Shown here: piece after piece, positions 1 through 64,000 of the stretch
How the letters are laid out: every line of letters begins with the position of its first letter
Position numbering within the stretch: position 1 is the stretch's first letter
Virus record (IMG/VR): IMGVR_UViG_3300028840_002185
Coordinates: 1-64,000 of that record
Reading direction: 5' to 3' (one strand)
Source: a virus
Length of the DNA stretch: 64,000 nt
Program-made: the position numbers and the translations under genes
Notes under the pieces: generated by a model
What the model was told of the DNA's origin: nothing
What the model saw: the letters and a program-made list of their open reading frames with translations, nothing else
The model's database searches: none

Positions 1-447
1 ATCAAGACGTATTTCTACCGAACCAGTTGTGTCATGTATAACTGTCTTTACCTCAAAATAATGCCAACGGGAATTTTGATAAACACTACTTGCACTTGAT
101 CCAAGAAGTGTACCTGCTCCATTATATACAACAAAACCAAATGAACTATTCATATGTACTCTTACTTGAATTGCATCACTTTCATCCATAATTTTAATAA
201 AAGGATAAGTTGAACTATATGAAGGTGTGCCTGCTCCTAAATAAAAAGCAAAACCTATTATTAATGTAGTTTTATTTCCAAGATTTAAATTCTTCTGCAA
301 AATGTGACTAATTACGCTTGCTGATGCTGCCTTAGTACCAAACCTTCCGGAAGATGTTAAGGTTGATAAGGATGCAGATGCCCATTTTTTTGCAACATCA
401 TCACCATCTGCATAAATATCAAATCCTTCCAAAAATAATAGAGCCAT
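1..447 (-). CDS. hypothetical virion-module protein, N-terminal 149 aa only (gene continues past the left edge)
   Basis: ATG at 447-445 on the minus strand, 7 nt after AGGAGA (rc of 455-460). I checked the frame triplet by triplet and it is open to nt 1 (MALLFLEGFDIYADGDDVAKKW...). Not in the ORF track because it is truncated. Confidence 0.6.
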   Translation of the reverse strand, partial: MALLFLEGFDIYADGDDVAKKWASASLSTLTSSGRFGTKAASASVISHILQKNLNLGNKTTLIIGFAFYLGAGTPSYSSTYPFIKIMDESDAIQVRVHMNSSFGFVVYNGAGTLLGSSASSVYQNSRWHYFEVKTVIHDTTGSVEIRLD

Positions 448-473
448 TTTCTTATCTCCTAACTAATTATTAG

Positions 474-866
474 TTAAATTTTAGTGGCTTTAATAGTAAT
501 TCCAATGTTGGCAAGATTAGCATCTGCCGGATTAGGACAGATAATACTCATGTAATCGCCAGAACCACCATCAAATTCTGTTGCTGATGCCATGATAAAT
601 GATGGACTTGATTCTGTAGCTCCAAAGCGAATCGTTCCTACAGATGCACCATTTTTTTGAACATCAAAATCTGCTTGTGCTGCTGCTGCAACAGATGACT
701 TACCATTAGATCCTGACATTGCTGCTGCAACCTCTACTTTCAAATATGAAGGAATTGAAATAGTAATAATCTGACCATCCAAAGGCTGATCAACGATTGA
801 CAAAGCAAAGGAAACATCTTTGCTTGCACCACCACCACCTAACGGAATTAATTCTGTATTTGCCAT
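474..866 (-). CDS. hypothetical virion-module protein (130 aa)
   Basis: ORF with GAAAGGAAA RBS before ATG 866. Packed in the minus-strand fibre gene string. Gly/Ala/Ser-rich, no family recognised. Confidence 0.6.
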   Translation of the reverse strand: MANTELIPLGGGGASKDVSFALSIVDQPLDGQIITISIPSYLKVEVAAAMSGSNGKSSVAAAAQADFDVQKNGASVGTIRFGATESSPSFIMASATEFDGGSGDYMSIICPNPADANLANIGITIKATKI

Positions 867-872
867 GATTTA

Positions 873-1298
873 TTATTTCCTTTCTTCTACAAGCACCGAA
901 CCACTTGCGGTAAATTGCAGAACAATTTGATCAGCATTACAACCAACAGCAATTTCTCTGATTGAATTACTTGGCACAGGTAAGCCTGGAATATTTGCCG
1001 TAGCTCTCAAGAAAGCTGTCACTTCAGCATCAGAGCTATTATAGATAACCACTTTTTTTGTTTCTCTATTAATAGAAACAGTCTGATCATCTCCAACTCC
1101 GGTTGAAGTAGCTGTCTGAGTACGCATCAAAGGATTATAATAGGGAGCAGCAGATACTTCAGTCAATCCGGCATCAAGCAAAACATATTCCATTGTTTTT
1201 GATTGTCCAGGTTCTATTTTAATCGTTCTCCTTTTACCATCAAGATCCTCTACTTCTTCAATAATAGCAACTGTGGTTTCATTTTTGTAAACTGGCAT
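873..1298 (-). CDS. hypothetical virion-module protein (141 aa)
   Basis: ORF 7 nt upstream of the next gene, same strand and operon. No family recognised. Confidence 0.6.
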   Translation of the reverse strand: MPVYKNETTVAIIEEVEDLDGKRRTIKIEPGQSKTMEYVLLDAGLTEVSAAPYYNPLMRTQTATSTGVGDDQTVSINRETKKVVIYNSSDAEVTAFLRATANIPGLPVPSNSIREIAVGCNADQIVLQFTASGSVLVEERK

Positions 1299-1335
1299 TT
1301 TTCATTCTCCTTATTATTTTATTATTAATATTATA

Positions 1336-2229
1336 TCACATAAATCGATGATAATTCAAGACTTCATTTGCGATTCTCTCAGGTTCAATCATAGCAAGGC
1401 AGGTCGCATATGGAGATCCTTTCCAAGGATGTTTGCATTTATCAATCGTTGAGATCCAACAGCCCCTTTCCCGACAACAATCAAATAATCCAAGTGAATT
1501 TATATATCTATGATCAGGATATGTTTCCCATCGACAATCTTCACGTCCTCCGGCAACCACCACACAGGGCTTATTAAATGCAGCAGCAAGATGCATTTGC
1601 ATAGTCACATGATTAATGCATCCTGAAGAATGATAAACCAATGAGAAATAGTCTCTTAGGTTCTCTGTAAGGCCCACCAAAGAACGAATTCTACTATGGG
1701 TATGATGTACATCCTTATTGCTGCCTACCTGATATAAATTCAATCCTGCATCCGTTAAAATATCAATAACCTTTTGCCACTTTACAGGTGGATACCCTTT
1801 AATAGGTATATCTATCTTTACTCCAGAATTAATTATCCAATAAGGTTTTTTAATTTTAAGACGATCTAAAATAATACCTTCTTTTTCATCTGGAGTTAAA
1901 TATATATCAGGTCTCATTGATGTTTTAAGTATTTTAAGATCATATAATTCATTAATCATATAAATAAACACAGAAGAAAAATGGTATCCAAGAGGAGCAA
2001 GTTTATCTCTTGAAGCAGCATAATCAAGTTCCTGAATAGGAACAGATCCATCTTTAGGAAAATAAGTAATATATGGATTATTGAAAAATACTTCTGGATA
2101 ACAACAAAGAACGTCTGTTTGTATAAGTCCAGGATATACTTTATGAAGATCTCTAATAGCACAAGTCAACATTAATAAATCTCCAGGGGCTTGCCATTGT
2201 TTAAATATTACTTTAGGTATAGCTCTCAT
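1336..2229 (-). CDS. glycosyltransferase family 9 (ADP-heptose heptosyltransferase)-like protein
   Basis: N-terminal GDLLMLTCAIRDLHKVYP and C-terminal GCINHVTMQMHLAAAFNKPCVVVAGG resemble WaaC/WaaF/WaaQ-type GT9 enzymes. The C-terminus also has a Cys-rich CC..RGC...C....C..MIEPERI tail. TAATG start/stop overlap with the upstream fibre gene at 2229. Confidence 0.65.
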   Translation of the reverse strand: MRAIPKVIFKQWQAPGDLLMLTCAIRDLHKVYPGLIQTDVLCCYPEVFFNNPYITYFPKDGSVPIQELDYAASRDKLAPLGYHFSSVFIYMINELYDLKILKTSMRPDIYLTPDEKEGIILDRLKIKKPYWIINSGVKIDIPIKGYPPVKWQKVIDILTDAGLNLYQVGSNKDVHHTHSRIRSLVGLTENLRDYFSLVYHSSGCINHVTMQMHLAAAFNKPCVVVAGGREDCRWETYPDHRYINSLGLFDCCRERGCWISTIDKCKHPWKGSPYATCLAMIEPERIANEVLNYHRFM

Positions 2230-3425
2230 TATTTCATCTTTATGTATTTTTTTATGCCTGATGGTAAACCTTGAGATAAAACAGGCAATTGAAATTTAGT
2301 TGAAGAATCATATTCTGTAAAATCGGCCCAAAGTTCAATGTCTGATCCATTATTACCTACCATAAACATTCCAACTCCAGGGATTACTGCTATTCTATTT
2401 CTAATATCTGAAGTTTGCGATAAAGATGTATTAATAGTTGTCGTGCGTGGTTGAAAGTTTCTGGCATCATCTTCTGCAATGTACCAAATAGGATAATATC
2501 TTGAATAACCTGTCATCATAAAGATATGTTTAGTACCATCATAATTACCTGTTGAGGGCCAAAACTCTGTAGATCCAAATTTACTTTGAATAAATGGAAC
2601 AGGCCACCAATCAAAGCCATTTGAAGATCTTAACCAAAAGTTATTATTAACGGTATTAAACCAAAGATTAAAATATGTTCCATCAAAAGTTACAGTACCA
2701 GGATATAAACCTTGATAATTAGGCGAAAGCCATTGAAAAATATCAGACGCAGTTGACCAGTTCTGTCCACCATCTGAAGATCTGTGCCATTTGTAATCAC
2801 TATAACTCCAGTAAATAAGATAGTTATTTCCACCACAGACATAAGCAAAATTAACACTATTGTCAGGCCATGATGCTGCATACCAATTGATTCCATCCGT
2901 AGAATAATCAAGAGGTCTTGGAGAAGTATTCATTGATGTTGCTACAAAATAATTTCCTGTCCAAATCAAGTAATTCCAATTTTTAGTTTGAGTCAATGAT
3001 CTGGAAGTCCAAGAGCTTCCATCTGTTGTGGTATAAGCTGTAGCTGAGTTATACCGGAGGGTCACAATAATGCTGCCATTGTTTGTTACCGTATAATAAT
3101 AATCAGATGAAGATCCTCCCAATGGACTATTAACATTCCAAGTGTCTCCGGCATCATCAGTATAAAGAACTTCAACTCCTTGACCTACAACAACTAATAT
3201 ATCTCCCATCCTTGTACAGGATTTAGGAGCATAAGTTCTTTCAGTCCAATACTGAAGTCGTTCATAACATTTTGGATGAAGATCTTGAGCTATTGCACAG
3301 TATTCAGGATAATCAGCTTGATCTAATATTTGACCATCAGCACATTTCCAATCTGCTGAAGGTGAAGCAATCGCTTCAATAACTGTACCGATTTCAAAAT
3401 CAACTTGAGTATTTATTAAATCCAT
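2229..3425 (-). CDS. tail fibre / receptor-binding protein: tail-collar-like N-terminus plus BNR/Asp-box-like repeats
   Basis: N-terminus GTVIEAIASPSADWKCADGQILDQADYPEY resembles the phage tail-collar domain. Repeats are TDDAGDTW, TTDGSSW, STDGINW and SSDGGQNW. Paralogous to 3425-4594. Confidence 0.7.
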   Translation of the reverse strand: MDLINTQVDFEIGTVIEAIASPSADWKCADGQILDQADYPEYCAIAQDLHPKCYERLQYWTERTYAPKSCTRMGDILVVVGQGVEVLYTDDAGDTWNVNSPLGGSSSDYYYTVTNNGSIIVTLRYNSATAYTTTDGSSWTSRSLTQTKNWNYLIWTGNYFVATSMNTSPRPLDYSTDGINWYAASWPDNSVNFAYVCGGNNYLIYWSYSDYKWHRSSDGGQNWSTASDIFQWLSPNYQGLYPGTVTFDGTYFNLWFNTVNNNFWLRSSNGFDWWPVPFIQSKFGSTEFWPSTGNYDGTKHIFMMTGYSRYYPIWYIAEDDARNFQPRTTTINTSLSQTSDIRNRIAVIPGVGMFMVGNNGSDIELWADFTEYDSSTKFQLPVLSQGLPSGIKKYIKMK

Positions 3426-4594
3426 TATTGTACCCTTATATATCTATTTAAACCCCTATCATAGTAGCGTTTCTTTTGATAATTGGGTAATTGAAAATGA
3501 GTACTTTCATTATAAATTTCTATCTTAGAAGTATAAGGCATTGAATAACCATAATTGCCAAAGACACACAAATTTCCTGATGTACTGTTATAAACTAAAT
3601 CATAACATTCACCCTCAAAAGGATTATTAAGCCAAGGATGAAATGTTCTAAGATCAAATGAATAAACACCCCAAGGTGATTGTGTTCCTACTCCAAAATA
3701 AATACTATCATAATATCTCCATCGCCATATATTAGCAGGTACATATCCTGCATTATTTAATGCTTCATCTGTATCAGTAGAAAAGGGTACAAACTCCCAA
3801 TCAGAACCATTATCTGAAATACCAACATATCCTTGAGCAGTACCAATTAAAAAATATCCATTACAATATTCTATTCCATACCACGGCCCTTGCGCTCCTA
3901 ATGTCTTTGACCAATTAGCTCCATTATCCGTTGAATAATAAATGGCTCCACCACTATTAGTAAGGACAATAGTTCCTGATCCATCAGAAGCACCATAATA
4001 GGTATTGTTAGAATCTGGCAAAACTCCAGTATCAGACCATGAGATCCCATCAGTAGATCTAATAACTTGAGTTTGATCTTTCGCTATTGCAATAAAATAC
4101 GTTCCATCAAAGACAATAACATTCCAATTATAGGAATAAGATAAAGTTCTGGTAGTCCATGAACTGCCTGTCGATGACGTTGCTCCTTCATTAGATCCAT
4201 ATCTCAAAGCACAAAAGACAGATCCATTCCATGCAGGGCCATACCAAGTTCCGGCAGTTGGCATTGTACTAAGAGTCCACGTAATACCATCTGTTGATCT
4301 ACTATATAATTGATCCCATCCACAAGCAACCCAAACTGGAGAACCAGTACTGCCGTTCCATTGAACTCTTTCAGCATATGGATAATCTCCACCTGTGTCA
4401 TAATCATCAGTAAAATTCCAATGACTATATAATTCAGGGTGTGGATTTTCCATTTTATTATAAAGAACAGGATAACTGGCTTGAGCTAATACTTGTCCTC
4501 TGCAAAGCATCCAGTTTAATGATGGAGGAGCATTACCTTCAATAATAGATCCAACAGGATATATTTCATCTGCTTTAGGAGCTAATAAAGTCAT
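3425..4594 (-). CDS. tail fibre / receptor-binding protein, paralogue of 2229-3425
   Basis: N-terminus VGSIIEGNAPPSLNWMLCRGQVLAQASYPVLY is tail-collar-like. Repeats are STDGITW, STGSSW, STDGISW, STDNGANW and SDNGSDW. 1-nt overlaps with both neighbours. Confidence 0.7.
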   Translation of the reverse strand: MTLLAPKADEIYPVGSIIEGNAPPSLNWMLCRGQVLAQASYPVLYNKMENPHPELYSHWNFTDDYDTGGDYPYAERVQWNGSTGSPVWVACGWDQLYSRSTDGITWTLSTMPTAGTWYGPAWNGSVFCALRYGSNEGATSSTGSSWTTRTLSYSYNWNVIVFDGTYFIAIAKDQTQVIRSTDGISWSDTGVLPDSNNTYYGASDGSGTIVLTNSGGAIYYSTDNGANWSKTLGAQGPWYGIEYCNGYFLIGTAQGYVGISDNGSDWEFVPFSTDTDEALNNAGYVPANIWRWRYYDSIYFGVGTQSPWGVYSFDLRTFHPWLNNPFEGECYDLVYNSTSGNLCVFGNYGYSMPYTSKIEIYNESTHFQLPNYQKKRYYDRGLNRYIRVQ

Positions 4595-5046
4595 TACGTT
4601 ACTCCATAATCAATTGTTATATTGTCACCAGAACTAATCGTTTCAAGTGAGACCTTAAATGATTTTGCTCCATAGATATTTGAGAAAACAACTATATCTC
4701 CCCAATACCTTGAAGATACTGCTTTCCCAAGATTATTAATAGGAACAGATTCACTATATCCAATTTCAGTATCCGCACTATCAAAAAATAAAAATCGAAT
4801 AGTAGCTACTGCTTGAGCATCATTAAAGGTGTTCTTTAAAATGATATAGTATCTACCACGTACCTCAATTGCTGAAGCAGGATATAAACCAGTAGATCCC
4901 TGAGTGGTTGTGACATTAGCAAGAGTTATCTCTCCCATTCCTGCAAGATCACGTTCAATCTGTCTGGTATTACCACCAATTGAAATCTGAACGGTTGAAA
5001 CATTCTTGCCAGAACCTTCAGTTACGGCAATCTGTGATTCAGACAT
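4594..5046 (-). CDS. hypothetical fibre-module protein (150 aa)
   Basis: ORF coupled to the downstream fibre gene (overlap at 4594). No family recognised. Confidence 0.55.
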   Translation of the reverse strand: MSESQIAVTEGSGKNVSTVQISIGGNTRQIERDLAGMGEITLANVTTTQGSTGLYPASAIEVRGRYYIILKNTFNDAQAVATIRFLFFDSADTEIGYSESVPINNLGKAVSSRYWGDIVVFSNIYGAKSFKVSLETISSGDNITIDYGVT

Positions 5047-5056
5047 AGTTTACTCC

Positions 5057-5683
5057 TTATACATCTTGAGCATTGACAGTAACAACAATCTTCAAGACTT
5101 CAGCAGAATTAAATGGTCGAGAAGAACTAAATCTTGCTGCACTAAACATTACTCCACCACCTGCTACATCTCCCTTAGTGGAAACACTAACCATCGATGC
5201 ACCATAAATTGTGTTAGTTCCAGAGGTACAAGTAAACTCTGCCGGAGTACCAGAGTTATCAAGTGATTGTGAAGATATAGATCCTTCAACCCATTCTTCT
5301 CTTGTAGATTCATCATAATTGGTAAATTCAGTATAGGTCGGAACTGCATATGTCCATCCTGCTGCCGGAGTGGAATCTGAACTAAAGATTGCAATGTACC
5401 AAGTACTTACTGCCGTTCCACCTTTAAAGACAACATCGAGAACATCATCCAATCCTTCATTCACTACCAAATTATGAATTACTTGTTTCCATTTAGGAAC
5501 CCATGTCATCGGCCCAATATAATCTCTCCAATCTTGAATAATTGCTCCATCTATATCAACATAGTTTCCACATTCAAAATTCCAAATGTTATAAAAACCA
5601 AATCCACCAAGTAATCCTTTTTTCTTCATTAAATAAATAACTGCTTTGCGAACTAAAGGATTGTTTAAATCGATAACTTTCAT
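5057..5683 (-). CDS. hypothetical fibre-module protein (208 aa)
   Basis: The track ORF 5057-5725 begins at a TTG. I prefer the in-frame ATG at 5683 (MKVIDLNN...), which is preceded by AGGAGG (rc of 5691-5696) and removes the overlap with 5698-5949. Confidence 0.55.
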   Translation of the reverse strand: MKVIDLNNPLVRKAVIYLMKKKGLLGGFGFYNIWNFECGNYVDIDGAIIQDWRDYIGPMTWVPKWKQVIHNLVVNEGLDDVLDVVFKGGTAVSTWYIAIFSSDSTPAAGWTYAVPTYTEFTNYDESTREEWVEGSISSQSLDNSGTPAEFTCTSGTNTIYGASMVSVSTKGDVAGGGVMFSAARFSSSRPFNSAEVLKIVVTVNAQDV

Positions 5684-5697
5684 GTTGTGTCCTCCTA

Positions 5698-5949
5698 TTA
5701 GGTAAATGTATTGACAACTTGCCAAGTACTATTATAATAAACTTTTTCCTGATCATTTCCTGTATCTATCCAACGCATACCTGCCGTAGGTGTAACAGAG
5801 GGCCAATTTTGCGCTGACCCTGGAGGATAGGCACTTGGAAATCCAAGCAATGCTGCTTCAATTAAATCCATATTATTATTCATTTCTTCATCATATCGCA
5901 CAGTACGATATGCAGGTTTTGAAAGATAAAATGCAGATGTATAAGCCAT
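5698..5949 (-). CDS. hypothetical small virion-module protein (83 aa)
   Basis: ORF coupled to the upstream gene (1-nt overlap at 5949). Confidence 0.5.
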   Translation of the reverse strand: MAYTSAFYLSKPAYRTVRYDEEMNNNMDLIEAALLGFPSAYPPGSAQNWPSVTPTAGMRWIDTGNDQEKVYYNSTWQVVNTFT

Positions 5950-6701
5950 TAGATTAAATCTCCCCCTTCATCAGAAGCAGTTATGTCAAGGTATTTTACT
6001 GGAGACCAATTATCATCAACATCAACCTGATAAACTTCAAACCTTAAATTAGGTTCAAAGTATCCATTATCTGAAACATTCATTGCTGCCGTATAAGTGT
6101 ACTGAGCAGACCCATCAGGAAACGATTTATTAACAATTGTAATAGTATCAGTTCTAAGAGTAGTGCTATCGCTAATACGAATAACTTTGACTTTAAATTC
6201 TTTAAGTTCACCGATTACATCTCCATCTCCATATGAAGTCTGATCTCCATAAGGAGCAACACCATAACCATAGGTGGATTTTTTTGTTCTGGTTCTCCAT
6301 CTTAATTCATAACTAATTACCAGATAACCATACCCACCATCGGTGAAACCAATGTTTTCTTCTATTTCCACATATATATCCATAGTATTAGAAATAGCAT
6401 CTCCTAAACCAAGTGATTCAAAAACATCAACCCAATTATAGGTGAAAGTCGTGTCACCTAAACCAAGAATCTCAGCAATTTCCTCTGGTAATATAATTGT
6501 TTCAATATCTCCTAATCCTATTGTGTCAGTAAAGGATTCTTCAGTCAACACAATATTTCCATCATTGAGACCTAATATTTCAGATAAAAAAGTACTGGTC
6601 TCAGAAACATTGGCAACATCTCCCAATCCTAAAGTTTCCTCAAGGTATTCAATCTCTGGTGGCCCACTACCACTATCTAATACAAACTTTAATACCTTCA
6701 T
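5949..6701 (-). CDS. fibre-associated protein with N-terminal E(S/T/I)LGLGD repeats
   Basis: Contains ETLGLGD, EILGLND, DTIGLGD, EILGLGD and ESLGLGD in aa 24-105. The same repeat occurs in the 2068-aa protein upstream. Confidence 0.6.
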   Translation of the reverse strand: MKVLKFVLDSGSGPPEIEYLEETLGLGDVANVSETSTFLSEILGLNDGNIVLTEESFTDTIGLGDIETIILPEEIAEILGLGDTTFTYNWVDVFESLGLGDAISNTMDIYVEIEENIGFTDGGYGYLVISYELRWRTRTKKSTYGYGVAPYGDQTSYGDGDVIGELKEFKVKVIRISDSTTLRTDTITIVNKSFPDGSAQYTYTAAMNVSDNGYFEPNLRFEVYQVDVDDNWSPVKYLDITASDEGGDLI

Positions 6702-6707
6702 AATTTA

Positions 6708-7361
6708 TTATTTTCTAACACCAAATACTCTTACTGTTCCAGTAATATTTCCTGAATCCATAAGAAATTGAAATGCATTTACTGCTGATGTACTATAATA
6801 TCTTGCTGTTCCTATCATATTATATAAATAATCAAGAGTAGAATGTATCATACTTAAATGAAAATTTAATCCTTTATAAAATGTAGTTGAATCTACATTA
6901 AAAAGTTTTAATTCTCCGTTCACACCACCCTGCGCTTGAGTATTAGATAATCCATCAGAAAGCAAAATTTGATTTGCTCCATCATTATCTCCTAAAGAAG
7001 TACTCGAAGAAGAATCTCTTATATAGAATACTGCCGTACCATAATTAGCTCCGCTATCATAAGACGTTCCTCCATTTGTAGACATTCTCATATATAATTT
7101 AGCAGCATCAGTTGCAGGAATAAGATTAAATAATTCTATTTGATATTCATCAAAATCAGATGAATACCAATTTTCCAAATCAATAGAAGCAACTCCAGAC
7201 GCTTCAGTTACAGATTCTAATAAAACCAAACCTTTGTTCACATTCTCAATAGTTATTTTTCTTTCTACCGGAGTTCCCCCAGGATCATCTACTTCATATA
7301 ATAAATTTTCATTATCCGGTGCTGTGTCCTCTGTTAATTGTGTTAATTTTTCATTAGCCAT
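6708..7361 (-). CDS. tail fibre protein (217 aa)
   Basis: N-terminus MANEKLTQLTEDTAPDNENLLYEVDDPGGTPVERKITIENV is a typical fibre-attachment N-terminus seen in many phages. It lies directly after the J-like proteins. Confidence 0.55.
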   Translation of the reverse strand: MANEKLTQLTEDTAPDNENLLYEVDDPGGTPVERKITIENVNKGLVLLESVTEASGVASIDLENWYSSDFDEYQIELFNLIPATDAAKLYMRMSTNGGTSYDSGANYGTAVFYIRDSSSSTSLGDNDGANQILLSDGLSNTQAQGGVNGELKLFNVDSTTFYKGLNFHLSMIHSTLDYLYNMIGTARYYSTSAVNAFQFLMDSGNITGTVRVFGVRK

Positions 7362-7371
7362 TTTAATATAC

Positions 7372-10300
7372 CTATTCTAATAATAATTTATCTCCAGATT
7401 CTAATAATAATGAATCACCTGATTCAAGTAATAATGAATAATCCAACACATTAGCAGCAAAAAGATGGACATATCCATCTTGTGAATATTCTGCTAAACC
7501 AACTTTACCTGCTGAAAGAATAGGACTTGAATCATCATAATCAATATGCCAAGATCCAGGCTCGTCAGATCTACTACCTGACCAAACCTTTACCCTTATA
7601 TTAGCCCCTACAACTCTCATTCTTATCCAATACCAAGTAGACGTATCAAGAGTTATTGAATAGGTGTCTAATGTTGCTCCTGATCCGGCATTATATCTTG
7701 AAAGAGTTATTTGATCTGAAGTAAAATTAGTCCAAACTATATAGCCATTTTCAGAAGCAGCACTTCCACTAAGTCTTGCAACAGGGCCAATATTATTTGC
7801 TCCATCTGCAATTGTTGTAATGCAAGTTAATATATCTACATCGTTGCAATCAGGTATATCATCCCACGTTGCTGCCATCATTGAAGCAGAAGTCATATCC
7901 AATTGCATAATATTTTTAGATAAACTACCTGAAGTGGTTATGTCTAATGAAAAATTTCCTGTATTCCATTGTTCTGTCCAATCTCCAGGGGGAGATGAAA
8001 GAGTGTATTCTTCAAAGTCAGTTATATAATCAAACTGTTCATCTATTAATGTAACTTTAAACTCGTCACAATAACCATCATCATTAAAATTAAATAATCC
8101 AATTTTACCCATTGAAAATATTTGATTAGTTCCAGTTTCAGTATAATCAATATGCCAAGATCCAGGCTCACTACCTCCATCAGCCCAAATTCTGATTTTA
8201 ATATTATCTTCTTCAACTCTCATTCTTATCCAATACCAAGTATCTATTGCTAATGTAATAGAATAGGTATCTAATGAAGTTCCTGAAGCATTTTTAAATT
8301 TATATAAAATAATTCTATTATTAGTATCGTCAGTAAAGACAAAATAACAACTTTCATCAGTATCAGATCCTCCGATTCTCATGGCAGGGCCAATCAAATA
8401 TGCTGCTGAAGTAGGCCATCTTACTTTACAAAGAATTTCTCCATTATATTGTAATCCTACATCATCCCATGATGCTGCTGCCCTTTGACTTAATGTGGTC
8501 ATATCAAATTCTAATGATTTACCACCTGTATCTGCCGGAGAAGTTACAATGTCCAAATCAAAAGCAGTTGTATGGAAATGCTCAGTCCAATCAGAAGGTG
8601 GAGATCCAGTTGAATATTCGCTGAAGTCAGTTTCAAAATCAAATGTTTCTCCTGCAACGTAATCTAAGTCATCTCCTAATCCAAGTGATTCAGATATTGC
8701 TATCAACATCTCAGCAATTGTGTCAGTATCACCTAAACCAAGAGTTTCAGTTATATATTCTGTAGCTAATGCTTGTGTATCGTCACCTAATCCAAGTGAT
8801 TCTGTTAAAGCTATCAACATTTCAGCTATTGTATCGGTATCTCCTAATCCAAGTGATTCAATTATCTGCACTATATCAATGTAATCTAAATCATCTCCTA
8901 AACCAAGTGCTTCAGTAATCCTTTCAATTTCGTCAAGAGTACCAGATAAGCCAAGAGCTTCAAATAGATATTGAGTTTCAGGTATCTCAGAAATAGGCTT
9001 ATGAATCGATTCAGGAAAGTAAGGCAATAATCCATAACCTACAAAATCAATATCTGTTTCTTCTCCTATGTTAAAATCACTTGTTAATCCTTGAACGGTA
9101 AATGAATTTGCTCTAAAAGTTATAGTAGTACCTATTAATGAAGAATCAGTTATTGAATAAGAAATAGTTGAATCTGATCTTAAATATAAATATGTAGTTG
9201 GATCTATTGAATGTTCAACTATATCTGTGTCCTTATATCCTCTAACCACATTCATAAAAGCATAATTAGTTGTATCCAAACCATGATAATAAACTAATTC
9301 ATCATCGATCCAAAGGATTCCTTCAGTTGGAAATGAACCATCAATGGTATCTGGATCATAATAGATAATTTTATCATCAACACCTACATCTTGAGCTAAT
9401 AAGACAGATGAAACCGTCTGATTAACGATTCCAAAGTATTGAAAATCAGTTCCTACCTTTTGATATATCCTTGCTCCTACAAAGAAACCTGCATCATTTG
9501 CAGGGGCTTTAAATAGAAAATGCAAAGCACCTGTTTCTATATCCTCTTTAACTGAAAACCTTTCAACGTTATTTGGTATATATGGAGCAGGAAAACCTGA
9601 ACGTGGATATGAAGTCATTACAGGAATACCACTATCATGATAACAATAAGGATTAAATTCCTCTAATTCCATTTTAACTTCAAAATCCATCATTTCATCC
9701 ATTGATATTATTCTAAACCATCGATTAGACCATCCTGTAATTTCATGACTTACACCAATGATCTCTCCCATGCATATAGTTGTTCCCATTATATCAGTTT
9801 CAAAGGAACAGGTATATTTTTGATAATTTATTTGATCAAGAATTCTTTGAGCCATACGTCCTGCTTGTGTAGCTCTCTTAATTCCTGGCATATTATAAGT
9901 AGCAATTTTTTCAATTTCACCTAACACATCTAATCGATATGTATCTTCAGCTTCGGCAATATCCTTTATATAACCTACTAAACGATTTTTAAATTGAACT
10001 CTAACTTTATTAGGTCTATCTATCTCAGACTTTTCAGCAAATGCAAAAGATCCTTCCTTTATATTGTCTTTCTTTATACTAAATGATTCCCCTTGAGTTA
10101 AACCAGAATTAAGTTTCATTCCAAGAGTTATATAAGTAGAAGTCTGTTCAATAACCACACCATATCTACTATCAGGCCAAGGATATTGAAAGTCTAATAC
10201 TTTACCAAAATCAATTTCATCTCCTCTCCAATAATTGTCTGGATAAGCAGAGAAATCAGCATAAATTATATCACTTGCATCTGGATCTTGACTTACTGCA

Positions 10301-13300
10301 AAATTAGCTTCATCTTTTCCAAAATAATGAACTGGTACTTCATCAACATTAGGTATAACTAATTTAAATGGACGGTTATTTGCATCTGACCATTCACAAG
10401 GAGATATAAAGCCCTGACAAGTAGCTAATACTTCATTAATTACATCCTCTATTTTTCTTGCTTGATCATACGTTTGAGAAAATTGAAATCGTGGTTCAAC
10501 AATATCAAGATCTCCCTGTGGTCTATATATAGTAGCAGGAATTAATTCATTACAAATTCCTTCAGCTTCATAAACGTAAAGTAAATTTTCAAAATCACTT
10601 GGAAAATATCTTGGATCAATATAACTATTCCAAAATAATTCCATTATATTTGCAGGATTTTCGTCACATTGATACCATCTACCATTTGAATTACCAAAAA
10701 ATCCATAAACACATTGTTGAAAACTATCTGCTGTTGAACCTTCTACAAGACGAAATCCTTGACCATCAAAATGAACGTCACTTTTATTGATCATATAAAG
10801 CATACCACTTGGATTAGATTCATTAGGTGGTATATACTTCCAAAATTCATTATGACCTCCTGCTCCATGCATACCAGACCATTTCTTTGCATAGAAATAA
10901 ATTTCTTCGGTCATAGGAAACTTACCAATTTCGTAAATATTATCTCCCCATTTATTTACTGTGTACATATCTACTTGGTACAATGGGCCTGTAGAAATGC
11001 CTTTACGAAAAGCTATTTTTTGAATTCCTACACGATCAATATCAGCACCATAAAGTATAGGAATATTACTTGAAAGAACTCTTTCATTTGAAAATTTACC
11101 TTGAGTTAATCTTAAAAAATATGTTCCCCAAACTGCCGGACTATTAATTGTTGTAGTATTATTATCAAAAACTCTTAACAATGCATACCATACATTTTCA
11201 TATTGTGATCCTGTCCATTCTTTAACCGGAACAGTACCAACATAACACCAAGTAGGTGTATGACTTGCTGCATTTTGATTCATAACAGCATCAACTTCTT
11301 CAATAACTGATTTACTGGTAATATCTATTAAATATGAATGAGCAGCAAATTGTGTTCCATATAATGCTTGATTTCCCCAAACAAAAATCTGCTTATCAGT
11401 AGAGCATATTCTATAAACTATATCTGATGCTGTCCACCACCACCATCCATAAGAATGAGTTAAAACACGATCACTTTTAAATGTGGTAACTGATCCTCCA
11501 GTATTTTTATTTAATCTAATAACTATATCGTGAGAAATTTGAAATTCATTTGATTCAAAAATAGTCATTCGTGCATTAACTTCTGCCCCAACTTCTAAAA
11601 GAAAATCATTAAACTGTGTTAATATAGGATCAATAATATCTTCATCATAAGTTTCATCAGGATAAGTAAAATAAATTATTTCCCCAGGAACAGGATCTCT
11701 ACTTAAAGAAGAAGACATAGAAATAGTAGTATCAGTTGGGCCACTATAACTACAATCTTGTTGCTCTCCGGCAAATCCACATTTGAGCCATTCGGTTGCT
11801 GCCGGAGAACACATATCTGTTGGGTCTGGAGGATTACAAATAATAACATCTCTTGTACTACCCTCTCCTGCAATAGCAAACCCACAATCAGTTGCCGGAT
11901 GAAGACTTAATTTAACAACACTACCTTCCGATGGAACCTTTCCCCAACCTCCAGTTAATCCACCTTGTTCATCTTCTACATCTATATAAGTAGATGTTTG
12001 ATTATTTATTTTACAATATTTATAATAGCTATCTTGCTGTAATGCTGCATAAGCACCATCCCAATAACCATTAGGGTATTGAGAAAAATCAGCATAGCAT
12101 CGAGTATATGAATTTGCTCCGGCAGTAATTTCTCTTAGATCGGAAACAACACAATCATGCTGAACTACATTAGCAAATAAATAAATATAAGTATCATCAA
12201 CTTCCATGCTTTTTATAAAAATAGCAGGATTAACATCACCACTCTGCATAGCATTACATTCATAATTATAAAGCAAAGAAGTCACATGAGCAGTTTCACT
12301 TGTATTGTCATGATAATAAATATCAAATTTTATTCCATAATCTGCATGATGATGATCTGTTTTATCTACTCCATATACACCTGCACCTTGATTGGGATTA
12401 GTCCAATTCCGGTAAGACAAAACATATGTCCTATCATCAAATATATCTGTGGCAAATAAATATGTTCCTTTCAAAGTTAAATTAGCAGTAGCCCAAGCAG
12501 GAAAGGCATCATATTCAATATCACCATCATTTGAAGGATAACGTGGAAATTGTTCCATTCCTTCATAATAAATTGGACAACGATTAACTGATGTATAGGC
12601 ATTTAATCCTGCCATCCATTTATTATTTCCTAATTTATTATTAAATACCGTACTGCACGTTACCACATATTGATATGGTGATTCTGGTTTAGGTAAAACC
12701 TTAGACACAATAAGGCCATGACCACCTTGCATTGATTCCGGTGGCATACGAACTTGCTGCCTATTCATTTCAGCAGTTATTAAAGGAAAAGTATTTATAG
12801 GCCCAAAAGAAAAATCCCCAGGATTCATTTCAGCAAGATTTTCCAATTCAAAATTTATTGTAGATGATTGAGGATCAGTATTTAAAGCTGAAAAATCTGC
12901 AAAAAATCCTTTAAAATAAGCAATGGTATTTTTATCAAAATTTGCATCAACAAAATTTTCAATGGGATATGATTGTACCCATTTTCCTTGAGATGCATCA
13001 AACATTGTCATAGCATCATATGGATCAACAGGATTATCATAATTTTCAAAAATATCACTTAAAATTGTCCAAAACCAAATTGGTTTTTTATTAAAATGAA
13101 CTACTCCAATATGATAGTCTTTATAAAGATTATTATAATCAATATATCTTCCTGTAAAATTAACAGCAAACTCAGCCCACATACCGATATTACTTGATCC
13201 CAATTGATCAATAAAAGTTTCCCATGCAGCTTCATTTACACTATCACCCATATCTGGCAATTGACCAGAATCATAAGTTCCTAACGTATTTTTATTTATG

Positions 13301-13578
13301 TAGATACATTTTGCTGAAACAATATCAGAACCAATAACATCGGGAACAGGATCAATTACTGTTCTAAAAGTCTTATAGTCATCATTGATATATTCTTTTC
13401 CTGCCGGAGGATCTGGTGCAAACAAGTATCCGGCAAGGGCCATCCCTATTTGAAACCCAGGATAGCCACCAAGATACCCACCTATTATTCCACCAACGGC
13501 AGAAGAAATCAGGTGAGTCTTTTGTTCTGAACTGCCTTCCGTAAATCCTTTAGCAGTTTTTTCTATATCCATTGTCAT
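7372..13578 (-). CDS. giant tail-tip / host-specificity protein (lambda gpJ-like core, 2068 aa) with a C-terminal receptor-binding extension
   Basis: Collinear similarity to the 745-aa neighbour: EPRFQFS, YADFSAYPDNYW, QTSTYI, IKEGSFAFAE, GIKRATQAGRMAQ and GVSHEITGWSNRWFRIISMDEM. Also has LGLGD repeats, two tandem ~200-aa lectin/LamG-like domains and an LLLESGD tail. ATGA overlap with the upstream gene. Confidence 0.8.
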   Translation of the reverse strand: MTMDIEKTAKGFTEGSSEQKTHLISSAVGGIIGGYLGGYPGFQIGMALAGYLFAPDPPAGKEYINDDYKTFRTVIDPVPDVIGSDIVSAKCIYINKNTLGTYDSGQLPDMGDSVNEAAWETFIDQLGSSNIGMWAEFAVNFTGRYIDYNNLYKDYHIGVVHFNKKPIWFWTILSDIFENYDNPVDPYDAMTMFDASQGKWVQSYPIENFVDANFDKNTIAYFKGFFADFSALNTDPQSSTINFELENLAEMNPGDFSFGPINTFPLITAEMNRQQVRMPPESMQGGHGLIVSKVLPKPESPYQYVVTCSTVFNNKLGNNKWMAGLNAYTSVNRCPIYYEGMEQFPRYPSNDGDIEYDAFPAWATANLTLKGTYLFATDIFDDRTYVLSYRNWTNPNQGAGVYGVDKTDHHHADYGIKFDIYYHDNTSETAHVTSLLYNYECNAMQSGDVNPAIFIKSMEVDDTYIYLFANVVQHDCVVSDLREITAGANSYTRCYADFSQYPNGYWDGAYAALQQDSYYKYCKINNQTSTYIDVEDEQGGLTGGWGKVPSEGSVVKLSLHPATDCGFAIAGEGSTRDVIICNPPDPTDMCSPAATEWLKCGFAGEQQDCSYSGPTDTTISMSSSLSRDPVPGEIIYFTYPDETYDEDIIDPILTQFNDFLLEVGAEVNARMTIFESNEFQISHDIVIRLNKNTGGSVTTFKSDRVLTHSYGWWWWTASDIVYRICSTDKQIFVWGNQALYGTQFAAHSYLIDITSKSVIEEVDAVMNQNAASHTPTWCYVGTVPVKEWTGSQYENVWYALLRVFDNNTTTINSPAVWGTYFLRLTQGKFSNERVLSSNIPILYGADIDRVGIQKIAFRKGISTGPLYQVDMYTVNKWGDNIYEIGKFPMTEEIYFYAKKWSGMHGAGGHNEFWKYIPPNESNPSGMLYMINKSDVHFDGQGFRLVEGSTADSFQQCVYGFFGNSNGRWYQCDENPANIMELFWNSYIDPRYFPSDFENLLYVYEAEGICNELIPATIYRPQGDLDIVEPRFQFSQTYDQARKIEDVINEVLATCQGFISPCEWSDANNRPFKLVIPNVDEVPVHYFGKDEANFAVSQDPDASDIIYADFSAYPDNYWRGDEIDFGKVLDFQYPWPDSRYGVVIEQTSTYITLGMKLNSGLTQGESFSIKKDNIKEGSFAFAEKSEIDRPNKVRVQFKNRLVGYIKDIAEAEDTYRLDVLGEIEKIATYNMPGIKRATQAGRMAQRILDQINYQKYTCSFETDIMGTTICMGEIIGVSHEITGWSNRWFRIISMDEMMDFEVKMELEEFNPYCYHDSGIPVMTSYPRSGFPAPYIPNNVERFSVKEDIETGALHFLFKAPANDAGFFVGARIYQKVGTDFQYFGIVNQTVSSVLLAQDVGVDDKIIYYDPDTIDGSFPTEGILWIDDELVYYHGLDTTNYAFMNVVRGYKDTDIVEHSIDPTTYLYLRSDSTISYSITDSSLIGTTITFRANSFTVQGLTSDFNIGEETDIDFVGYGLLPYFPESIHKPISEIPETQYLFEALGLSGTLDEIERITEALGLGDDLDYIDIVQIIESLGLGDTDTIAEMLIALTESLGLGDDTQALATEYITETLGLGDTDTIAEMLIAISESLGLGDDLDYVAGETFDFETDFSEYSTGSPPSDWTEHFHTTAFDLDIVTSPADTGGKSLEFDMTTLSQRAAASWDDVGLQYNGEILCKVRWPTSAAYLIGPAMRIGGSDTDESCYFVFTDDTNNRIILYKFKNASGTSLDTYSITLAIDTWYWIRMRVEEDNIKIRIWADGGSEPGSWHIDYTETGTNQIFSMGKIGLFNFNDDGYCDEFKVTLIDEQFDYITDFEEYTLSSPPGDWTEQWNTGNFSLDITTSGSLSKNIMQLDMTSASMMAATWDDIPDCNDVDILTCITTIADGANNIGPVARLSGSAASENGYIVWTNFTSDQITLSRYNAGSGATLDTYSITLDTSTWYWIRMRVVGANIRVKVWSGSRSDEPGSWHIDYDDSSPILSAGKVGLAEYSQDGYVHLFAANVLDYSLLLESGDSLLLESGDKLLLE
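7440..8650 (-). repeat. tandem duplication of a ~200-aa lectin/LamG-like domain
   Basis: Identical 28 nt (AACTCTCATTCTTATCCAATACCAAGTA) at 7612-7639 and 8215-8242, 603 nt apart. Peptides are TWYWIRMRV...SEPGSWHIDY and TWYWIRMRV...DEPGSWHIDY. Confidence 0.8.
8650..8970 (-). repeat. E(S/T/A)LGLGD peptide-repeat region inside the 2068-aa protein
   Basis: Includes a duplicated 27-aa unit, ETLGLGDTDTIAEMLIA(L/I)(T/S)ESLGLGDD. At DNA level the word atctcctaatccaagtgattc recurs. Confidence 0.85.
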
Positions 13579-15812
13579 GCTATTGTCACCACTTTTGTCG
13601 GAGAAGTAGCAAATGGAGCTACCAAATTATAAACCGTAACTGATACTCCTTTAATAGTCCATGACTGACCAACTTCTGAATCTTCAAAGGTGATAAATTG
13701 TGTTCCTGATTCTTTTAACATACAATATTTATCTATTGTATGGGCTGCTGCATTTGATCCTCTTGTGCATCCTGTAAATTCATAATCAGGATCACCTGAA
13801 ATCCCTGTATAAGTAATCAATTCATCTTCAATCCAAAAAGAACCTGAAGATGGAAACGATCCATATAAAGTTGAATTATCAAAACCGATTGTAGTTTGAG
13901 AGTCATCAATTCCGGCATCAAGTTTTACTGATGGAGTCACATAACCAATAGTATCTTTATAAACGTAATCACCACCACCTACGCTAACATATATTTTTGC
14001 ACCAACAAAATAAGGATTATTATCTGGTCTTTTAAATAAGATATAAATTTTATTCTCTGTGAGATCTTGCACAGCATAAAAACGTTCAACTATATTAGGA
14101 GCAATATATCTACTCTCAGGACTTGTATCATCTGAAGCAGGTACTTTAGTTATAGTATCTGAATAAACATTGGGATTATATTCAAAGAATTGAAGTTTAA
14201 CTTCATCGTTTTCCATTTCTTCCATCCCAACAATTCTAAACAATTTACAATTCCATCCTGTCTGAATATGACTGATACCAACTATATCTCCAACGGCATG
14301 ATAATATCCTTGATGATATGTAATAAACTCACAATAATTTCTGTTATATAAACCAAAGTCAGAATAGAACTGAACCATTCTCATTGCTTGAGATTTTCTT
14401 TTAATCCCTCCCATCCTGACAGTTTTTAATTTCGTATTTTGAGTATTATCAATGTAAAATTCTTCAGAATCTTTTTCTACAGCATTCCAAGAATATTCAT
14501 TGTGAAAATTATCATTTTCATCTTTAACTGCACGTTCAATAAATTCAACTCTAAATCTATTAGAGATCTCAGAATCAGCACTTTGTCTAAATTGAAAAGA
14601 CCCTTCTTTTATATTGTCTTTTACTATTTCAAAACTATCATTAAGATTAGGTGATACAGGAAGGTCATCGAATAAATCAATATAGGTGGAAGTTTGATCT
14701 TTAACTATAAATCGATATTCATTTCCAGAGATAGTAATAATTCCTTCATCTCCAAACCAATAAATATCAGGATAAGATGAAAAGTCAGCATAAAGTCTAC
14801 TAACTGTACTTGATGCTCCGGTATTAAATATTACTTTATGTTGATCAGAATAATATAATTCAGGTTCTTCAGTTGCTTTTTCTATTAGAGGTTCAATTTT
14901 TCCTTGTTTTAATCTAAGCAAACCTCTACAAGTAATCATCATATCGGTGATAATATCTACCGTTTTTACTCTGGTATCATAAAAATTTGAAAATCTAAAA
15001 CGTGGTTCATTAGTGGGTGTATCATCCCAATTAATATATTGAACAGAAGAATCACAATAATCTGCTTCAATCTTCCAAGGTGATCCTACTGTGTCTGGAT
15101 CTCCATTAAATAATGAAGTATCCATTCCTATTCCCCAACGTGAATTTGTTAAAAATTCATAAACACAACGAATTGGATTAGCATCTTCTTCACCACTCTC
15201 AATTAAAAAACCCACAACTTCAGCAGCAATAGAAGGTAGTTTCTGAAGTATTTGTCCTTCAACGTGTAAATCAACTACACTATAAGCTGTATGTTTGAAA
15301 TTTATTGCAGCAAGTGATTTGCCTGATTGAAATGAACTTATCCTTGAATCAATACTTTGAGCAGCAGAACCAACGTATGAAGTAAATCCTACAGAATATC
15401 CTTCAGCTTCCATTGTTCCGGCACGTTTATCATCTATATAATAAAGCCCAGTATATGAATCGATTTCACCTTCACAATGAGCAACGGCAAAATCAGCATC
15501 CATCTCTGCTTCCCATTCTGGATTCTTTCTTGATCCTTCATTATTCCAATCGGAGCTAACTTCACCTACCCAAATAACTCCACCATAAACTTTACATTGT
15601 CCAAAACATACGCCTACTGGAGTTGATCGAACATATGAATTTGTTTCAATATCTCCTAAAGCAGGGGGAGGAGGAGCATTAGGTGGATCTATCCAAAGAC
15701 CTAATTGACCACCTAAAGACATACCTATCATTGCGCCAGGAAAACCACCAATGACACCACCAATAACACCACCTGCTACCATCCCAAATGTTTGTCCAGA
15801 GGTTTGACCCAT
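13575..15812 (-). CDS. tail-tip / host-specificity protein (lambda gpJ-like, 745 aa)
   Basis: It follows the NlpC/P60 gene, as gpJ follows gpK in lambda-like tips. Has an N-terminal glycine zipper (GMVAGGVIGGVIGGFPGAMIGMSLGG). Motifs GIKRKSQAMRMVQ and GISHIQTGWNCKLFRIVGMEEM. Confidence 0.75.
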   Translation of the reverse strand: MGQTSGQTFGMVAGGVIGGVIGGFPGAMIGMSLGGQLGLWIDPPNAPPPPALGDIETNSYVRSTPVGVCFGQCKVYGGVIWVGEVSSDWNNEGSRKNPEWEAEMDADFAVAHCEGEIDSYTGLYYIDDKRAGTMEAEGYSVGFTSYVGSAAQSIDSRISSFQSGKSLAAINFKHTAYSVVDLHVEGQILQKLPSIAAEVVGFLIESGEEDANPIRCVYEFLTNSRWGIGMDTSLFNGDPDTVGSPWKIEADYCDSSVQYINWDDTPTNEPRFRFSNFYDTRVKTVDIITDMMITCRGLLRLKQGKIEPLIEKATEEPELYYSDQHKVIFNTGASSTVSRLYADFSSYPDIYWFGDEGIITISGNEYRFIVKDQTSTYIDLFDDLPVSPNLNDSFEIVKDNIKEGSFQFRQSADSEISNRFRVEFIERAVKDENDNFHNEYSWNAVEKDSEEFYIDNTQNTKLKTVRMGGIKRKSQAMRMVQFYSDFGLYNRNYCEFITYHQGYYHAVGDIVGISHIQTGWNCKLFRIVGMEEMENDEVKLQFFEYNPNVYSDTITKVPASDDTSPESRYIAPNIVERFYAVQDLTENKIYILFKRPDNNPYFVGAKIYVSVGGGDYVYKDTIGYVTPSVKLDAGIDDSQTTIGFDNSTLYGSFPSSGSFWIEDELITYTGISGDPDYEFTGCTRGSNAAAHTIDKYCMLKESGTQFITFEDSEVGQSWTIKGVSVTVYNLVAPFATSPTKVVTIA

Positions 15813-16288
15813 TAATCAAGTTCCTTGTGTCTAAGCATATATGCTAATCTTTTTTTATAGGATGGCTCTAAAATATCAAAATCTACTTTTTTATCTCTTG
15901 ACTTCCATCCACATTTAGCATGAACAAAATTAAACTGATCAATCATAATACCACTATGATGTGCAGGATAATCGTCACCAAATAATTTAAATAATGGTAC
16001 ATCTGCTTTATCATATAATTCATTATCAGATAAAATCCTGAATCCACAATTAAGCAAAGCATTAAGCAAACGTTCTTTTGCTCCTGTTTGCTTCCACCAC
16101 GCTACGGTATAAGAATAACCGTCACTTTTAGGTAGCTCAATTCCTGCTCGACTATAAGCCATATATAACAATCCGGCACAATCAATACCTAATGTTGACC
16201 TGCCGGAATGCCTAAATGGAGTACCAATAAATTTACGAGCGTTTTGAACTATCCTATCCTTTACAATATCGGTTCTTTGGGAACCCAA
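15812..16288 (-). CDS. NlpC/P60-family peptidase, tail-tip associated (lambda gpK position)
   Basis: GTPFRHSGRS..GIDCAGLLYMAY carries the catalytic Cys and HHSGIMI the His. Position is between the L-like and J-like genes. Confidence 0.85.
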   Translation of the reverse strand: MGSQRTDIVKDRIVQNARKFIGTPFRHSGRSTLGIDCAGLLYMAYSRAGIELPKSDGYSYTVAWWKQTGAKERLLNALLNCGFRILSDNELYDKADVPLFKLFGDDYPAHHSGIMIDQFNFVHAKCGWKSRDKKVDFDILEPSYKKRLAYMLRHKELD

Positions 16289-17082
16289 GGATAACCTCCA
16301 TATTCCGCATAATTTGAAAAATCAGTATCGCAGGTCTCATAATTTTTAGCACATAATTTAACTATATCTACATTAACACCGTTTGGTATAGTGCTATCAA
16401 ACGGAACTCTCACCGTAACCGATGAAGTATCATTTGTTAAAATTGGTCTAACCGCACCCTGCAAAGATCCAGATTTTATCTGAACATACCCAGGAACAAA
16501 ATAATCTGCTGCCTGTCCATGAGAACAAGTTAATGTAGTTCCATCTGATTGAGCAGATAAATTAACATTCGTTACATAATTAGACAAAGTAAGACCACAC
16601 GTACCAGATCCACAAAATGTCCAGTTACACCCTGCTTGATAAATTCGTTTAGGATATAATCTATCAAGGTAAGGAAATGGTTTTATAGACATTGTTATCC
16701 AATGTTCATCTCCTTTAGGTTCATCTGTGTATCCTTGAAACAAAAGCATTTCATAATCAACTGCCCAAACGGTTGATATTTTCTTAGGAAAAACAAGATA
16801 GATCTGAACAAGTTTATTATTATATTTACCAGATAATACATCATTTTTTAAGCTCAAATCTACATAATCCAAACCTATCTCTAATTCATTTAAAATCGTT
16901 CCTTCCTCAGATCTAACTGGATTACGTTTTAGAGCCAAAGCAGTATAATTTCCAACATCTACTGAATTAGCAATAAACTGTTGATCTTGCGCTGCATCAA
17001 TTGAAAACTTATAACCATTTAAAACGGTGATACCACTTCTAAAAAAATAATGTAAATAATCTGAATCAATATCTTTTGCCAT
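16261..17082 (-). CDS. minor tail protein, lambda gpL / DUF2163-BR0599-like
   Basis: C-terminal Cys cluster GCNWTFCGSGTCGL ... LCAKNYETCDTDFSNYAEYGGYPWVP. Start moved to the ATG at 17082 (TAATG overlap, GGGAG RBS) rather than the GTG at 17091 in the track. Confidence 0.7.
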   Translation of the reverse strand: MAKDIDSDYLHYFFRSGITVLNGYKFSIDAAQDQQFIANSVDVGNYTALALKRNPVRSEEGTILNELEIGLDYVDLSLKNDVLSGKYNNKLVQIYLVFPKKISTVWAVDYEMLLFQGYTDEPKGDEHWITMSIKPFPYLDRLYPKRIYQAGCNWTFCGSGTCGLTLSNYVTNVNLSAQSDGTTLTCSHGQAADYFVPGYVQIKSGSLQGAVRPILTNDTSSVTVRVPFDSTIPNGVNVDIVKLCAKNYETCDTDFSNYAEYGGYPWVPKEPIL

Positions 17083-17447
17083 TATAACCACTCCCTAAAG
17101 GTTATGACAAAATCCCAAATGTTTGCTATATTATCAGGATTATCATATTCAAAAGATTCATATTGAACTTGATAATAAGTTCCATAACCTGTATTCCAAA
17201 CAGTAGGCAAAACATTCCATTGAAAGTTTGTCAAAGGCCCATTATTATCATTCCAATGAGTAAGAATTGTATCTTTTTCTGAATTGGTTCTACCACGTAC
17301 CTCAACTGTCCACATGCGAATAGGATCAGTTGATTTTAAACGTGTCTTACGCTTCCACCCTTCCATATCAGTCTGCAACACATTCCAATTAGGAGTGTGG
17401 GGTTTGATAGAATGAACTTCAAAATTAAAAGGATCACCTGCTGCCAT
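17082..17447 (-). CDS. minor tail protein (lambda gpM position, 121 aa)
   Basis: First gene after the tape measure. The call rests on size and position only. Confidence 0.5.
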   Translation of the reverse strand: MAAGDPFNFEVHSIKPHTPNWNVLQTDMEGWKRKTRLKSTDPIRMWTVEVRGRTNSEKDTILTHWNDNNGPLTNFQWNVLPTVWNTGYGTYYQVQYESFEYDNPDNIANIWDFVITFREWL

Positions 17448-17457
17448 AGCTTACTCC

Positions 17458-20400
17458 TTAATAGGCGTTTTGTATTCCTTTTCTAATCGGTTTATTTTGT
17501 CTCAAATTCTTAATCATTTGACCCTGAATAACATCTGAATGTTTCATTAAGAATTGAGTGCCTGATTGAGTATCAATAGCACTTAGATGAATTGGCATAT
17601 GATATTCAACTTTATTTTGAGCAACACTTCTTTGCATCTTCTTAATAGGAGCAACAATTTCATTTTCACCATATTTAGCACGTTCACCAAAATTGTAGGT
17701 CTGTCCACTTTCTAATCCTTTTCCTACAATTGGTTCGGAGATAACACCACCATCTGCCATTCCATAAGCTGATGCTGCCATCATTCCCAAATTAGCTATT
17801 GTATTCATCGATGATCCACCACCACCTGCTGCTCCACCACCACCGAACAATCCTTTAAACCAATTGCCTATATTTGAAAAAACATCAGTAATACCTGAAT
17901 ACCATGATCTTGTACTTTCTTCTGCCTTTGCAGTATTCTCTGCAATCTCAGAAGATATATCAGCAAGATCTTGGGATACTCCCTGAACTCCTTGAGAAAC
18001 AACTGATCCAGTTCCACCTAACATTGCTCCCATGCCTTCACCACCTATAGGCCAATTGGTAACAAAGACTCTCATTCCTAATCCTACTTCTTCAGGTATA
18101 GGTATCTTAGACATTGGCTCAACAGCTTTAACAGTACTATCCATTAGATCTTGCGGATTATATACAGTCACAGGTATTGGTTTAGATGCTGTAATCTCTG
18201 TTGCTCCCCCTTTCTTACCAATATCTTTTTTGCCCCCAGGAAATAGTCCAAAGAATCCTTCCATTGGAGAACCTTCACCAGATCCCAAAGCACTTTGTAA
18301 TTGATCAGTGATTGATCTTTTTATAACTGTCTTTAAAACATCTTTTAAAATTTGTGCCTGTAATTCCTGTAATGCTTCAGATACAGAACCAACACCATCA
18401 ACAATATTAGATAAAGCATCAGTAAATCCATCAGCCCAATTATTTGATGCTTCAACGAGATCATTCCAAATAGGAAATTGTTTTTTCCTTAATTCTCTCT
18501 CAGTAACTTTAGTCAATTCAACCATCTGTTCCTGTAATGCTTGTACATAACGTTGAGCTTCAGCAGATCCCTCTCTGGTTGCCCATTGACCATCTTCAAC
18601 CCATATCCTATAAGTTGTATCAATTTCTTTTTGAATGTCCTCCATTGCTTTTTTATGATTAATTTTCAAAAGATTTATTTCACCCTGCATACGTTTAGCA
18701 GGTGAATAAGCTCCGGTCATAAACTCAGCACGTTTAGACATTACATCTAATTCAGCACCAGATGCTTTATAAGTCATATTAAGTTTTTCTACCTCAATAC
18801 GTTCTTTCTTTGTTATACCCCAAAGTTTAAGCATCTCAGGCACTAAACCTCTTTCAATGAAATCCTTATTATTAATAATTTCAAGTTTCATTTTAGCAAA
18901 TTCATCATTTATCTTAGAGATTGTATCAACCGGACGATGTGAAGTTAATTTTAATTTTAACTTCTCCATTTCATCATTTATAGCTTTAGTATCATCTACT
19001 CTACGTCTACCTAATGCATCATCTAATGCCTTTGATAAATTTTTAAATTCTTTTGCAACCAGAGGATTCTTAACTCTAAGTTCCTCCAGTTTATTTGACA
19101 TTTTTTCAAACCATTGATCAGTCTTTTGTGTTTTAGTTAAATCCTTTGGTGAAATACTGGTCAAAAGATCTTTATATTCTCTTGTCCATCCTGCCATCTT
19201 CTTACGTTGTTTTTCATTCCAATCTGATACTTGCTTATCATGTTTCTTTAAAGCAGCATCAGTAAGATTATTCATTTCAGCCAATGATTGTTTATGACCT
19301 GTAAGTGTATTAACCCAAAAAGTTAGTTTTTTAGGATCAGTTTTAAACTTACCTGTTAATGCTCCTTGAATATTTTCATCTAACTTTTTAATATTTTCCT
19401 GAAGTTTCGTTTTAATTTCATCAGGATCAGCTATTTCAAATTCTAATTCCTTTGCAAATTTTTCTGGCCCTTCCATTCCTGCAAGAGTAACCTGTTTTAA
19501 CTTAGGTGCAAGTTTAGCTACCCTTTCACCCAATGTAACAACGTTATTGGGTAATTTAAATAGATCTGGAGTTTTACCAAATTCATCATTTATCCCTGCT
19601 GCATGATCTCGCATCTTTTCAAACTGCTGATTAACACCATCCAGAGATCTCCATGAACTCCGTATCCATCCATTTTCACCTAACCAAATATTTTTAATAT
19701 CTTCATTAGCCTTTTTACCTTTATTAACGAAATCATCATAGAATTTTCCTGCCCCTTCAGTATCACCTTTCTTTAATGATTTATATATACCATAAAGAGC
19801 AACTATTCTATCGATCCAAACTTTAATTTCAATAGCTACTGATTTAACCAATGCAGCAATGAATTTTAGTGCCTGTGCTACCATATTCAGACCTTGTACA
19901 AAGACCTGAAGTAACATTATCAATCCATCCCATTGAGATCGATTCTTCTTTACCTGATCTTCAAATCCGGCAAATATCATTGCAGCATCAGCAATGTTCT
20001 GTACAATTCCACTAATGGCTAATAAGACAGCTTCAGTTACATCAACTATTGCTACCAGTATATCAAATACAGCTTTAAAAGTATTAAGTGTAGCAGTTAT
20101 CCATGATGCCCACATTGCTCCTCTTTCAGTTAATCGATAGAAACCATCTTCTGCTTTAGTTACAAAAGTATCGAGCAAGGCATTAAGTTCTTTAGACCAT
20201 CTAACTAAGAAGTCTTCACCACCAATACGTTGAATAAGACCCCAAACAACTTGTATTCTATTTTTAACCTGCGCCCATTCATCTTTCATGCGTTCATTCA
20301 TTTGAGCAAACGGTTCCAAAGCATCAGAAAGAACAGTAATCATGTCCTTTCCTTCCTTTTTACCATCTTCAATCAACTTTGAAATATTGATACCCATAAC

Positions 20401-22989
20401 CTGAAACATCTTAGCTAACTGGTCAGTTGCTCTTTGTCTACCTTGAATAACAGCATAAAGTTCCTGACGCATCTGAACTCCGGCATTAGCCATACCTTCA
20501 GTTAATGCCTTAATTGCAGTACCAATGGTTGCAATCCTTCGTACATCTTCTTCAGTCTTTGGAACAATACCTGCTTGAGCAAAGGTCTTAGTCAGCATAA
20601 CCATATCTTCAAGACTTAAAATGGTTTCTGCTGCGACCATTTCCAATTGCAACATTAATTTTCTTGCGTATGAATAAGCCTTGTCATATGCTTCTCTGCT
20701 ACTTTCAACCATCTGAAATGAAATTGCAGCAGCAAGTGACATTGCATCTTTACGATACTGAGCTATATTATCGAGCATCTTTATAACAGTTCTATTAATA
20801 AACCAGATTGCTCTTGTAACCAGATAAATAACTGCTGCAACCTGCCAACGGAAATTACGAATCATTTCCCAAAGACCTTGCTTTTGACCTTTAATAGATT
20901 GCCTACGAGCAGTTTCCATGCGCTTCATCATTCCAATTTGCATACGTTCGTATTGTCTAACCTGCTGCTGAAGCATCATCATTTGATTTTTGGTTTGTTG
21001 TATTTGATTAGTTACTCCTTCACCACCTAAACCTGCTCGTTGTAATCTTTTTAATCTTTCTAATGATGTATTTAATTTACGAATAGTTCCATTATATGAT
21101 TCAACCTGAGTTTTCAATTTAGCAACATAATCAAAACCAAATTTTAATTGCTCTGTTTTAATAAGACGTTTTCGACTAAGATTATCAACACGTTCACCAA
21201 CGGAATCAAATTCTCTTTTAAGAATATTCGTAGTATTTCTTATTTCATTAATTGGTATCAAATCTTTTGCTATTGATCTTCTAATCCTATTAACTGTAGC
21301 AATAGTTTCAGCTTCCATCTGTTTTAATGGATTAGCAGGTAAGACAGATCGTTTCATTTCAGCCAACAATCTTCTACGAATAGCTTTTACCCTAAGATAA
21401 TATGAATTCCATGCATTGATTGATGCTTCAGTAGTTGCCGTTGCTCCCATCAACCTTGCTCGATCCAACTCTTTATCTAATTGGGCTATGGTTCTTTGAG
21501 ATTGAGCAACCTTATTTGCATGTTGTTTATATAATGATTGTAAACGTCTTAAAGATATTTGAGTATTAATTACATTATCTTCATTAACCTTTCCCATTTG
21601 TCTCATGGAACCAATAACTAATCTAACTTCATCAGCTAATTTTCTCGCTTGATCAATACCACCTGCTGCAAACTTTTGCTGTGATATATTGGGAATGGAA
21701 ATGATTTCTTTTTTAGTTTTAGCAAACTCCCCTCTGAATTCTTTTATTTTACCAATAACAGATTGCAAACTTCTAATCTGTCTACGTGCATCAATTAAAC
21801 CAGATGATTGAAGGGTCTTTGCTTGTAACAATAAACCTTCCATCAACTTAGTCTTTTCCTTTAATGCATTATCTAATGCTTTACCTTTCCTTGCAGCATC
21901 AAAAAATGCCTGACCTGCACGTTCACCTGAAAGTCTTGCCTGACCCTCAAGGTTCTCCCACATCTTTGCAAAGTCACGCTTTAAATTAACTCCCCTTAAT
22001 GCCTGTTTAATTCCTCCAAGGCTTTGTTGTGCTTGTTTTTCAAACACACCTGTTATAGCAGTTTGACCTCTTGCAAAAGATTGGATCTTATTAAACATAA
22101 ACTCATACTCTGAACCAAGGCGTTTAACTACTGCTCTTGCCTTATCAACCATTTGTTTCTGTTGATTGTACAGAGTTTTATTCGTCTGCTGAGATAATAA
22201 TTGTTTTTGTTTCTGAAGATATTGTTCAGCCTGTACCTGCTTTTTCTGATGTTGTTTTAAAAGATTTTCTAATACCTTTATCTGAGCAGCACGTTGTTTT
22301 AAAAAACCTGCCCCTGCTTCAGCAAAATCAGCCTGACCCATAAATTTACGTTGTGAATAAAGTTGATTAAACCTACTTTGCATATCCTTCACAACATTAT
22401 TCACGGTAACTGCTGCTGCCCTTGAACCTTTCTCAATGGTCTTCATTGCTTCATTGACAGCATTGGCAAGATTTTTTACAAGTGTTTGAGTGGTAAGTTT
22501 TTCAATGTGAGCAATGTCTTTTTCATATTGTGCTTTTACCTGTTCAATTCTTCCTTTAATCTTTTTCAACAATCCGGTTTTAGTTTCATCGGATATATCT
22601 GCACCTTTAATTTGCATTGATGACCCTTTTAATTGAGCCATCTGCTTACGCATTGCTGTATAACGTTTTGTTACCTGACCTTGAAAACGATCTTGCATCT
22701 GTTGAATTTTAATCGTTTCATGTCGAACACCCTGCAAGGCAGATCTGGTAAAAGACACCAATTCCTGTACTTCTCTCTTATTACCTTTAAACATTGTACT
22801 AAAAGAAGTAGAGGTATGCCGAGCAAGTTGATTCATATTTGTACCAACTTGTCGTGTCAGTTGATTTGCATCTCTGGTGAATTTATCAAATGAATTGATT
22901 TGTTTTTTGAGTACTTCTTGGAAGTTAGTTTCTAATTTCAATACAATCTTAGAAACTTCCATTGCTGTACCAGATCCACCTTCAGGCAT
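17458..22989 (-). CDS. tail tape measure protein (1843 aa)
   Basis: Very long, with a Q/K/coiled-coil-rich N-half, hydrophobic segments mid-protein and a Gly-rich stretch near the C-terminus. It lies immediately after the G/GT chaperone pair. Confidence 0.9.
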   Translation of the reverse strand: MPEGGSGTAMEVSKIVLKLETNFQEVLKKQINSFDKFTRDANQLTRQVGTNMNQLARHTSTSFSTMFKGNKREVQELVSFTRSALQGVRHETIKIQQMQDRFQGQVTKRYTAMRKQMAQLKGSSMQIKGADISDETKTGLLKKIKGRIEQVKAQYEKDIAHIEKLTTQTLVKNLANAVNEAMKTIEKGSRAAAVTVNNVVKDMQSRFNQLYSQRKFMGQADFAEAGAGFLKQRAAQIKVLENLLKQHQKKQVQAEQYLQKQKQLLSQQTNKTLYNQQKQMVDKARAVVKRLGSEYEFMFNKIQSFARGQTAITGVFEKQAQQSLGGIKQALRGVNLKRDFAKMWENLEGQARLSGERAGQAFFDAARKGKALDNALKEKTKLMEGLLLQAKTLQSSGLIDARRQIRSLQSVIGKIKEFRGEFAKTKKEIISIPNISQQKFAAGGIDQARKLADEVRLVIGSMRQMGKVNEDNVINTQISLRRLQSLYKQHANKVAQSQRTIAQLDKELDRARLMGATATTEASINAWNSYYLRVKAIRRRLLAEMKRSVLPANPLKQMEAETIATVNRIRRSIAKDLIPINEIRNTTNILKREFDSVGERVDNLSRKRLIKTEQLKFGFDYVAKLKTQVESYNGTIRKLNTSLERLKRLQRAGLGGEGVTNQIQQTKNQMMMLQQQVRQYERMQIGMMKRMETARRQSIKGQKQGLWEMIRNFRWQVAAVIYLVTRAIWFINRTVIKMLDNIAQYRKDAMSLAAAISFQMVESSREAYDKAYSYARKLMLQLEMVAAETILSLEDMVMLTKTFAQAGIVPKTEEDVRRIATIGTAIKALTEGMANAGVQMRQELYAVIQGRQRATDQLAKMFQVMGINISKLIEDGKKEGKDMITVLSDALEPFAQMNERMKDEWAQVKNRIQVVWGLIQRIGGEDFLVRWSKELNALLDTFVTKAEDGFYRLTERGAMWASWITATLNTFKAVFDILVAIVDVTEAVLLAISGIVQNIADAAMIFAGFEDQVKKNRSQWDGLIMLLQVFVQGLNMVAQALKFIAALVKSVAIEIKVWIDRIVALYGIYKSLKKGDTEGAGKFYDDFVNKGKKANEDIKNIWLGENGWIRSSWRSLDGVNQQFEKMRDHAAGINDEFGKTPDLFKLPNNVVTLGERVAKLAPKLKQVTLAGMEGPEKFAKELEFEIADPDEIKTKLQENIKKLDENIQGALTGKFKTDPKKLTFWVNTLTGHKQSLAEMNNLTDAALKKHDKQVSDWNEKQRKKMAGWTREYKDLLTSISPKDLTKTQKTDQWFEKMSNKLEELRVKNPLVAKEFKNLSKALDDALGRRRVDDTKAINDEMEKLKLKLTSHRPVDTISKINDEFAKMKLEIINNKDFIERGLVPEMLKLWGITKKERIEVEKLNMTYKASGAELDVMSKRAEFMTGAYSPAKRMQGEINLLKINHKKAMEDIQKEIDTTYRIWVEDGQWATREGSAEAQRYVQALQEQMVELTKVTERELRKKQFPIWNDLVEASNNWADGFTDALSNIVDGVGSVSEALQELQAQILKDVLKTVIKRSITDQLQSALGSGEGSPMEGFFGLFPGGKKDIGKKGGATEITASKPIPVTVYNPQDLMDSTVKAVEPMSKIPIPEEVGLGMRVFVTNWPIGGEGMGAMLGGTGSVVSQGVQGVSQDLADISSEIAENTAKAEESTRSWYSGITDVFSNIGNWFKGLFGGGGAAGGGGSSMNTIANLGMMAASAYGMADGGVISEPIVGKGLESGQTYNFGERAKYGENEIVAPIKKMQRSVAQNKVEYHMPIHLSAIDTQSGTQFLMKHSDVIQGQMIKNLRQNKPIRKGIQNAY

Positions 22990-23001
22990 TTTATTTTCTC
23001 C

Positions 23002-23696
23002 TTAACGTTGCCACTTTCTCATTTTATCTGCCGGATTTTCATCTGGAAAATCCCAATTAATTGCACCAGTAGTTTTAGTCTGAGACTTTCTATAAACCAT
23101 TGATAATTGGGTTTCTTGCTTTTCCAGTTGTTTAACTCCTTTTTGCGGATCAGAGAAAGCAGAAGCAACGTCACTTATAAACAATTTACGTTGCCGGAGC
23201 ATTTCAAAATCAACAGCCATCTTAACATAGTAATACTGTTTATATGGCATCTGATCAAGTTGTTCAAAAGTATATGCTCCACCAAGAAAATTACATATCG
23301 CTGCGAATTCTTTGCAGCGAGCTATTAGTTTTTTTCCGTTTCTCCCTCTACAGTATCACTACCCAATTGATCAAAGATCAAACCCAAAACTCTTGTCTTT
23401 AATTTCATAGGCCAATCTGCATATTTAGTTTTCGGAAGTTGTTTGGTTTTATCATCTTCCTGTACCTCTACCAAGACTTCATGAAGAATGGTGTTTTGAA
23501 GATCAAGCAATTTATCTTCTTCTTCTTCAGACAAGGATTCTTTTTGTTCATCCGAACTAAGGGCTGTAATCTCCTTGCTGATTCCCATAACCTTTTTCAT
23601 CTTGGCATCATTCATTGCCGGAACTCGATAATTTGAACCTAACACAGTAAACTCAACTGCTTTAACCAGATCATTTAAATCCAATACTTCGCTCAT
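23002..23696 (-). CDS. tail assembly chaperone G-T-type fusion made by a -1 ribosomal frameshift
   Basis: After a -1 slip at A_AAA_AAC I read CTA ATA GCT CGC TGC AAA GAA TTC GCA GCG ATA TGT AAT TTT CTT GGT GGA GCA TAT ACT TTT GAA CAA CTT GAT CAG with no stop. This runs in frame into the 23002-23250 ORF (ATG CCA TAT AAA...). Confidence 0.6.
23325..23696 (-). CDS. tail assembly chaperone (gpG-like)
   Basis: Acidic 123-aa protein directly upstream of the tape measure. It ends in the slippery run G GAA AAA AAC TAA. Confidence 0.75.
   Translation of the reverse strand: MSEVLDLNDLVKAVEFTVLGSNYRVPAMNDAKMKKVMGISKEITALSSDEQKESLSEEEEDKLLDLQNTILHEVLVEVQEDDKTKQLPKTKYADWPMKLKTRVLGLIFDQLGSDTVEGETEKN
23328..23334 (-). 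promoter_or_regulatory. -1 programmed frameshift slippery heptamer A_AAA_AAC
   Basis: X_XXY_YYZ heptamer in the zero frame, 1 codon before the gpG-like stop. The downstream -1 frame is open. Confidence 0.6.
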
Positions 23697-23730
23697 TTTG
23701 ATTCCTCCTTAATTAACAATTAGTTTTAGT

Positions 23731-24069
23731 TTACGAATCAGCGATAACCGCACGTTCTACGATAAAGGGTATATCATAGCTTTTATCAACATCGGTGTCT
23801 GCTGTGATCACCGTTTTCAATTCGGATACATACGTCTTTGCCTTTAGACCTTTAGTATCATCAACTGCAAACGTCAACGTATAATTACCATTGGCTTTAT
23901 CGGATTTATCAAAATCATTATCCGCTTTTGCCAATGCCGGAGTTACATCAGATGCCTTTTCTTTAACCTGAAAGATTAAGGTCGCATCAGTTACATTAGC
24001 TCCACCTTTGGTAATGTTAAAATTGATGGTCTTAGCTTCACCTTGTTTCAATTTGATTGCATTCGCCAT
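23731..24069 (-). CDS. small beta-sandwich/Ig-like structural protein (112 aa), function unclear
   Basis: ORF just upstream of the chaperones. The alternating beta-strand-like sequence is my impression only. Confidence 0.45.
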   Translation of the reverse strand: MANAIKLKQGEAKTINFNITKGGANVTDATLIFQVKEKASDVTPALAKADNDFDKSDKANGNYTLTFAVDDTKGLKAKTYVSELKTVITADTDVDKSYDIPFIVERAVIADS

Positions 24070-24071
24070 GA

Positions 24072-24326
24072 TTATACCTCAATATTGATTGTTTCGTCCT
24101 CTGAGAGAACGATCTCAGCCTGATCTTCATCAAGGTCTATATTGACCCTTACATCAGATATATTAACAGTCACATCATCCATCTGAGTGACCAGAATATC
24201 AACATCATTATGTGCCACTTCCACGTTAAACTCCTCCAAGACATAAACCGTAGTTCCTGGGCCTGTTCCTGTGCCAGTTCCAGTAAAATCTGGCAATATG
24301 CCTTTAGTTGCTAATGCTAAACTCAT
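24072..24326 (-). CDS. hypothetical acidic structural-module protein (84 aa)
   Basis: ATGA overlap with the 633-aa gene. Contains a (TG)n stretch, TGTGTGTGPG. Confidence 0.5.
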   Translation of the reverse strand: MSLALATKGILPDFTGTGTGTGPGTTVYVLEEFNVEVAHNDVDILVTQMDDVTVNISDVRVNIDLDEDQAEIVLSEDETINIEV

Positions 24327-26224
24327 ACGATCACCATTTCATAACTGGTACATGCTCCATTAGACCAAGTAGCTGTCACCTGATAAGTGGCAATCAATTG
24401 AGTCTTTGCAGCATCTTGATATGTTCTTATCCTGGCACTCGTTAAAAGTTTAGCACCATTGTAATCCTGATAGACCTGCTGATCCATTACATAGTTCTCT
24501 TGAACCAGACCAAGTAATTTCAATGATGTATTATGTTGCCATACGGCATCTGAAATATCTGATGCTGTAATCACTTCAATAGATGATACATTTACCAAAT
24601 CAAGGTATGCTACATGAGAAGCATTATAGGTTGTTACATTATGAGCCAAACGAATTTTAACTTCATTGTTATTTGACCGATCAATATTTCTCTCAAAATA
24701 TTCATGAGCATATTGTGCATCTGAAGTCATTCCTCCAGGCATAAATTCACTAACCAATGTTTCCCATGCTGCTGCTTCATAATTATATGCAATGCAATCT
24801 AAGAAATGAGTTGTCGATGGTACTCCTACATATCTACCAAAGACAACTACCTGTCCTGGCTTATTACCATTAGGTATATTAAAAGTAAGCTCAACAATGA
24901 GACCATTAGTTCCATCTTCACCGATCTGCCAGTAAACATTATCTCTTATTTGAACTGAAGCAAAGGTTCCTGAATCCTCACTTCCTTCAATTACTGATCC
25001 ACTAATTGCTGTACTGTAATCGGTAGATGCTGCTGCTGCGAGATCTGCTTTAGTTGCTAATTCATGACCAAAGGTTCCGGCAATAGGATGATCTGCCAAT
25101 AGGCTATTCCAAACATGCAAAGAAATATTATCAGGATTAACCAATTCCCTTATATCTACAGAAGCACCATTAGAATTATCAACTACATTTCCAACTCCTC
25201 TGATAATTATAGATCCATTGGTTATTGTATTATCAAGAGTCACAGATCCAGAGTTTAAATCAATGCTTATTCCGTCCATTCCACTTAGATTTTTTATTCC
25301 TAAGTCTCCGTTGTAATTTCTTATGATCAGATCTTGGCCCGTACTTCCCATATCGATGTAAGGGATGCTCCCCCCAACTGCACCTGACCAACAATCGACT
25401 AAATGGGCTTCTTGTGATCCTCCTAATATAATCGTTCCTGGTTCTAATAGACATTGTTCTATTATCCCATTTATATAATTTAAATCGGTAATCATGCAGC
25501 CTTGAATTTTGCAACCACCATCTAAAACTCCAGTTACATGAGCATCATAAAAATGACAATCTTCAACATCTGCATTTGCTTCTACCGTTAATGTCGATTT
25601 AACCTGAGACTCACCAATAAATGCCATTCCATTAAAAGACAAGGAATCATCTATCGTAATGTCTCCCAAGATAAAGAAAGAAGTAAAGCCCCTATCAATA
25701 GCAATGGCTAAAGCATCAATTAAATTATTGACCGGAGCTTGTGGTGTTCCTATTGGATAACTGGTTCCTGAATAAGAACTGGTAGTGTCAACAGTCACAC
25801 CACCATTAAAAGATGCATATTCTATTTCAGGCAATTGTTGAATTGTAGAATCTACAAGAGAGGACACCTGTTGCATGATACGAACAGTATATGTACCAAC
25901 CGTATCAAGGAAAAAATCAGAACCATCCTCTGAATAGAGATTACCGTTAATAATTAAACGATGACTTGCATTATATGGTCTGATCTTCCAATCAGATGCT
26001 AAAAAGAAGGTTGTACCAAGAGCTTTTTCTCCAGGCAAAGGGTTTCCACCAACTGCTTCAACCGGAAAGTAAAATTTTCGCAAATTCTCATTAGCAACCC
26101 AATCTTCTTTACCATCACTATACAAGTCTTCTTTAACATCAATAAAAATTTCATCATTGGCATCTGGAGCTTGTGTAATCTCAATTATTTTTGTGATTTC
26201 ATTAAACGTAACCTTTGCTCCCAT
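24323..26224 (-). CDS. right-handed beta-helix (pectate-lyase-fold-like) tailspike/depolymerase candidate (633 aa)
   Basis: Central region GDITIDDSLSFNGMAFIGESQVKSTLTVEANADVEDCHFYDAHVTGVLDGGCKIQGCMITDLNYINGIIEQC shows a beta-helix coil periodicity. Confidence 0.55.
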   Translation of the reverse strand: MGAKVTFNEITKIIEITQAPDANDEIFIDVKEDLYSDGKEDWVANENLRKFYFPVEAVGGNPLPGEKALGTTFFLASDWKIRPYNASHRLIINGNLYSEDGSDFFLDTVGTYTVRIMQQVSSLVDSTIQQLPEIEYASFNGGVTVDTTSSYSGTSYPIGTPQAPVNNLIDALAIAIDRGFTSFFILGDITIDDSLSFNGMAFIGESQVKSTLTVEANADVEDCHFYDAHVTGVLDGGCKIQGCMITDLNYINGIIEQCLLEPGTIILGGSQEAHLVDCWSGAVGGSIPYIDMGSTGQDLIIRNYNGDLGIKNLSGMDGISIDLNSGSVTLDNTITNGSIIIRGVGNVVDNSNGASVDIRELVNPDNISLHVWNSLLADHPIAGTFGHELATKADLAAAASTDYSTAISGSVIEGSEDSGTFASVQIRDNVYWQIGEDGTNGLIVELTFNIPNGNKPGQVVVFGRYVGVPSTTHFLDCIAYNYEAAAWETLVSEFMPGGMTSDAQYAHEYFERNIDRSNNNEVKIRLAHNVTTYNASHVAYLDLVNVSSIEVITASDISDAVWQHNTSLKLLGLVQENYVMDQQVYQDYNGAKLLTSARIRTYQDAAKTQLIATYQVTATWSNGACTSYEMVIV

Positions 26225-26514
26225 TCTTCAGGCTCCACTATTTCGCCTTCCGGTGTAATGACAGGCAAAATCGTTTTTAAATGTTCATGCCATTCATCAA
26301 CCAAAGGTCTTGCAATTGGTATTACTTTCCAAGGATCATTAAATTCATCGATGTACCATGTTTCCTTGTAATTGATCCATCCCATGAAATGCTTTTGCCG
26401 TTCAAAAGATTTTTTAAAACCTTTGGGATATTTAATACCTTCATGTACTCTGTCCAGTTCCACTTCCGCTTTCAGTAAAGCCAAAAACCTTTTGATTTTT
26501 TTAACGTCTAACAT
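26185..26514 (-). CDS. hypothetical protein (109 aa)
   Basis: ORF whose end overlaps the next gene by 40 nt. No family recognised. Confidence 0.5.
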   Translation of the reverse strand: MLDVKKIKRFLALLKAEVELDRVHEGIKYPKGFKKSFERQKHFMGWINYKETWYIDEFNDPWKVIPIARPLVDEWHEHLKTILPVITPEGEIVEPEEWEQRLRLMKSQK

Positions 26515-26530
26515 ATTATTCCTTAATTGA

Positions 26531-26562
26531 GTAGCCTATTCCTATGCAAGCGAATAGGCTAC
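26531..26562. other. perfect 11-bp hairpin between the 631-aa and 109-aa genes
   Basis: GTAGCCTATTC (26531-26541) pairs with GAATAGGCTAC (26552-26562). The T-run is on the plus-strand side only, so it is not a canonical terminator for the operon strand. Confidence 0.4.
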
Positions 26563-26572
26563 CTTGTTTATT

Positions 26573-28468
26573 TTATGGATTTTCGTAGTTAAGTTCATCA
26601 GCACCATTAACTGCAATGTTCTGGCCTGTTGATTCGGTTATGGTATGTTCAGCCACCACGTACTGCGCTCCATCATATGCAATTGCCACAACATAAACTG
26701 GAGCATCTGAATTTGGTGTCCGACCACCTTGATTGTTATTGGTATAGTCAAAGTCAAATTGAATAGCAGCAGAAGAAATTTCACCATCAATGTCTGTTCC
26801 ACCATTGTCATCGACTATAACTGCCCCTGGAGATTCAAAAGGATTCTCTTTGACATTTGCTGCTTCTCCAGTTGCTTCCGTTGCAGGGGCAATACCATCC
26901 TCCTTTGTTGCTGTGACTGTGTTAGAAGATGGTGAGCCAGTAATTGACCAAAGACCATTGTTACCTGTCTCTGTTACAAAACCGGAGATGTAGACATAAT
27001 CACCAGATTGCAAATGATCTAATGCTCCGGCATCTCCCGACCAATCCAATGTTCCATTATCTCCAGTAACTCCGGTTACTGCAAGATCGGTAACAGAAGT
27101 TAAAGTAATATGCTGAAAGTACATCGTGTATCGGGTAGTATTATCAACTTCATCCACATAGTTCTGTGAGAAGTTCATCGTTCCGGCAGCAGTAAATGGG
27201 AATTGTCTTTGAGTTGTGGTATTAGGAAAGTCTTCTGAATTAAGACCGTAAGAAGCACCTGTACCTGCGGTAATATCCCACATGCGAATATTGTTTTTAT
27301 CATTGGCATCATAACCATCGATAAAAACGCCACCTTTAGTATGCAAAACATCACCAACAAAATCGGTAAATGGCAGAGCAACATTTCCATAGACCGTTCC
27401 GTAAGCATCTCCACCAACGTCATCATTAATATCCGTTGCCTGACGGAGTTTCCATTGCGCCCAGGAATGAATTTCTTTCAGACGTGCTTTGGTAGTTCCG
27501 GTATCTTCTACATCAAGAATTCTATTGAAAGCATAATACTCTGTACCGATCAATCTTTCTCCAGGGTATGCTTCCCATGTTGCCGTTCCACCCCAAGATG
27601 CTTGTGCTACTCCAGTTGATCCAGTAACGGTTCCTGCTCCGGTACATCTGAACCAATGTGATCCTGAACCATTGTCTTCTTGCACAACATCGTCTAAAGC
27701 ATAAGTGGTATCGGAAACCGGAGAAAACAATTGACCAACTATATAGTCAATTGTCAATTCAGAATAAGTAACACCTGAAATAGATCCGGCATCCCCACTA
27801 ATGGTTGTATCATTGTCAATAGCATTAAGGGAGTCATCGGCATTTGCAAGAGGAAGTCTGTATGCTTCATATTTAAGTAAAGCAAGACCCTGTTCAGCGA
27901 TAAGGTTATAAGAAGCAAAGGTTGTCTGTTCCTCTCTCAAGAAAACCTTCAGGTATCCAGAGTTATCAGGAGTTCCACCAGTACCCTTAATCTGAATATT
28001 TTCATTTACCTCTCCAGTTTTATCAAAGTTTGTTTTTGTCTGATCAAACCCTGCTGCTTGTGTATAATAGGCTTGATCACCTGGAGATGTGTACATCGAA
28101 CCAAGAGAGATGATACAGGCATTTTCTCTACCATCAGTTTCTTTAAAACCTGCATCTCTTATAAGGTCTCTGGTCTGATCATTTGCTGGCCCCCATCCAT
28201 TGATCCATTGAAAAGATGCTTCATAAATCATTTGGATAGGAAACCTGTGTTTGTTCAAATCACTATCTGATTTCCAAATTTCTTTACATTTAGAATAAAG
28301 ACATTTTCCTGTGACCCCTGAAGTAGCACCTGGAGAAGCATCAGACAAAGTACCTTGAGCAAGCAATTCAATTGTTTTTGCTCCGGTTTGGACTTCCATT
28401 TCATCTGATCCACCTGCGGTTGTATCTACCACATAGCTTAGATCATCAGGATCGACTAATTTAGCCAT
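26573..28468 (-). CDS. large structural-module protein (631 aa), unknown fold
   Basis: Long ORF with an RBS. Shares the C-terminal LNYENP motif with 28486-30117. Confidence 0.6.
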   Translation of the reverse strand: MAKLVDPDDLSYVVDTTAGGSDEMEVQTGAKTIELLAQGTLSDASPGATSGVTGKCLYSKCKEIWKSDSDLNKHRFPIQMIYEASFQWINGWGPANDQTRDLIRDAGFKETDGRENACIISLGSMYTSPGDQAYYTQAAGFDQTKTNFDKTGEVNENIQIKGTGGTPDNSGYLKVFLREEQTTFASYNLIAEQGLALLKYEAYRLPLANADDSLNAIDNDTTISGDAGSISGVTYSELTIDYIVGQLFSPVSDTTYALDDVVQEDNGSGSHWFRCTGAGTVTGSTGVAQASWGGTATWEAYPGERLIGTEYYAFNRILDVEDTGTTKARLKEIHSWAQWKLRQATDINDDVGGDAYGTVYGNVALPFTDFVGDVLHTKGGVFIDGYDANDKNNIRMWDITAGTGASYGLNSEDFPNTTTQRQFPFTAAGTMNFSQNYVDEVDNTTRYTMYFQHITLTSVTDLAVTGVTGDNGTLDWSGDAGALDHLQSGDYVYISGFVTETGNNGLWSITGSPSSNTVTATKEDGIAPATEATGEAANVKENPFESPGAVIVDDNGGTDIDGEISSAAIQFDFDYTNNNQGGRTPNSDAPVYVVAIAYDGAQYVVAEHTITESTGQNIAVNGADELNYENP

Positions 28469-28485
28469 AATTAATTCCTCCTAAA

Positions 28486-30117
28486 TTAAGTTGGATTTTC
28501 ATAATTCAAATCTTCAAACATTGACACTTTAATGGATGAATTTAAACTTGGTAACGTCAACCCATAAACATTATTAACATCGGGCTGATAATCTACATGA
28601 TGAATCAATATATCAACAGAAGCTCCTCCAGAATGACTATATGTTACCTGATATTTTCCATCACCATCTGAAGTGGTTGCATTTTCAACATGAAACAGTT
28701 CAGTACTGGTTCCTGCTGTAACAATGGTTACTTCAGTATTTAATTCTAATCCGGTAATTGTAAATGAATAGTTGGCAACCAAAGTAGTGCTTGCCCCTGA
28801 TCCATTTCGTACTGAGATATTGGAGACACCACTACCACCATCTATATTAATGGTTACTGCTCCACCTGAATTATTATAAATGACTTCATTTCCTGTCGAT
28901 CCGTCTGAAGCAGCATAACCGCTTACCCATAAATTAGTTAATGTATAAGAATTACCTGCACAAGCAGTAGTTAATTGTATGGCGTGGTTCGATCCATCTG
29001 ATACAAAGGTACAATCATCAACATTATCAGGATTGTCACATAATAAAGAAACGGCATCGGTACAATTACTAAAAGTGCATCCATCAAAATCTGCTCCGGC
29101 TTGAGTAACCTGCCCACATCGTCTAAACACACCACCACTAATAGTAGTGTTTGAATCAAAGACAAATGTGGACATATCAATAAATGAACAATCTGTTAAT
29201 ACAACAGTTGCATCATTTGTGGTGATCCATCTACCTTTTGAAGCATTGGTAGAAGGTTCAAGACAGATAAACTGAAAACCTGTCATTTCAATATTTGATG
29301 AACCATTTACTATTTCAATGGTGTTAAAATTAGCAGTTACTTTTGGACACCATTGAATAAATATAATTCTATTGGAATCTCTGAAATCAACAGGATTAGA
29401 AGCAGTACCTAATTGCATTAATCCTTTCCAGAGATAACCACCTGGAATTTGTTGAATCAGTCCATATCTATTATTAATGGAATCATTTACTGCTGCAAAT
29501 CCGGCAATGGTACAATAGCCATTACCTGAATCTCCATATTCAAATACGGCATCTCCTCTACCATACCTGATTACATCAACAGCATGTGGTTCTCCTTTTC
29601 CGATACCTGCTGTGGTTTTAGCAGCAGCACCAACTATTTCTTCACCAGATCCGGCATATGATCCCATAGAATCATCTGGTGTAACCGTCACATTGACTGC
29701 ATGGTTTTGCCATCCGAGATAAAGACCAACTCCAACATCATTACCTCCGACAGTCCATGCATAAAAGGAATTAACGGCATCCCCAACGAGTACCATCAAA
29801 CCATCATTTGCATAAGAGTCAAAATTAGGATTCGCAAATAACTGCCAAACAAAATAAGCTCCATCGGTTCCATGACCACCAATAGATGCACCATTATCAT
29901 AACCTAATGAAGCATATCCTGTTTTAGTACTGGTACAGGTTTGCGTTACAGCATAAGTATTTTGAATAAAGGGCCAGTCAGCATCAGCCCCTTGTGGTGA
30001 GCCTTGTATATCAAAGTCAAATCCATTAGAAGAAGGGCCAGTAAATTCAACCCAATTGCTATTGGATTCTGCTTGATCTAATGTAGATAAATTAGTGGAG
30101 TAACTTGGTGCTGTCAT
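28486..30117 (-). CDS. beta-helix-repeat structural protein (543 aa), spike/depolymerase candidate
   Basis: LTDCSFIDMSTFVFDSNTTISGGVFRRCGQVTQAGADFDGCTFSNCTDAVSLLCDNPDNVDDCTFVSDGSNHAIQL has a parallel beta-helix-like periodicity. C-terminus is ...EDLNYENPT. Confidence 0.55.
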   Translation of the reverse strand: MTAPSYSTNLSTLDQAESNSNWVEFTGPSSNGFDFDIQGSPQGADADWPFIQNTYAVTQTCTSTKTGYASLGYDNGASIGGHGTDGAYFVWQLFANPNFDSYANDGLMVLVGDAVNSFYAWTVGGNDVGVGLYLGWQNHAVNVTVTPDDSMGSYAGSGEEIVGAAAKTTAGIGKGEPHAVDVIRYGRGDAVFEYGDSGNGYCTIAGFAAVNDSINNRYGLIQQIPGGYLWKGLMQLGTASNPVDFRDSNRIIFIQWCPKVTANFNTIEIVNGSSNIEMTGFQFICLEPSTNASKGRWITTNDATVVLTDCSFIDMSTFVFDSNTTISGGVFRRCGQVTQAGADFDGCTFSNCTDAVSLLCDNPDNVDDCTFVSDGSNHAIQLTTACAGNSYTLTNLWVSGYAASDGSTGNEVIYNNSGGAVTINIDGGSGVSNISVRNGSGASTTLVANYSFTITGLELNTEVTIVTAGTSTELFHVENATTSDGDGKYQVTYSHSGGASVDILIHHVDYQPDVNNVYGLTLPSLNSSIKVSMFEDLNYENPT

Positions 30118-30544
30118 TTTTATACTCTCTTAATTTCTCTTGAATAAAATTCCAAACGTCATTTCCATTAGCACCTTCCGTTAAGAAAATTTGTGGTTTG
30201 TTCTTAAATGTTTGTAAAAATACAGAATTGCCACTTCTTTGAAATGCAGCAATTTGTTTCATTACTAAATCACTAATTATATAATTAGGATCAATAGTTG
30301 CAAAAACAATGTGTTCACTTAAATTCTCAAAAATGACGTGACATTTATCTGGTCGCATATCTTCATGTGCATTATCATCAAATTTCCAAGAGCAATTAAA
30401 ATTTACACAATCCTCCGGTCTGCTATCATAACGAATACACCCCACATTCAAATTACAATCAGGGCAGACTTCCAAAGGAGGACTCTGCTTGTCTCTTATC
30501 TCAAGTAATACACAACAAAGAGTGCATTCACCACATTCTTGCAT
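30092..30544 (-). CDS. YkgJ/UPF0153-family cysteine-cluster (CxxCxxCC) protein
   Basis: Contains CGECTLCC, then CPDC and GCIRYDSRPEDCVNFNC, the typical layout of the zinc/iron-chelating YkgJ domain. Confidence 0.7.
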   Translation of the reverse strand: MQECGECTLCCVLLEIRDKQSPPLEVCPDCNLNVGCIRYDSRPEDCVNFNCSWKFDDNAHEDMRPDKCHVIFENLSEHIVFATIDPNYIISDLVMKQIAAFQRSGNSVFLQTFKNKPQIFLTEGANGNDVWNFIQEKLREYKNDSTKLLH

Positions 30545-30855
30545 TAGTATTTCCTACCCATTTCAACAGCTAATTCTTTTTCAAGTTCTTCTTTCTTTGC
30601 CTTATAATCCATATAATTTTTAAATGCATACTCAGGCAATTGGTTAGGATCTCTTTTACCGCAACGTGACATAATATAAGTCATCTGATCCTGATACCAT
30701 CGGATATTATCTTTTAGACTATTAATTCTGATATTTACTCTATTTTGTTTAACATCATCAGCTTTAGCATACCGACCTTCCATAAAGTAAATACCGGAAC
30801 TAAAAGTACCAAGTACTGCTAAAGCTCCGAGTATTGCAAAAATTCTTTTCCACAT
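30544..30855 (-). CDS. membrane-anchored coiled-coil protein (103 aa)
   Basis: N-terminal TM segment IFAILGALAVLGTFSSGIYF followed by a charged helical region. 1-nt overlap with the YkgJ-like gene. Confidence 0.55.
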   Translation of the reverse strand: MWKRIFAILGALAVLGTFSSGIYFMEGRYAKADDVKQNRVNIRINSLKDNIRWYQDQMTYIMSRCGKRDPNQLPEYAFKNYMDYKAKKEELEKELAVEMGRKY

Positions 30856-30874
30856 AATTAATCCTTTTTAAATA

Positions 30875-30898
30875 GGGAGAGGTCAAAAGACCCCTCCC
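30875..30898 (-). terminator. terminator-like hairpin after the 180-aa gene
   Basis: On the minus strand GGGAGGGGTC, loop TTTT, GACCTCTCCC (one G-U pair), followed by TATTTAAAAA. Confidence 0.45.
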
Positions 30899-30919
30899 CC
30901 TCCAGTTAATCCATACTGA

Positions 30920-31462
30920 TTACTTCTTTGACATAGATTCATTAACTGCTGCTGCAACTGCTGCTGCAATAGCGTCTTTGAAGGTAGAGTCACGCAGGAT
31001 ATTTTCAGCGGTGTAGCCCTGTTCATCAACATTCCATTGACGATCAATGGAAAGATCACCATGACGTACAGCCTGTTTGCCCACCATATTCGCTGTCTCC
31101 ACAGCATTTTGCAATGCCTGATTAGCGATATTGTGTTTCTGCATACCGTACTCATGGGTATCGTTAAGAACACGATCCAAGAAAGTACGATTACGTTTGA
31201 TGGACTCCAACGATTCATGCTGATATTCATCGTAAGTCCTTTTGGTATTAGCAAACATCAGAGCAGCATTGTCAGCACTTTCTTTCGTGTACCGTTCACC
31301 ACCACCAATATCCTCCATACGTGTCTCAGAAGCAGACACACCTGAAGAAAGCGTTTGAGACTGAAGCAATTTTGAAATAGCTTCAGATACGGACTGACCT
31401 ACTTGTTGTGCAATCTGATCTGCTATTTGAGCAGCAGATTGTGCATCTTCTTGATCTGGCAT
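30920..31462 (-). CDS. hypothetical structural-module protein (180 aa)
   Basis: ORF with AAGGAG RBS. Gln/Ala-rich helical sequence. Followed by the hairpin at 30875-30898. Confidence 0.6.
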   Translation of the reverse strand: MPDQEDAQSAAQIADQIAQQVGQSVSEAISKLLQSQTLSSGVSASETRMEDIGGGERYTKESADNAALMFANTKRTYDEYQHESLESIKRNRTFLDRVLNDTHEYGMQKHNIANQALQNAVETANMVGKQAVRHGDLSIDRQWNVDEQGYTAENILRDSTFKDAIAAAVAAAVNESMSKK

Positions 31463-31651
31463 AATATAACTCCTTAGTTAATAATTTGTTAAAAGTTAAT
31501 AATAAAATGATGTGATAAACAATGTTTGGTCGAAGCATCCCTCCTTTCTTATATAATAACCCTTTTTTATTTTAGGGGAGACCCTCACCAAAGCAACATC
31601 AGTTTGATGATATAAAGGTCTCCCCTATGGCGCAGGGGGAGCAGCCAACTA

Positions 31652-32164
31652 TTAGGCAGATGAAAATCCACCAATTCGGAACAATTGATCACCGGAATCT
31701 CTCTGGTCATCAATCAATCCCACAAAACGACAAGCATAAACTCTCTGGTTGTCTGTAGTGAAGGCAATCTCGACAGCACCACCAACGTTCGGGGCAGCAT
31801 TATAGATCTGGTAAATCTCAGAACCATCAATCGGTTCCAAAACAAGCTCACCTGTGGTGACAACTTCACCAACAGGTTTACCAAAAGTAAGATAGGTTGT
31901 TTGATCGACAGCAGAAGCAAAAAGCAATTTAAGATTTGCAAATGTAGATTCAGTCATGTTTACTGTAACTTCCATGACCAAACCTGCATCCAACACCCTC
32001 AACGGAGTTTCACCGTACTGATCCGATTTCAACTCATAAGTATTTTGGGTAATTGAAACGGTAACACCACCAAAGGTATGCCCGATATGTACACCATCAA
32101 AGTAGACATAACAAGGCCCAATGGATATGTTATCCGAATCAAAAACAAGTGGATATTGTGACAT
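31652..32164 (-). CDS. putative major tail tube protein (170 aa)
   Basis: Position right after the tail-terminator-like gene, plus size and beta-rich sequence. The call is positional. Confidence 0.5.
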   Translation of the reverse strand: MSQYPLVFDSDNISIGPCYVYFDGVHIGHTFGGVTVSITQNTYELKSDQYGETPLRVLDAGLVMEVTVNMTESTFANLKLLFASAVDQTTYLTFGKPVGEVVTTGELVLEPIDGSEIYQIYNAAPNVGGAVEIAFTTDNQRVYACRFVGLIDDQRDSGDQLFRIGGFSSA

Positions 32165-32176
32165 AATAAATTCCTC

Positions 32177-32437
32177 CTATACAGTAGTTATAGTTTGACA
32201 ATTTCTACATTTAAAATGAACTTTGTTTTGCTGCTTGTAACCACGATCACGATACCCAACTATGAAATTACATTTATCCCCAGGTTTCTTATCCAAAGGT
32301 CTTCCACACTTTGTACAAAAACCTTCATGCATAATTATTTTTTCTTCCGTTCCATAGTCAAGCTCATTGCAGAAAGCACAAGATTTAATAGTTCCCTCAC
32401 AAACCACTCTTATCATTCGATACCGATAATTATCCAT
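32177..32437 (-). CDS. zinc-ribbon protein (86 aa)
   Basis: Three CxxC pairs: CAFC, CTKC and CRNC. Confidence 0.55.
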   Translation of the reverse strand: MDNYRYRMIRVVCEGTIKSCAFCNELDYGTEEKIIMHEGFCTKCGRPLDKKPGDKCNFIVGYRDRGYKQQNKVHFKCRNCQTITTV

Positions 32438-32457
32438 CAGAAGTAACCACTCTTTTT

Positions 32458-32901
32458 CTATCTTCTAACAACCGTTGAAAAACTAAAAGAAACCATTTTA
32501 ACATAAATAGGATTTCCGGCATCTCCTTCCGTAGGAGCATCAGAATTCCCGATCATTCCTATCTTCTTAATACCAAGATTCGTTAAAGTAACGTTATATT
32601 TCTCGTCAAATAAATCCATTAATCTTTCGGCAACTTGACCAAGTACTAATTGATTAATTGACAAAACCCTGAAGAAATAATTTATATTTGGTATTTGTGA
32701 AGGATAAGAATAGTTAGCACCTGTACGACTTCCAGATGATTTTCTAAAAACAATAGCAGCAGGGCTATTACTACTATAAACAATATCAAAAGATGGATAC
32801 CAAGCAAAAACCCGATTATCATTTGCAGATATACCCATCAATGTAATCATTGTGGAATCTTCAGTAATTGTAGTTACTACATATTCATCGATCTCTATCA
32901 T
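32458..32901 (-). CDS. tail terminator / tail completion protein (DUF3168-like position)
   Basis: Gene order (connector, closure, gp10-like, this gene, tube) and size of 147 aa. Confidence 0.5.
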   Translation of the reverse strand: MIEIDEYVVTTITEDSTMITLMGISANDNRVFAWYPSFDIVYSSNSPAAIVFRKSSGSRTGANYSYPSQIPNINYFFRVLSINQLVLGQVAERLMDLFDEKYNVTLTNLGIKKIGMIGNSDAPTEGDAGNPIYVKMVSFSFSTVVRR

Positions 32902-33578
32902 GTGTTACTCTCCCAATAAATATTAAATTTTAAAGCTCGATGAACTGACCATCTTCTTGTTGCTTCTTTAACAGCTTTTTCAAATTTACTACCCATCCAA
33001 TTATTCCAATATCTCTTTTTCCTATCAAGAATAACTTTTAAAAAATCAGGACGTGTAGAATTATTTAAAATTTTAAAGTATTGAGCAACTTGATAAGTAG
33101 GCCATTTTAAATCTTCATAACCAACGAATACTTTGCCCCACTTAAAAAAATAATTAACTTCAGTTCCTTGTGGAGAATCAATAGTAACCTTTAGTTCACC
33201 AGAACGATCTATTTCATACCAAAAACTTTCATAAAGAGATCCTGTAGGCAAACCTGCTTCCTGTGGTTCACCTGGAGAATGTGGTGGCCCTCCTTTAGCT
33301 GAAGCAGTATAATATCCAATAAAGGAATATTTAGGTGATCCACCTTCATTGTATTCCCATACTTCATAAGTATTTCCTGAAGGAGCAGTAGCCAAACGCT
33401 GTTGTATCTCAGAGACAATCATAAAACCAAGATCATCTAATATCCTGTCTACTGAATTATCAATTGAATCAAGAATTGGACGTAGTATATTTTCATTGAT
33501 ATGTTTACCTAACATTGATCTTTGAACTATACGATCAAGTGCAACCCTTTCATCAACTATGTCATTTCTTATAGCCAT
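32898..33578 (-). CDS. head-tail joining / neck protein (HK97 gp10-like position, 226 aa)
   Basis: Gene order. ATGA overlap downstream and 1-nt overlap upstream. Confidence 0.5.
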   Translation of the reverse strand: MAIRNDIVDERVALDRIVQRSMLGKHINENILRPILDSIDNSVDRILDDLGFMIVSEIQQRLATAPSGNTYEVWEYNEGGSPKYSFIGYYTASAKGGPPHSPGEPQEAGLPTGSLYESFWYEIDRSGELKVTIDSPQGTEVNYFFKWGKVFVGYEDLKWPTYQVAQYFKILNNSTRPDFLKVILDRKKRYWNNWMGSKFEKAVKEATRRWSVHRALKFNIYWESNT

Positions 33579-33931
33579 TAAGTTTCACTCAGTCCACAAT
33601 AGACTTCTTTATGATGTATTTTTTTTCTATCGTAAACCTGTTGAATTGGTTTAACAAATAACTCAAGACCTTTCCAAACGATCTTGTCACCTTTTTGAAT
33701 GTCCTGTGTTTTCTTAAAGAAAAATAAGTAATCATTTTCGGCTGAAACTCCTCCGGTTAATATGCGTAATCCGGCAGAACTCTCAAAAAGGTTTTGTCCT
33801 CTACAAGGAACGCTTGAATAAAGCGGAGTAGATCCATAATCAACAGGTGTGGTATAACCATGTGATTCCGCTTTATCATCGGTCTTACGATAAATGTCAC
33901 ATCTTTGAACTAATAAATTTGAATATCCCAT
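33578..33931 (-). CDS. head closure / head-tail adaptor protein (SPP1 gp16-like)
   Basis: 117 aa. Sequence RCDIYRKT....G......vPCRGQ...IVWKGLELFVKPIQQV resembles the head-closure family, and the position fits. Confidence 0.6.
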   Translation of the reverse strand: MGYSNLLVQRCDIYRKTDDKAESHGYTTPVDYGSTPLYSSVPCRGQNLFESSAGLRILTGGVSAENDYLFFFKKTQDIQKGDKIVWKGLELFVKPIQQVYDRKKIHHKEVYCGLSET

Positions 33932-34593
33932 TATGCAAATGCTACCTTTTTATATGGCATTAGATTTTCAAAAATAGTAGGAGCTAATCCTCTTAGCTCT
34001 CTTTGAAATTCCGGTGACATTAATTTATAAGTATAATTTCCGATTCTCTCTGACTGAAGTAATTCATTATCTGGTGAATTCATAAATTGTTTAATGGCAG
34101 AAAAACAAAGATACCTTAAATCTGACATTGATTCATGATCATCTGTATATCCACCATTCCATTTGACTTGAATATTTTGCAGATAATTATAATCAAAGCC
34201 CTGACCGTAAATTAATTTTCCTCTCCGATTATAAAGCCGATAACCATCTGAACAATCATAGTCATCATCATCTGCTACTGAAATGGCTGTACCACTTACT
34301 TTAAATTCAGTAAGAGAATTAACAGGATATGTTGGAAACCAAAAAGTATAACCTTCAGGTGCATCAAATAATGCATAATGAAGAAAATCAACACTATAAT
34401 CTGAATCCTGATCATCGTAAGTATAATCTCTTGCTTTTAACTTACGATTACAAAACTTCTCAAATTCTGAGGACACAGCATTAATCAAATCTTCTATCAT
34501 TGTTTTTTCTTTTTCGTCCTCAAGCCAATCTTCATCGGCATACATTTGATAGAAGTAAGTGGTATCAATTAATGCATTATCATTTAAAGCCAT
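33931..34593 (-). CDS. head-tail connector protein (gp6-like)
   Basis: N-terminus ...DTTYFYQMYADEDWLEDEKEKTMIEDLINAVSSEFEKFCNRKL is typical of gp6-type connectors, and the position fits. Confidence 0.6.
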   Translation of the reverse strand: MALNDNALIDTTYFYQMYADEDWLEDEKEKTMIEDLINAVSSEFEKFCNRKLKARDYTYDDQDSDYSVDFLHYALFDAPEGYTFWFPTYPVNSLTEFKVSGTAISVADDDDYDCSDGYRLYNRRGKLIYGQGFDYNYLQNIQVKWNGGYTDDHESMSDLRYLCFSAIKQFMNSPDNELLQSERIGNYTYKLMSPEFQRELRGLAPTIFENLMPYKKVAFA

Positions 34594-34595
34594 TG

Positions 34596-34874
34596 TTATT
34601 TCCTTTTTCTGATATTAGGAAAAAGTTTATCTTCAGGCCCAGGATACCTACCATTATCAAAAGACTCCATTATCTTATCTTCAGGAGCTTGAAATACTGC
34701 CTTATGCAAAGGTGGCCTATGTTCCATTTTGTTTCTGGAATTCAACTCAGAATCTTCAAATACCGCTTTACCTTGACTTATAAACCTCTGAGCCTTATTC
34801 ATCTCCATTGTTTGAATGACGCCACCAAAAGCTCTTATCAAATTCCGATCTAACAATTTTACTTTAACTTTCAT
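34596..34874 (-). CDS. hypothetical head-module protein (92 aa)
   Basis: ORF in the operon with GGGGGAG upstream at short spacing. Confidence 0.45.
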   Translation of the reverse strand: MKVKVKLLDRNLIRAFGGVIQTMEMNKAQRFISQGKAVFEDSELNSRNKMEHRPPLHKAVFQAPEDKIMESFDNGRYPGPEDKLFPNIRKRK

Positions 34875-34890
34875 TGCTCCCCCTAATGAA

Positions 34891-34920
34891 AGAGGGTAGA
34901 TACCGGAATATCTACCCTCT
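34891..34920 (-). terminator. perfect 12-bp hairpin after the capsid-associated gene
   Basis: AGAGGGTAGATA (34891-34902) pairs with TATCTACCCTCT (34909-34920) across a 6-nt loop. The U-tract is weak. Confidence 0.45.
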
Positions 34921-34960
34921 CAGAATTACATTCCGGTTTACTTCAAAAGACTAACCAGAA

Positions 34961-35410
34961 TTAAGTAGCAGACACTTTGGGTTTACGTCCGGTTCCAAAG
35001 GTCAAGGTCGGGGCAGTTCCAACCTGAGTTACAGGTCTGCGCTGATTCTCAAAGGTCATAAACAGACAAGACCAGACAACAGCATCAGTACCAACGGTAA
35101 CATTGACTCGCACATAACGGTGCGGATCATAAACTTCAATGAGATAAAGTCCGGCAGCATCAATTTGTTCTACCGTGAGAAAGTCTTCATCCCAAGTAGA
35201 CTGATCCTCTGAATCCTGAATAATCAGATCCAAAGTTCCACCAGTACCAACGCTTCCAACATCAGCCAAAATCAAAAGACTGTTGGGCAATTGGTTAGCT
35301 GTCCAAAGATCAACGCCATCATCATCCGGTGCATTGGCAGCAGCTCCGGCAGCATCGGAAACAGCCTGTTGGAAATACCCAAATTTATAGTTATTAAGCA
35401 TGTCAAACAT
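34961..35410 (-). CDS. capsid-associated protein (possible decoration/cement protein, 149 aa)
   Basis: Immediately downstream of the major capsid gene and followed by a perfect 12-bp hairpin. The function is a positional guess. Confidence 0.45.
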   Translation of the reverse strand: MFDMLNNYKFGYFQQAVSDAAGAAANAPDDDGVDLWTANQLPNSLLILADVGSVGTGGTLDLIIQDSEDQSTWDEDFLTVEQIDAAGLYLIEVYDPHRYVRVNVTVGTDAVVWSCLFMTFENQRRPVTQVGTAPTLTFGTGRKPKVSAT

Positions 35411-35481
35411 AATAAATACCTCCGTAATATGTTTATTTAAAAATTAGTTTTTGTTTAAAAACTCCTGTGATTTCCGGTTAA

Positions 35482-36732
35482 TTACGAAGTCGAAGCATCA
35501 AGTGCAACAAATGCTTGCGGAATTGCTGCCTGACCGTCAAGGCGACCAGAACATCTCAGGGCCGTTCTGTTATTACGGAATTTGTAATGCCGTGACGAAT
35601 CCATTGAGAAATCCTGACGGAAACCAATGTAGTAATATGACCATGTTCCGAGAATGAGATCTCCGGTAGAACCAAGGGCCGGAATCTTACCATCTGCCAA
35701 GAAAGCAGGTTTGCCCAGGATAGTCATGTCATAACCTTTGGCGAGATCAGGGTAGTAATTCTCCTGCAAAACAAGTTCTTTGGAACTTGAGGTAACGGTC
35801 TGACCACGAAGGGCAGCACGACCATTTTTAGTAATAAACCAAACAGCCCTGGAGTCAAAGGTGGAAGGCATACGTGCTTCCATGTTCAGAACATCTTGGA
35901 ACTCAATGGTGTCTGCGGTCTGACGATAGACCGAGAGGATCGAAGGATCGTTGATAATGCCAAGAGGTTGTTTTCCTCCGGTTCCCTGAATGAAGGATTT
36001 ATCGGTGTACCAATACCATGCAGCCCTGAAAAGACGAGTCAGGTAGTTGACCAGATTGATCACAGAGTCATCCAATAAGGTATTGGTGATTTCCGTATAA
36101 CCTGCAAGCTCATGAACGATCATTTCGACCATGCCAAAGGTCGGTTCGGTTTCGGCTTTCTCTCCACCTTCCTCTGTCCATTCAAAGGAAACTCCGGCAA
36201 AGTGATCAAAACCTGCATCCTCAACATCAGGATTCTGTTGCAGTTTCGGGAATTGAATTTTCTCACCATTCATGGGCCAAACGGTTGCCTTGTTCCATAC
36301 CAATGTGTCTTCAGCATCATACATGATCATGATGTTTTTGAATTCTTCCGGCACAAGGTATCCACCTTCATCGTCAACAGCAGAACTCAAGAACTTGCTA
36401 ACGACTCCGGTTTTCAGATAGGCAGTAAAGTCCTTTGCCCATTGGGTGACTTCTTCAGAACATTGAATCCAGGGGTTAGAAGAATTTTTAAGATTGATGA
36501 TCGAACCTTTATCGGTAGTCATCAAACCACCATCAATCTTAAAAGCACCACCGGATTGCTGAATCAATTGTTTCGACTGTGACATGGTAAATGGATTTTC
36601 CACATCGTTCTGAAGATCCTCAATCATTTTTTGAACTGTGCCTTTGACCACATCAGAGAATTCACCCCCTCCCATATAGTCCTTGACTTGAGAATTCAAC
36701 AGTTCAATCAGTTCTTCTTTCGTAAGTTTCAT
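35482..36732 (-). CDS. major capsid protein, HK97 fold
   Basis: 416 aa, with the DDEGGYLVPEEF motif typical of HK97-family capsid proteins and an N-terminal delta-domain-like helical ~110 aa. It follows the prohead protease. Confidence 0.9.
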   Translation of the reverse strand: MKLTKEELIELLNSQVKDYMGGGEFSDVVKGTVQKMIEDLQNDVENPFTMSQSKQLIQQSGGAFKIDGGLMTTDKGSIINLKNSSNPWIQCSEEVTQWAKDFTAYLKTGVVSKFLSSAVDDEGGYLVPEEFKNIMIMYDAEDTLVWNKATVWPMNGEKIQFPKLQQNPDVEDAGFDHFAGVSFEWTEEGGEKAETEPTFGMVEMIVHELAGYTEITNTLLDDSVINLVNYLTRLFRAAWYWYTDKSFIQGTGGKQPLGIINDPSILSVYRQTADTIEFQDVLNMEARMPSTFDSRAVWFITKNGRAALRGQTVTSSSKELVLQENYYPDLAKGYDMTILGKPAFLADGKIPALGSTGDLILGTWSYYYIGFRQDFSMDSSRHYKFRNNRTALRCSGRLDGQAAIPQAFVALDASTS

Positions 36733-36765
36733 AACGAGATTCCTCCTATAAGAAATAATTAATTT

Positions 36766-38163
36766 TTACTTAATAGATTTTTCTGCTTTCACAGAGTTGA
36801 ATGTTTCCTTCAGCTTTTTTCTGAAAACGCTATTTACGGTTTCGGCAACAGTTTTTGATTCCAACAAATCATCATCAACCTCAATGGTGTCATCGGAATT
36901 GGATTTATCATCGTTGGGGGATAACAACGAATCATCAATTTCGATTCCATCATCGTCTTCTGATTGAGATTTATCAGGATCATCAACATCAACATCATCC
37001 TCTTTATTATCGTCTATTTTTTGATCAGAATCAACCTCTTTTTCACTAACGAGTTTTTGAATATCGTCCAACTTAATCAAAATCTTATCAAAGATTTCGT
37101 CAAACGCTGAAGCAAGGGTCTCTGTCAATTTGACCATATTTTCCGTCATGATTCTTTCGATGGTATCACCAATAACTGACAATTCATCATTGGTCTGTTC
37201 ATCGTCAATCACATCGTCAACATCTTCATCGTCTGACTTCTCAATCTTAATCGGTTCCTCAAAACGTCTAACTTCTTTCTCAGCAGATTTTTCCTCAACC
37301 TCAAAGTCCTTATCCTTCTCCATCCATTTCCAATCATAATAATGGAGCTTATAAGTCTTATTGGTATGCTCATTGATCCATGCCTTTATATCTCCGGTTT
37401 GATAAGTATTAGGATCAAAATAATAACCAACAGGTATCGGATCTCCGGTACTACTATCATTTATATTACTAATTGAATTAGCATAGACCGCTTGAATTCC
37501 AGGGAACTCGTCCATTGCTTTTACTTCAGGATTAACAAACTCAGCTAATTCCTCACGTACCGGATAAAACAAACCGGACTCTGTTTCAGCAAAGACAGCA
37601 GGATAACCCAATTGCATCATGTTCTGAACGTTCTCAATACCATTCAAACTGACTGTAGCATTGGGATTGGCAGGAATGGTAACACCAGATACTTCAAGCA
37701 ATTCCTGTTTGGTGAATTCAATTCCTCCACCCCACTTATCTTCTTCATCTCTCCAAGCGAATTCAAGACCTCTGAAACCAACAGAGAAAGAAGTGAGAAA
37801 TCCATTTTTATATTTATTAAAAATCTTCATGGATTTGTCATCATTTTCATCGAACTGCGGTTTGATCATGAGTTTCCTTGCATCTTTGTCAACCCACGTT
37901 CTAAGTGATCGAGCAATGGGAGGTTCCCAATAATCGTGACTCCAGGGAATCATGGGATTCTTTTTAAAATTCTTCAGATCCCATCCATCTTGTCGGACAA
38001 TATCTTTATCCCTGTCTTCATCCTCTGTGGATGCAACAGCAACAAAGGACTTCATTTTATCGTCCAACTGTTCGATCTTCTCAACGGTGTAATCCATTGC
38101 TCTGACCGGATCACCATCTTTCATAATGGGCCGACCATCTTTTGCTAAAATTTTATAAGCCAT
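36766..38163 (-). CDS. prohead maturation protease (HK97 family) with a long acidic C-terminal extension
   Basis: DRDKDIVRQDGWDLKNFKKNPMIPWSHDY matches the N-terminal protease domain. The C-terminal ~170 aa is extremely D/E-rich. Position is between portal and capsid. Confidence 0.8.
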   Translation of the reverse strand: MAYKILAKDGRPIMKDGDPVRAMDYTVEKIEQLDDKMKSFVAVASTEDEDRDKDIVRQDGWDLKNFKKNPMIPWSHDYWEPPIARSLRTWVDKDARKLMIKPQFDENDDKSMKIFNKYKNGFLTSFSVGFRGLEFAWRDEEDKWGGGIEFTKQELLEVSGVTIPANPNATVSLNGIENVQNMMQLGYPAVFAETESGLFYPVREELAEFVNPEVKAMDEFPGIQAVYANSISNINDSSTGDPIPVGYYFDPNTYQTGDIKAWINEHTNKTYKLHYYDWKWMEKDKDFEVEEKSAEKEVRRFEEPIKIEKSDDEDVDDVIDDEQTNDELSVIGDTIERIMTENMVKLTETLASAFDEIFDKILIKLDDIQKLVSEKEVDSDQKIDDNKEDDVDVDDPDKSQSEDDDGIEIDDSLLSPNDDKSNSDDTIEVDDDLLESKTVAETVNSVFRKKLKETFNSVKAEKSIK

Positions 38164-38166
38164 AAT

Positions 38167-40101
38167 TTACTCCTTTACAATTGTACAATCACAAGATAAG
38201 TTTAATATTTCATTCGGAAATCTTATACGTGTTTTGCCTAATTGAAAATAATCATCAGAAATCATTTCTTTTAACTTGCCTTTATGCCCACATTCATTTG
38301 AATTAATTTTCCAAAGCATATTAGCTTTAAGTTCTCTGAAGATTAACCATTTGGCATAATTAATACACGCTTTAGACAAGGAATTTGTTATTTTTGAAAG
38401 TCTTGGATTGGAGTTTAATTGATCAATGAAGTAAATTTTCCACTCTTGATCTTTCCATTTTGGATTTTTAAATAATGTGTTCTTATACTCGTCTACCACC
38501 TTGTCTACCGTTGGAGTTATCCAATCGTCTACATCAATAGTTTCTGCTGAGATTGTTTTTTCTCCTAAGTATTCAAGCATATGAACGACCATACCTACTG
38601 TTATATCCGCAAATGTAGCTTTTAAAACTTTATCAATATTTTCGGGATCTGCTGCTGAAATATTTTCTTCAATATAACCAAATACAATATTTCTAACTTG
38701 ATCACATAAAAATTTAAAATTACCGTTGCTCAATGATCTACCATCCGTAGGGTTATCATCTCGATCATCTGATCCATCAGGATTAACATGAGAATCAGGT
38801 TCATCATCCCGATCATCATCCTCTGGATCTGTTCCAGTTTCATCATCGTCACCTTCTGCTATTGCTTGCTGTGCCGATAATTGAGAATCAATTATTTCAT
38901 CCACTCTATCTAAAGGTATCATATCCTTTGAAATAAAAATTCGCTCTCCACCATCAACAGCTTCAAGTTTATGTGTCTTCTCTCTAAACTCGTTAATAGT
39001 TAAGGTGGGAAGACCAACATGAATACGTCCTTCCTGTACCTCTATCAAACGATCCCTTGGAATTGGATTCTGATGTTTAAATTCAATATCAGTACTAAAT
39101 GAACTTAAAATACCTTCAGTCAGTTCTTCATCCCAAAGGGTTAAACGTGGTTGAATAGACTCTCTATTAAATGATATATCATTTTGTACATCACCAGATC
39201 GATTACCTTCAGCAAATCCCAATTTATTTTTTGGTACTCGATAGGCAGCAAAAACTTTTTCTCTTGTCCATTGAGCAAGACTTAAAAATTCAAAATCACG
39301 ATTGGCATATTGTAAAGGAACTGGTTTCAATCCTGTATCTAACACAGCAATGTCATGAAAAGTTCCTTGATATTTTGATTTCCAACGTTCTTTAATTTCA
39401 TCTGCTTTTTCCTGATCAAGTGATTCATCAGTTGATAATACAAAATCAATTCTTGCAGAATTTTTAAAGAAGTCACGTTCATAAACTTCAATGTATGAAT
39501 CAATATCCTGAGCATAGGCTTGTGCCTGAATAGGACTTGCTCCAATAAAAGGATTAGTAGGATGAACATAATTGATAACTATTAAATCATTAATATCAAA
39601 TTTGATTGTTTTACCAACACCAAATTTAAACTCATAAACAACTTTAGGATTGACCAAATCTTCTGACACTTCACATTTAACAAAGTCATTCATATTTAAA
39701 GGCCAAATCTCCCAAACCTGACCAAGTTTATTTTTACCTTTCCAAAGGACAGCCATACCACACATATCCAATTGGATCTGACACCATGCCTTAACAAAAC
39801 GAAAAGTCATTAAATCATTAGGATGGTAAAACGGTTTAGTATAGGAACTGTAACCTTTACTGGTTCGACTTAATTCTTCTCCAGTACTTTTCCTATAAAA
39901 TGAAAAAGGCAAAGTAGATACCCTATCTGAAATTAAACTAACACAGGAATAGGCCCAAGACTTATATTCTGCTAATTGAATTCTTGGTTGCTGTTTAAGA
40001 TTAACGTAATCTCCCCCTTGCTCCCTGCGTATCATTGCCGACAATTGTTCATAAGATTTTTTCTTAGGTGTTCGGGTAATTTCAAATGGGCCAAATTTCA
40101 T
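38167..40101 (-). CDS. portal protein (HK97-type) with an acidic linker and an extra C-terminal domain (possibly MuF/SPP1 gp7-like)
   Basis: 644 aa between terL and the protease. Acidic run EGDDDETGTDPEDDDRDDEPDSHVNPDGSDDRDDNP. The C-terminal ...NLSCDCTIV is reminiscent of the HPNCRCT motif of MuF-type minor head proteins. Confidence 0.8.
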   Translation of the reverse strand: MKFGPFEITRTPKKKSYEQLSAMIRREQGGDYVNLKQQPRIQLAEYKSWAYSCVSLISDRVSTLPFSFYRKSTGEELSRTSKGYSSYTKPFYHPNDLMTFRFVKAWCQIQLDMCGMAVLWKGKNKLGQVWEIWPLNMNDFVKCEVSEDLVNPKVVYEFKFGVGKTIKFDINDLIVINYVHPTNPFIGASPIQAQAYAQDIDSYIEVYERDFFKNSARIDFVLSTDESLDQEKADEIKERWKSKYQGTFHDIAVLDTGLKPVPLQYANRDFEFLSLAQWTREKVFAAYRVPKNKLGFAEGNRSGDVQNDISFNRESIQPRLTLWDEELTEGILSSFSTDIEFKHQNPIPRDRLIEVQEGRIHVGLPTLTINEFREKTHKLEAVDGGERIFISKDMIPLDRVDEIIDSQLSAQQAIAEGDDDETGTDPEDDDRDDEPDSHVNPDGSDDRDDNPTDGRSLSNGNFKFLCDQVRNIVFGYIEENISAADPENIDKVLKATFADITVGMVVHMLEYLGEKTISAETIDVDDWITPTVDKVVDEYKNTLFKNPKWKDQEWKIYFIDQLNSNPRLSKITNSLSKACINYAKWLIFRELKANMLWKINSNECGHKGKLKEMISDDYFQLGKTRIRFPNEILNLSCDCTIVKE

Positions 40102-40152
40102 TTTAATCTCCCTACCTTTACGTTGTCATACAAAAAGTACGTTTTAACGTTA

Positions 40153-41706
40153 TCACCAAACATTAGGGCCATTAGATTTACGATATAATGCTTTAACTCC
40201 TTCACGACAGAACCAAAGAGACATTACAATATCAGTAGTTTCAAAAAATGGATGATGTTTGAATTCTTGAAATAATTTCATCCAAGGATTACGTTCATCC
40301 ATTCCACCACCAGTAAATTCCATCTTTTCAGTAAAGCAAAACATCCATTCTTGATTCTCTAATTCTTTCTCAATGCTTGGTAATCCTGTAATTGGATCTG
40401 CTTTATTACGTCCGGTTTGAAATGGTTCAATTTTAATTCCAAAACGTTTATATTTATCTTCACCTAATGAAGAAATTAACATATCAATTAATGCTTCCTG
40501 AATACCGTTGTTTTCAGCCATGTACAATTCACAACCATATCTACGATACCATTGAAGCATTATTTCTGTTACTTCTCCAGATCCTCTTAATAATCTTATT
40601 TCTTGAGGAACCTTTAAACCAGATTTTTTATGAACAGCTAAACAGGACATAACTGTTCCTGGCCTTTGTAACCCTGCAAAATCAATACCACCAATAAAAA
40701 ACCAATTGGATTCATGCTCGATTGGAGCTTTAGGACTCAGGCCATAATGACAACATTTTAAAAAGGAAGGAAAAGTTTTATCAGAATCAGTATAAGGTAT
40801 CAATCGATAACCACGATCAAAATCCCTTGTACCTAATTCCTTATGTTTAATCTCAAGATCGTTTTTATTAAATTTAGTCCATAATGGAAATTCCATTTTT
40901 CGACCAAACGAATCAGTATATAAAAGATTTTCTTTATCTTCAGAACAAGCAATTGTCATCCAAGACCAAATTGGATTATTTTGAATCATTGAAGCTAAAT
41001 CGTTTTCATGCCACTTATTCATCATTACCAATACTTCTGATTCTTGTGGTATCAAACGTGTTAACCAAATGTTTTTAAAAACGTCTTCTATCTTGACTCT
41101 TGTGGTAGGTTCTAATACTGCGGTTTTTAAATCCTGGGGGTCATCGAACACTAACAGATTAGCACGTCCACCTATTGCTAATGAAAGAACTCCGTAGGCT
41201 TCAACTGTACCGTCCTTTAACATTGCATTACGTTTAACGATAAAACGTTGAGATCCCCAAATAGGAGTTGGCTGAATATGTGGTGCTAAACGATGAAAGT
41301 CTTCATCTTTTTGAATGTAGTCTCTAATAGCCCTACACCTTTTTACTGCTTCGGTTTCTGATACATGAACAATCTTGATCAGAATATTTGGATTTTTTGC
41401 GATTCTATATAAAAGGTATCCGGTACAGATCTGTTCAGTCTTTCCATGCCCGAATGCCCCCAAGATTAAATATTTATTAAAGCCTTTTTTATTTGCAAAA
41501 CGAATAAAGCGATGCATGATATTATGCACCGCTTCATTTTCAACCAAGTCACCTTTGGTATCTTTTAATACGTTTTGAACAAAAAACTCAGACTTTTTGG
41601 GAACCATGTCTTCATAAGAAACATCAATTCCATCCATCAATTCAGAAATTGATCCTCTTATAAAACGTTTAATATCCTGATCAAAAACAGTTGAAGACGT
41701 TCCCAT
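40153..41706 (-). CDS. terL: terminase large subunit
   Basis: Walker A LGAFGHGKTEQI, Walker B-like LLVFDDPQD and a C-terminal nuclease-like IGGIDFAG. Position fits. Confidence 0.9.
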   Translation of the reverse strand: MGTSSTVFDQDIKRFIRGSISELMDGIDVSYEDMVPKKSEFFVQNVLKDTKGDLVENEAVHNIMHRFIRFANKKGFNKYLILGAFGHGKTEQICTGYLLYRIAKNPNILIKIVHVSETEAVKRCRAIRDYIQKDEDFHRLAPHIQPTPIWGSQRFIVKRNAMLKDGTVEAYGVLSLAIGGRANLLVFDDPQDLKTAVLEPTTRVKIEDVFKNIWLTRLIPQESEVLVMMNKWHENDLASMIQNNPIWSWMTIACSEDKENLLYTDSFGRKMEFPLWTKFNKNDLEIKHKELGTRDFDRGYRLIPYTDSDKTFPSFLKCCHYGLSPKAPIEHESNWFFIGGIDFAGLQRPGTVMSCLAVHKKSGLKVPQEIRLLRGSGEVTEIMLQWYRRYGCELYMAENNGIQEALIDMLISSLGEDKYKRFGIKIEPFQTGRNKADPITGLPSIEKELENQEWMFCFTEKMEFTGGGMDERNPWMKLFQEFKHHPFFETTDIVMSLWFCREGVKALYRKSNGPNVW

Positions 41707-41715
41707 TAATTGAAA

Positions 41716-42255
41716 TTATCCTCTCGATCTAATTCTTTCAGCTTCTTCAGGTTCATAACCCAACATCTTATCTTTCTGCATATTGATAATCTCATTGTCA
41801 ACATCCAGTTCCCGTAGCTTCTGTAGAAACGACTGTCGGATCATTGGTTCAAGTGCATTAACAGCTTTAAAGATCAATTGGATAAAAGAGGAAAGTTTAA
41901 TATCATACTCATGCCGTACAGTATCTTTCTTTGCGTACTTCTCAGGAAACTTTCTTTCAAGTATCCAAGCAGAAGCATTCCACATTCCTCCATCTCCGGC
42001 ATCTTTGATATTATCCAAGCATGATTCCTCACACTTGGCAGAACACGTTTGAACAAATTCTTCAAATTCAGGATCGGATCTGTAAACGGAAAGCATGTAG
42101 GGAGAAACCCCACATAACTTTGCAGCATCTTCAATATCCAGACCTTTTTCCATATAAAGGCCCAATCGTTCTTTGGTTAAAAAATCTGGTTGAAACTCTT
42201 GATTTCCATTTCCATTTCCGTTATTCTTGATTTGTAAGTTTAAACGCTTTGCCAT
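41716..42255 (-). CDS. terS: terminase small subunit (HTH)
   Basis: First gene of the late operon. HTH GLDIEDAAKLCGVSPYMLSVYR, and SAWILERKFPEKY is typical of small terminases. Confidence 0.7.
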   Translation of the reverse strand: MAKRLNLQIKNNGNGNGNQEFQPDFLTKERLGLYMEKGLDIEDAAKLCGVSPYMLSVYRSDPEFEEFVQTCSAKCEESCLDNIKDAGDGGMWNASAWILERKFPEKYAKKDTVRHEYDIKLSSFIQLIFKAVNALEPMIRQSFLQKLRELDVDNEIINMQKDKMLGYEPEEAERIRSRG

Positions 42256-42303
42256 AATGTCCTCAAAATTTAGGAAATTAATTGTACATAATAATCTATT
42301 ATC

Positions 42304-42333
42304 ATTTTAAACGCAAGTCAATAATATTGTCAA
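42304..42333 (-). promoter_or_regulatory. candidate sigma70-type promoter for the late operon
   Basis: On the minus strand TTGACA (rc of 42328-42333), an 18-nt spacer, then TAAAAT (rc of 42304-42309), ~50 nt upstream of the terS ATG. Confidence 0.35.
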
Positions 42334-42346
42334 GGATTTTGATTAA

Positions 42347-42787
42347 ATGAGAAAATCAACAATCAATCGATTCAATCAGCATCCCAAAAAATATCCATTC
42401 ATCAGACAATTTCAAGAAATAATGATAGCCAAGTTGACTGGAGACCTTACCAAAAAAGAAATTAAAACTTTGATCGAGAGCAAATTCAAGCGTCCGTTGA
42501 GTTCGATCAAAGTGGATCACAAAAACCTTTTATTATTAAGTACTGAGGTCGAGCCTGAAATTTATATACTGGTTCAAGAGACCGCTAAAAAGGTAACAGG
42601 TGATTACATACCAATTGAACAGCTTTTACATCTGCTGCTGACCACATTCATTCAGACCTATCAGCAGGAACCTTTCAAAAAAATCCCATTCGTCCATGCT
42701 CGTAAAGGCGCAAGGTATAAGGCTTTACACTCCCTCCAATCTCGTTTAGGCACAGAATTCAACGCCTATGTTAAATCATGGCAATGA
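42347..42787 (+). CDS. hypothetical protein (146 aa), first gene of the rightward module
   Basis: ORF divergent from terS with a weak RBS. Confidence 0.6.
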   Translation: MRKSTINRFNQHPKKYPFIRQFQEIMIAKLTGDLTKKEIKTLIESKFKRPLSSIKVDHKNLLLLSTEVEPEIYILVQETAKKVTGDYIPIEQLLHLLLTTFIQTYQQEPFKKIPFVHARKGARYKALHSLQSRLGTEFNAYVKSWQ

Positions 42788-42831
42788 AAACCCTTATAAT
42801 TCCTTGATTTATAAGCCCTCACAAATTTTTA

Positions 42832-42859
42832 TTGACATTAACTTGGATTATGATATAAT
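42832..42859 (+). promoter_or_regulatory. sigma70-type promoter with extended -10
   Basis: TTGACA 42832-42837, a 16-nt spacer ending in TGa, then TATAAT 42854-42859. Confidence 0.6.
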
Positions 42860-42883
42860 AGGTATATTGTGCTTAAAAGAAGG

Positions 42884-42927
42884 GGAGAGGGTAATTTCAG
42901 GCGACCAACCCCAAAATTACCCTCTCC
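42884..42927 (+). other. perfect 14-bp stem-loop in the 5' leader of the 43038 gene
   Basis: GGAGAGGGTAATTT (42884-42897) pairs with AAATTACCCTCTCC (42914-42927) across a 16-nt loop. There is no U-tract after it. Confidence 0.6.
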
Positions 42928-42993
42928 GGTGAAAGGAGGTTAGAAAAATACTTTCACATGACAAAAAACCCCTAAACCAAAAAGGAGGTTTAA

Positions 42994-43041
42994 ATGACCC
43001 CTTTAATGACAGGCAGTATCACTAAAAGGAGCTTAATATGA
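42994..43041 (+). CDS. 15-codon upstream ORF (MTPLMTGSITKRSLI) coupled to the 43038 gene
   Basis: AAAGGAGG RBS 5 nt upstream of ATG 42994. Its TGA (43039-43041) overlaps ATG 43038 in an ATGA arrangement. Confidence 0.35.
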   Translation: MTPLMTGSITKRSLI

Positions 43042-44744
43042 ATCTTAGTGCATTAATAAAAGAATGTCAACTAAAAAATTACTTATTTAATAATGAGTGT
43101 ATTTGTTGGGATGAAAAACAAGAATTTTATAACAATTGCCGATTCTATATCAACAATACGATTACCTTGGAAGGTAGCCCTTGGGCCAAAGGGTCTGCTC
43201 CAATTTCCTATTATAAAAAGATCGGCCTTTCTGTTCTGCAAAAACGAATTATTAAATACCTCCACGAAAATTTTTTCCAATACGGATCACCATCATATCT
43301 CAAGATCGAAACCCTTGCCAATCGAGTCAAATCATCAAGGAGATCAACATACAGAGCAATCGGAAGATTAGTTGATCGAAAGATCCTAATACGACTCCAG
43401 ATCTTCTCAGACAAATACAAACAATATCGTTCAATCATCCTTCCAATCAATCCCCTCAAAATCAAGTTAATCAATAAATTGCGTAGTTTAGGTATCAAAC
43501 GGTCTCCTCTCGATGCCAAACGGTCTCTCCCCAAAGAAATTAGACGAGACCATTTGTTATCTAAATTACCAAAATCATTCCAGATAAATCGACAGATAAT
43601 AGATTATATATATTCTATTAATACTATTTATACTAATAACATCATTAGTGGTTCTAAAGAAGATTATAAACCTTCGGTTTATACGCAACGCCAAAGTCGT
43701 TGCGCTGAGAACACGTCTTTAAATCTTTCACAAGAGAGGAGCAAAAAACCTATGTCCATTCCCAGGTATAAATTAAAGCCTATTGATTCCAAACCTGTTA
43801 CCCTTGATCGAACACTTGTTGACCTTGTTTCATCAGTTGATTTTGATATATTTAATCTTGCAGACAATCAAAGAAAAAATCTATTGGATTATGTTGAAAA
43901 GCATACCTATGATTTTGAGTTCAATAAACTGTTTTCTGAAAAGAAGCTCAATGTACGTCATGTTGTCGGTCAAAGGCAGAACCGACTATTGCTTTCCGAT
44001 TACTTGAAACTATTCTTTTCCAATGAACCATTGAACCATGAAATAACCAATCACATTTTGCGCTATTGGAACAATGTTGATAACCCACGATTCCAAAAAC
44101 ACAAAATTGATAATCCCAATTCAATCACCTACGCCAAACTTCTTATCTTAACAAATTATATGTTAAAATTTTATTACAAAAATGATATGACCATCTTTCT
44201 AAATAACATCAGTCGAATTAATATGTATGGATCTCAGAATCATTATCTTGCCAATATTCTAAAGAAGTGGGGGTTGGATAACTTGATCATGCAGCGCAAT
44301 ACAAATGGAATGAAAAAGTATTGGATGATTGAAAAGAAAGATTTTGAAGCTGAGTTATTTAAATATCGTAGTAGAAATAAAGAAGCAGCACAACGATGGA
44401 AAGAAATTTACATTCACTCATTTTATGGCAACGATCAAAAATTGGGCCTTGAAAAATACAACCAGTATCACAGCAAATTGGATTCATTTCTGGATCTGTT
44501 AATCAATCGATTAAGCGAATGCCGGAGAGAACTTTATAAAAGAAATTTGACCAAACAGATGATGATCGATGGATATGAAACTGATTCGATTCTGGCAGAT
44601 TATTGTGATTGGATTAGCTTCAGCATTGCTAAACGACCATCTATCATAGATTTGTGCAATTATGATCATTTTATGCAATTTGTGTATCAGGAAATGAGAG
44701 GGGTTAGAGGGATGGAAAAATTTTGGCAACCAATCAGGACTTGA
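43038..44744 (+). CDS. large DNA-binding protein with a winged-HTH-like N-domain (568 aa), possibly a replication initiator/organiser or regulator
   Basis: ETLANRVKSSRRSTYRAIGRLVDRKILIRL looks like an HTH recognition segment. AAAGGAG RBS. The function is not established. Confidence 0.6.
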   Translation: MNLSALIKECQLKNYLFNNECICWDEKQEFYNNCRFYINNTITLEGSPWAKGSAPISYYKKIGLSVLQKRIIKYLHENFFQYGSPSYLKIETLANRVKSSRRSTYRAIGRLVDRKILIRLQIFSDKYKQYRSIILPINPLKIKLINKLRSLGIKRSPLDAKRSLPKEIRRDHLLSKLPKSFQINRQIIDYIYSINTIYTNNIISGSKEDYKPSVYTQRQSRCAENTSLNLSQERSKKPMSIPRYKLKPIDSKPVTLDRTLVDLVSSVDFDIFNLADNQRKNLLDYVEKHTYDFEFNKLFSEKKLNVRHVVGQRQNRLLLSDYLKLFFSNEPLNHEITNHILRYWNNVDNPRFQKHKIDNPNSITYAKLLILTNYMLKFYYKNDMTIFLNNISRINMYGSQNHYLANILKKWGLDNLIMQRNTNGMKKYWMIEKKDFEAELFKYRSRNKEAAQRWKEIYIHSFYGNDQKLGLEKYNQYHSKLDSFLDLLINRLSECRRELYKRNLTKQMMIDGYETDSILADYCDWISFSIAKRPSIIDLCNYDHFMQFVYQEMRGVRGMEKFWQPIRT

Positions 44745-44792
44745 CAAAGCCCTTCAAATAGTTTAACTTGGAGACTGAAGGAGGAAAATCAT

Positions 44793-45449
44793 ATGGTTAT
44801 CAAAGACGAAATAGAATTCTTAAACCTGCCGGATTGGAAAAAAGTGCATCTTAAAATTTCATATTCTAAGTTTGCCAACTATCGGTTAATGACGGACGAG
44901 CAGGAACAAAACCGCAAACAAAAGATCTTTGCTATAGCTGCCCACTACGGTCAGTTAGACATTGATGAACTGCAACAAAACCCAAACCTGACCTTAGACA
45001 ATTCATGGCCCAAAAATCTTGAAAAATATATAACCCCAAGATTGCTTGATCTGTTCAACGTAAATTGGTTCTGCAAATTTGGTTACTGTTATATGTGTGA
45101 TTATTTTAGTGGTTACAATAAATTGCATTATAAATATTTATTTGCCAAAAAACCTAAAAACAAATTGATTACATTTTCCGGCAAATGCAGACACATTTAT
45201 AATCGCAGAAATCAAAGAGCAGATTGGATCAAAAACCATCATGAATTTGTTGATCCTAAATTCTGTTGTCACCTATGGGAACCAATGGAGCTTTATTTTC
45301 AGATCATACAGATCGAAATCTCAAATAGACTTTATACATTGAATTCTAAAATGGATTTTGATTATGATGTTGAAGACTATGCATTCGATCTTCATAATGT
45401 TAATATCTGGAATTACTTCTTCAACAAATATGATCGATACGAATTATAG
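44793..45449 (+). CDS. hypothetical Cys-rich protein (218 aa)
   Basis: GAAGGAGG RBS. No family recognised. Confidence 0.65.
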   Translation: MVIKDEIEFLNLPDWKKVHLKISYSKFANYRLMTDEQEQNRKQKIFAIAAHYGQLDIDELQQNPNLTLDNSWPKNLEKYITPRLLDLFNVNWFCKFGYCYMCDYFSGYNKLHYKYLFAKKPKNKLITFSGKCRHIYNRRNQRADWIKNHHEFVDPKFCCHLWEPMELYFQIIQIEISNRLYTLNSKMDFDYDVEDYAFDLHNVNIWNYFFNKYDRYEL

Positions 45450-45462
45450 GAGAGTAGTTATC

Positions 45463-45951
45463 ATGGCACGTAAAAAACTATCTGTTAAAGCGGAATCAAA
45501 GAAAACCTCTCTGAGCAAGAAACTCAAATTGAAAACTATAGAAAAAATTAATGTTACTGATTTGTTTGATTCAGATAAACCCATCTTTACATCTCACAAC
45601 ATTGTCACCGATGACAATTGGATTGCTTTAATTGTTCCCGATGCTGACCAATTCGTAATGAACAATAAGTTACCCAATAAACTTGTTTCTTTTGTTATCA
45701 ATGAAGATGATCTTGCTATCGAATATGATAAAAATAATATGTTGGAACCATATCAGATTGATCCTGATATTTTTATATTTGAAGCAATCGGTAGCATAAA
45801 TGATAAACAGTACAATTGGTTCAAACAGACCTATCCCAATTGTGCGTTTTACAGAATAACAAAATGGTTTGGGAAAGAAGTAAACACTCTGGTTATCGTT
45901 CTGGTAGAGGAGCTTGGTAAACCTGTTGGAATCCTAAAAACTATCGAATAA
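45463..45951 (+). CDS. hypothetical protein with a basic MARKK N-terminus (162 aa)
   Basis: The track ORF starts at 45358, inside the previous gene. I prefer ATG 45463, preceded by TAGGAGAG. Confidence 0.6.
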   Translation: MARKKLSVKAESKKTSLSKKLKLKTIEKINVTDLFDSDKPIFTSHNIVTDDNWIALIVPDADQFVMNNKLPNKLVSFVINEDDLAIEYDKNNMLEPYQIDPDIFIFEAIGSINDKQYNWFKQTYPNCAFYRITKWFGKEVNTLVIVLVEELGKPVGILKTIE

Positions 45952-45964
45952 GGAGGTTGTTATC

Positions 45965-46342
45965 ATGGCAAGAAAAAAAATTCAAAGTACTACTACTGGT
46001 AAAGGCAGAAAGAATCTTCAAACAAAGGCTAAAGCTGTTACTAAGAAAAAAACCACTACTCGCAAAAAACCTGGGCCAAAACCGACTAAGAAAGTTCCTG
46101 TCGGTTTCACCATGTTGAAGCGAGATGAAAATGCTTTGGTTAAAGCGTATGCCAAACTGGAGAAATCATTTGATACATTCGCTGAACAACTTAATAACTA
46201 CTGTTATGAAAATGGCGATAAAATGAAAGCAGCAGTTGAAACCAATAAAGCTGTAACTAATTTCAATAAAGAAACGTCTGCTTTCCGCAAAGCGTTGATG
46301 AAATCAAAACAAGGATTGAAACCTGTTTACGAAAAAGCATAA
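45965..46342 (+). CDS. lysine-rich, histone-H1-like basic protein (125 aa)
   Basis: MARKKIQSTTTGKGRKNLQTKAKAVTKKKTTTRKKPGPKPTKKVP. AAGGAGG RBS. Followed by a terminator. Confidence 0.65.
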   Translation: MARKKIQSTTTGKGRKNLQTKAKAVTKKKTTTRKKPGPKPTKKVPVGFTMLKRDENALVKAYAKLEKSFDTFAEQLNNYCYENGDKMKAAVETNKAVTNFNKETSAFRKALMKSKQGLKPVYEKA

Positions 46343-46364
46343 TTAATTACATAAGAGTGTTTAC

Positions 46365-46419
46365 AAATGCCCCTATCGTTATTTATTACAAAATTAGTCT
46401 TTCGATAGGGGCATTTTTT
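46365..46419 (+). terminator. rho-independent terminator
   Basis: AAATGCCCCTATCG (46365-46378) pairs with CGATAGGGGCATTT (46403-46416), followed by a T-run to 46419. The loop is large (24 nt). Confidence 0.65.
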
Positions 46420-46435
46420 CCAAAAAGAGGTTATC

Positions 46436-47461
46436 ATGAAAAGTTTGATTAATGAAATTAATGAAATTGGTTACATTGATTTTAGCAAAATCAATATAGC
46501 TGTCATTGGTGATTGTATGCTTGACATTTATCACTATGGATCAGTTGAACGTATCTCACCTGAAGCACCTGTTCCAATTTTCAAATCAAATAACTTAGAA
46601 CCAGAATACCGATTAGGTGGAGCTTGCAATACTGCATTGAACCTTGCCAAATTAGGTGTTAAAACTCATTTATTTGGGTTTGTAGGCAAAGATATTAATG
46701 CAACCTATATCAAGAGCTACTTGTTGGAACATAACATCAATTTTACATTAATTGAATTAAAAGACTATCCTACCATTACCAAAAACAGATACTTCTCAAA
46801 GAATCAACAAATCATCCGAATCGATCATGAGAACACAGATGGAGAGATCTACAATCATGGAAGACAACAGCAATTAATTAAAGTATTCAATGAAATGTGT
46901 CCAAGAATGGATGCTTTAATTATTTCTGATTATGGTAAAGGCACACTCTACAATCCTGTGTTAAATGCAATCATTGATGGTTGTGCTGAGAAAACTCCTT
47001 TCTTTGTTGATCCTAAAATAAATAATTGGGAGTTCTATAAAAACTCATTTTGCATTACTCCCAATTGGAAAGAATTCAAAGATGCTTGTCATCGTCCTTT
47101 AATGAAATACGATCCTGGTGCAGTTTCAATCATTGCAAGGCATTTATGTCATGAATACAACATCAAATACATTTTGATTACATTAGGATCTAAAGGAATG
47201 CAATTATGCAGCAAGGATGGTCACATCGAATCTCGATCAACAAAAGCTGAAGAAGTTTATGATGTTTCTGGTGCAGGTGATACGGTCATTGCTACTATGG
47301 CTGCTGCTCATTGTAAAGGTTATACAATGACCATTGGTATGCAATTAGCAACTATGGCAGCAAAAGTAGTTATAAGTCATCTTGGAACTTATGCTGTAAC
47401 TGATTCTGAATTAAGATTAGAATTATGTAAAAAGCATAGTACAAGTGGAAAGGAGTGTTAA
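46436..47461 (+). CDS. D-glycero-beta-D-manno-heptose-7-phosphate kinase-like (HldE/RfaE domain I, pfkB family)
   Basis: VIGDCMLDIYHYGSVERISPEAPVPIF, GGACNTALNLAKLG and DVSGAGDTVIATMAA match the HldE kinase-domain signatures. There is no C-terminal adenylyltransferase domain. Confidence 0.75.
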   Translation: MKSLINEINEIGYIDFSKINIAVIGDCMLDIYHYGSVERISPEAPVPIFKSNNLEPEYRLGGACNTALNLAKLGVKTHLFGFVGKDINATYIKSYLLEHNINFTLIELKDYPTITKNRYFSKNQQIIRIDHENTDGEIYNHGRQQQLIKVFNEMCPRMDALIISDYGKGTLYNPVLNAIIDGCAEKTPFFVDPKINNWEFYKNSFCITPNWKEFKDACHRPLMKYDPGAVSIIARHLCHEYNIKYILITLGSKGMQLCSKDGHIESRSTKAEEVYDVSGAGDTVIATMAAAHCKGYTMTIGMQLATMAAKVVISHLGTYAVTDSELRLELCKKHSTSGKEC

Positions 47462-47836
47462 GTGGTTACTAAATACAAATACAAAAACGCAGTTAAAAAG
47501 AGATACGGAGAACACAAATGTCCTTATTGTGGTAAGATCTTTCATCTGTCTGAATCATTAGCAGGACATATTGGTGGAGCGCATAGACGTTTCACAACTC
47601 AAACTGGAAAACCACATTGCAAGTTTTGTGAAACTGAATTGGTCAAAGGAAAGAATTGGCCTATGTGGGCAGTTAAACAACAAAATTTAATCTGCAAAAA
47701 ATGCAAACGTGAACAAAACCGAAAATCCTACCTAAAGAAAATGACCACCAAAAGAGAAAATAGAAGATTGTATGAAGAACGAAAAGCCAAAGCAATTGCC
47801 AATCGGTTAAAAAGGGAGCAGAAAAAAAATGACTGA
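47462..47836 (+). CDS. C2H2 zinc-finger plus zinc-ribbon protein with a basic tail (124 aa)
   Basis: CPYCGKIFHLSESLAGHIGGAH fits C-x2-C-x3-F-x5-L-x2-H-x4-H. It is followed by CKFC...CKKC. GTG start abuts the kinase stop and GGAAAGGAG lies upstream. Confidence 0.65.
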   Translation: MVTKYKYKNAVKKRYGEHKCPYCGKIFHLSESLAGHIGGAHRRFTTQTGKPHCKFCETELVKGKNWPMWAVKQQNLICKKCKREQNRKSYLKKMTTKRENRRLYEERKAKAIANRLKREQKKND

Positions 47837-48503
47837 AGCACCAATTATACCACGCAAAGCATTCATTGAGTTGATTGAGGAAATGGATCTTGATGACTTT
47901 ATGACAATTAACTTTAAATGTCTAAAGTTTGTATCAGGTAATATCTCTTTGACTGAGCTATTTCATATTGCAATGACCGTTTCTTTATTCCGGCCTAATT
48001 GGATTATGGAATTTGGCACATTTAATGGCAGAACTACATTGAATATGGCAATCAACAATGAACATGCAAATATTATAACAATTGATCTTCCAAAAAACCA
48101 AGTCAATCGTACACGTTATCCATTAGAAAGCAAAGGAACCAATAAATTACAATTGGATGAAACTGGATACGTTGGATTGAAAGGAAAACTCTGGACAGGT
48201 CAATCAAGTGAAATTGTTCAACGCATTACTCAAGTATGGTCTGATACTGCAAAAGTAAAATTCAATCAATATAAAGATAAAATTGATTTTCTTTTTATTG
48301 ATGCATCCCACACTTACGAAAATTGCAAGAATGATTCATACAATGGTCATAAGGTAATTAAAAAACATGGAATCATTTACTGGCATGATTACGCAGGATG
48401 GCCTGGAGTCACAAAAGCATTGAATGAATATTATATCAATGAAGGTGAACCAGAAAAGATGTATTGGTTTGATAACACTTCTATTGTTGGGAGATTTTTT
48501 TAA
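47829..48503 (+). CDS. class I SAM-dependent methyltransferase (Methyltransf_24-like)
   Basis: IMEFGTFNGRTTLNMA (motif I region), FLFIDASHTYENCKNDS and GIIYWHDY. Confidence 0.7.
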   Translation: MTEAPIIPRKAFIELIEEMDLDDFMTINFKCLKFVSGNISLTELFHIAMTVSLFRPNWIMEFGTFNGRTTLNMAINNEHANIITIDLPKNQVNRTRYPLESKGTNKLQLDETGYVGLKGKLWTGQSSEIVQRITQVWSDTAKVKFNQYKDKIDFLFIDASHTYENCKNDSYNGHKVIKKHGIIYWHDYAGWPGVTKALNEYYINEGEPEKMYWFDNTSIVGRFF

Positions 48504-49492
48504 TGAGCAAAATAATTATTTCTTTTATGGATCAAAAGAGTAAACCAAAAAATCCAGATAATTTATTTGGAATTCTTGATACTGAAAATGAACATTTTGA
48601 ATGGATTAAATTGTCTCATTTAAACAATACCAACAATTTTGTACATGGTATGGGAATGACTTATAATCAAAATTATTTCTGTGCCGGAATAATCCCAATA
48701 AGAGAAAGACTAACTTCAAATATTCTCACCATAAACCTTGAAACTGGTGAGAAAAAAATAACATATTTACATTTTACAAAAGCAATTCATGGCATGACTA
48801 CTTTAGATAATAACAGATTATTAGTCAATGCTACTCAAAACGATTGTGTTGTGGAGTTGTGTCTTAACAATGGATGGGTTGTTACTGAAGATCTTTATCA
48901 TCATTTTTTATCCAAAGACTATTGGGAAGAAATAAGGAGAAGATATTGTGATTTAAGACAGGATCAAATTATCTATCGTGGGCCTACATATGTGGACGAT
49001 AATTATCACAACAATTCATTATTTAAATTTAAAAACCATATCTATGCAACCATGTTTAGAGGATTACCACATATGCAAGGCGTAGATGGTGGAGGAGCAA
49101 TGTTTAATTTAAAAAATGGAAATGTGATAATAGATAATTTATCTCAACCTCATACTGCTTTTGTTGATTCGATGAAAAATCCTTGTGTATGTAATTCCTC
49201 CCAATTCACTTTTATTGTCAAAGGTAAGTTTAAAATTGCCCTTGACGGATATACAAGGGGGATACATGAAGACAAACAAAAAAGCGGATATTGGATTGGT
49301 ATATCAGCATACCGCAAATACAATGCAAAATTATCAAAATGGATTGAAAAGTATCGTGGAGACCAACCTCTTAAAGGAGCAAGAATTCAATTTGTCAGTT
49401 ATGATGGACAGATCGGAAATACTATCGAGCTTTCGCAGTATGGTAAAGAAATATTTGATCTCTTGCCCTACAAAAACGGAAAATGGAATTAA
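48503..49492 (+). CDS. hypothetical protein (329 aa), possibly DUF4915/TIGR03032-like
   Basis: TAATG coupling to the methyltransferase. The family guess comes only from general resemblance (HG..., RG...-rich repeats). Confidence 0.55.
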   Translation: MSKIIISFMDQKSKPKNPDNLFGILDTENEHFEWIKLSHLNNTNNFVHGMGMTYNQNYFCAGIIPIRERLTSNILTINLETGEKKITYLHFTKAIHGMTTLDNNRLLVNATQNDCVVELCLNNGWVVTEDLYHHFLSKDYWEEIRRRYCDLRQDQIIYRGPTYVDDNYHNNSLFKFKNHIYATMFRGLPHMQGVDGGGAMFNLKNGNVIIDNLSQPHTAFVDSMKNPCVCNSSQFTFIVKGKFKIALDGYTRGIHEDKQKSGYWIGISAYRKYNAKLSKWIEKYRGDQPLKGARIQFVSYDGQIGNTIELSQYGKEIFDLLPYKNGKWN

Positions 49493-49509
49493 AAAAAGGA
49501 GAGTTAAAA

Positions 49510-49716
49510 ATGAAAAGACACGCAAAGGCAAAAATCCGTAATCTGATTAATCTGGAAGAAAAAGATGGTTTGACCAAAACCATTAAACGATTGCAAAAGA
49601 GATACAGTTATCTTTTAAGCAATCGTAACCGTATTGGTGGAGAATCAAGGCAGATGAAATATATTCAATACCATATGAAGAAATATCAGAGAATGTATCA
49701 GGAGGGAATTAGATGA
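49510..49716 (+). CDS. small basic protein (68 aa)
   Basis: ATG 49510 preceded by AAAGGAGAG. The track start at 49483 lies inside the previous gene. Confidence 0.55.
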   Translation: MKRHAKAKIRNLINLEEKDGLTKTIKRLQKRYSYLLSNRNRIGGESRQMKYIQYHMKKYQRMYQEGIR

Positions 49717-49931
49717 AGCGTGGAAATGTTAGAACATCTAAAAAGTACATAGTGGATTCTGAAGGAAACAAAACAATCAAATATGAGATCCAAGGAAAAC
49801 GCAATGGTATTTGGATGACTGTTCATGAAATGGATAAAACAACTAAAAAGAAAACTCCCATGATCTATGATACTATTGAAGAAGCTGAAAAACAGTTGTT
49901 AAAGATAGTTCAGCAAATAAAAGGGAGGTAA
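49713..49931 (+). CDS. hypothetical protein (72 aa)
   Basis: ATGA overlap upstream and CAGGAGGG RBS. Confidence 0.6.
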   Translation: MKRGNVRTSKKYIVDSEGNKTIKYEIQGKRNGIWMTVHEMDKTTKKKTPMIYDTIEEAEKQLLKIVQQIKGR

Positions 49932-49934
49932 TTA

Positions 49935-50156
49935 ATGGATCTCAAAGATGCTAAGTTTCTATTGAAAGAATTAAGAAGTGATGAATGTGCCTGTGGTAAA
50001 TATAAAAAATCAGGCTTTTCGTTTTGTTATAGTTGTTACTCCAGTTTGTCAAATGACTTACAAAAGAAGTTGTACAGGAGATTCGGAAATGGATATGAAG
50101 AAGCCTATGAAGAAGCATATGGATGGCTCAGAACTTGGGAATGGGATGATGAATGA
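49935..50156 (+). CDS. small Cys-rich protein (73 aa)
   Basis: Contains CAC....CYSCY. AGGGAGG RBS. Confidence 0.6.
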   Translation: MDLKDAKFLLKELRSDECACGKYKKSGFSFCYSCYSSLSNDLQKKLYRRFGNGYEEAYEEAYGWLRTWEWDDE

Positions 50157-50598
50157 CTTCTACAAAAACATGGTTTCATTGGAGATAGATACTAATAAGT
50201 TAATCAAAAAAGTTTGGGGATGGGAATACTGGATAATCAATTGTGAACAATATTGTGGTAAAATCTTAATTGTTAAAAAAGATCATATCTGCTCAACTCA
50301 TTATCATCAAAAGAAACACGAAACCTTTCATATATTATCTGGTCATCTCTACATGGAGTATGATATAGACTTTACTGAAAGAACCCATTGGAGAATGATT
50401 CCAGGGGATACTTTAATTGTTCCACCTTATACTAAACATGCTTTTGGTGGCATTACCGATGTTAAATTTCTTGAAATATCAACTCAACATTTTGAAAATG
50501 ATAGCTATCGTGATAATCAAAGTCGATATGTTGAAAATGGTTCTGAAGAATGGTATAATAATTCATCTAAATATGTAAATGGAGGTAATCAATGTTGA
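50146..50598 (+). CDS. cupin-fold sugar isomerase/epimerase-like protein
   Basis: WGWEYW..GKILIVKKDHICSTHYHQKKHETFHILSG ... GDTLIVPPYTKHAFG gives the two cupin motifs. I start it at ATG 50146, overlapping the previous stop. The track's 49978 start would overlap the whole previous gene. Confidence 0.6.
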   Translation: MMNDFYKNMVSLEIDTNKLIKKVWGWEYWIINCEQYCGKILIVKKDHICSTHYHQKKHETFHILSGHLYMEYDIDFTERTHWRMIPGDTLIVPPYTKHAFGGITDVKFLEISTQHFENDSYRDNQSRYVENGSEEWYNNSSKYVNGGNQC

Positions 50599-51110
50599 GA
50601 AGATCAAATAATTTAATTTGGTTTTTTATTGGTGTTTTAATAATTATTCTTCTTACTGTAATCTATGAAAAAGTTAGTGCGGAAGAATTAACTGCTCATT
50701 ATAATATTACTCTTTATACAATGAGTACAGATCAGCAGTTAACAGTTGCTTGGGATGATACCAATCCAGATATACAAGAGACTTTTGAATTTTATTTGTG
50801 GAATCATGGTGAACAAAGAAAATATGCAATTGGACAAACTCAGCAATTGCAAGTAACTACATTTATTCCACGTACAGGTCTTTATGCTTTCTTTGCAAGA
50901 GCCTGTGATAATGTTACTACTTTACCTACTTCATTAACTGAAAATGAAGTTACAGAGTACAAATGTTCTGAGTATGCTTCATCAGTAATGGAACAACCTG
51001 ATGGAACACCCTATGGTGTTGTAAAAGATCCGGCAACAGGACAATTAACTCCTGGCAAATGGATGATTTACGGACACGTTGGCGCACCTACTGGTGGTGG
51101 AGTCGAATAA
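50592..51110 (+). CDS. membrane-anchored protein with an FN3/Ig-like domain (172 aa)
   Basis: N-terminal TM segment LIWFFIGVLIIILLTVIY. TVAWDD...FEFYLW...YAFFARAC has a beta-sandwich-like pattern. Confidence 0.55.
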   Translation: MLRRSNNLIWFFIGVLIIILLTVIYEKVSAEELTAHYNITLYTMSTDQQLTVAWDDTNPDIQETFEFYLWNHGEQRKYAIGQTQQLQVTTFIPRTGLYAFFARACDNVTTLPTSLTENEVTEYKCSEYASSVMEQPDGTPYGVVKDPATGQLTPGKWMIYGHVGAPTGGGVE

Positions 51111-51156
51111 TCGATTCCTAATCTTATAATATATTATTTAATAGGAGGATTTTATT

Positions 51157-51495
51157 ATGGCAGCTATGCTAAAGTTCAAACCGAGTACATCAGCAGACGT
51201 TGCGAGTTACAAACTGTTCCTCAAGCCTGATGAACCGAATGTGACTCTTGACAAAAACAATGCATCTCAAACAGTCGATCTTGGCAATCCTGCACCAGAC
51301 ACAGATGGATTCATTAAAGTCAATTTGCAAGCCATTCCTCAATTGGCAAACCTTGATGGAATGTATGATCTTGGTGTTTGTGCTGTGGATGATGCCGGAA
51401 ATGAATCACCATTACTGTTACAGGGGCTTGCCGATATAAGCCTGGATTTTTTGGCTCCAAGCCCTCCTTCGGAAGCAAGCGTTTACTGGATTTAA
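51157..51495 (+). CDS. FN3/Ig-like domain protein (112 aa)
   Basis: VASYKLFLKP ... YDLGVCAVDDAGNESP is typical of FN3-like phage domains. TAGGAGG RBS. Confidence 0.55.
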   Translation: MAAMLKFKPSTSADVASYKLFLKPDEPNVTLDKNNASQTVDLGNPAPDTDGFIKVNLQAIPQLANLDGMYDLGVCAVDDAGNESPLLLQGLADISLDFLAPSPPSEASVYWI

Positions 51496-51646
51496 TTATA
51501 CAATATCCTGAATGCTATTATTCCAGTAAAAATGTCGGTCAGTTTCTAAAATGTGTTGATAAACAAGCACCGATTAAAAAAAAAGTCTTGGAAGTATTAG
51601 CATATTACTTTCCTTAGACAATCCGATTGAAGGGCAGTAGTAAAAT

Positions 51647-51670
51647 AGCAGGGGTTTAAAAGCCCCTGCT
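51647..51670 (+). terminator. weak terminator-like hairpin
   Basis: AGCAGGGG (51647-51654) pairs with CCCCTGCT (51663-51670). The U-tract is poor. Confidence 0.3.
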
Positions 51671-51684
51671 TAATTCAAAGAGTA

Positions 51685-52029
51685 TTGGGAGGAATAGTGG
51701 CTTATCTTTATGATCCAAGGGTTAAAACCTTTGTGGATACAAACAATCCTGCAATTATTATGGCTGATGCCATGATAAGAATAGGAGCAATCGAACCAGA
51801 TGATAAATTCTGGCAAAAAATAGAGTTATTGGCTAATTATGCTGATTCAGGAAATGGAATCGGCCCGATGATAAAAACAGAATATGAAAAGGAATTAAAA
51901 AAAAGCAAACCTAAACGAAAACCAAGAAAAAAGAAAACACAAACAAATTCTGAAGTAATTGAATTACCAAAAAAGAGATTAACACTTAAAGCAAAGATCA
52001 ATGGAAGCAAAAAGAAAAATATGGTTTGA
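51685..52029 (+). CDS. hypothetical protein with a Lys-rich C-terminus
   Basis: TTG start in the track. An in-frame GTG at 51697 sits 4 nt after GGAGG, so the start is uncertain. Confidence 0.5.
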   Translation: MGGIVAYLYDPRVKTFVDTNNPAIIMADAMIRIGAIEPDDKFWQKIELLANYADSGNGIGPMIKTEYEKELKKSKPKRKPRKKKTQTNSEVIELPKKRLTLKAKINGSKKKNMV

Positions 52030-52423
52030 TCCTGAGTATCGGAAAATCAAACGTCATCGATTAAGTTTTTTCTGTCCGATGTTTAATACTCAGTTATCCG
52101 GTTGCAATATGACTTGCAATCCATGTCTTGCTTTAAAATACAGAAAAGAGGAAACAACCATAGTTAATGTTAAAACGGATGACTATGATATTTATATAGG
52201 CAGAGGTTCAAAGTGGGGAAATAGGTATCGTATCGGAGAGGATGGAACCAGAGAGGAAGTAATTGAAAAATATAAAGCAGACAAGTTAGAAGATCCCTAT
52301 TTCCTGATGGACGTTGTTAGGCAACTGCAAGGAATGAGATTAGGTTGCCATTGTAAACCCTTAAATTGTCACGGTGACTTCCTTGTTGAAGTGGCAGAAG
52401 GGAGAATTAAATATGGAGACTGA
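52001..52423 (+). CDS. DUF4326-domain protein
   Basis: YDIYIGRGSKWGNRYRIGEDGTREEVIEKYK ... LGCHCKPLNCHGDFL matches the DUF4326 pattern. The start is uncertain because there is no clear RBS. Confidence 0.6.
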   Translation: MEAKRKIWFDPEYRKIKRHRLSFFCPMFNTQLSGCNMTCNPCLALKYRKEETTIVNVKTDDYDIYIGRGSKWGNRYRIGEDGTREEVIEKYKADKLEDPYFLMDVVRQLQGMRLGCHCKPLNCHGDFLVEVAEGRIKYGD

Positions 52424-52793
52424 ATTTTTAATTCGATTGACCATCGTATTATTAAGAGTTTGGTTATCCACTTATGGACAGGATTACGGAGTACAAAACG
52501 ATCCATTTATTTTCTTTTTAGAAGGCAATCGTTTTGTTGTCACCGGAGAATTTAAAGACGTTGAAAAAATAGTCTTATGTAATAACGAATATTTACATAA
52601 GTGTGATTTTCTTAACGAACAAAAGATTATTCTAAAAGGTGAAACTCAAATACTTCTTGAGGTATCAACATATCCCTGGAATTTTGGAGATCCTGTCTGG
52701 TATCATACAGTACCGTCACATGGCAAAGGCTATCGTTTTATTATTGGTCAGATCTATGATCAAATAACCCCTATCGAGAAAGGAGGATATTAA
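52413..52793 (+). CDS. hypothetical protein (126 aa)
   Basis: ATG 52413 after AGGGAGA. The track start at 52374 lies inside the previous gene. Confidence 0.55.
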   Translation: METEFLIRLTIVLLRVWLSTYGQDYGVQNDPFIFFLEGNRFVVTGEFKDVEKIVLCNNEYLHKCDFLNEQKIILKGETQILLEVSTYPWNFGDPVWYHTVPSHGKGYRFIIGQIYDQITPIEKGGY

Positions 52794-52795
52794 TA

Positions 52796-53059
52796 TTGTT
52801 TAAAAAGAAATCTAAACCTGAAGATCAATTGGATATAATTAATCGCAAGATCTTTGAAATTTTCTTTTATGTCAAATGGGTATTAATTGCTTTATTTGTT
52901 TATCTTACTATATTAACCATATCTGAGGGCGTTTTCACGTTGCAAAACATAAATAGTAATGCCGTAGGAAGGAGCAGACCGTGGGAAACAAAACAAACTT
53001 ATCGTGTTTCCAATCAAAACCCAAATTTAGAATTGTCATCCGAAATAATAAATATGTAG
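52796..53059 (+). CDS. small membrane protein (87 aa)
   Basis: TTG start 9 nt after AAAGGAGG. TM segment WVLIALFVYLTILTI. Confidence 0.5.
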   Translation: MFKKKSKPEDQLDIINRKIFEIFFYVKWVLIALFVYLTILTISEGVFTLQNINSNAVGRSRPWETKQTYRVSNQNPNLELSSEIINM

Positions 53060-53241
53060 CTCAACAATTTTGTGGAATCTGGAGAATTGGATTCTATTGG
53101 GATATTACTTGTAATCAATATGCTTATGAATATCAATTTGAGCATACAACCAGAGCAGAAGCAGAGTTGATCCTTCACCAAGCAATGAAGGATTATAAAC
53201 ATAAATCCTACACTATAAAGGAGTATGAGACATGCAAGTAA
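52981..53241 (+). CDS. hypothetical protein (86 aa)
   Basis: GTG start after AGGAAGGAG. Overlaps the previous ORF by 79 nt in another frame. Confidence 0.45.
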   Translation: MGNKTNLSCFQSKPKFRIVIRNNKYVAQQFCGIWRIGFYWDITCNQYAYEYQFEHTTRAEAELILHQAMKDYKHKSYTIKEYETCK

Positions 53242-53516
53242 TTATGAACAGATCAAGTTTTGAGGTATTTATTGGTGATTTATCTCCTGAAGCATCTGTG
53301 ACTATGCAATTCAAAGATGAAAAACCTTTGAAAGACAAAGCAGATGAAGAAGGAAATGTTTATTTTGACTGTAAAAAAATAATTCCCAAAAAGTTAAGGG
53401 AAGAAGTTGTTATTGCAGTTAATGAAAAGGGTAAACCGAATATGGAATATGTTTATGAGATCAGAATGACTAAACTTGTATCTAAACGTATTATTGAAGT
53501 TAGAAAGGAGAAATGA
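53232..53516 (+). CDS. hypothetical protein (94 aa)
   Basis: AAGGAG RBS 8 nt upstream. Confidence 0.6.
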   Translation: MQVIMNRSSFEVFIGDLSPEASVTMQFKDEKPLKDKADEEGNVYFDCKKIIPKKLREEVVIAVNEKGKPNMEYVYEIRMTKLVSKRIIEVRKEK

Positions 53517-53929
53517 TGAACAAGAATCAAAGAAACATTGCTGATGCTGCTGCTAAACTGGCCTTTCAAAAAAAAAGATCTACGATGCCTGGGAATCAAA
53601 TGGTAAATATCGATCCTGAAGTAATTAAAAAAGGTGAAGATATGCTTTGTCAAAACGAGATTCCCGATCCTGAAAAGTCTGGAGAGTTCTTTACTTGTGG
53701 TGGCCCAATCTTTGTCGATGCTTACCGATTGAAATATGTCTCTCCAATCATGTCTCCCACCGGACAACAAACTGTAGGCAATGTCATGATTGGAAAGATC
53801 TGTGTTGCCTGTGGTAAAGTCTTCAGTCCTGATGAATGGTTAGCTAAACGAAACAAAAACGTTGAGGAAGGCATTCAGGATAAAAGAGATGGTGGACTCT
53901 TGGATGAAAAAGGCAATCCTATTAAATAA
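53513..53929 (+). CDS. hypothetical protein (138 aa)
   Basis: ATGA overlap upstream. Contains CVAC plus an upstream Cys. Confidence 0.6.
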   Translation: MMNKNQRNIADAAAKLAFQKKRSTMPGNQMVNIDPEVIKKGEDMLCQNEIPDPEKSGEFFTCGGPIFVDAYRLKYVSPIMSPTGQQTVGNVMIGKICVACGKVFSPDEWLAKRNKNVEEGIQDKRDGGLLDEKGNPIK

Positions 53930-53958
53930 AAATTGATTATTTAGAAAGGTGAAATATA

Positions 53959-54174
53959 ATGGTCTGGATAATTCTTGTGTTGTTAGGATTGGCTTTTCAT
54001 ATTTTTATGCAATATCATTTTTGGTGGTGGCTACCTCAGATATTTTTAATGTCTTTTTTATTCATTTTGCCTTGGTGGAGTAAATTATGCAAATTAAACA
54101 ATCAGTCGGATTGCTTGTCTTGTCAGGATTGCTCACAATGTCCTTATTTGGATGCATCAGACGATACGATGTGA
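53959..54174 (+). CDS. small membrane protein with a Cys-rich tail (71 aa)
   Basis: Two hydrophobic segments, then CLSCQDCSQC. Confidence 0.55.
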   Translation: MVWIILVLLGLAFHIFMQYHFWWWLPQIFLMSFLFILPWWSKLCKLNNQSDCLSCQDCSQCPYLDASDDTM

Positions 54175-54213
54175 AGTTTTCCGTTGTGATTGGAAAATAA
54201 GGAGGAAACTTAA

Positions 54214-54417
54214 ATGTCGTGGGAACTGTGGTACTTCAATCATTGGCTAATGCATTTAATTTATTTTACTGCCGGACTAATTATTATTTTTGCAATGGCA
54301 TCCAATTATTATATTAGTTGGAAACAAAAAATGATAATTTTTGATCGATTGGAACGATATTCCAAATTAAGTGCCATAGATCCACATACCAAAATTGCAA
54401 AGGAGTTTGAAAAATGA
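54214..54417 (+). CDS. small membrane protein (67 aa)
   Basis: TAAGGAGG RBS. TM segment LIYFTAGLIIIFAMA. Confidence 0.6.
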   Translation: MSWELWYFNHWLMHLIYFTAGLIIIFAMASNYYISWKQKMIIFDRLERYSKLSAIDPHTKIAKEFEK

Positions 54418-54599
54418 CACTTGAATCAATGATGTTGTATCAATGCTCAGTATGTGGCAATGCAATGTGTGGAATTGAATGGGATGAACACCCAGGACAA
54501 TTAAAAGATTTCAAATGTCCATCATGTCTACACCTGTTAAATGAAGACGAATTATATTCAGAAGAAATTGAAAAGGAGGATGATAGCAATGAAAGATGA
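54414..54599 (+). CDS. zinc-ribbon protein (61 aa)
   Basis: CSVC...CPSC. ATGA overlap upstream. Confidence 0.6.
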   Translation: MTLESMMLYQCSVCGNAMCGIEWDEHPGQLKDFKCPSCLHLLNEDELYSEEIEKEDDSNER

Positions 54600-54999
54600 C
54601 TTTGCTCCATCTGTCGGAGAAAACAAAATTTCAAACAAAAAACCTATTACCATACATGAAAAAGTTCAATTGAAAGCAGGTCAATTAGCTGAAGAATTAG
54701 ACGAGCTAATTGAGGAGAAACCTTTGAACAATATGTTAGAGATGCTTGAGAAGATCAGCAGCATCTTTAAATTTACATTGGGCCAGAAAGTTCGTAACCG
54801 TCATAGTGAAGATGGTTATATCGAGCTATGTGGTATCGACTATCGTGGTGTTATCTATCTGGTTCACATGCCTGGGAATCATCACACATGGTACACAGAG
54901 TTTGAATTGAAACCTGTCTATAGTTCTGAAAATGACAAAGAATCCAACATTAATCTGAAAAGTAATCAAAAGATAAAGACAGACATACCTCAACCATAA
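54589..54999 (+). CDS. hypothetical protein (136 aa)
   Basis: ATG 54589 after AAAAGGAGG. The track start at 54541 lies inside the previous gene. Confidence 0.6.
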   Translation: MKDDFAPSVGENKISNKKPITIHEKVQLKAGQLAEELDELIEEKPLNNMLEMLEKISSIFKFTLGQKVRNRHSEDGYIELCGIDYRGVIYLVHMPGNHHTWYTEFELKPVYSSENDKESNINLKSNQKIKTDIPQP

Positions 55000-55013
55000 G
55001 AGAAACCAATCCA

Positions 55014-55103
55014 ATGCATTTTGATCCACTATTTTTATTAATACTGATCATTGCTCTTATCTTAATAATCATTTTAACCTATGATGGAAACAATGACGAA
55101 TGA
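55014..55103 (+). CDS. 29-aa hydrophobic peptide (MHFDPLFLLILIIALILIIILTYDGNNDE)
   Basis: Below the ORF-track size cut-off. Single TM segment, weak RBS. Confidence 0.35.
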   Translation: MHFDPLFLLILIIALILIIILTYDGNNDE

Positions 55104-55116
55104 AAGGAGGTTAATC

Positions 55117-55209
55117 ATGGACGTATGGTTCTATCTCCCATTGATTATTTGGGGGATACTGGTTATCGATGCTTTAATTCAATTAATTAAATGGAGGAAA
55201 TCATGTTAA
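55117..55209 (+). CDS. 30-aa hydrophobic peptide (MDVWFYLPLIIWGILVIDALIQLIKWRKSC)
   Basis: GAAAGGAGG RBS 6 nt upstream. Overlaps the next ATG. Confidence 0.55.
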   Translation: MDVWFYLPLIIWGILVIDALIQLIKWRKSC

Positions 55210-55418
55210 TCTACAAAATCACCTATCAAAAGAAGTATGAAGGTGCAACCATGACTAAAACCAAATGGGCCGGATCTGGTAAAGACGCAGGTTCCATCAG
55301 AAAGAATGCCCGACAGGAACATGGTTATGTTCCCAACTCAGTTCAAACTGCCAAGATCGATGTTCCCACCAAGAAAGACCTGTTGATTGATTGGCTCAAT
55401 ACAATGAAAGTCCGTTAG
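55203..55418 (+). CDS. hypothetical protein (71 aa)
   Basis: ATG 55203 after TGGAGGAAA. The track start is 55191. Confidence 0.6.
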   Translation: MLIYKITYQKKYEGATMTKTKWAGSGKDAGSIRKNARQEHGYVPNSVQTAKIDVPTKKDLLIDWLNTMKVR

Positions 55419-55438
55419 AGCCGTAAGTAATGGTTTAT

Positions 55439-55477
55439 ATGAAGGGTTGTGCTTGCATGACCCTTCATGTCGTTTTT
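55439..55477 (+). terminator. rho-independent terminator
   Basis: ATGAAGGGT (55439-55447) pairs with ACCCTTCAT (55460-55468), followed by GTCGTTTTT. Confidence 0.7.
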
Positions 55478-55509
55478 AGAGCCATAAGTAATGAATAAAG
55501 GAGGTTGTT

Positions 55510-55842
55510 ATGGGTTTAAAATACGAGATAGTCTATTGGGATCATGATGATGAAGGTAAATGTCTATTTGAACAGAATAATCTGGTGTCGTTCCCACCTT
55601 ATCAAATTGATCAACTCATTATATTTTACCGTTATATAGATAAAAATTCTGCAATAAAACCAGTTAATCTTTATGATGGTCTCTATGAAAAAGATAAATT
55701 CAAACGACATGAGGACTTTGCCACCTTTCAAATAAAAGATATTCGTTATATGATTCATGATAAGTATTATATTGGTCATCATGAAGTCATCAATCGTATG
55801 GAAGTATCTATTCAACGTTATGCTCTAAAAGAAAAACGGTAA
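55510..55842 (+). CDS. hypothetical protein (110 aa), last gene of the rightward block
   Basis: AAAGGAGG RBS. Followed by a strong terminator. Confidence 0.65.
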   Translation: MGLKYEIVYWDHDDEGKCLFEQNNLVSFPPYQIDQLIIFYRYIDKNSAIKPVNLYDGLYEKDKFKRHEDFATFQIKDIRYMIHDKYYIGHHEVINRMEVSIQRYALKEKR

Positions 55843-55866
55843 CATATTTCAATATTCAGTTGTTCA

Positions 55867-55902
55867 AGGCTCATTCCTATCCTGGGAATGGGCCTTTTTT
55901 AT
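55867..55902 (+). terminator. rho-independent terminator
   Basis: AGGCTCATTCC (55867-55877) pairs with GGAATGGGCCT (55885-55895, one G-U pair), followed by TTTTTTA. Confidence 0.75.
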
Positions 55903-55921
55903 TTAATTTACGTGTTTTAAT

Positions 55922-55934
55922 CGAGCGAAGCTCG
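55922..55934. other. CGAGCGAAGCTCG mini-hairpin (contains the GCGAAGC core)
   Basis: 5-bp stem with a GAA loop, read directly. d(GCGAAGC) is a known extra-stable DNA hairpin motif. Confidence 0.5.
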
Positions 55935-56272
55935 CACGATCCCCTCTAAAACGACCTCTTATAGCCCCTTTCACAAAATAGGCCGTTTAAATCACTTTAA
56001 AATGGTCTAATCCGACCTAACTCCCCTTATATGATGATAAGTTAGTCTATTTGGGCCTAAAATAGGCTATTTTGGACTAATAATACCTCTTTATCTTGAA
56101 ATTAGTTATATTTTAAGACCTCCCCAAGGGTGAATTTTCCAAATTATATGATATTACGACCCCCTTTTATACATTTCTAATATCAACATGAACGATAGGA
56201 CTTTGAATTTTAGAAAAATTTGTCGCAGGGGGGAGTTAGTATGGCTGAAGTCAATCAATCAAATGGTCGGTA

Positions 56273-56292
56273 ATTGATTGATTGATTGATTG
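56273..56292. repeat. (ATTG)5 tetranucleotide run, inverted relative to the CAATCAATCAA at 56252-56262
   Basis: Read directly: aATTGATTGATTGATTGATTGc. Confidence 0.9.
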
Positions 56293-56299
56293 CAATTGG

Positions 56300-56313
56300 C
56301 AATTGATCAATTG
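56300..56313. repeat. perfect 14-bp palindrome CAATTGATCAATTG
   Basis: Read directly. It equals its own reverse complement and contains two CAATTG sites around a GATC. Confidence 0.9.
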
Positions 56314-56363
56314 ATTATACTTGGATAATATCAATCAATCAATTGCCTTTATTGCCTTGATCC

Positions 56364-56702
56364 CTAAAGATCAATACTTGGATCAAGATCATAATTGCCT
56401 TGATCATATGCAATTGATGAAATATAGCTTGACATTATATCCAGTATACCTTGATCAATACCTTGATCATTAATTGGCAGGATCTTAATATTATGATCAT
56501 TAAATGATCTAATGTCATATGCAATAAATAAATAATAGCTTAACTGGTTTATGGTATCTTTTCCTATATCCTTTAAAAGATAAAAATCAATTATACCGTC
56601 AAACTGTATCAATGCTATATATTCAAATGATCCATTATTCATTAATTCATTGATAAAAGATAGTTGTTTTATATTATCGAAAGATATTTCATTATATATC
56701 AT
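56364..56702 (-). CDS. hypothetical protein (112 aa) downstream of the RHH gene
   Basis: ORF with AAAGAAAGGA RBS inside a duplicated leader. The C-terminal third is encoded by extremely GATC-dense DNA. Confidence 0.5.
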   Translation of the reverse strand: MIYNEISFDNIKQLSFINELMNNGSFEYIALIQFDGIIDFYLLKDIGKDTINQLSYYLFIAYDIRSFNDHNIKILPINDQGIDQGILDIMSSYISSIAYDQGNYDLDPSIDL

Positions 56703-56723
56703 TTGCTTTATGTCCTTTCTTTT

Positions 56724-56930
56724 TTATACCTTAATTTGATTTAAAATGGATCTTAATCTTAAAAGATCCTGCCTGTTAATAGATTGATCCTGTAATGATT
56801 TTAATCGATCAATATGATTATTTATTGCATTAGTGCAAATGGCCGAAACATTGATCCTATAATCTTTCTTGATCCTTTCTAATTTGCTATATGTATCTTG
56901 ATCTATTGATATGTTAATACGCTTGATCAT
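56724..56930 (-). CDS. ribbon-helix-helix (CopG/Arc-like) DNA-binding protein (68 aa)
   Basis: MIKRINISIDQDTYSKLERIKKDYRINVSAICTNAINNHI fits a beta-strand, helix, helix RHH layout. Confidence 0.6.
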   Translation of the reverse strand: MIKRINISIDQDTYSKLERIKKDYRINVSAICTNAINNHIDRLKSLQDQSINRQDLLRLRSILNQIKV

Positions 56931-56951
56931 TTGCCTTTATATCCTTTCTTT

Positions 56952-56980
56952 TTTATACCTTGATCATTGCCATTGATCAA
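56952..56980 (-). promoter_or_regulatory. candidate promoter for the RHH gene
   Basis: On the minus strand TTGATC (rc of 56975-56980), a 17-nt spacer, then TATAAA (rc of 56952-56957). The -10 lies inside the duplicated leader. Confidence 0.3.
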
Positions 56981-57006
56981 GAAAGATCATTGCATATATA
57001 AGCAAT

Positions 57007-57043
57007 AAGGCAGGATCTTAATCAATTTAAAAGATCCTGCCTT
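57007..57043 (-). terminator. perfect 13-bp hairpin after the 377-aa gene (terminator or operator)
   Basis: AAGGCAGGATCTT (57007-57019) pairs with AAGATCCTGCCTT (57031-57043) across an 11-nt loop. The U-tract is weak. Both arms are copies of the GGCAGGATCTT motif. Confidence 0.5.
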
Positions 57044-57061
57044 TCTATTGCCTATTGGATA

Positions 57062-58195
57062 TTAAATAAAATTAGTATTATTTAAATATTCCATAAATTC
57101 GTCAATATGACTTACTTTCACCTTATCAAGATCATTGCAATGATCTTGCAAGTGTTCAATTATCAATCCCTTGGTGGTGTCTGTCAATTTTTCTGCCTTA
57201 ATCAATGAAACAATTTCGGCTATAATAGGTTTATCGACTTGCAATAAATTTGCCCAGTATTCAAAATCCTTAACTATAGTCGGATTTTTAGATTGATCAA
57301 GTTTATTAGATCCTTTTATTAGATCAAGATCCTTTCCTGTTTTGATCAAGCTATCTATTGCCAATTTCATGCTATTGGGTGCAAAAAGCATTGAGTTATT
57401 ATCGGCCCGGTATGATTGCCAAATGGCCCTACAGGATTGATCTATTGTATCACCATTGCTAAAATCAATCCCATTGATAAAAAAGATGAATTCAGGCAAT
57501 TGATCGGCCTTTCCAGATTTTGCAAATTTATGATTAAAATAGCCTTTGAAGTGTTCATAGATCCCTTGATATGTATCTTGATCAATGGATTGATCAGTTA
57601 AAAAAGATCCTTTATTATTTGCCTTTCTGGTAATTACTTTTTGATTATTAATGGCAGGATCTTTTTTATCTGTCTTGGCTGTATTAATCGATTTTGCATG
57701 TAATGCATTAATGGCATTAAGGCAGGATTTTTGATCTTTTCCGATAATGGCAATCAATGAATTATTTTCATAAATGCATTTTGAAAGATCCTTAATATCG
57801 TTTATTAGATCCTGGATTAATACCGATTGATCATTTATGGTCTGTCTCAATGTTTCCACTTCAGCAAATTTATTCAAATTAAGATCAGATTTTTCATTAA
57901 ATGATTTTTCTTTAACCTTATCTTTTAATGATACCGCATTAATAGGTTTTGCATTGCCATTGCCAGAATTAATTGCTTGTAATTTTTCTTTTATTCCCAT
58001 TGTAATTTTATTCCTTTCTTTTAATTGATTTATTCCGAATTCGGTCGGATTGAATAATGTTACCATCTTAAAAGTATTATCATTTATTCGATAATATCTT
58101 TTAATTGAAAGGCAATCGATCCGATTATCAAAATAAGGATAATCGGATTTTAAAAGATCCTGCCTTTCATCATTTGCCGATAAATAATTTGCCAT
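57062..58195 (-). CDS. hypothetical protein (377 aa; 395 aa if started at 58249)
   Basis: I prefer ATG 58195 (MANYLSAN...). It is preceded by CACTTAAAAGGAAAGGA, a leader also found before the neighbouring 54-aa gene. The track start at 58249 has no RBS. Confidence 0.6.
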   Translation of the reverse strand: MANYLSANDERQDLLKSDYPYFDNRIDCLSIKRYYRINDNTFKMVTLFNPTEFGINQLKERNKITMGIKEKLQAINSGNGNAKPINAVSLKDKVKEKSFNEKSDLNLNKFAEVETLRQTINDQSVLIQDLINDIKDLSKCIYENNSLIAIIGKDQKSCLNAINALHAKSINTAKTDKKDPAINNQKVITRKANNKGSFLTDQSIDQDTYQGIYEHFKGYFNHKFAKSGKADQLPEFIFFINGIDFSNGDTIDQSCRAIWQSYRADNNSMLFAPNSMKLAIDSLIKTGKDLDLIKGSNKLDQSKNPTIVKDFEYWANLLQVDKPIIAEIVSLIKAEKLTDTTKGLIIEHLQDHCNDLDKVKVSHIDEFMEYLNNTNFI

Positions 58196-58252
58196 AAATT
58201 TTTCCTTTCCTTTTAAGTGGTTTTTGTTTGTGTTGCTTTCCATTGCCATTGC

Positions 58253-58417
58253 CTATTTATTCAAATTGTCAATTGCTTTCTGTATTTCAAAGGATTTTGC
58301 TTTTATGTGGCTTATTTCAACCGTCAAAAATCCCTTGCTATTGTAAAGGTAATTAATGCAAAAAATCATTGCAATGATCAAGATCCCATAAAAAATAATC
58401 CCTTTTAATTTTTCCAT
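58253..58417 (-). CDS. 54-aa membrane protein (MEKLKGIIFYGILIIAMIFCINYLYN...)
   Basis: Below the track cut-off. I translated it fully with no stops. GAAAGGA RBS. First gene after the leftward promoter. Confidence 0.55.
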   Translation of the reverse strand: MEKLKGIIFYGILIIAMIFCINYLYNSKGFLTVEISHIKAKSFEIQKAIDNLNK

Positions 58418-58470
58418 TTTTTAATCCTTTCTTTTAAGTGTTTTTGATGATTGCCTCGACTTTCACCTAT

Positions 58471-58499
58471 AATATATATCAAGCAATATATAATGTCAA
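58471..58499 (-). promoter_or_regulatory. sigma70-type promoter, leftward
   Basis: On the minus strand TTGACA (rc of 58494-58499), a 17-nt spacer, then TATATT (rc of 58471-58476). Confidence 0.6.
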
Positions 58500-58729
58500 G
58501 CAAATAATGCAATGATTGATTATTTTTTTAAAAAAAATATCAATCAATCAAATAATATAATAATATCAATCAATTGTATATTAAAAAAATATTAATTATT
58601 TTGTATCAATTGCCCTTATCTTATAATTGATTATTTTATATTGCAATTAATTTGATTAAATTTAATAATCAATTGAAATTTATTTTTTTAATATCCTGTA
58701 AATATTTGATATTATTAGTTTTTATCAGT

Positions 58730-58758
58730 TTGACATATACTATTTAATATGAGATAAT
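58730..58758 (+). promoter_or_regulatory. sigma70-type promoter with extended -10, rightward
   Basis: TTGACA 58730-58735, a 17-nt spacer ending in TGa, then GATAAT 58753-58758. Confidence 0.6.
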
Positions 58759-58779
58759 ACGTTATAACATATTGAATTA

Positions 58780-58803
58780 ATTGAATTAATCAATTAATTC
58801 AAT
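58780..58803. promoter_or_regulatory. operator-like inverted repeat just downstream of the rightward promoter
   Basis: ATTGAATTAAT (58780-58790), spacer CA, then ATTAATTCAAT (58793-58803): 11-bp arms that are exact reverse complements. Confidence 0.5.
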
Positions 58804-58993
58804 TCAATTGATTGACCAGACCGGAGAGGATCTGATCGATCAATTGATCAATCGCATCAAGCGTCCAGGTATAAGACGCCTTATATATAATCGATTGAAA
58901 CGAATCAATTACTACAATATTAATCACTCCAAAAATTTTGATTCATTTTCAATTAAAACCAAAACCAATCAATCAAATGAAAGGATCAGTACA

Positions 58994-59824
58994 ATGAAAA
59001 AGAATCACATCTTCAATCAATCAACTGGCAAATGTTTTTGTGGAATCGATCACACCAATCAATTGATAGCTTTCGATCATGAAGGCGATTGGTTTGATTC
59101 AAATGTCAATCCTATTGACAATTCCAATTATCAATCCGTATTGTGCATCAATTGCATGAAACAATTCGATGTTGATTTGATTGATAAATTCCAAATGGAT
59201 GCTTTCCTTATTGATTATGGCAATCGAATTCCAAATGGCAAAAGGGCAATGGCATTCTTTAAAAGGCAAGCCCAATTGAAACGTAAATCAATTGATCGAT
59301 CTGTACCTATTATAAAGGCCGATAAAAAACCTTCCGAATCAAAACCTACCAATCAATCAAAAGACAAGCCAATTAAATCCGATAAAGGCAAGGCAAGAGC
59401 CGAAAGAAAAAAGGCCAATCAATTGAAAAAGACCAATCAATCAAAAAAGGCCGATGACAAATGCAAGGTAATTGCCAAACCGACCAATCAATCAAAAGAC
59501 AAGCCAATTAAAACCGATGATAAATCAATCGATCAGAAAATTAATGATCGCAAGCCATTGATTGATTTGTCCAATGGCCCTGTTGTAATTGAAACTATCG
59601 ATCCAAATGACGATTGGACAATTGGTGATCCAATCAATGACGATACGATATTTGAATTGACAATTGGCAATGATTGGAAATTGATTAGACATGACAAAAA
59701 GCTCAATCAATGGAAGTTTGTCAATCGGCAAGTAGTCAAAGGCATTCCCAAATGGATCGATGATTCGGAATTCATTGATTACAATGAAGCAAGCCAATTG
59801 ATTATTGATGGCTATTGCGAATAA
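58994..59824 (+). CDS. hypothetical protein with an N-terminal Cys motif and a basic KPTNQSKDKPIK repeat region (276 aa)
   Basis: ATG 58994 preceded by the conserved AATCAAATGAAAGGA element. The track's TTG start at 58808 would make the 5' leader coding. Confidence 0.6.
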   Translation: MKKNHIFNQSTGKCFCGIDHTNQLIAFDHEGDWFDSNVNPIDNSNYQSVLCINCMKQFDVDLIDKFQMDAFLIDYGNRIPNGKRAMAFFKRQAQLKRKSIDRSVPIIKADKKPSESKPTNQSKDKPIKSDKGKARAERKKANQLKKTNQSKKADDKCKVIAKPTNQSKDKPIKTDDKSIDQKINDRKPLIDLSNGPVVIETIDPNDDWTIGDPINDDTIFELTIGNDWKLIRHDKKLNQWKFVNRQVVKGIPKWIDDSEFIDYNEASQLIIDGYCE

Positions 59825-59839
59825 TCAATCACACCCTAT

Positions 59840-59886
59840 TCCAGAACCCTATTCCAGAACTCAATTGATTGATCCTAATCCAGAAC
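59840..59886 (+). repeat. three TCCAGAAC copies in one intergenic spacer
   Basis: TCCAGAAC at 59840-59847, 59853-59860 and 59879-59886, in the contexts CTATTCCAGAACC, CTATTCCAGAACT and CTAATCCAGAACT. Confidence 0.85.
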
Positions 59887-59921
59887 TCCGATTGGGATCA
59901 ATCAGAAAGGATTAATCAATC

Positions 59922-60134
59922 ATGCCGAAATACCAATTACAAATGTTAATGAAAGACGAGCCAATCATTGATGCAATTGAAAGAAAATCATTTGAAATGG
60001 AAACAGGGATTTCATTCAATCAATACGATGCTTGGCTTGAAAAAAAGCGATCAATTGGCAAAAAGAAACTCAATCGAATTGATAGGCGTGAAAGACGATT
60101 GGCAATCAAAAAGAAAATGAAAGGAATCAATTAA
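59922..60134 (+). CDS. hypothetical basic protein (70 aa)
   Basis: ATCAATCAGAAAGGATTAATCAATC precedes the ATG. Confidence 0.6.
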   Translation: MPKYQLQMLMKDEPIIDAIERKSFEMETGISFNQYDAWLEKKRSIGKKKLNRIDRRERRLAIKKKMKGIN

Positions 60135-60136
60135 TC

Positions 60137-60424
60137 ATGGCAAAAGAATGGATCATTCATTTTGAAGTAATTGCAATCAATGTAATTCCACATTCATTCC
60201 CATTGGATATGCTTAGATTCGATCATTGCTATCCAAGCAATGATGATTCAATTAGTGAAATACTTGAATCATTGGATCAATTGGGATCTGCAATTGATTA
60301 TGAGCCAAAACCTATTAGATTGACTTGCCTATCACATGGTAATCGCAATTGGAAACCGAATGAAAGACGATGGCAATCATTTGGCTATCGAGTAATTAAA
60401 ATCGATCAACCCTATTCCGTTTAA
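60137..60424 (+). CDS. hypothetical protein (95 aa)
   Basis: AATGAAAGGAATCAATTAATC precedes the ATG. Confidence 0.6.
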   Translation: MAKEWIIHFEVIAINVIPHSFPLDMLRFDHCYPSNDDSISEILESLDQLGSAIDYEPKPIRLTCLSHGNRNWKPNERRWQSFGYRVIKIDQPYSV

Positions 60425-60452
60425 TCAATCAATGAAAGGAGATCAATCATTT

Positions 60453-60677
60453 ATGTATGAAATCACTATTCAAATGGTTATTCAATTAATCGCAAAAGTC
60501 AAAGGCATTACCCTTCCAATCAATGAATGCTTATTGCCATTTGGCTGCAAACTATGCAATCACAATCAAAAGTTTTATATCAAACATTATGCTTACGATC
60601 AATCGGATCTGAAACAATTGATTGATCGATTTCCTTTCCTGCACAATCCAAAATCTAATCCATTGCACAATATTTAA
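60453..60677 (+). CDS. hypothetical protein (74 aa)
   Basis: AATCAATCAATGAAAGGAGATCAATCATTT precedes ATG 60453. The track start at 60432 is the ATG inside the conserved element. Confidence 0.55.
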   Translation: MYEITIQMVIQLIAKVKGITLPINECLLPFGCKLCNHNQKFYIKHYAYDQSDLKQLIDRFPFLHNPKSNPLHNI

Positions 60678-60695
60678 TCAATTAACAATTTAATT

Positions 60696-60736
60696 GGAAT
60701 CCCTATTGCAGAGCAGTAATTGCAATTAGGGATTCC
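60696..60736 (+). terminator. strong hairpin (15-bp stem with one bulge) after the 60453 gene
   Basis: GGAATCCCTATTGCA (60696-60710) pairs with TGCAATTAGGGATTCC (60721-60736). There is no clear U-tract. Confidence 0.45.
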
Positions 60737-60759
60737 TGCATTCAAAGGATCTGATCCCA

Positions 60760-60855
60760 ATGGATAAATTCCCAATTGTCATTGGATTTTTGCTATCGGT
60801 TTTACTATTGGCTATACTTTACCCTTACCTATTAATCCTGATTGCTTCTCATTGA
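60760..60855 (+). CDS. 31-aa hydrophobic peptide (MDKFPIVIGFLLSVLLLAILYPYLLILIASH)
   Basis: Below the track cut-off. AAAGGA lies 12 nt upstream. Single TM segment. Confidence 0.35.
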   Translation: MDKFPIVIGFLLSVLLLAILYPYLLILIASH

Positions 60856-60896
60856 AATAAGGCAATCACTAAATCAATTGAAAGGAGATTAAATCA

Positions 60897-61100
60897 ATGG
60901 CTATCGACATTAAAGAATTGCACAATCAATTGGACATGGTAAAAACCAGATCAATGTCAATTGCTTCAATGATTCAAGATTTTGAAGTACATCGATTGAA
61001 TGATTCGGATGAAGTGACCGAATTATTGAATGATTGCGAAGGCGATCTGAATGCTTTGCAGATCCATTTAGAATCAGCATGGGAAGCAATGGGTGATTAA
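60897..61100 (+). CDS. hypothetical acidic protein (67 aa)
   Basis: AATCAATTGAAAGGAGATTAAATCA precedes the ATG. Confidence 0.6.
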   Translation: MAIDIKELHNQLDMVKTRSMSIASMIQDFEVHRLNDSDEVTELLNDCEGDLNALQIHLESAWEAMGD

Positions 61101-61191
61101 TTAAAACCGGAAATCGATTGCCTTATGGTAATTAGGCTAATCAATTGCTACAAGGCAATCGAATCCAAAATCAATGAAAGGAATTAAAATT

Positions 61192-61623
61192 ATGACTGAA
61201 GCAATTACTTTAAGGACGCATGGATTGACAATTGACGATTTAATGAATGCTTGGCAATTGGATCGAAAGCAGGTGCAATTGATCCGCAAGGTGATATATG
61301 ATCCAGATCTCGATCTCAATCAATTCAAATCGGTACGCAATCGAATTAAAGAATGCTATAATCCACCTGATCGAATCAATTGCCAATTGACAGCAATCAA
61401 CGAATTGATCGATGGATTCGGAGTTGAATCAATTGAAGTATCTTCAGATCTATTTCAGGATCGCTATTATTGGAATTCAATTGGATTGTATGTCAATCAA
61501 GGTGATACATACCTATTGACTGTTGTTTACAATACAGTTGATCGATTGTTTGAATTAACGTCATGGGGCGATTATTACGAATCAATGGAAAATCGATTGC
61601 AATTGGATGCTACAGATTATTAA
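61192..61623 (+). CDS. hypothetical protein (143 aa)
   Basis: AATCAATGAAAGGAATTAAAATT precedes ATG 61192. The track start at 61174 is inside the conserved element. Confidence 0.6.
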   Translation: MTEAITLRTHGLTIDDLMNAWQLDRKQVQLIRKVIYDPDLDLNQFKSVRNRIKECYNPPDRINCQLTAINELIDGFGVESIEVSSDLFQDRYYWNSIGLYVNQGDTYLLTVVYNTVDRLFELTSWGDYYESMENRLQLDATDY

Positions 61624-61653
61624 AAAAAAGTGTAAAAAATTGTAATCGGCCTA

Positions 61654-61682
61654 TTGACAGCGTGAAATACCTATGTTATATT
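61654..61682 (+). promoter_or_regulatory. sigma70-type promoter with extended -10
   Basis: TTGACA 61654-61659, a 17-nt spacer ending in TGt, then TATATT 61677-61682. Confidence 0.55.
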
Positions 61683-61767
61683 GGCATATCATTATCAACA
61701 AAGGCATGGCAGCAGTTTTTTCAATCAATCACAAACTTAATCTAAATCAAATGAAAGGAGTCAATCA

Positions 61768-62640
61768 ATGCAATTAAACTATCACGTCATCAAACAAATT
61801 ATTTCCGATCTGGACAAATCAATTGATCTTCACCGTTTGATCAAAGTACTTTATCCTAATTGCACTTGTAACAATGCTTCCGAATCAATTAAAAAATGTT
61901 TTTTGTGCAAATGCAAAGAAGCAATTGACGATCTCGATTGCTTGAAATCCCACCTTGAGCCAATCTCCAAAAACACTATCAATCATCTTCAATTGATTGA
62001 AGCTGAAGCATTCCGATTTGCTTTGAATGAACATTTATCATTCAATGAATCAGTTAGATGCTATCCTATTTACAATGATCCTAATGCAGACCATAATTCA
62101 GATCCGAAAGATGCTGATTCATTTGCAATTGAATGCACTACTTCTCGATATGCAATGGATGGCAATGGTTATCATGTTGGATATGAGAATGTAACCTATC
62201 AATGGAAAGCAATGAGAAAAAGCGATCTCAATTTAAGAGGTATTCCTTTATTACTTTCCAATTGGGTGATTGATCCTACCAATTATGAGATAATCAAAAA
62301 AGATTTACCTGATAATGAATTGCCTGATCCAGATCATTCACATGATGACGATTGCGAATTCAAAGGCAAAGGATTTGATGATTGCGATTGCGCTGAATAC
62401 TTTGAGGGCTATTGGCAACCAGATGATGACTTCTTTTATCAGGAAATGGAATCAATCATTGACCAATTGAAATATCCTGAAGCAGAATTTGATTCCGATA
62501 AACGTGAATGGCAATTGGGGGAAGTATCATTCAATCTCTTATTTTGTATCAATTGCCCTTATCTTATAGATGAATATCAAAATGATCCTGATTATGCCGA
62601 TGATTGCAATTGTAATTATGGTGAGCCTTTTATTGAATAG
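61768..62640 (+). CDS. hypothetical acidic Cys-rich protein (290 aa)
   Basis: AATCAAATGAAAGGAGTCAATCA precedes the ATG. Confidence 0.65.
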   Translation: MQLNYHVIKQIISDLDKSIDLHRLIKVLYPNCTCNNASESIKKCFLCKCKEAIDDLDCLKSHLEPISKNTINHLQLIEAEAFRFALNEHLSFNESVRCYPIYNDPNADHNSDPKDADSFAIECTTSRYAMDGNGYHVGYENVTYQWKAMRKSDLNLRGIPLLLSNWVIDPTNYEIIKKDLPDNELPDPDHSHDDDCEFKGKGFDDCDCAEYFEGYWQPDDDFFYQEMESIIDQLKYPEAEFDSDKREWQLGEVSFNLLFCINCPYLIDEYQNDPDYADDCNCNYGEPFIE

Positions 62641-62644
62641 GTAA

Positions 62645-62665
62645 TCCAGAACCTTAATTCAGAAC
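62645..62665 (+). repeat. TCCAGAAC plus the TTCAGAAC variant
   Basis: TCCAGAAC at 62645-62652 and TTCAGAAC at 62658-62665, directly after the stop at 62640. Confidence 0.8.
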
Positions 62666-62698
62666 TCAACTAACAATCAATTGAAAGGAGAATCAATT

Positions 62699-63178
62699 AT
62701 GTTTATTCAGCAGCAATGTGGTTGTATCGGTCTATTAATTGAAAATGAATTTGGCTCAAAAGAATTCTACAAGATTATTGATTGTCGTAGAGAAGACAAT
62801 TCAATTGGTTTCTATGAAGATCATGAATCAATGGAATATCGAAGGTATCGGCAATTAAACAATCATGAATTACATGCTATTGTTCGATTGATAGGTCAAA
62901 CAATGGCAGATGCCGATAGGTATGAGGAAGTTCAATTGGCATTGGGAATCACCGGATCGCAATCACAGCAAAAAAGACGTGAAGCAAGAATCAATTGGGA
63001 TCGAGTATGTCAAGAGCAATTGACATTCACTTCATTTAATGAAATTGATACTATCAAAGCATTCCCATTAGATGATCGCAATCAATCGGAAATCGATAAG
63101 GAAACTGATCGATTGCAATTACTCAAAGAACGTGAAAACAAAAAACTCGATCATTGGCCCGATCCATTTAGCAGTTAA
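62699..63178 (+). CDS. hypothetical protein (159 aa)
   Basis: AATCAATTGAAAGGAGAATCAATT precedes ATG 62699. The track's TTG start at 62681 is inside the conserved element. Confidence 0.6.
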   Translation: MFIQQQCGCIGLLIENEFGSKEFYKIIDCRREDNSIGFYEDHESMEYRRYRQLNNHELHAIVRLIGQTMADADRYEEVQLALGITGSQSQQKRREARINWDRVCQEQLTFTSFNEIDTIKAFPLDDRNQSEIDKETDRLQLLKERENKKLDHWPDPFSS

Positions 63179-63186
63179 TCCAGAAC
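63179..63186 (+). repeat. TCCAGAAC copy (TAATCCAGAACT overlapping the stop codon)
   Basis: Read directly. Confidence 0.8.
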
Positions 63187-63218
63187 TCACAATCAATTAA
63201 ATGAAAGGAGATCAATTA

Positions 63219-64000
63219 ATGAAAAAATCTATTCTAATCGGCATTCAAGGCAATGACAAGGTTATTCTGGAAGTAAAATTGACAAAAAAGGACATTACCC
63301 AATCAAGCGCAATTACAACACTATTAACTCCAGTTTATAGCGATCATTTCCTGCAATTGTCAATCTCAGGATCAATTGGCAATCATTCATTCGGTCAAAT
63401 CTATGATTCAATCCTGCCTTCAATGATGGATGAATTGTTTATTGATGAAGATGTTCTGATTCAATTGATTACTTATTGGAAAGCGTGTCATTTGAATGAC
63501 ATGAATGCCGGATCTGAATTACAAATGGAATATGTTGATTTCTATCGCAATCAATTCCTAAAAACTGAAAGTTATATTGGTTACGATAAAATTTGTGCAA
63601 TGCTCAATCAGCACCATTTATTGATTGACAAAGAAACCAATCCCAATTTAAATGTTGGTTACAAGTATGGTACTTTATGGCTTGTTCGATTGATTCCCGA
63701 TGAAGTAATCAAATTCATTGATTCTCTGCAATCAACTCCACAGGATATGATTCGATCAAATATCCTTGACTATCTTCTGGAACACAATTACAAATGGACA
63801 ATCACACCTTCCGATCACAATCCCTACATGACCAATCAATCAACTGATATGGATCATTGGAAAGCTGTTTTCAAAAATTCCGATGGCAATCAATTCACTA
63901 CCTATTTCAGTACAGGATTAGGTCATCGATTGTATCCTACCAATAAGCAATCGTCATTGAATCTCATTGCAATGAATTGGGCAAAAAAGACAATTAGAAT
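63219..64000 (+). CDS. hypothetical protein, N-terminal 260 aa only (runs off the right edge)
   Basis: AATCAATTAAATGAAAGGAGATCAATTA precedes ATG 63219. I translated it to nt 64000 without a stop (MKKSILIGIQGNDKVILEVKL...). Not in the track because it is truncated. Confidence 0.65.
   Translation, partial: MKKSILIGIQGNDKVILEVKLTKKDITQSSAITTLLTPVYSDHFLQLSISGSIGNHSFGQIYDSILPSMMDELFIDEDVLIQLITYWKACHLNDMNAGSELQMEYVDFYRNQFLKTESYIGYDKICAMLNQHHLLIDKETNPNLNVGYKYGTLWLVRLIPDEVIKFIDSLQSTPQDMIRSNILDYLLEHNYKWTITPSDHNPYMTNQSTDMDHWKAVFKNSDGNQFTTYFSTGLGHRLYPTNKQSSLNLIAMNWAKKTIR

What the first reader, a model, noticed from the sequence alone, without database searches (positions are those of the whole stretch)
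1336..2229. GT9 heptosyltransferase-like gene embedded in, and translationally coupled to, the tail-fibre genes
A 297-aa GT9-like protein sits in the middle of the fibre module, and its ATG overlaps the stop of the BNR-repeat fibre gene (TAATG at 2229). GT9 enzymes normally act on LPS cores. However, the GT9-related bacterial autotransporter heptosyltransferases (TibC/AAH type) O-heptosylate beta-helical passenger proteins. This phage encodes several Ser/Thr/Asn-rich fibres and beta-helix proteins, and a heptose kinase 45 kb away. Virion (fibre) heptosylation is therefore a testable hypothesis, and I am not aware of it being described for phages. The alternative is modification of host LPS.
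Basis: inference. Interest (0 to 1): 0.65.

Follow-up and report, generated by a model that had tools for sequence, protein, structure and literature searches.

The report
Sugar-transferase gene inside phage tail-fibre genes
An uncultivated ~108-kb phage carries a heptosyltransferase-like (GT9) enzyme gene in a fixed place among its tail-fibre genes and a heptose kinase elsewhere, so it may sugar-coat its own fibres; this is an inference from gene order and has not been shown.

Summary
Window 1336-2229(-) is a real 297-aa gene. Its ATG overlaps the TAA of the upstream BNR beta-propeller gene (TAATG), and unlike most genes here it has no Shine-Dalgarno motif. The protein is GT9 by Pfam, by profile match to WaaF, and by a confident AlphaFold model. 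The catalytic Asp (D17) and the phosphate-binding Lys (K144) are invariant. It is neither a WaaC/WaaF/WaaQ equivalog nor a TibC/Aah-type (BAHT) enzyme. It belongs to a large uncharacterised GT9 clade with a short, mostly acidic acceptor lobe and four invariant cysteines, three of which align with TibC's iron-finger cysteines. In every related phage sampled (37-92% identity) the gene sits in the same place downstream of the J-like tail protein. Other clade members lie after capsid genes or after a collagen-like fibre gene. Many are fused or adjacent to methyltransferases, other glycosyltransferases and HldE/HldC-type heptose-activating enzymes. The HldE-domain-I-like kinase at 46436-47461 is conserved across this phage group. 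Best reading: late, coupled glycosylation of virion fibre proteins, probably with heptose (about 0.45). Main rival: modification of host LPS or envelope glycan (about 0.3). No acceptor was demonstrated.

The parts
1336..2229 (-). GT9-like glycosyltransferase, 297 aa. GT-B fold with a short N-lobe of about 120 aa. Invariant G16-D17, K138, D140, K144, G228-R229-E230, and four invariant cysteines (C251, C257, C265, C277).
2227..2231 (-). TAATG stop/start overlap between the BNR propeller gene and the glycosyltransferase gene. There is no Shine-Dalgarno motif in the 22 nt upstream, whereas most window genes carry an AAGGAG-type motif.
2229..3425 (-). 398-aa BNR/Asp-box beta-propeller protein (my cluster c5, second paralogue), a likely receptor-binding protein. 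It is the immediate upstream partner and a candidate acceptor.
3425..4594 (-). 389-aa protein with a tail-collar-like N-terminus and a BNR beta-propeller (cluster c5, first paralogue).
873..1298 (-). 141-aa protein (cluster c14). It lies immediately downstream of the glycosyltransferase, or one gene further, in nearly all related phages. Function unknown.
474..866 (-). 130-aa protein matching C-terminal parts of tail-fibre PHROGs (phrog_7049 at E 9e-9).
1..447 (-). N-terminal 149 aa of a c4-family protein (MALLFLEGFD...), cut off by the window edge. Relatives carry arrays of 2-8 such ~335-aa paralogues here.
7372..13578 (-). 2068-aa J-like host-specificity protein (Phage-tail_3), which marks the start of the distal tail / fibre module.
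46436..47461 (+). [quoted passage not shown]
47462..47836 (+). 124-aa protein with a weak C2H2 zinc-finger match, conserved next to the kinase in a relative.
47829..48503 (+). Methyltransf_24 methyltransferase. The same family is fused or adjacent to GT homologues in other viral and bacterial loci.
48503..49492 (+). 329-aa DUF4915-like protein. It is homologous to cluster c48, which in relatives sits in the fibre module next to a second GT9 gene.
49978..50598 (+). Cupin protein with weak similarity to cupin-type sugar and sugar-phosphate isomerases. It could be an isomerase step of heptose synthesis, but this is speculative.

Best explanation
The gene encodes an active, soluble GT9-family glycosyltransferase that is a fixed component of the tail-fibre (host-recognition) module. 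It is made late, from the same mRNA as the fibre proteins, by termination-reinitiation at the TAATG overlap. It transfers a sugar onto one or more virion fibre or receptor-binding proteins in the cytoplasm before or during assembly. The sugar is most likely an NDP-activated heptose, whose supply is boosted by the phage's HldA-like kinase, and it may later be methylated by the phage Methyltransf_24 enzyme. Likely acceptors are the adjacent BNR propellers or other proteins of the module.

Shown: the gene, the overlap, the GT9 fold and catalytic residues, the conserved position, and the link to heptose and methyltransferase genes. Inferred: that the enzyme is active, that the donor is heptose, and above all that the acceptor is a virion protein.
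For: (1) Conserved position. In the window and in loci L001, L172, L087-L092, L094 and L003 (GT identity 40-92%) the gene order is J-like protein, c6, c16, c10, c17, BNR, BNR, GT, c14 and so on. In L095/L097/L109 (37-39%) and L004/L093 (41-45%) the gene is still in the module after the J-like protein, although its neighbours differ.

(2) Coupling. The gaps are TAATG, TAAATG or 4 nt in the close relatives. The gene has no Shine-Dalgarno motif while most window genes have AAGGAG. No promoter or terminator sets it apart.

(3) Other clade members also sit beside structural genes. In 10 dereplicated viral loci the gene follows terminase, portal and major capsid genes. In 5 it follows a collagen-like tail fibre.

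(4) Heptose link. HldE-like bifunctional genes neighbour the bacterial homologues (8 loci). HldC-like nucleotidyltransferase and NAD-epimerase genes neighbour the viral ones. The kinase is conserved in this phage group, and a relative also has an HldC-like gene.

(5) Fusions. Partners are Methyltransf_24, a second GT9, GT2, GT34, Mannosyl_trans3 and a PLOD (collagen glycosyltransferase) domain. This is the architecture of soluble enzymes that build a small methylated glycan stepwise.

(6) It does not look like an LPS-core enzyme. NCBIfam WaaC/WaaF/WaaQ scores are 15-19 bits against cut-offs of 135-185. The acceptor lobe is short and acidic (charge -2.3, family median -1.6) against +10.1 for WaaC and +4.8 for WaaF. 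The sampled bacterial homologues lie in mobile glycosyltransferase/methyltransferase islands, not in Kdo/core loci.

(7) Cys4 finger. It occupies the position of TibC's iron finger, which the TibC paper describes as contributing to recognition of the TibA substrate.

(8) Precedent. Mycobacteriophage virions are glycosylated by phage-encoded enzymes. The tibC gene overlaps its substrate gene tibA by 8 nt.
Against: There is no direct evidence for any acceptor. By profile comparison the family is at least as close to the LPS enzyme WaaF (probability 96%, E 1e-9) as to TibC (93%, E 2e-7). It lacks the beta-barrel and thumb that TibC has for assembly into its dodecamer, the form in which TibA is bound. 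Some clade members lie beside DNA polymerase/primase genes or in islands with LicD, GT1 and GT2 that look like polysaccharide loci. 23 of 57 dereplicated viral contexts could not be classified. N-lobe charge varies within the family (-8 to +5.9). Phages often place host-surface-modifying genes near tail genes. Within the window the heptose pathway is incomplete: only the kinase is present, with no GmhA, GmhB or HldC detected. The donor cannot be read from the sequence: of TibC's four sugar-binding residues only the Lys is kept.
Confidence: 0.45

Rival explanations
1. Modification of a host envelope glycan. The enzyme adds heptose (or another sugar) to the host's LPS core, capsule or another lipid-linked glycan during infection. 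This would alter or mask the receptor, blocking superinfection and stopping progeny from sticking to cell debris. Its place in the fibre operon would reflect only co-regulation with receptor-recognition genes.
For: All characterised GT9 enzymes except the BAHTs act on LPS. WaaF is the best sequence match among solved structures. The homologues found in bacterial genomes are almost all in phyla with an outer membrane. Some members sit in polysaccharide-like islands with GT1, GT2, LicD and epimerase genes. The literature routinely reads viral heptosyltransferases as LPS auxiliary genes (PMC10747093).
Against: The protein fails all three LPS heptosyltransferase equivalog models by a wide margin. 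Its acceptor lobe is short and acidic, unlike the basic lobes of WaaC and WaaF. No integrase or lysogeny module was seen among the window ORFs scanned against Pfam, whereas, from general knowledge, serotype conversion is typical of temperate phages. Late, coupled expression with fibre proteins is an odd time to remodel LPS. The position is conserved while neighbouring fibre genes turn over. The sampled bacterial homologues are not in core-LPS loci.
Confidence: 0.3
2. Glycosylation of phage DNA, for example heptosylation of a hydroxymethylated base, to evade restriction. This would be analogous to the GT-B enzymes recently shown to put heptose on 5hmC.
For: Phage GT-B enzymes together with a kinase-like enzyme and a cytidylyltransferase produce mono- and di-heptosyl-5hmC, and such gene clusters can lie near structural genes (bioRxiv 10.1101/2023.12.21.572611). 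The kinase/methyltransferase cluster of the window lies in the early, replication-side region next to a DnaD-like gene. A few clade members lie beside DNA polymerase/primase genes.
Against: The characterised DNA enzymes resemble T4 beta-glucosyltransferase. The model here matches only GT9 structures, with no T4 beta-GT among the top 50. No cytosine methyltransferase, TET/JBP or hydroxymethylase domain was found among the window ORFs scanned. The gene is in a late structural operon. Methyltransf_24 is an O-methyltransferase-like family, not a DNA C5-methyltransferase.
Confidence: 0.05
3. A non-catalytic role: a glycosyltransferase fold recruited as a fibre assembly chaperone, a structural component, or a sugar-nucleotide-binding module.
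For: Fibre modules often contain dedicated chaperones placed right after the fibre gene. The gene has tight one-to-one coupling with a fibre gene.
Against: The catalytic Asp and the phosphate-binding Lys are invariant across 28 sequences down to 35% identity, as are other cleft residues. The family is linked and fused to sugar-activating and sugar-modifying enzymes. Bacterial members have no fibre genes nearby.
Confidence: 0.05

Closest known systems
LPS heptosyltransferases WaaF (1PSW) and WaaC (2GT1/2H1H), CAZy family GT9
   Same: Same GT-B fold and same family HMM. They share the N-terminal G-D catalytic motif, the Lys that binds the beta-phosphate, and the '(M)H-x-A-A-A' donor-site helix (WaaF LMHVAAAL, here QMHLAAAF)..
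   Different: Scores lie far below the equivalog cut-offs. The N-lobe is about 120 aa instead of about 160, and acidic instead of basic. The donor-site Asp of the NDSG motif is Val here (read from the alignments). The protein has a Cys4 loop where WaaF, WaaC and 3TOV have no cysteines. A G-G-R-E motif replaces G-P-(S/T)-x-P. The context is a phage fibre module, not an LPS core locus.
Bacterial autotransporter heptosyltransferases TibC/Aah (BAHT; 4RAP/4RB4)
   Same: GT9-related GT-B core. TibC gives the best superposition of the solved structures (TMq 0.71-0.72, rmsd about 4.5 A). Both have a reduced N-lobe. Both have a four-cysteine finger inserted before the C-terminal helix: C257/C265/C277 align with TibC C342/C358/C370, and both have 'GCW'. 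In both, the enzyme gene overlaps a gene for a large surface protein (tibC/tibA overlap 8 nt).
   Different: There is no N-terminal beta-barrel (the protein starts at Rossmann strand 1). There is no beta-hairpin thumb (a 6-residue deletion opposite TibC 259-272). The first cysteine is offset by an indel. TibC's T226, R286 and W305 are D, Y and H here. The profile probability is no better than for WaaF. The oligomeric state and the metal are unknown. The neighbouring proteins are beta-propellers, not beta-helices with 19-residue repeats.
Mycobacteriophage virion glycosylation (Freeman et al. 2023, as cited in PMC12619734)
   Same: Phage-encoded glycosyltransferases modify virion structural proteins. 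Glycans are reported on the capsid and tail-tube subunits.
   Different: The hosts there are actinobacteria. The acceptors are capsid and tail tube, not fibres. That paper was not held in the library, so the enzyme families and gene layout could not be checked. No involvement of GT9 or heptose is known to me, and this rests on recollection only.
Chlorovirus PBCV-1 A064R-type multidomain capsid-glycan enzymes (from my own knowledge, not tested here)
   Same: Soluble virus-encoded enzymes that combine several glycosyltransferase domains with a methyltransferase to build a methylated glycan on a virion protein. This resembles the GT9+MT+GT fusions of this clade.
   Different: Different glycosyltransferase families, a eukaryotic host, and N-linked glycans. 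The window's enzyme is single-domain, and its methyltransferase is encoded 45 kb away.

Membership tests
CAZy GT9 / Pfam PF01075 | Match to the family HMM above the curated threshold | tested here: met
   28.0 bits against a gathering score of 22, E 1.7e-6, covering residues 122-246 only. The family profile hits WaaF 1PSW at E 3.2e-7.
CAZy GT9 / Pfam PF01075 | GT-B fold (two Rossmann-like lobes) most similar to GT9 structures | tested here: met
   AlphaFold2 model with pLDDT 94.4 and pTM 0.91. The top 31 Foldseek PDB hits are WaaF, Veillonella GT9 3TOV, TibC and WaaC, plus one GT9-like chloroplast NDH-complex chain (9grx_1, rank 26). This is a prediction, not a solved structure.
CAZy GT9 / Pfam PF01075 | Catalytic Asp in the first beta-alpha loop (WaaC D13, TibC D110) and Lys at the beta-phosphate (WaaC K192, TibC K230) | tested here: met
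   G16-D17 and K144 are invariant in 28 sequences. K144 aligns with the WaaF 'AKRWP' Lys and with TibC K230. The D17 equivalence rests on the shared motif (PGDLLM / VGDMMM / LGDLLG) and on a weak alignment.
CAZy GT9 / Pfam PF01075 | Uses ADP-heptose as donor | not testable with these tools
   Contextual support only: a heptose kinase in the phage, and HldE/HldC-like genes next to homologues.
LPS heptosyltransferase I/II/III (WaaC/WaaF/WaaQ equivalogs) | Score above the NCBIfam equivalog cut-off | tested here: not met
   TIGR02193 scores 18.9 against 185.3, TIGR02195 scores 18.7 against 134.6, and TIGR02201 scores 15.5 against 170.2.
LPS heptosyltransferase I/II/III (WaaC/WaaF/WaaQ equivalogs) | Full-size, basic N-terminal acceptor domain for anionic Kdo-lipid A | tested here: not met
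   The N-lobe is about 120 aa with pI 5.6 and charge -2.3, and the family median is -1.6. WaaC 1-160 has charge +10.1 and WaaF 1-165 has +4.8. This is a crude proxy, and the value varies within the family.
LPS heptosyltransferase I/II/III (WaaC/WaaF/WaaQ equivalogs) | Located in an LPS core biosynthesis locus (cellular homologues) | tested here: not met
   The sampled bacterial loci show integrases, IS elements, a methyltransferase, GT1/GT4, Gly_transf_sug, Mannosyl_trans3 and HldE-like genes. No Kdo transferase or core locus was seen. Only a few loci were annotated.
Bacterial autotransporter heptosyltransferases (BAHT: TibC/Aah) | N-terminal beta-barrel domain (TibC 1-97) | tested here: not met
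   The protein is 297 aa, and strand 1 of the Rossmann lobe starts at residue 6. hhalign covers TibC 183-388 only.
Bacterial autotransporter heptosyltransferases (BAHT: TibC/Aah) | Beta-hairpin thumb insertion that builds the dodecamer | tested here: not met
   The alignment has a 6-residue gap opposite TibC 'HYGQGFVWNHIPWG'. No hairpin appears in the DSSP assignment of the model.
Bacterial autotransporter heptosyltransferases (BAHT: TibC/Aah) | Cys4 iron-finger insertion in the C-lobe (TibC C339, C342, C358, C370) | tested here: met
   There are four invariant cysteines. C257, C265 and C277 align with C342, C358 and C370, and 'GCW' is shared. The first cysteine is displaced by an indel. The metal and the geometry were not testable. 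Whether other GT9 clades also carry such a finger was not tested, so it is not proof of BAHT membership.
Bacterial autotransporter heptosyltransferases (BAHT: TibC/Aah) | Conserved sugar-binding residues T226, K230, R286, W305 | tested here: not met
   Only K230 is kept (K144). T226 aligns with D140, R286 with Y194 and W305 with H213.
Bacterial autotransporter heptosyltransferases (BAHT: TibC/Aah) | Encoded next to its protein substrate, a beta-helical autotransporter with 19-residue repeats | tested here: not met
   The enzyme gene does overlap a surface-protein gene, as tibC overlaps tibA. However, the neighbours are BNR beta-propellers, not autotransporters.
Phage virion-glycosylation systems (mycobacteriophage type) | Glycosyltransferase genes placed within or next to the virion structural genes | tested here: met
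Phage virion-glycosylation systems (mycobacteriophage type) | Glycan covalently attached to a virion protein | not testable with these tools
   This needs purified virions or co-expression followed by mass spectrometry.

The most novel reading that the evidence does not exclude
Tail fibres or receptor-binding proteins of a widespread group of uncultivated ~110-kb siphophages are O-heptosylated, possibly with methylated heptose, by a phage-encoded GT9 enzyme bearing a metal finger. The phage would supply the sugar through its own heptose-activating genes. More broadly, a clade of more than 1000 sequence clusters of such GT9 enzymes, often fused to methyltransferases and other glycosyltransferases, would be a previously unrecognised protein-glycosylation system of phages and bacteria.
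Probability: 0.35. Interest if true: 0.8.

Novelty: new variant of a known kind. Interest (0 to 1): 0.6.

Why it matters
If fibres are heptosylated, this would be the first case of heptose on a phage virion. It would also be the first phage-encoded glycosylation of receptor-binding proteins in phages of (apparently) Gram-negative hosts. Sugar-coated fibres could change host range, stability, resistance to proteases or lectin-like defences, and recognition by animal immune systems. Viral 'heptosyltransferases', now routinely read as LPS auxiliary metabolic genes in metagenomes, would also need re-annotating. The enzyme clade is large (1138 representatives at E<=1e-30) and uncharacterised, so a single biochemical assay would annotate thousands of genes. 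If instead the enzyme remodels host LPS, it would be an unusual late-expressed receptor-masking function in a phage with no sign of lysogeny.

Tried and rejected
(1) Searches of GenBank phages by DNA and with three different family proteins found nothing. No cultivated phage or known host could be brought in.

(2) Sequence search of the PDB with the single protein gave only noise. A profile of the C-terminal Cys region alone did not retrieve TibC, so the finger equivalence rests on the full-length hhalign result.

(3) I considered that the Cys4 finger might prove BAHT ancestry and rejected this. WaaF scores better than TibC overall. I recall, untested, that CxxC-type motifs occur at this loop in other GT9 sequences.

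(4) I looked for canonical GT9 paralogues in the 167 fetched loci to test that recollection. None was present apart from a second Cys-less GT9 family (cluster c3).

(5) I looked for GmhA, GmhB and HldC in the window ORFs of 100 aa or more between about 40 and 63 kb, using Pfam, and for HldC by tblastn across the whole window. None was found.

(6) I tried to use 'Bifidobacterium' MAG contigs carrying homologues as evidence for hosts without LPS. I rejected this because their G+C (63-69%) and provenance make the binning doubtful.

(7) The promoter/terminator scan showed no enrichment and no signals setting the gene apart.

(8) PHROGs has no family for the enzyme. A literature search for DUF4915 returned nothing. 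Freeman et al. 2023 is not held in the library.

(9) The DNA-glycosylation reading was considered and ranked low.
Full report
**The observation.** The window carries a 297-aa ORF on the minus strand at 1336..2229. Read on that strand, the junction with the upstream 398-aa gene (2229..3425) is ...ATGAAATAATGAGAGCT.... The TAA stop and the ATG start therefore share one base. Most genes of the window are preceded by an AAGGAG-type Shine-Dalgarno motif, but this gene has none in the 22 nt upstream. That fits translation by termination-reinitiation. A consensus scan finds no promoter or terminator signals above chance, and none that isolate the gene. So it is part of the operon and not a self-contained insertion. 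The gene is real: 473 homologues at E<=1e-3 were found in metagenomes, the nearest at 92% identity.

**What the protein is.** Pfam places it in GT9 (PF01075, 28 bits against a threshold of 22), but only over the nucleotide-sugar-binding C-domain. A profile of 28 homologues (A1) hits E. coli WaaF (1PSW) at E 3e-7 and nothing else meaningful. An AlphaFold2 model built on that alignment is confident (pLDDT 94.4, pTM 0.91). Foldseek against the PDB returns GT9 structures first: WaaF, the Veillonella GT9 3TOV, TibC and WaaC. TibC gives the best geometry (TMq 0.71-0.72, rmsd about 4.5 A), against TMq 0.53-0.62 and rmsd 7-9 A for WaaC and WaaF.

G16-D17, the GT9 catalytic loop, is invariant across the family. 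So is K144, which aligns with the beta-phosphate Lys of WaaF and with TibC K230. K138, D140, R192, a G-G-R-E motif and four cysteines (C251, C257, C265, C277) are also invariant. The enzyme is therefore most likely active.

**It is not an LPS heptosyltransferase in the annotated sense.** The NCBIfam equivalog models for heptosyltransferases I, II and III score 15-19 bits against cut-offs of 135-185. The acceptor lobe is only about 120 residues and is acidic (charge -2.3, family median -1.6). The corresponding lobes of WaaC and WaaF carry +10.1 and +4.8. This is a crude proxy, and the value varies within the family.

**It is not a BAHT either.** I fetched TibC from E. coli H10407 (L168:28641-29861) and compared it with the family profile. 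hhalign gives 92-94% probability (E 2e-7 to 8e-7) over TibC 183-388. WaaF scores higher under the same test (96%, E 1e-9) and WaaC much lower (21%). TibC's N-terminal beta-barrel is absent, and so is its beta-hairpin thumb (a 6-residue gap). Of its four sugar-binding residues only the Lys is kept: T226, R286 and W305 correspond to D140, Y194 and H213.

One TibC feature is shared. The TibC paper describes an 'iron finger' in which C339, C342, C358 and C370 coordinate Fe(III). It is inserted before the C-terminal helix and contributes to dimerisation and to recognition of the TibA beta-helix (PMC4358343). In the alignment, C257, C265 and C277 of the phage protein match C342, C358 and C370, and both proteins have 'GCW'. 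The first cysteine is shifted by an indel. WaaF, WaaC and 3TOV have a loop at this position but no cysteines. I did not test whether other GT9 clades have such a finger, so I treat it as a resemblance and not as proof of kinship.

**Surroundings in the window.** The phage is a siphovirus-type genome with about 35% G+C. It encodes a portal, a prohead protease, an HK97-type capsid protein, an 1843-aa ORF in the position of a tape-measure gene (no Pfam match; assigned from size and position), a BR0599-type protein, an NlpC/P60 protein and a 2068-aa Phage-tail_3 (J-like) protein. Downstream of the J-like gene come small conserved genes. Next are two paralogous proteins with a collar-like N-terminus and a BNR/Asp-box beta-propeller (profile hits to GH74, Ycf48, sortilin and sialidases down to E 3e-11). 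Then come the glycosyltransferase, a 141-aa protein, a 130-aa protein matching tail-fibre PHROGs, and the start of a c4-family gene cut off by the window edge.

**The same order in related phages.** The gene order recurs in every relative fetched. These are L172 (92% identity), L001 (80%), L087-L090 (65-76%), L003, L091 and L092 (47-49%) and L094 (40%). In all of them the order is J-like, c6, c16, c10, c17, BNR, BNR, GT, c14, followed by arrays of up to eight c4/c25 paralogues. In L095, L097, L109, L004 and L093 (37-45%) the neighbouring genes differ, but the glycosyltransferase is still in the module after the J-like protein. Several of these loci add a second, Cys-less GT9 gene at the end of the module. 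The stop/start overlap or a gap of at most 4 nt is conserved in the closer relatives. A gene that keeps its place while the surrounding receptor-binding genes turn over behaves like a component of the module.

**The wider family.** It is large: 1138 representatives at 50% identity reach E<=1e-30. A scan of bacterial species genomes found 505 loci, mainly in Verrucomicrobiota, Planctomycetota, Acidobacteriota, Eremiobacterota and Bacteroidota. A scan of IMG/VR found 197. No cultivated phage in GenBank has one.

I called ORFs in 167 loci and clustered them. Recurrent neighbours in bacteria are HldE-like bifunctional heptose kinase/adenylyltransferases, GT2 enzymes and large WD40/AAA proteins. 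The few loci with Pfam annotation lie in mobile islands with integrases, IS elements, methyltransferases and other glycosyltransferases, not in core-LPS loci.

In viral contigs the commonest neighbours are Methyltransf_24/23 enzymes, a second GT9, an HldC-like nucleotidyltransferase and an NAD-dependent epimerase. In many contigs the GT9 domain is fused to Methyltransf_24. Longer fusions add Mannosyl_trans3, GT2, GT34, further methyltransferases, NTP_transf_3 and a PLOD (collagen glycosyltransferase) domain.

Of 57 dereplicated viral contexts, 9 are tail modules of the window's type. Ten follow terminase, portal and major capsid genes, and 5 follow a collagen-like tail fibre. Six follow an unannotated 1100-aa protein, 4 lie by DNA polymerase/primase genes, and 23 could not be classified. 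The family thus looks like part of soluble machinery that builds small, often methylated, heptose-containing glycans. In phages it is frequently, but not always, next to virion genes.

**The heptose link in this phage.** Window 46436..47461(+) scores 308 bits on the rfaE-domain-I model; the next family of sugar kinases scores 67 bits. It belongs to a set of standalone ~340-aa kinases found on ~109-111-kb contigs at 56-88% identity, so it is conserved in the same phage group. The nearest cellular proteins are HldE/HldA at 40-43% identity.

It heads a conserved cluster: kinase, a 124-aa zinc-finger-like protein, Methyltransf_24, a DUF4915-like protein, and a cupin with weak similarity to sugar isomerases. 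The methyltransferase belongs to the family seen next to GT homologues elsewhere. The DUF4915-like protein is homologous to cluster c48, which in relatives sits in the fibre module beside the second GT9. A relative (L173) also has an HldC-like nucleotidyltransferase downstream, and the window has no match to it. No GmhA or GmhB was detected in the window. The pathway is therefore incomplete in the 64 kb available, and the host or the unseen 44 kb would have to supply the rest.

**Interpretation.** The best-supported reading is that the enzyme glycosylates virion fibre or receptor-binding proteins late in infection. The supporting points are:
- its fixed position in the fibre module;
- its translational coupling to a fibre gene;
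- the placement of family members beside capsid and fibre genes in unrelated phages;
- the family's fusion architecture;
- its non-LPS-like acceptor lobe;
- the TibC-like finger;
- the precedent of mycobacteriophage virion glycosylation (cited in PMC12619734);
- the tibC/tibA gene overlap.

Heptose as the donor is supported only by family membership and by linkage to heptose-activating genes.

The main rival is modification of host LPS or another envelope glycan. All characterised GT9 enzymes except the BAHTs do this, and WaaF is the closest characterised sequence. Some family members sit in polysaccharide-like islands. The literature default is an LPS auxiliary metabolic gene (PMC10747093).

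DNA heptosylation exists in phages (bioRxiv 10.1101/2023.12.21.572611). However, it uses T4-beta-GT-like enzymes, and no base-hydroxymethylation genes were seen here, so I rank it low. A purely structural or chaperone role is unlikely given the invariant catalytic residues.

**Novelty and verdict.** GT9-like genes in uncultured phages have been annotated automatically before: BFVD lists 'RfaF', 'Glycosyl transferase family 9' and even 'Aah/TibC' entries. Virion glycosylation is a known phenomenon. What is new here is a distinct, large GT9 clade with a Cys4 finger that is a conserved member of tail-fibre modules and is tied to phage-encoded heptose-pathway and methyltransferase genes. I rate it a new variant of a known kind, with interest 0.6.

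Noticed in passing
window ~8660-8955 (-) (J-like protein aa 1542-1637) and ~6398-6632 (-) (250-aa protein aa 24-101): Imperfect 18-19-residue repeats centred on an 'x-L-G-L-G-D' motif. There are six copies near the C-terminal third of the J-like protein and five in the small protein encoded just downstream. They also occur in the close relative L001. The period matches the 19-residue repeats of heptosylated autotransporters, but this may be coincidence. They could instead be docking sites for the many fibre paralogues.
   Followed up: partly
L001:11774-19981, L003:10985-20680, L087-L092; window 1-447(-): Arrays of two to eight tandem paralogues (~335 aa; my clusters c4/c25; N-terminus MTLLxxDGFE) follow the glycosyltransferase in related phages. 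A profile search found no PDB or Pfam match. They may be a battery of alternative receptor-binding proteins.
   Followed up: partly
L004:16848-17687, L089:15916-16752 and other loci (cluster c3): Many related and unrelated phages carry a second, shorter (~280 aa) GT9-like gene without the Cys4 motif at the end of the same module. It is often preceded by a c48/DUF4915-like gene. It was not found in the 64-kb window.
   Followed up: partly
L129:2795-4570 and about 24 dereplicated viral loci; P0241, P0257, P0261, P0268: The GT9 domain is often fused to Methyltransf_24, and in long proteins (up to 1350 aa) to GT2, GT34, Mannosyl_trans3, a PLOD collagen-glycosyltransferase domain and a second GT9. 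These are multi-enzyme glycan builders of unknown product.
   Followed up: partly
L173:17364-17789: A relative of the window's phage (kinase 67% identical) encodes a 141-aa cytidylyltransferase-like (HldC-type) protein downstream of the kinase cluster. The window has no tblastn match to it, so the nucleotide-activation step is missing from the 64 kb seen.
   Followed up: yes
window 49978-50598 (+): A cupin protein in the kinase cluster is weakly similar to cupin-type mannose-6-phosphate, lyxose and ribose isomerases (E 4e-4 to 3e-2). It could stand in for the missing GmhA sedoheptulose-7-phosphate isomerase. Untested.
   Followed up: no
window ~7372-8640 (-) (C-terminal ~420 aa of the J-like protein): The C-terminus of the 2068-aa protein contains two similar ~190-aa segments (each starting FD(F/Y)xTDFxEY...SPP(S/G)DWTE and ending IR(I/V)(R/K)(I/V)W). 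It ends in a short LLLESGD(S/K)LLLE repeat. Seen by eye in the translation only.
   Followed up: no
L168:28641-32823 (E. coli H10407): The control locus shows that tibC (annotated 'autotransporter strand-loop-strand O-heptosyltransferase') overlaps the start of its substrate gene tibA by 8 nt. This is the same kind of enzyme/substrate gene coupling as proposed here.
   Followed up: yes
window 52001-52423 (+): A 140-aa protein with a strong DUF4326 match (E 1.5e-22) lies in the early region. It has no evident relation to the finding.
   Followed up: no
L007 and L101: A 16,012-bp contig binned as a Sulfuricurvum MAG has the same length, match coordinates and hit statistics as an IMG/VR viral contig carrying a family member (their sequences were not compared directly). 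This is a possible host hint for that phage (Campylobacterota), or a binning artefact.
   Followed up: no

What the first reader, a model, noticed from the sequence alone, without database searches (positions are those of the whole stretch)
46436..50598. Phage-borne heptose/sugar-modification cluster lacking the rest of the pathway
This is a set of co-oriented genes. The first is an HldE/RfaE-domain-I-type kinase (ISPEAPVP, GGACNTALNLAKLG, DVSGAGDT) without the adenylyltransferase half. Then come a C2H2 zinc-finger protein and a Methyltransf_24-type SAM methyltransferase. An unknown 329-aa protein is coupled to the methyltransferase by a TAATG overlap. After three small ORFs there is a cupin resembling sugar isomerase/epimerase cupins. 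Two FN3-like proteins follow (50592-51495), one of them membrane-anchored. No GmhA, GmhB or nucleotidyltransferase is visible, so the phage would have to draw on host heptose-phosphate intermediates. Together with the GT9-like gene at 1336-2229, this suggests phage-directed production and transfer of a possibly methylated or epimerised heptose. The acceptor is unknown. Options are virion proteins, the host envelope (receptor masking or superinfection exclusion), or something else.
Basis: partly seen in the sequence, partly recalled or inferred. Interest (0 to 1): 0.7.

Follow-up and report, generated by a model that had tools for sequence, protein, structure and literature searches.

The report
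Phage heptose-sugar activation and tailoring genes
A roughly 108-kb phage carries a heptose-7-phosphate kinase, a small sugar-isomerase-like protein, a methyltransferase, a propeller protein of unknown function and a heptosyltransferase-like gene, which together look like a kit for making and attaching a modified seven-carbon sugar; the small protein may be an unrecognised substitute for the usual first enzyme of that pathway.

Summary
The kinase is an HldA/HldE-domain-I type enzyme (TIGR02198, E 5e-92; the next pfkB subfamily scores 66 bits) and has no adenylyltransferase half. No GmhA, GmhB or HldC homologue occurs in the window or in 18 kb of flanks, which together make about 82 of about 108 kb.

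Comparative genomics changes the picture in three ways.
- The kinase is an accessory insert. Relatives keep ZnF–MTase24–cupin–DUF4915 with nothing, a kinase, or a fused HldE in that slot. One relative adds an HldC-type adenylyltransferase and a small HAD phosphatase 5 kb downstream.
- The cupin belongs to the family that sits inside the known cyanophage heptose clusters. It heads cupin–kinase–GmhB–HldC–HldD operons in Saccharibacteria and is fused to the kinase in a Levyibacteriota genome. No SIS-type GmhA was found near any of these. I infer that the cupin is the missing isomerase.
- GT9 and MTase24 genes lie next to such clusters in other viral contigs.

The "phage heptose glycan" reading is therefore supported, although phage heptose genes are already known from cyanophages. 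The acceptor is unresolved: it could be the tail fibres next to GT9 or the host envelope. I rate this a new variant of a known kind.

The parts
46365..46416 (+). Hairpin followed by a U-run, directly upstream of the kinase ribosome-binding site. It looks like a terminator and marks the start of the kinase-ZnF-MTase-DUF4915 block.
   Evidence: Folds at -22 kcal/mol, z = -6.2 against shuffles. The stem is kept in L001, and in L011 through a paired C->T / G->A change. The simple terminator scan missed it because the loop is long.
46436..47461 (+). [quoted passage not shown] It is an accessory gene within this phage lineage.
   Evidence: PF00294 at 1.9e-30. TIGR02198 at 5.3e-92 and 308 bits over profile positions 4-312 of 315 (curated cut-off 345); the next subfamily scores 66 bits. 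Best solved relative is B. cenocepacia HldA 4e84 at 1.5e-41, with shared ISPEAPVP, LGGAxN and DVSGAGDT motifs. Absent from the syntenic slot in L008, L181, L182 and the P0025 contig.
47462..47836 (+). Small Zn-finger protein (C2H2-like plus CxxC) with a basic C-terminal tail. It abuts the kinase stop and overlaps the methyltransferase start by 8 nt. It is conserved upstream of the methyltransferase in every relative. Its role is unknown.
   Evidence: Weak zf-C2H2 and zf-Di19 hits at E 4-5e-3, below cut-offs. Homologues at 54-73% identity in L008, L009, L022, L181 and L182.
47829..48503 (+). Class I SAM methyltransferase of the Methyltransf_24 family, probably a sugar O-methyltransferase.
   Evidence: PF13578 at 4.3e-12 (47 bits against 26) and Methyltransf_3 at 1.8e-4. 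Paralogous MT24 genes sit beside glycosyltransferases and the cupin in L014 and L038; the L038 copy also hits the rhamnosyl O-methyltransferase/CmcI family.
48503..49492 (+). DUF4915/TIGR03032-family beta-propeller, coupled to the methyltransferase by a TAATG overlap. Its biochemical function is unknown. Distant homologues link it to glycan biosynthesis.
   Evidence: DUF4915 at E 5e-4 for this protein; most homologues carry PF16261. Forty invariant residues in the alignment. AF2 model at pLDDT 87.8, all-beta. Only generic propeller matches, TM about 0.5. Distant family members are fused to GT2, GT4, Caps_synth, MptE-like and sulfotransferase domains.
49483..50156 (+). Three small ORFs (77, 72 and 73 aa; the last has CxC...CxxC). 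They are conserved in relatives and of unknown function.
   Evidence: Homologues in L007, L008, L009, L181 and L182. No significant family hit.
50146..50598 (+). Small metal-binding cupin of the phosphomannose/lyxose-isomerase type. It belongs to the family embedded in viral and cellular ADP-heptose operons. The proposed function is sedoheptulose-7-phosphate isomerase, which is inferred and not shown.
   Evidence: Cupin_2 at 2.3e-7, Lyx_isomer at 1.2e-4 and phrog_7851 at 1.8e-28. Invariant H52, H54, E59, H98 plus K39, K57, E110, D119, R122. AF2 model at pLDDT 87.7; the top Foldseek and sequence hits are Thermococcus phosphomannose isomerases 7zvy and 7zvm. Gene linkage.
50592..51110 (+). 172-aa protein with an N-terminal membrane anchor and a possibly FN3-like domain. 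In L007, L181 and L182 the homologue is about 509 aa and has a ConA-like lectin (Laminin_G_3) domain.
   Evidence: Hydrophobic N-terminus in the translation. No family hit. Homologues and the Laminin_G_3 domain.
51157..51495 (+). 112-aa protein, possibly FN3-like. Syntenic in all relatives.
   Evidence: No family hit. Homologues at 41-71% identity in L007, L008, L009, L022 and L182.
1336..2229 (-). GT9-family (heptosyltransferase-type) glycosyltransferase. Its start overlaps the stop of the upstream tail-fibre-like gene.
   Evidence: PF01075 at 1.7e-6, 28 bits against 22. More than 350 homologues, most with PF01075. Not an LPS HepI/II/III equivalog (about 19 bits against cut-offs of 135-185). 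Homologues sit directly beside the cupin/kinase/adenylyltransferase genes in L038 (33% identity), L076, L078, L086 and L082, and inside an 865-aa transferase beside the cupin in L014.
2229..4594 (-). Two paralogous tail-fibre-like proteins (398 and 389 aa; the latter has a phage tail-collar domain) immediately upstream of GT9. They are candidate acceptors.
   Evidence: Collar domain at E 1.2e-4. The two are 27% identical. Further fibre-like paralogues and a second DUF4915 paralogue follow beyond window position 1 (L004).

Best explanation
The stretch is part of a phage-encoded system for making and using an activated, tailored heptose.

Proposed chemistry:
1. [quoted passage not shown] This step is inferred.
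2. The HldA-type kinase phosphorylates O1 to give heptose-1,7-bisphosphate. The family assignment is shown; the activity is inferred.
3. This phage then relies on the host GmhB-type phosphatase and HldC/HldE-type adenylyltransferase to finish ADP-heptose. Relatives encode those steps themselves.
4. The GT9 transferase, encoded in the tail-fibre operon, uses the nucleotide-heptose as donor.
5. The Methyltransf_24 enzyme and the DUF4915 propeller tailor or help place the sugar.

The acceptor is not resolved. I lean slightly towards the phage's own fibre proteins, because GT9 and a second DUF4915 paralogue sit among fibre paralogues. The alternative is the host envelope.

Within this phage lineage the module is modular. 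ZnF-MTase-cupin-DUF4915 is the constant core. The kinase, the adenylyltransferase and the phosphatase are gained and lost.
For: Kinase identity.

Tight packing of kinase, ZnF, MTase and DUF4915 (0-nt gap, 8-nt overlap, 1-nt overlap) behind a terminator-like hairpin.

Lineage variants at the same slot:
- no kinase in L008, L181, L182 and the P0025 contig;
- a kinase in L001, L009 and L011;
- a fused HldE in L022 (NF008454 at 2e-97).

L009 adds an rfaE_dom_II adenylyltransferase (1.2e-38) and a HAD phosphatase.

Cupin linkage:
- Cyanophage clusters run NT-kinase-HAD-cupin-HldD-like epimerase.
- Of 80 IMG/VR cupin loci, 60 have the adenylyltransferase, 57 the kinase and 52 the HAD. The median cupin-kinase distance is 903 bp. 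None has a SIS GmhA, even at E<1.
- The Saccharibacteria operon L114 is cupin-HldA-GmhB-HldC-HldD. In L121 the kinase and cupin are fused.
- Complete cyanophage genomes that carry the cluster have no SIS GmhA anywhere.

The cupin is closest in sequence and fold to phosphomannose isomerases.

GT9 and MT24 lie next to heptose genes in L038, L014 and L076-L088.

DUF4915 is fused to glycosyltransferases and a sulfotransferase in distant homologues. A second DUF4915 paralogue lies in the GT9/fibre operon.
Against: - No enzyme activity was tested.
- The kinase scores below NCBIfam's curated equivalog cut-off (308 against 345 bits).
- In this genome the kinase and GT9 are 44 kb apart and on opposite strands.
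- The cupin persists in relatives without a kinase in the slot (L008, L181, L182, L014). Most cellular cupin loci (Planctomycetota, delta-proteobacterial MAGs) show no heptose genes within 10 kb. The cupin therefore need not be dedicated to heptose.
- The 80 viral loci are dominated by one related group. At 50% cupin identity they form six clusters, and only one of these is kinase-linked. The counts are therefore not independent.
- Absence of GmhA within 10 kb does not show absence from cellular genomes.
- The Foldseek cupin list also contains the CapF epimerase cupin and unrelated cupins at similar scores.
- 24% of the phage genome was not seen.
Confidence: 0.6

Rival explanations
1. The chemistry is the same, but the target is the host cell envelope. 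The phage raises ADP-heptose supply and uses GT9, the methyltransferase and DUF4915 to alter the LPS core, O-antigen or capsule. This would mask the receptor and exclude superinfecting phages. It is the classical auxiliary-gene reading given for cyanophage 'LPS genes'.
For: - Heptose genes in cyanophages are conventionally read as host-derived LPS genes (PMC7378029; PMC12379486).
- The kinase-to-cupin block lies among early or middle genes next to the DnaD-like replication gene.
- A membrane-anchored protein that gains a ConA-like lectin domain in relatives is encoded immediately downstream.
- GT9 enzymes are best known as LPS heptosyltransferases.
Against: - GT9 is translationally coupled to tail-fibre-like genes in the late operon, together with a second DUF4915 paralogue.
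- It is far from the LPS HepI/II/III equivalogs (about 19 bits against cut-offs of 135-185).
- No integrase or lysogeny module was seen in the 82 kb read, so there is little time for envelope remodelling to pay off.
- The cyanophage clusters also abut tail-fibre genes.
Confidence: 0.3
2. The genes are neighbours without a shared function. The kinase is a stand-alone moron or auxiliary gene that only boosts the host's own LPS heptose flux. ZnF-MTase-cupin-DUF4915 does something unrelated to heptose.
For: - The kinase is missing from the syntenic slot in four relatives, while the other genes stay.
- It is preceded by its own terminator-like hairpin.
- Kinase-less relatives insert a radical-SAM enzyme and a GT2-like gene instead.
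Against: - The same slot is filled independently by a fused HldE that is only 38% identical in L022. This argues for selection for the association.
- The cupin of the 'core' is itself the family most tightly linked to heptose kinases elsewhere, including a gene fusion.
- MT24 and GT9 are adjacent to kinase, adenylyltransferase and cupin in L038.
Confidence: 0.15
3. The pathway works on a hexose rather than a heptose. The cupin would be a true phosphomannose isomerase (Fru-6-P to Man-6-P). The kinase, with phosphatase and nucleotidyltransferase, would build an unusual nucleotide-mannose by the same 1,6-bisphosphate route.
For: - The closest solved relatives of the cupin are phosphomannose isomerases. 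Many homologues hit PF01050 (type II PMI). Weaker family members are about 530-aa proteins with a C-terminal cupin, as in GMP/PMI enzymes.
- In L014 the cupin sits beside a UDP-glucose/GDP-mannose dehydrogenase with no kinase.
Against: - The partner enzymes in the operons are specifically heptose-type: TIGR02198, the GmhB equivalog NF006506 (169 bits against 178), TIGR02199, and HldD TIGR02197 (345 bits against 275, passing the cut-off).
- GT9 is a heptosyltransferase family.
Confidence: 0.08
4. The cupin is a tailoring enzyme rather than the isomerase. It would be a CapF/WbuC-like metal cupin acting as an epimerase on a nucleotide-keto-heptose, together with the neighbouring SDR. The isomerase step would always be left to host or cellular GmhA.
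For: - In viral clusters the cupin lies beside an SDR 'epimerase' in 52 of 80 loci.
- The S. aureus CapF cupin domain is among the Foldseek hits (TM about 0.6).
- There is a weak TIGR04366 WbuC hit.
- The cupin occurs without the kinase in several phages.
Against: - The SDR partner is an HldD-type 6-epimerase that needs no cupin (TIGR02197).
- In this window there is no SDR at all.
- The cupin is fused to the kinase, not to the SDR.
- The best sequence and fold matches are aldose-ketose isomerases.
- Five-gene operons otherwise contain exactly the canonical steps minus GmhA.
Confidence: 0.2
5. The sugar is destined for phage DNA, as a hypermodified base glycosylation, and not for protein or envelope glycans.
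For: - The block lies in the early or replication region.
- The methyltransferase matches a PHROG labelled 'DNA methyltransferase'.
- Its partner is a Zn-finger protein with a basic tail.
- Relatives add a radical-SAM enzyme.
- From my own knowledge, phages that arabinosylate or glucosylate hydroxymethylcytosine encode sugar-activation genes.
Against: - No hydroxymethylase or thymidylate-synthase-like gene was seen in the 82 kb read.
- GT9 is in the late tail operon.
- The GT9, DUF4915 and MT24 families are associated with glycan enzymes elsewhere.
- Heptosylated DNA is unknown.
Confidence: 0.05

Closest known systems
Heptose ('LPS') gene clusters of T4-like cyanophages (Kyanoviridae: P-SSM2, S-CAM1, S-SM2, S-SSM7, P-TIM68)
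   Same: - A pfkB heptose-7-P-type kinase together with the same small cupin family (40-44% identity to the window cupin).
- Located next to tail-fibre genes.
- No SIS GmhA.
- Regarded as phage auxiliary genes for nucleotide-heptose (PMC7378029).
   Different: - Cyanophages have a short (about 250-aa) kinase that is only 25-27% identical. They also carry an HldC-type adenylyltransferase, a small HAD phosphatase (mis-named 'phosphoheptose isomerase'), an HldD-like epimerase and often a carbamoyltransferase, all in one tight operon.
- The window phage is a roughly 108-kb siphovirus-like phage with a full-length HldA-like kinase. It has no adenylyltransferase, phosphatase or epimerase in the 82 kb read.
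- Its partners differ: Methyltransf_24, DUF4915, a Zn-finger protein, and GT9 placed elsewhere in the genome.
[quoted passage not shown]
   Same: - The kinase is homologous over its full length to HldA/HldE-I, with the same motifs as B. cenocepacia HldA 4e84.
- Relatives carry HldC-, GmhB/HAD- and HldE-type genes.
   Different: - No SIS-type GmhA.
- A PMI-like cupin occupies the first position of the operon in viral, Saccharibacteria and other MAG loci.
- The window phage has only one, or with the cupin two, of the five steps.
GT9 heptosyltransferases (LPS WaaC/WaaF/WaaQ; protein O-heptosyltransferases of the TibC/Aah type)
   Same: - Passes the Pfam GT9 model.
- Homologues are annotated ADP-heptose:LPS heptosyltransferase.
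- As with TibC-TibA or Aah-AIDA-I (my own knowledge), the gene lies directly beside large surface or fibre protein genes, both here and in a Planctomycetaceae element.
   Different: - Far below the HepI/II/III equivalog cut-offs.
- No sequence match to any solved GT9 structure at E<=1.
- Only 297 aa.
- Donor and acceptor are untested.
Small cupin phosphomannose isomerases of Thermococcus (PDB 7zvy, 7zvm) and cupin D-lyxose / phosphoglucose isomerases
   Same: - Single-domain, roughly 110-aa cupin core with the His-x-His...Glu...His metal site.
- Best sequence hit (E 2e-4) and best fold hit (E 1e-7, TM to target 0.72-0.78).
   Different: - Only 21-25% identical.
- The phage family has its own invariant C-terminal motif, E-[IF]-S-T-x-H-x-x-x-D-S-x-R.
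- Its gene neighbourhood points to a seven-carbon substrate.

Membership tests
[quoted passage not shown] | pfkB carbohydrate-kinase fold | tested here: met
   PF00294 at E 1.9e-30, 107 bits against a cut-off of 25.8, covering residues 20-320.
[quoted passage not shown] | Score at or above NCBIfam's curated equivalog cut-off | tested here: not met
   308.3 bits against a cut-off of 345. The match is full length (profile 4-312 of 315) and 240 bits above the next pfkB subfamily. It is therefore the closest family, but not a certified equivalog.
[quoted passage not shown] | Family motifs, including the N-terminal RISPEAPVP segment and the GAGD anion hole with catalytic Asp | tested here: met
   Residue-by-residue alignment to B. 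cenocepacia HldA 4e84 shows GD.MLD.Y..G.V.RISPEAPVP, LGGA.N.A.N, SDY.KG, VDPK, ITPN and DVSGAGDTVIAT conserved.
[quoted passage not shown] | Phosphorylates heptose-7-phosphate at O1 | not testable with these tools
   Needs an enzyme assay.
Bifunctional HldE (NF008454) | C-terminal cytidylyltransferase-like adenylyltransferase domain | tested here: not met
   The match covers profile positions 6-317 of 475 only, and the protein ends at residue 341. The relative L022 does have the fusion.
Viral heptose cluster as in cyanophages (adenylyltransferase-kinase-HAD phosphatase-cupin-epimerase) | Kinase and cupin of the shared families | tested here: met
   phmmer of the kinase gives 5e-19 and 2e-17, and of the cupin 6e-28 and 8e-24, against S-CAM1 and P-SSM2 ORFs.
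Viral heptose cluster as in cyanophages (adenylyltransferase-kinase-HAD phosphatase-cupin-epimerase) | HldC-type adenylyltransferase, small HAD phosphatase and HldD-like epimerase in the same genome | tested here: not met
   No hit at E<1 with family HMMs in the window, L004 or L005, and none by tblastn. 25.6 kb of the genome was not seen.
GmhA (SIS-domain sedoheptulose-7-phosphate isomerase) | SIS fold and sequence similarity to GmhA | tested here: not met
   No ORF in the window or flanks matches E. coli GmhA at E<1. The cupin has a different fold. Any isomerase role would be analogous, not homologous.
Cupin superfamily, sugar-isomerase branch (Cupin_2 PF07883; Lyx_isomer PF07385; type II PMI PF01050) | Cupin barrel with an HxH...E...H metal site | tested here: met
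   Cupin_2 at 30.9 bits against 27.2. H52, H54, E59 and H98 are invariant in 32 sequences. The AF2 model is a beta-barrel at pLDDT 87.7.
Cupin superfamily, sugar-isomerase branch (Cupin_2 PF07883; Lyx_isomer PF07385; type II PMI PF01050) | Aldose-ketose isomerase activity on a manno-configured sugar phosphate | not testable with these tools
   There is only similarity. Lyx_isomer scores 21.8 against 20.8 over a 27-residue stretch. PF01050 hits occur in many homologues. The top structural matches are phosphomannose isomerases.
Glycosyltransferase family 9 (PF01075) | Pfam gathering threshold | tested here: met
   28.0 bits against 22, residues 122-246. Most of more than 350 homologues carry PF01075.
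Glycosyltransferase family 9 (PF01075) | Membership of the LPS heptosyltransferase I/II/III equivalogs | tested here: not met
   TIGR02193 at 18.9 bits against 185, TIGR02195 at 18.7 against 135, and TIGR02201 at 15.5 against 170.
Glycosyltransferase family 9 (PF01075) | Uses ADP-heptose as donor | not testable with these tools
   The only evidence is gene linkage to heptose genes in L038, L076, L078, L086 and L082.
Methyltransf_24 (PF13578) | Pfam gathering threshold and a class I SAM-binding fold | tested here: met
   47.3 bits against 26.3, residues 61-188. The substrate is untested.
DUF4915 / TIGR03032 | Pfam gathering threshold | tested here: inconclusive
   The window protein scores 19.9 bits against 35, over its C-terminal third only. 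However, 17 of its 26 homologues carry PF16261. A profile of the family retrieves 1,178 proteins, and the sampled ones hit DUF4915 at 1e-11 to 1e-49.
Fibronectin type III domain (for 50592-51495) | Match to an FN3 profile or fold | tested here: not met
   No Pfam, NCBIfam or PHROG hit at E<=0.1. No structure was predicted for these two proteins.

The most novel reading that the evidence does not exclude
The small metal-binding cupin is a previously unrecognised sedoheptulose-7-phosphate isomerase, a non-homologous replacement of GmhA. It is used by hundreds of viral heptose clusters, including the long-known cyanophage ones, and by Saccharibacteria, Levyibacteriota and DPANN-type genomes. Under this reading the window phage encodes the first two committed steps (S7P -> heptose-7-P -> heptose-1,7-bisphosphate). 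The cyanophage clusters would be self-sufficient ADP-heptose pathways, whose product is transferred by phage GT9 enzymes onto virion fibre proteins.
Probability: 0.45. Interest if true: 0.75.

Novelty: new variant of a known kind. Interest (0 to 1): 0.6.

Why it matters
Phage heptose genes have been listed as "LPS auxiliary genes" since the first cyanophage genomes were sequenced. Their product, their completeness and their target have never been established.

This locus and its relatives show that the genes form a modular toolkit: kinase, adenylyltransferase, phosphatase, cupin, GT9, O-methyltransferases and DUF4915. The toolkit occurs well beyond cyanophages.

The analysis yields three directly testable ideas.
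- A cupin does GmhA's job. This would add a second, unrelated enzyme for the first committed step of heptose synthesis. GmhA is being pursued as an antibiotic target (PMC11056994).
- The cyanophage gene annotated "phosphoheptose isomerase" is really the pathway's phosphatase.
- The sugar may end up on phage tail fibres, which would affect host recognition and immune or defence evasion.

The analysis also gives DUF4915/TIGR03032 a first functional context, in glycan biosynthesis.

Tried and rejected
- Nucleotide search of the 4.2-kb region against 50,697 phage records found no match. tblastn of DUF4915 and GT9 against the same records also found none.
- Sequence searches of DUF4915, MT24, GT9 and the L009 216-aa protein against PDB gave nothing meaningful.
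- Foldseek of the DUF4915 model against PDB and BFVD gave only generic beta-propellers at TM about 0.5. No function can be drawn from them.
- Literature searches for DUF4915, TIGR03032 or PF16261, and for cupin together with sedoheptulose, heptose and isomerase, returned no papers. The search for cupin with ADP-heptose, GmhA and HldE listed no paper that mentions cupin.
- The consensus promoter and terminator scan was at background level and missed the hairpin upstream of the kinase.
- I tried to read the remaining 25.6 kb of the genome. The single metagenome scan found only a 3-kb relative, and look-ups are restricted to window proteins, so that part stays unseen.
- I considered a ribokinase, fructokinase or other pfkB subfamily for the kinase and rejected it (66 bits or less against 308).
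- I considered that the 216-aa protein of L009 might be a divergent SIS/GmhA. There is no support: no PDB or Pfam hit, and it is not found near other clusters.
- I considered that L014 (108 kb) might be the same phage type and so reveal the unseen region. It shares only the cupin, GT9-like and MT24 genes.

Full report
**What is there.** They are all on the + strand and tightly packed.
- Kinase: 46436-47461.
- Zn-finger protein: 47462-47836. It starts directly after the kinase stop.
- Methyltransferase: 47829-48503, with an 8-nt overlap on the Zn-finger gene.
- 329-aa protein: 48503-49492, joined by a TAATG overlap.
- Three small ORFs.
- Cupin. Its real start is probably near 50146, because the conserved 73-aa ORF ends at 50156 and homologues are 110-175 aa long.
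- Two small proteins: 50592-51495.

A strong hairpin with a U-run lies just upstream of the kinase ribosome-binding site (46365-46416; -22 kcal/mol, z = -6.2). In relative L011 the stem is kept through a paired change. The kinase therefore seems to open a transcription unit.

**Genome context.** The exact proteins are found on a 107,941-bp JGI contig (sample 3300017963). That contig is circularly permuted relative to the window. The two coordinate offsets differ by 107,818 bp, which indicates a complete circular or terminally redundant genome of about 107.8 kb.

The minus-strand half of the window is a siphovirus-like structural module:
- HK97-type capsid, portal and protease;
- BR0599, NlpC/P60 and Phage-tail_3 distal-tail proteins;
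- tail-collar fibre proteins.

The finding lies in the divergent plus-strand block that starts with a DnaD-like protein. No phage in GenBank is similar at the DNA level.

**The kinase.**
- Pfam places it in pfkB.
- NCBIfam's rfaE_dom_I model for heptose-7-phosphate kinase matches over its full length at E 5e-92 and 308 bits. The next pfkB subfamily, hexose kinase/1-PFK, reaches 66 bits, and ribokinase reaches 55.
- The score is below the curated equivalog cut-off of 345, so it is the closest family but not a certified member.
- The best solved relative is B. cenocepacia HldA (4e84, E 1.5e-41). It shares the RISPEAPVP, LGGAxN, SDYxKG, VDPK and DVSGAGDT motifs.
- The HldE model is matched only over its kinase half (positions 6-317 of 475). 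The adenylyltransferase domain is truly absent.

**The stretch is not one fixed cluster.** I used homologues of the 329-aa protein to fetch relatives.
- Close relatives L001, L009 and L011 (kinase 67-86% identical) have the same order.
- More distant relatives L008, L181, L182 and the P0025 contig keep the flanking 125-aa gene, the Zn finger, the methyltransferase, the cupin and DUF4915. They have no kinase in the slot, where the gap is only 40-100 nt.
- In those relatives the cupin sits directly after the methyltransferase. L181 and L182 also insert a radical-SAM enzyme, a weak GT2-like protein and a second Methyltransf_24.
- In L022 the same slot holds a fused kinase-adenylyltransferase (HldE model at 2e-97). 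Its kinase part is only 38% identical to the window kinase.
- L009 carries three extra genes about 5 kb downstream: an rfaE_dom_II adenylyltransferase (E 1.2e-38), a 216-aa protein of unknown type, and a small HAD phosphatase.
- None of these three has a homologue in the window or its flanks.

The constant core is therefore ZnF-MTase-cupin-DUF4915. Heptose-activating genes are repeatedly and independently attached to it. That pattern argues for a functional link rather than chance adjacency.

**The cupin is the key.**
- Cyanophages. By tblastn, its homologues in isolated phages are all in T4-like cyanophages, where they lie inside the known heptose clusters. In P-SSM2 and S-CAM1 the order is carbamoyltransferase, adenylyltransferase, kinase, 'phosphoheptose isomerase', cupin (annotated 'cysteine dioxygenase'), then an HldD-like epimerase, next to tail-fibre genes.
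- A misannotation. The 'phosphoheptose isomerase' is mis-named. It has the DxDGT HAD motif, matches the capsule-biosynthesis phosphatase family TIGR01689 (E 1e-8), and is homologous to the L009 HAD.
- No GmhA in those phages. tblastn with E. coli GmhA finds a SIS-type GmhA in only 13 phage records. None of them is a cyanophage carrying this cluster.
- IMG/VR. At least 585 loci encode the cupin. Of the best 80, within 10 kb, 60 have the adenylyltransferase, 57 the kinase, 52 the small HAD, 52 the epimerase and 6 a GT9 gene. None has a SIS GmhA, even at E<1. The median cupin-kinase distance is 903 bp.
- These loci are largely one related group, so the counts are not independent.
- Independent support comes from four sources:
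  - the window lineage itself;
  - L015, where the cupin is adjacent to a pfkB kinase;
  - cellular genomes, where Saccharibacteria loci L102 and L114 and others carry the operon cupin-HldA-GmhB-HldC-HldD, with GmhB at 169 bits (cut-off 178) and HldD at 345 bits (cut-off 275);
  - a Levyibacteriota genome that encodes a single 438-aa kinase-cupin fusion.
- These operons contain every canonical step of ADP-L,D-heptose synthesis except the isomerase, plus the cupin.

**What the cupin looks like.**
- The family has an invariant His-x-His...Glu...His metal site and further invariant Lys, Glu, Asp and Arg residues.
- Many members hit the type II phosphomannose isomerase and lyxose isomerase Pfam models.
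- A confident model (pLDDT 87.7) is closest to the small cupin phosphomannose isomerases of Thermococcus. D-lyxose isomerases and cupin phosphoglucose isomerases also appear in the list.
- From established knowledge: GmhA converts a ketose phosphate to the manno-configured aldose phosphate, which is chemically the same operation as phosphomannose isomerase.
- I therefore infer that the cupin supplies the isomerase step. This is inference from gene linkage, the gene fusion and fold. It is not shown.
- Points against. The cupin also occurs without any kinase nearby, in L008, L181, L182, L014 and most Planctomycetota and delta-proteobacterial loci. A CapF-type epimerase cupin scores similarly in Foldseek.
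- I found no paper in the searchable library that connects a cupin with heptose synthesis.

**The other members.**
- Methyltransferase. It passes Methyltransf_24. Paralogues of this family stand in threes next to glycosyltransferases and the cupin in L014 and L038. The L038 copy also hits the rhamnosyl O-methyltransferase/CmcI model. A sugar O-methyltransferase is the most likely reading.
- The 329-aa protein. It is a divergent DUF4915/TIGR03032 member with 40 invariant residues. The model is a beta-propeller (pLDDT 87.8), and fold searches give only generic propellers. A profile search finds 1,178 relatives. Long ones fuse DUF4915 to GT2, GT4, capsule-synthesis, MptE-like and sulfotransferase domains. 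This places the family in glycan biosynthesis without revealing its reaction.
- GT9. The gene at 1336-2229 passes Pfam GT9 and has more than 350 homologues. It is far from the LPS HepI-III equivalogs. It is translationally coupled to two tail-collar fibre paralogues.
- Beyond the window start, on the same strand, lie four more fibre-like paralogues and a second DUF4915 paralogue (E 3.5e-28).
- GT9 homologues lie directly beside cupin, kinase and adenylyltransferase genes in L038 (33% identity), L076, L078, L086 and L082. A GT9-like region also lies inside an 865-aa transferase next to the cupin in L014.
- The nearest named cellular homologue (Planctomycetaceae MAG) lies in a mobile-element-like region, directly upstream of an 1818-aa protein.

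**What is missing.** Family HMMs for HldC, the small HAD, E. coli GmhB, E. coli GmhA and the HldD-like epimerase find nothing at E<1 in the window, L004 or L005. Pfam scans of all sizeable ORFs show no SIS, HAD, cytidylyltransferase or NTP-transferase domain (precomputed Pfam). The slot where L009 carries its adenylyltransferase and phosphatase is empty in the window (between 53926 and 53953). About 25.6 kb (24%) of the genome could not be read.

**Most likely mechanism.**
- Shown: the family identities, the gene order, the variable presence of the genes, and the cross-lineage linkage.
- Inferred:
  - the cupin makes heptose-7-phosphate from sedoheptulose-7-phosphate;
  - the kinase makes the beta-1,7-bisphosphate;
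  - host GmhB and HldC/HldE finish ADP-heptose;
  - the GT9 enzyme transfers the heptose;
  - the methyltransferase methylates it;
  - DUF4915 has an unknown accessory or catalytic role.
- The acceptor is open. In favour of the phage fibres: GT9 and a DUF4915 paralogue are placed among fibre genes, and the cyanophage clusters are placed beside fibre genes too. In favour of the host envelope: the usual role of GT9, the early-gene location of the kinase block, and the adjacent membrane-anchored protein that gains a lectin domain in relatives.
- I put about 0.6 on the general heptose-glycan reading. Within it, I put roughly equal weight on the two acceptors, with a slight lean to the fibres, and about 0.45 on the cupin being the isomerase.

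**Comparison and novelty.** Phage heptose genes are known from cyanomyoviruses and are usually listed as LPS auxiliary genes (PMC7378029). This locus is a new variant for four reasons:
- it belongs to a different phage type;
- it has a full-length HldA-like kinase without its usual partners;
- it has new partners (Methyltransf_24, DUF4915, a Zn finger);
- its GT9 gene sits in the tail operon.

The most interesting by-products reach beyond this phage. They are the cupin as a candidate GmhA replacement, the correction of the cyanophage 'phosphoheptose isomerase' annotation, and a first functional context for DUF4915.

Noticed in passing
whole window; L003-L006: The window is circularly permuted relative to JGI contig Ga0180437_10000252 (107,941 bp). 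The two coordinate offsets differ by 107,818 bp, which indicates a complete genome of about 107.8 kb with a 123-bp assembly overlap. A second assembly of 107,905 bp (ENA ERZ27256798) carries the same genes.
   Followed up: partly
L004:6455-7297 (about 5-6 kb beyond window position 1, window minus strand): A second, 280-aa DUF4915 paralogue (E 3.5e-28 to the family profile). It lies in the late operon, downstream of GT9 and of four paralogous 334-352-aa proteins (L004:810-5876: two pairs at 64% and 47% identity, all about 28% related).
   Followed up: partly
window 46365-46416: A 14-bp-stem hairpin with a U-run lies between the upstream 125-aa gene and the kinase (z = -6.2). L011 preserves the stem through a compensatory C->T / G->A pair. 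It is probably an intrinsic terminator, which the simple scan missed because of the 24-nt loop.
   Followed up: partly
L013:7312-7656 and L012:7159-7482 (cyanophages P-SSM2, S-CAM1): The RefSeq product name 'phosphoheptose isomerase' is wrong for these 107-114-aa proteins. They are small HAD phosphatases (DxDGT motif; TIGR01689 at 1e-8) with no SIS similarity. The neighbouring 'cysteine dioxygenase' is the sugar-isomerase-like cupin.
   Followed up: yes
L121:9023-10336 (Candidatus Levyibacteriota MAG PLZJ01000002.1): A single 438-aa protein fuses an HldA-type kinase (residues 14-322; TIGR02198 at 314 bits) to the cupin (residues 321-437). HldC- and HldD-like genes follow it.
   Followed up: yes
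L009:15738-16388: A 216-aa protein sits between the HldC-like adenylyltransferase and the HAD phosphatase of a relative phage. It has only a weak GSU2086-family hit (E 5e-12, far below cut-off), no Pfam or PDB match, and was not found next to other viral heptose clusters.
   Followed up: partly
L182:7610-9394 (and L181): Kinase-less relatives insert three genes between the cupin and DUF4915: a radical-SAM enzyme (PF04055 at 4e-15), a weak GT2-like protein and a second Methyltransf_24. This suggests a different sugar-tailoring chemistry in the same module.
   Followed up: partly
L014 (JGI 3300031368, 108,285-bp phage contig), 7368-18974: An unrelated phage of similar size has a large glycosylation island. 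It holds an 865-aa GT9-like/GT4 protein, the cupin, a UDP-glucose/GDP-mannose dehydrogenase, three Methyltransf_24 genes, Methyltransf_21 and Methyltransf_23 genes, and two more glycosyltransferases.
   Followed up: partly
L184:10001-16511 (Planctomycetaceae MAG JAJFTK010000040.1): The closest named cellular homologue of the GT9 protein sits in a mobile-element-like region (HTH_17, DUF927). It lies directly upstream of an 1818-aa protein, an arrangement reminiscent of transferase-substrate pairs.
   Followed up: no
window 52001-52423: A DUF4326 protein (E 1.5e-22) lies a few genes downstream and is syntenic in every relative examined (L007, L008, L009, L182). Its function is unknown.
   Followed up: no
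window about 56724-56930, minus strand: A 68-aa ORF has a weak precomputed CcdA (antitoxin) Pfam hit. It lies next to a 112-aa ORF on the same strand, so this is a possible toxin-antitoxin pair.
   Followed up: no
window 42000-44000: GC skew and AT skew change sign here. This coincides with the divergent junction between the minus-strand structural module and the plus-strand early or replication module.
   Followed up: no
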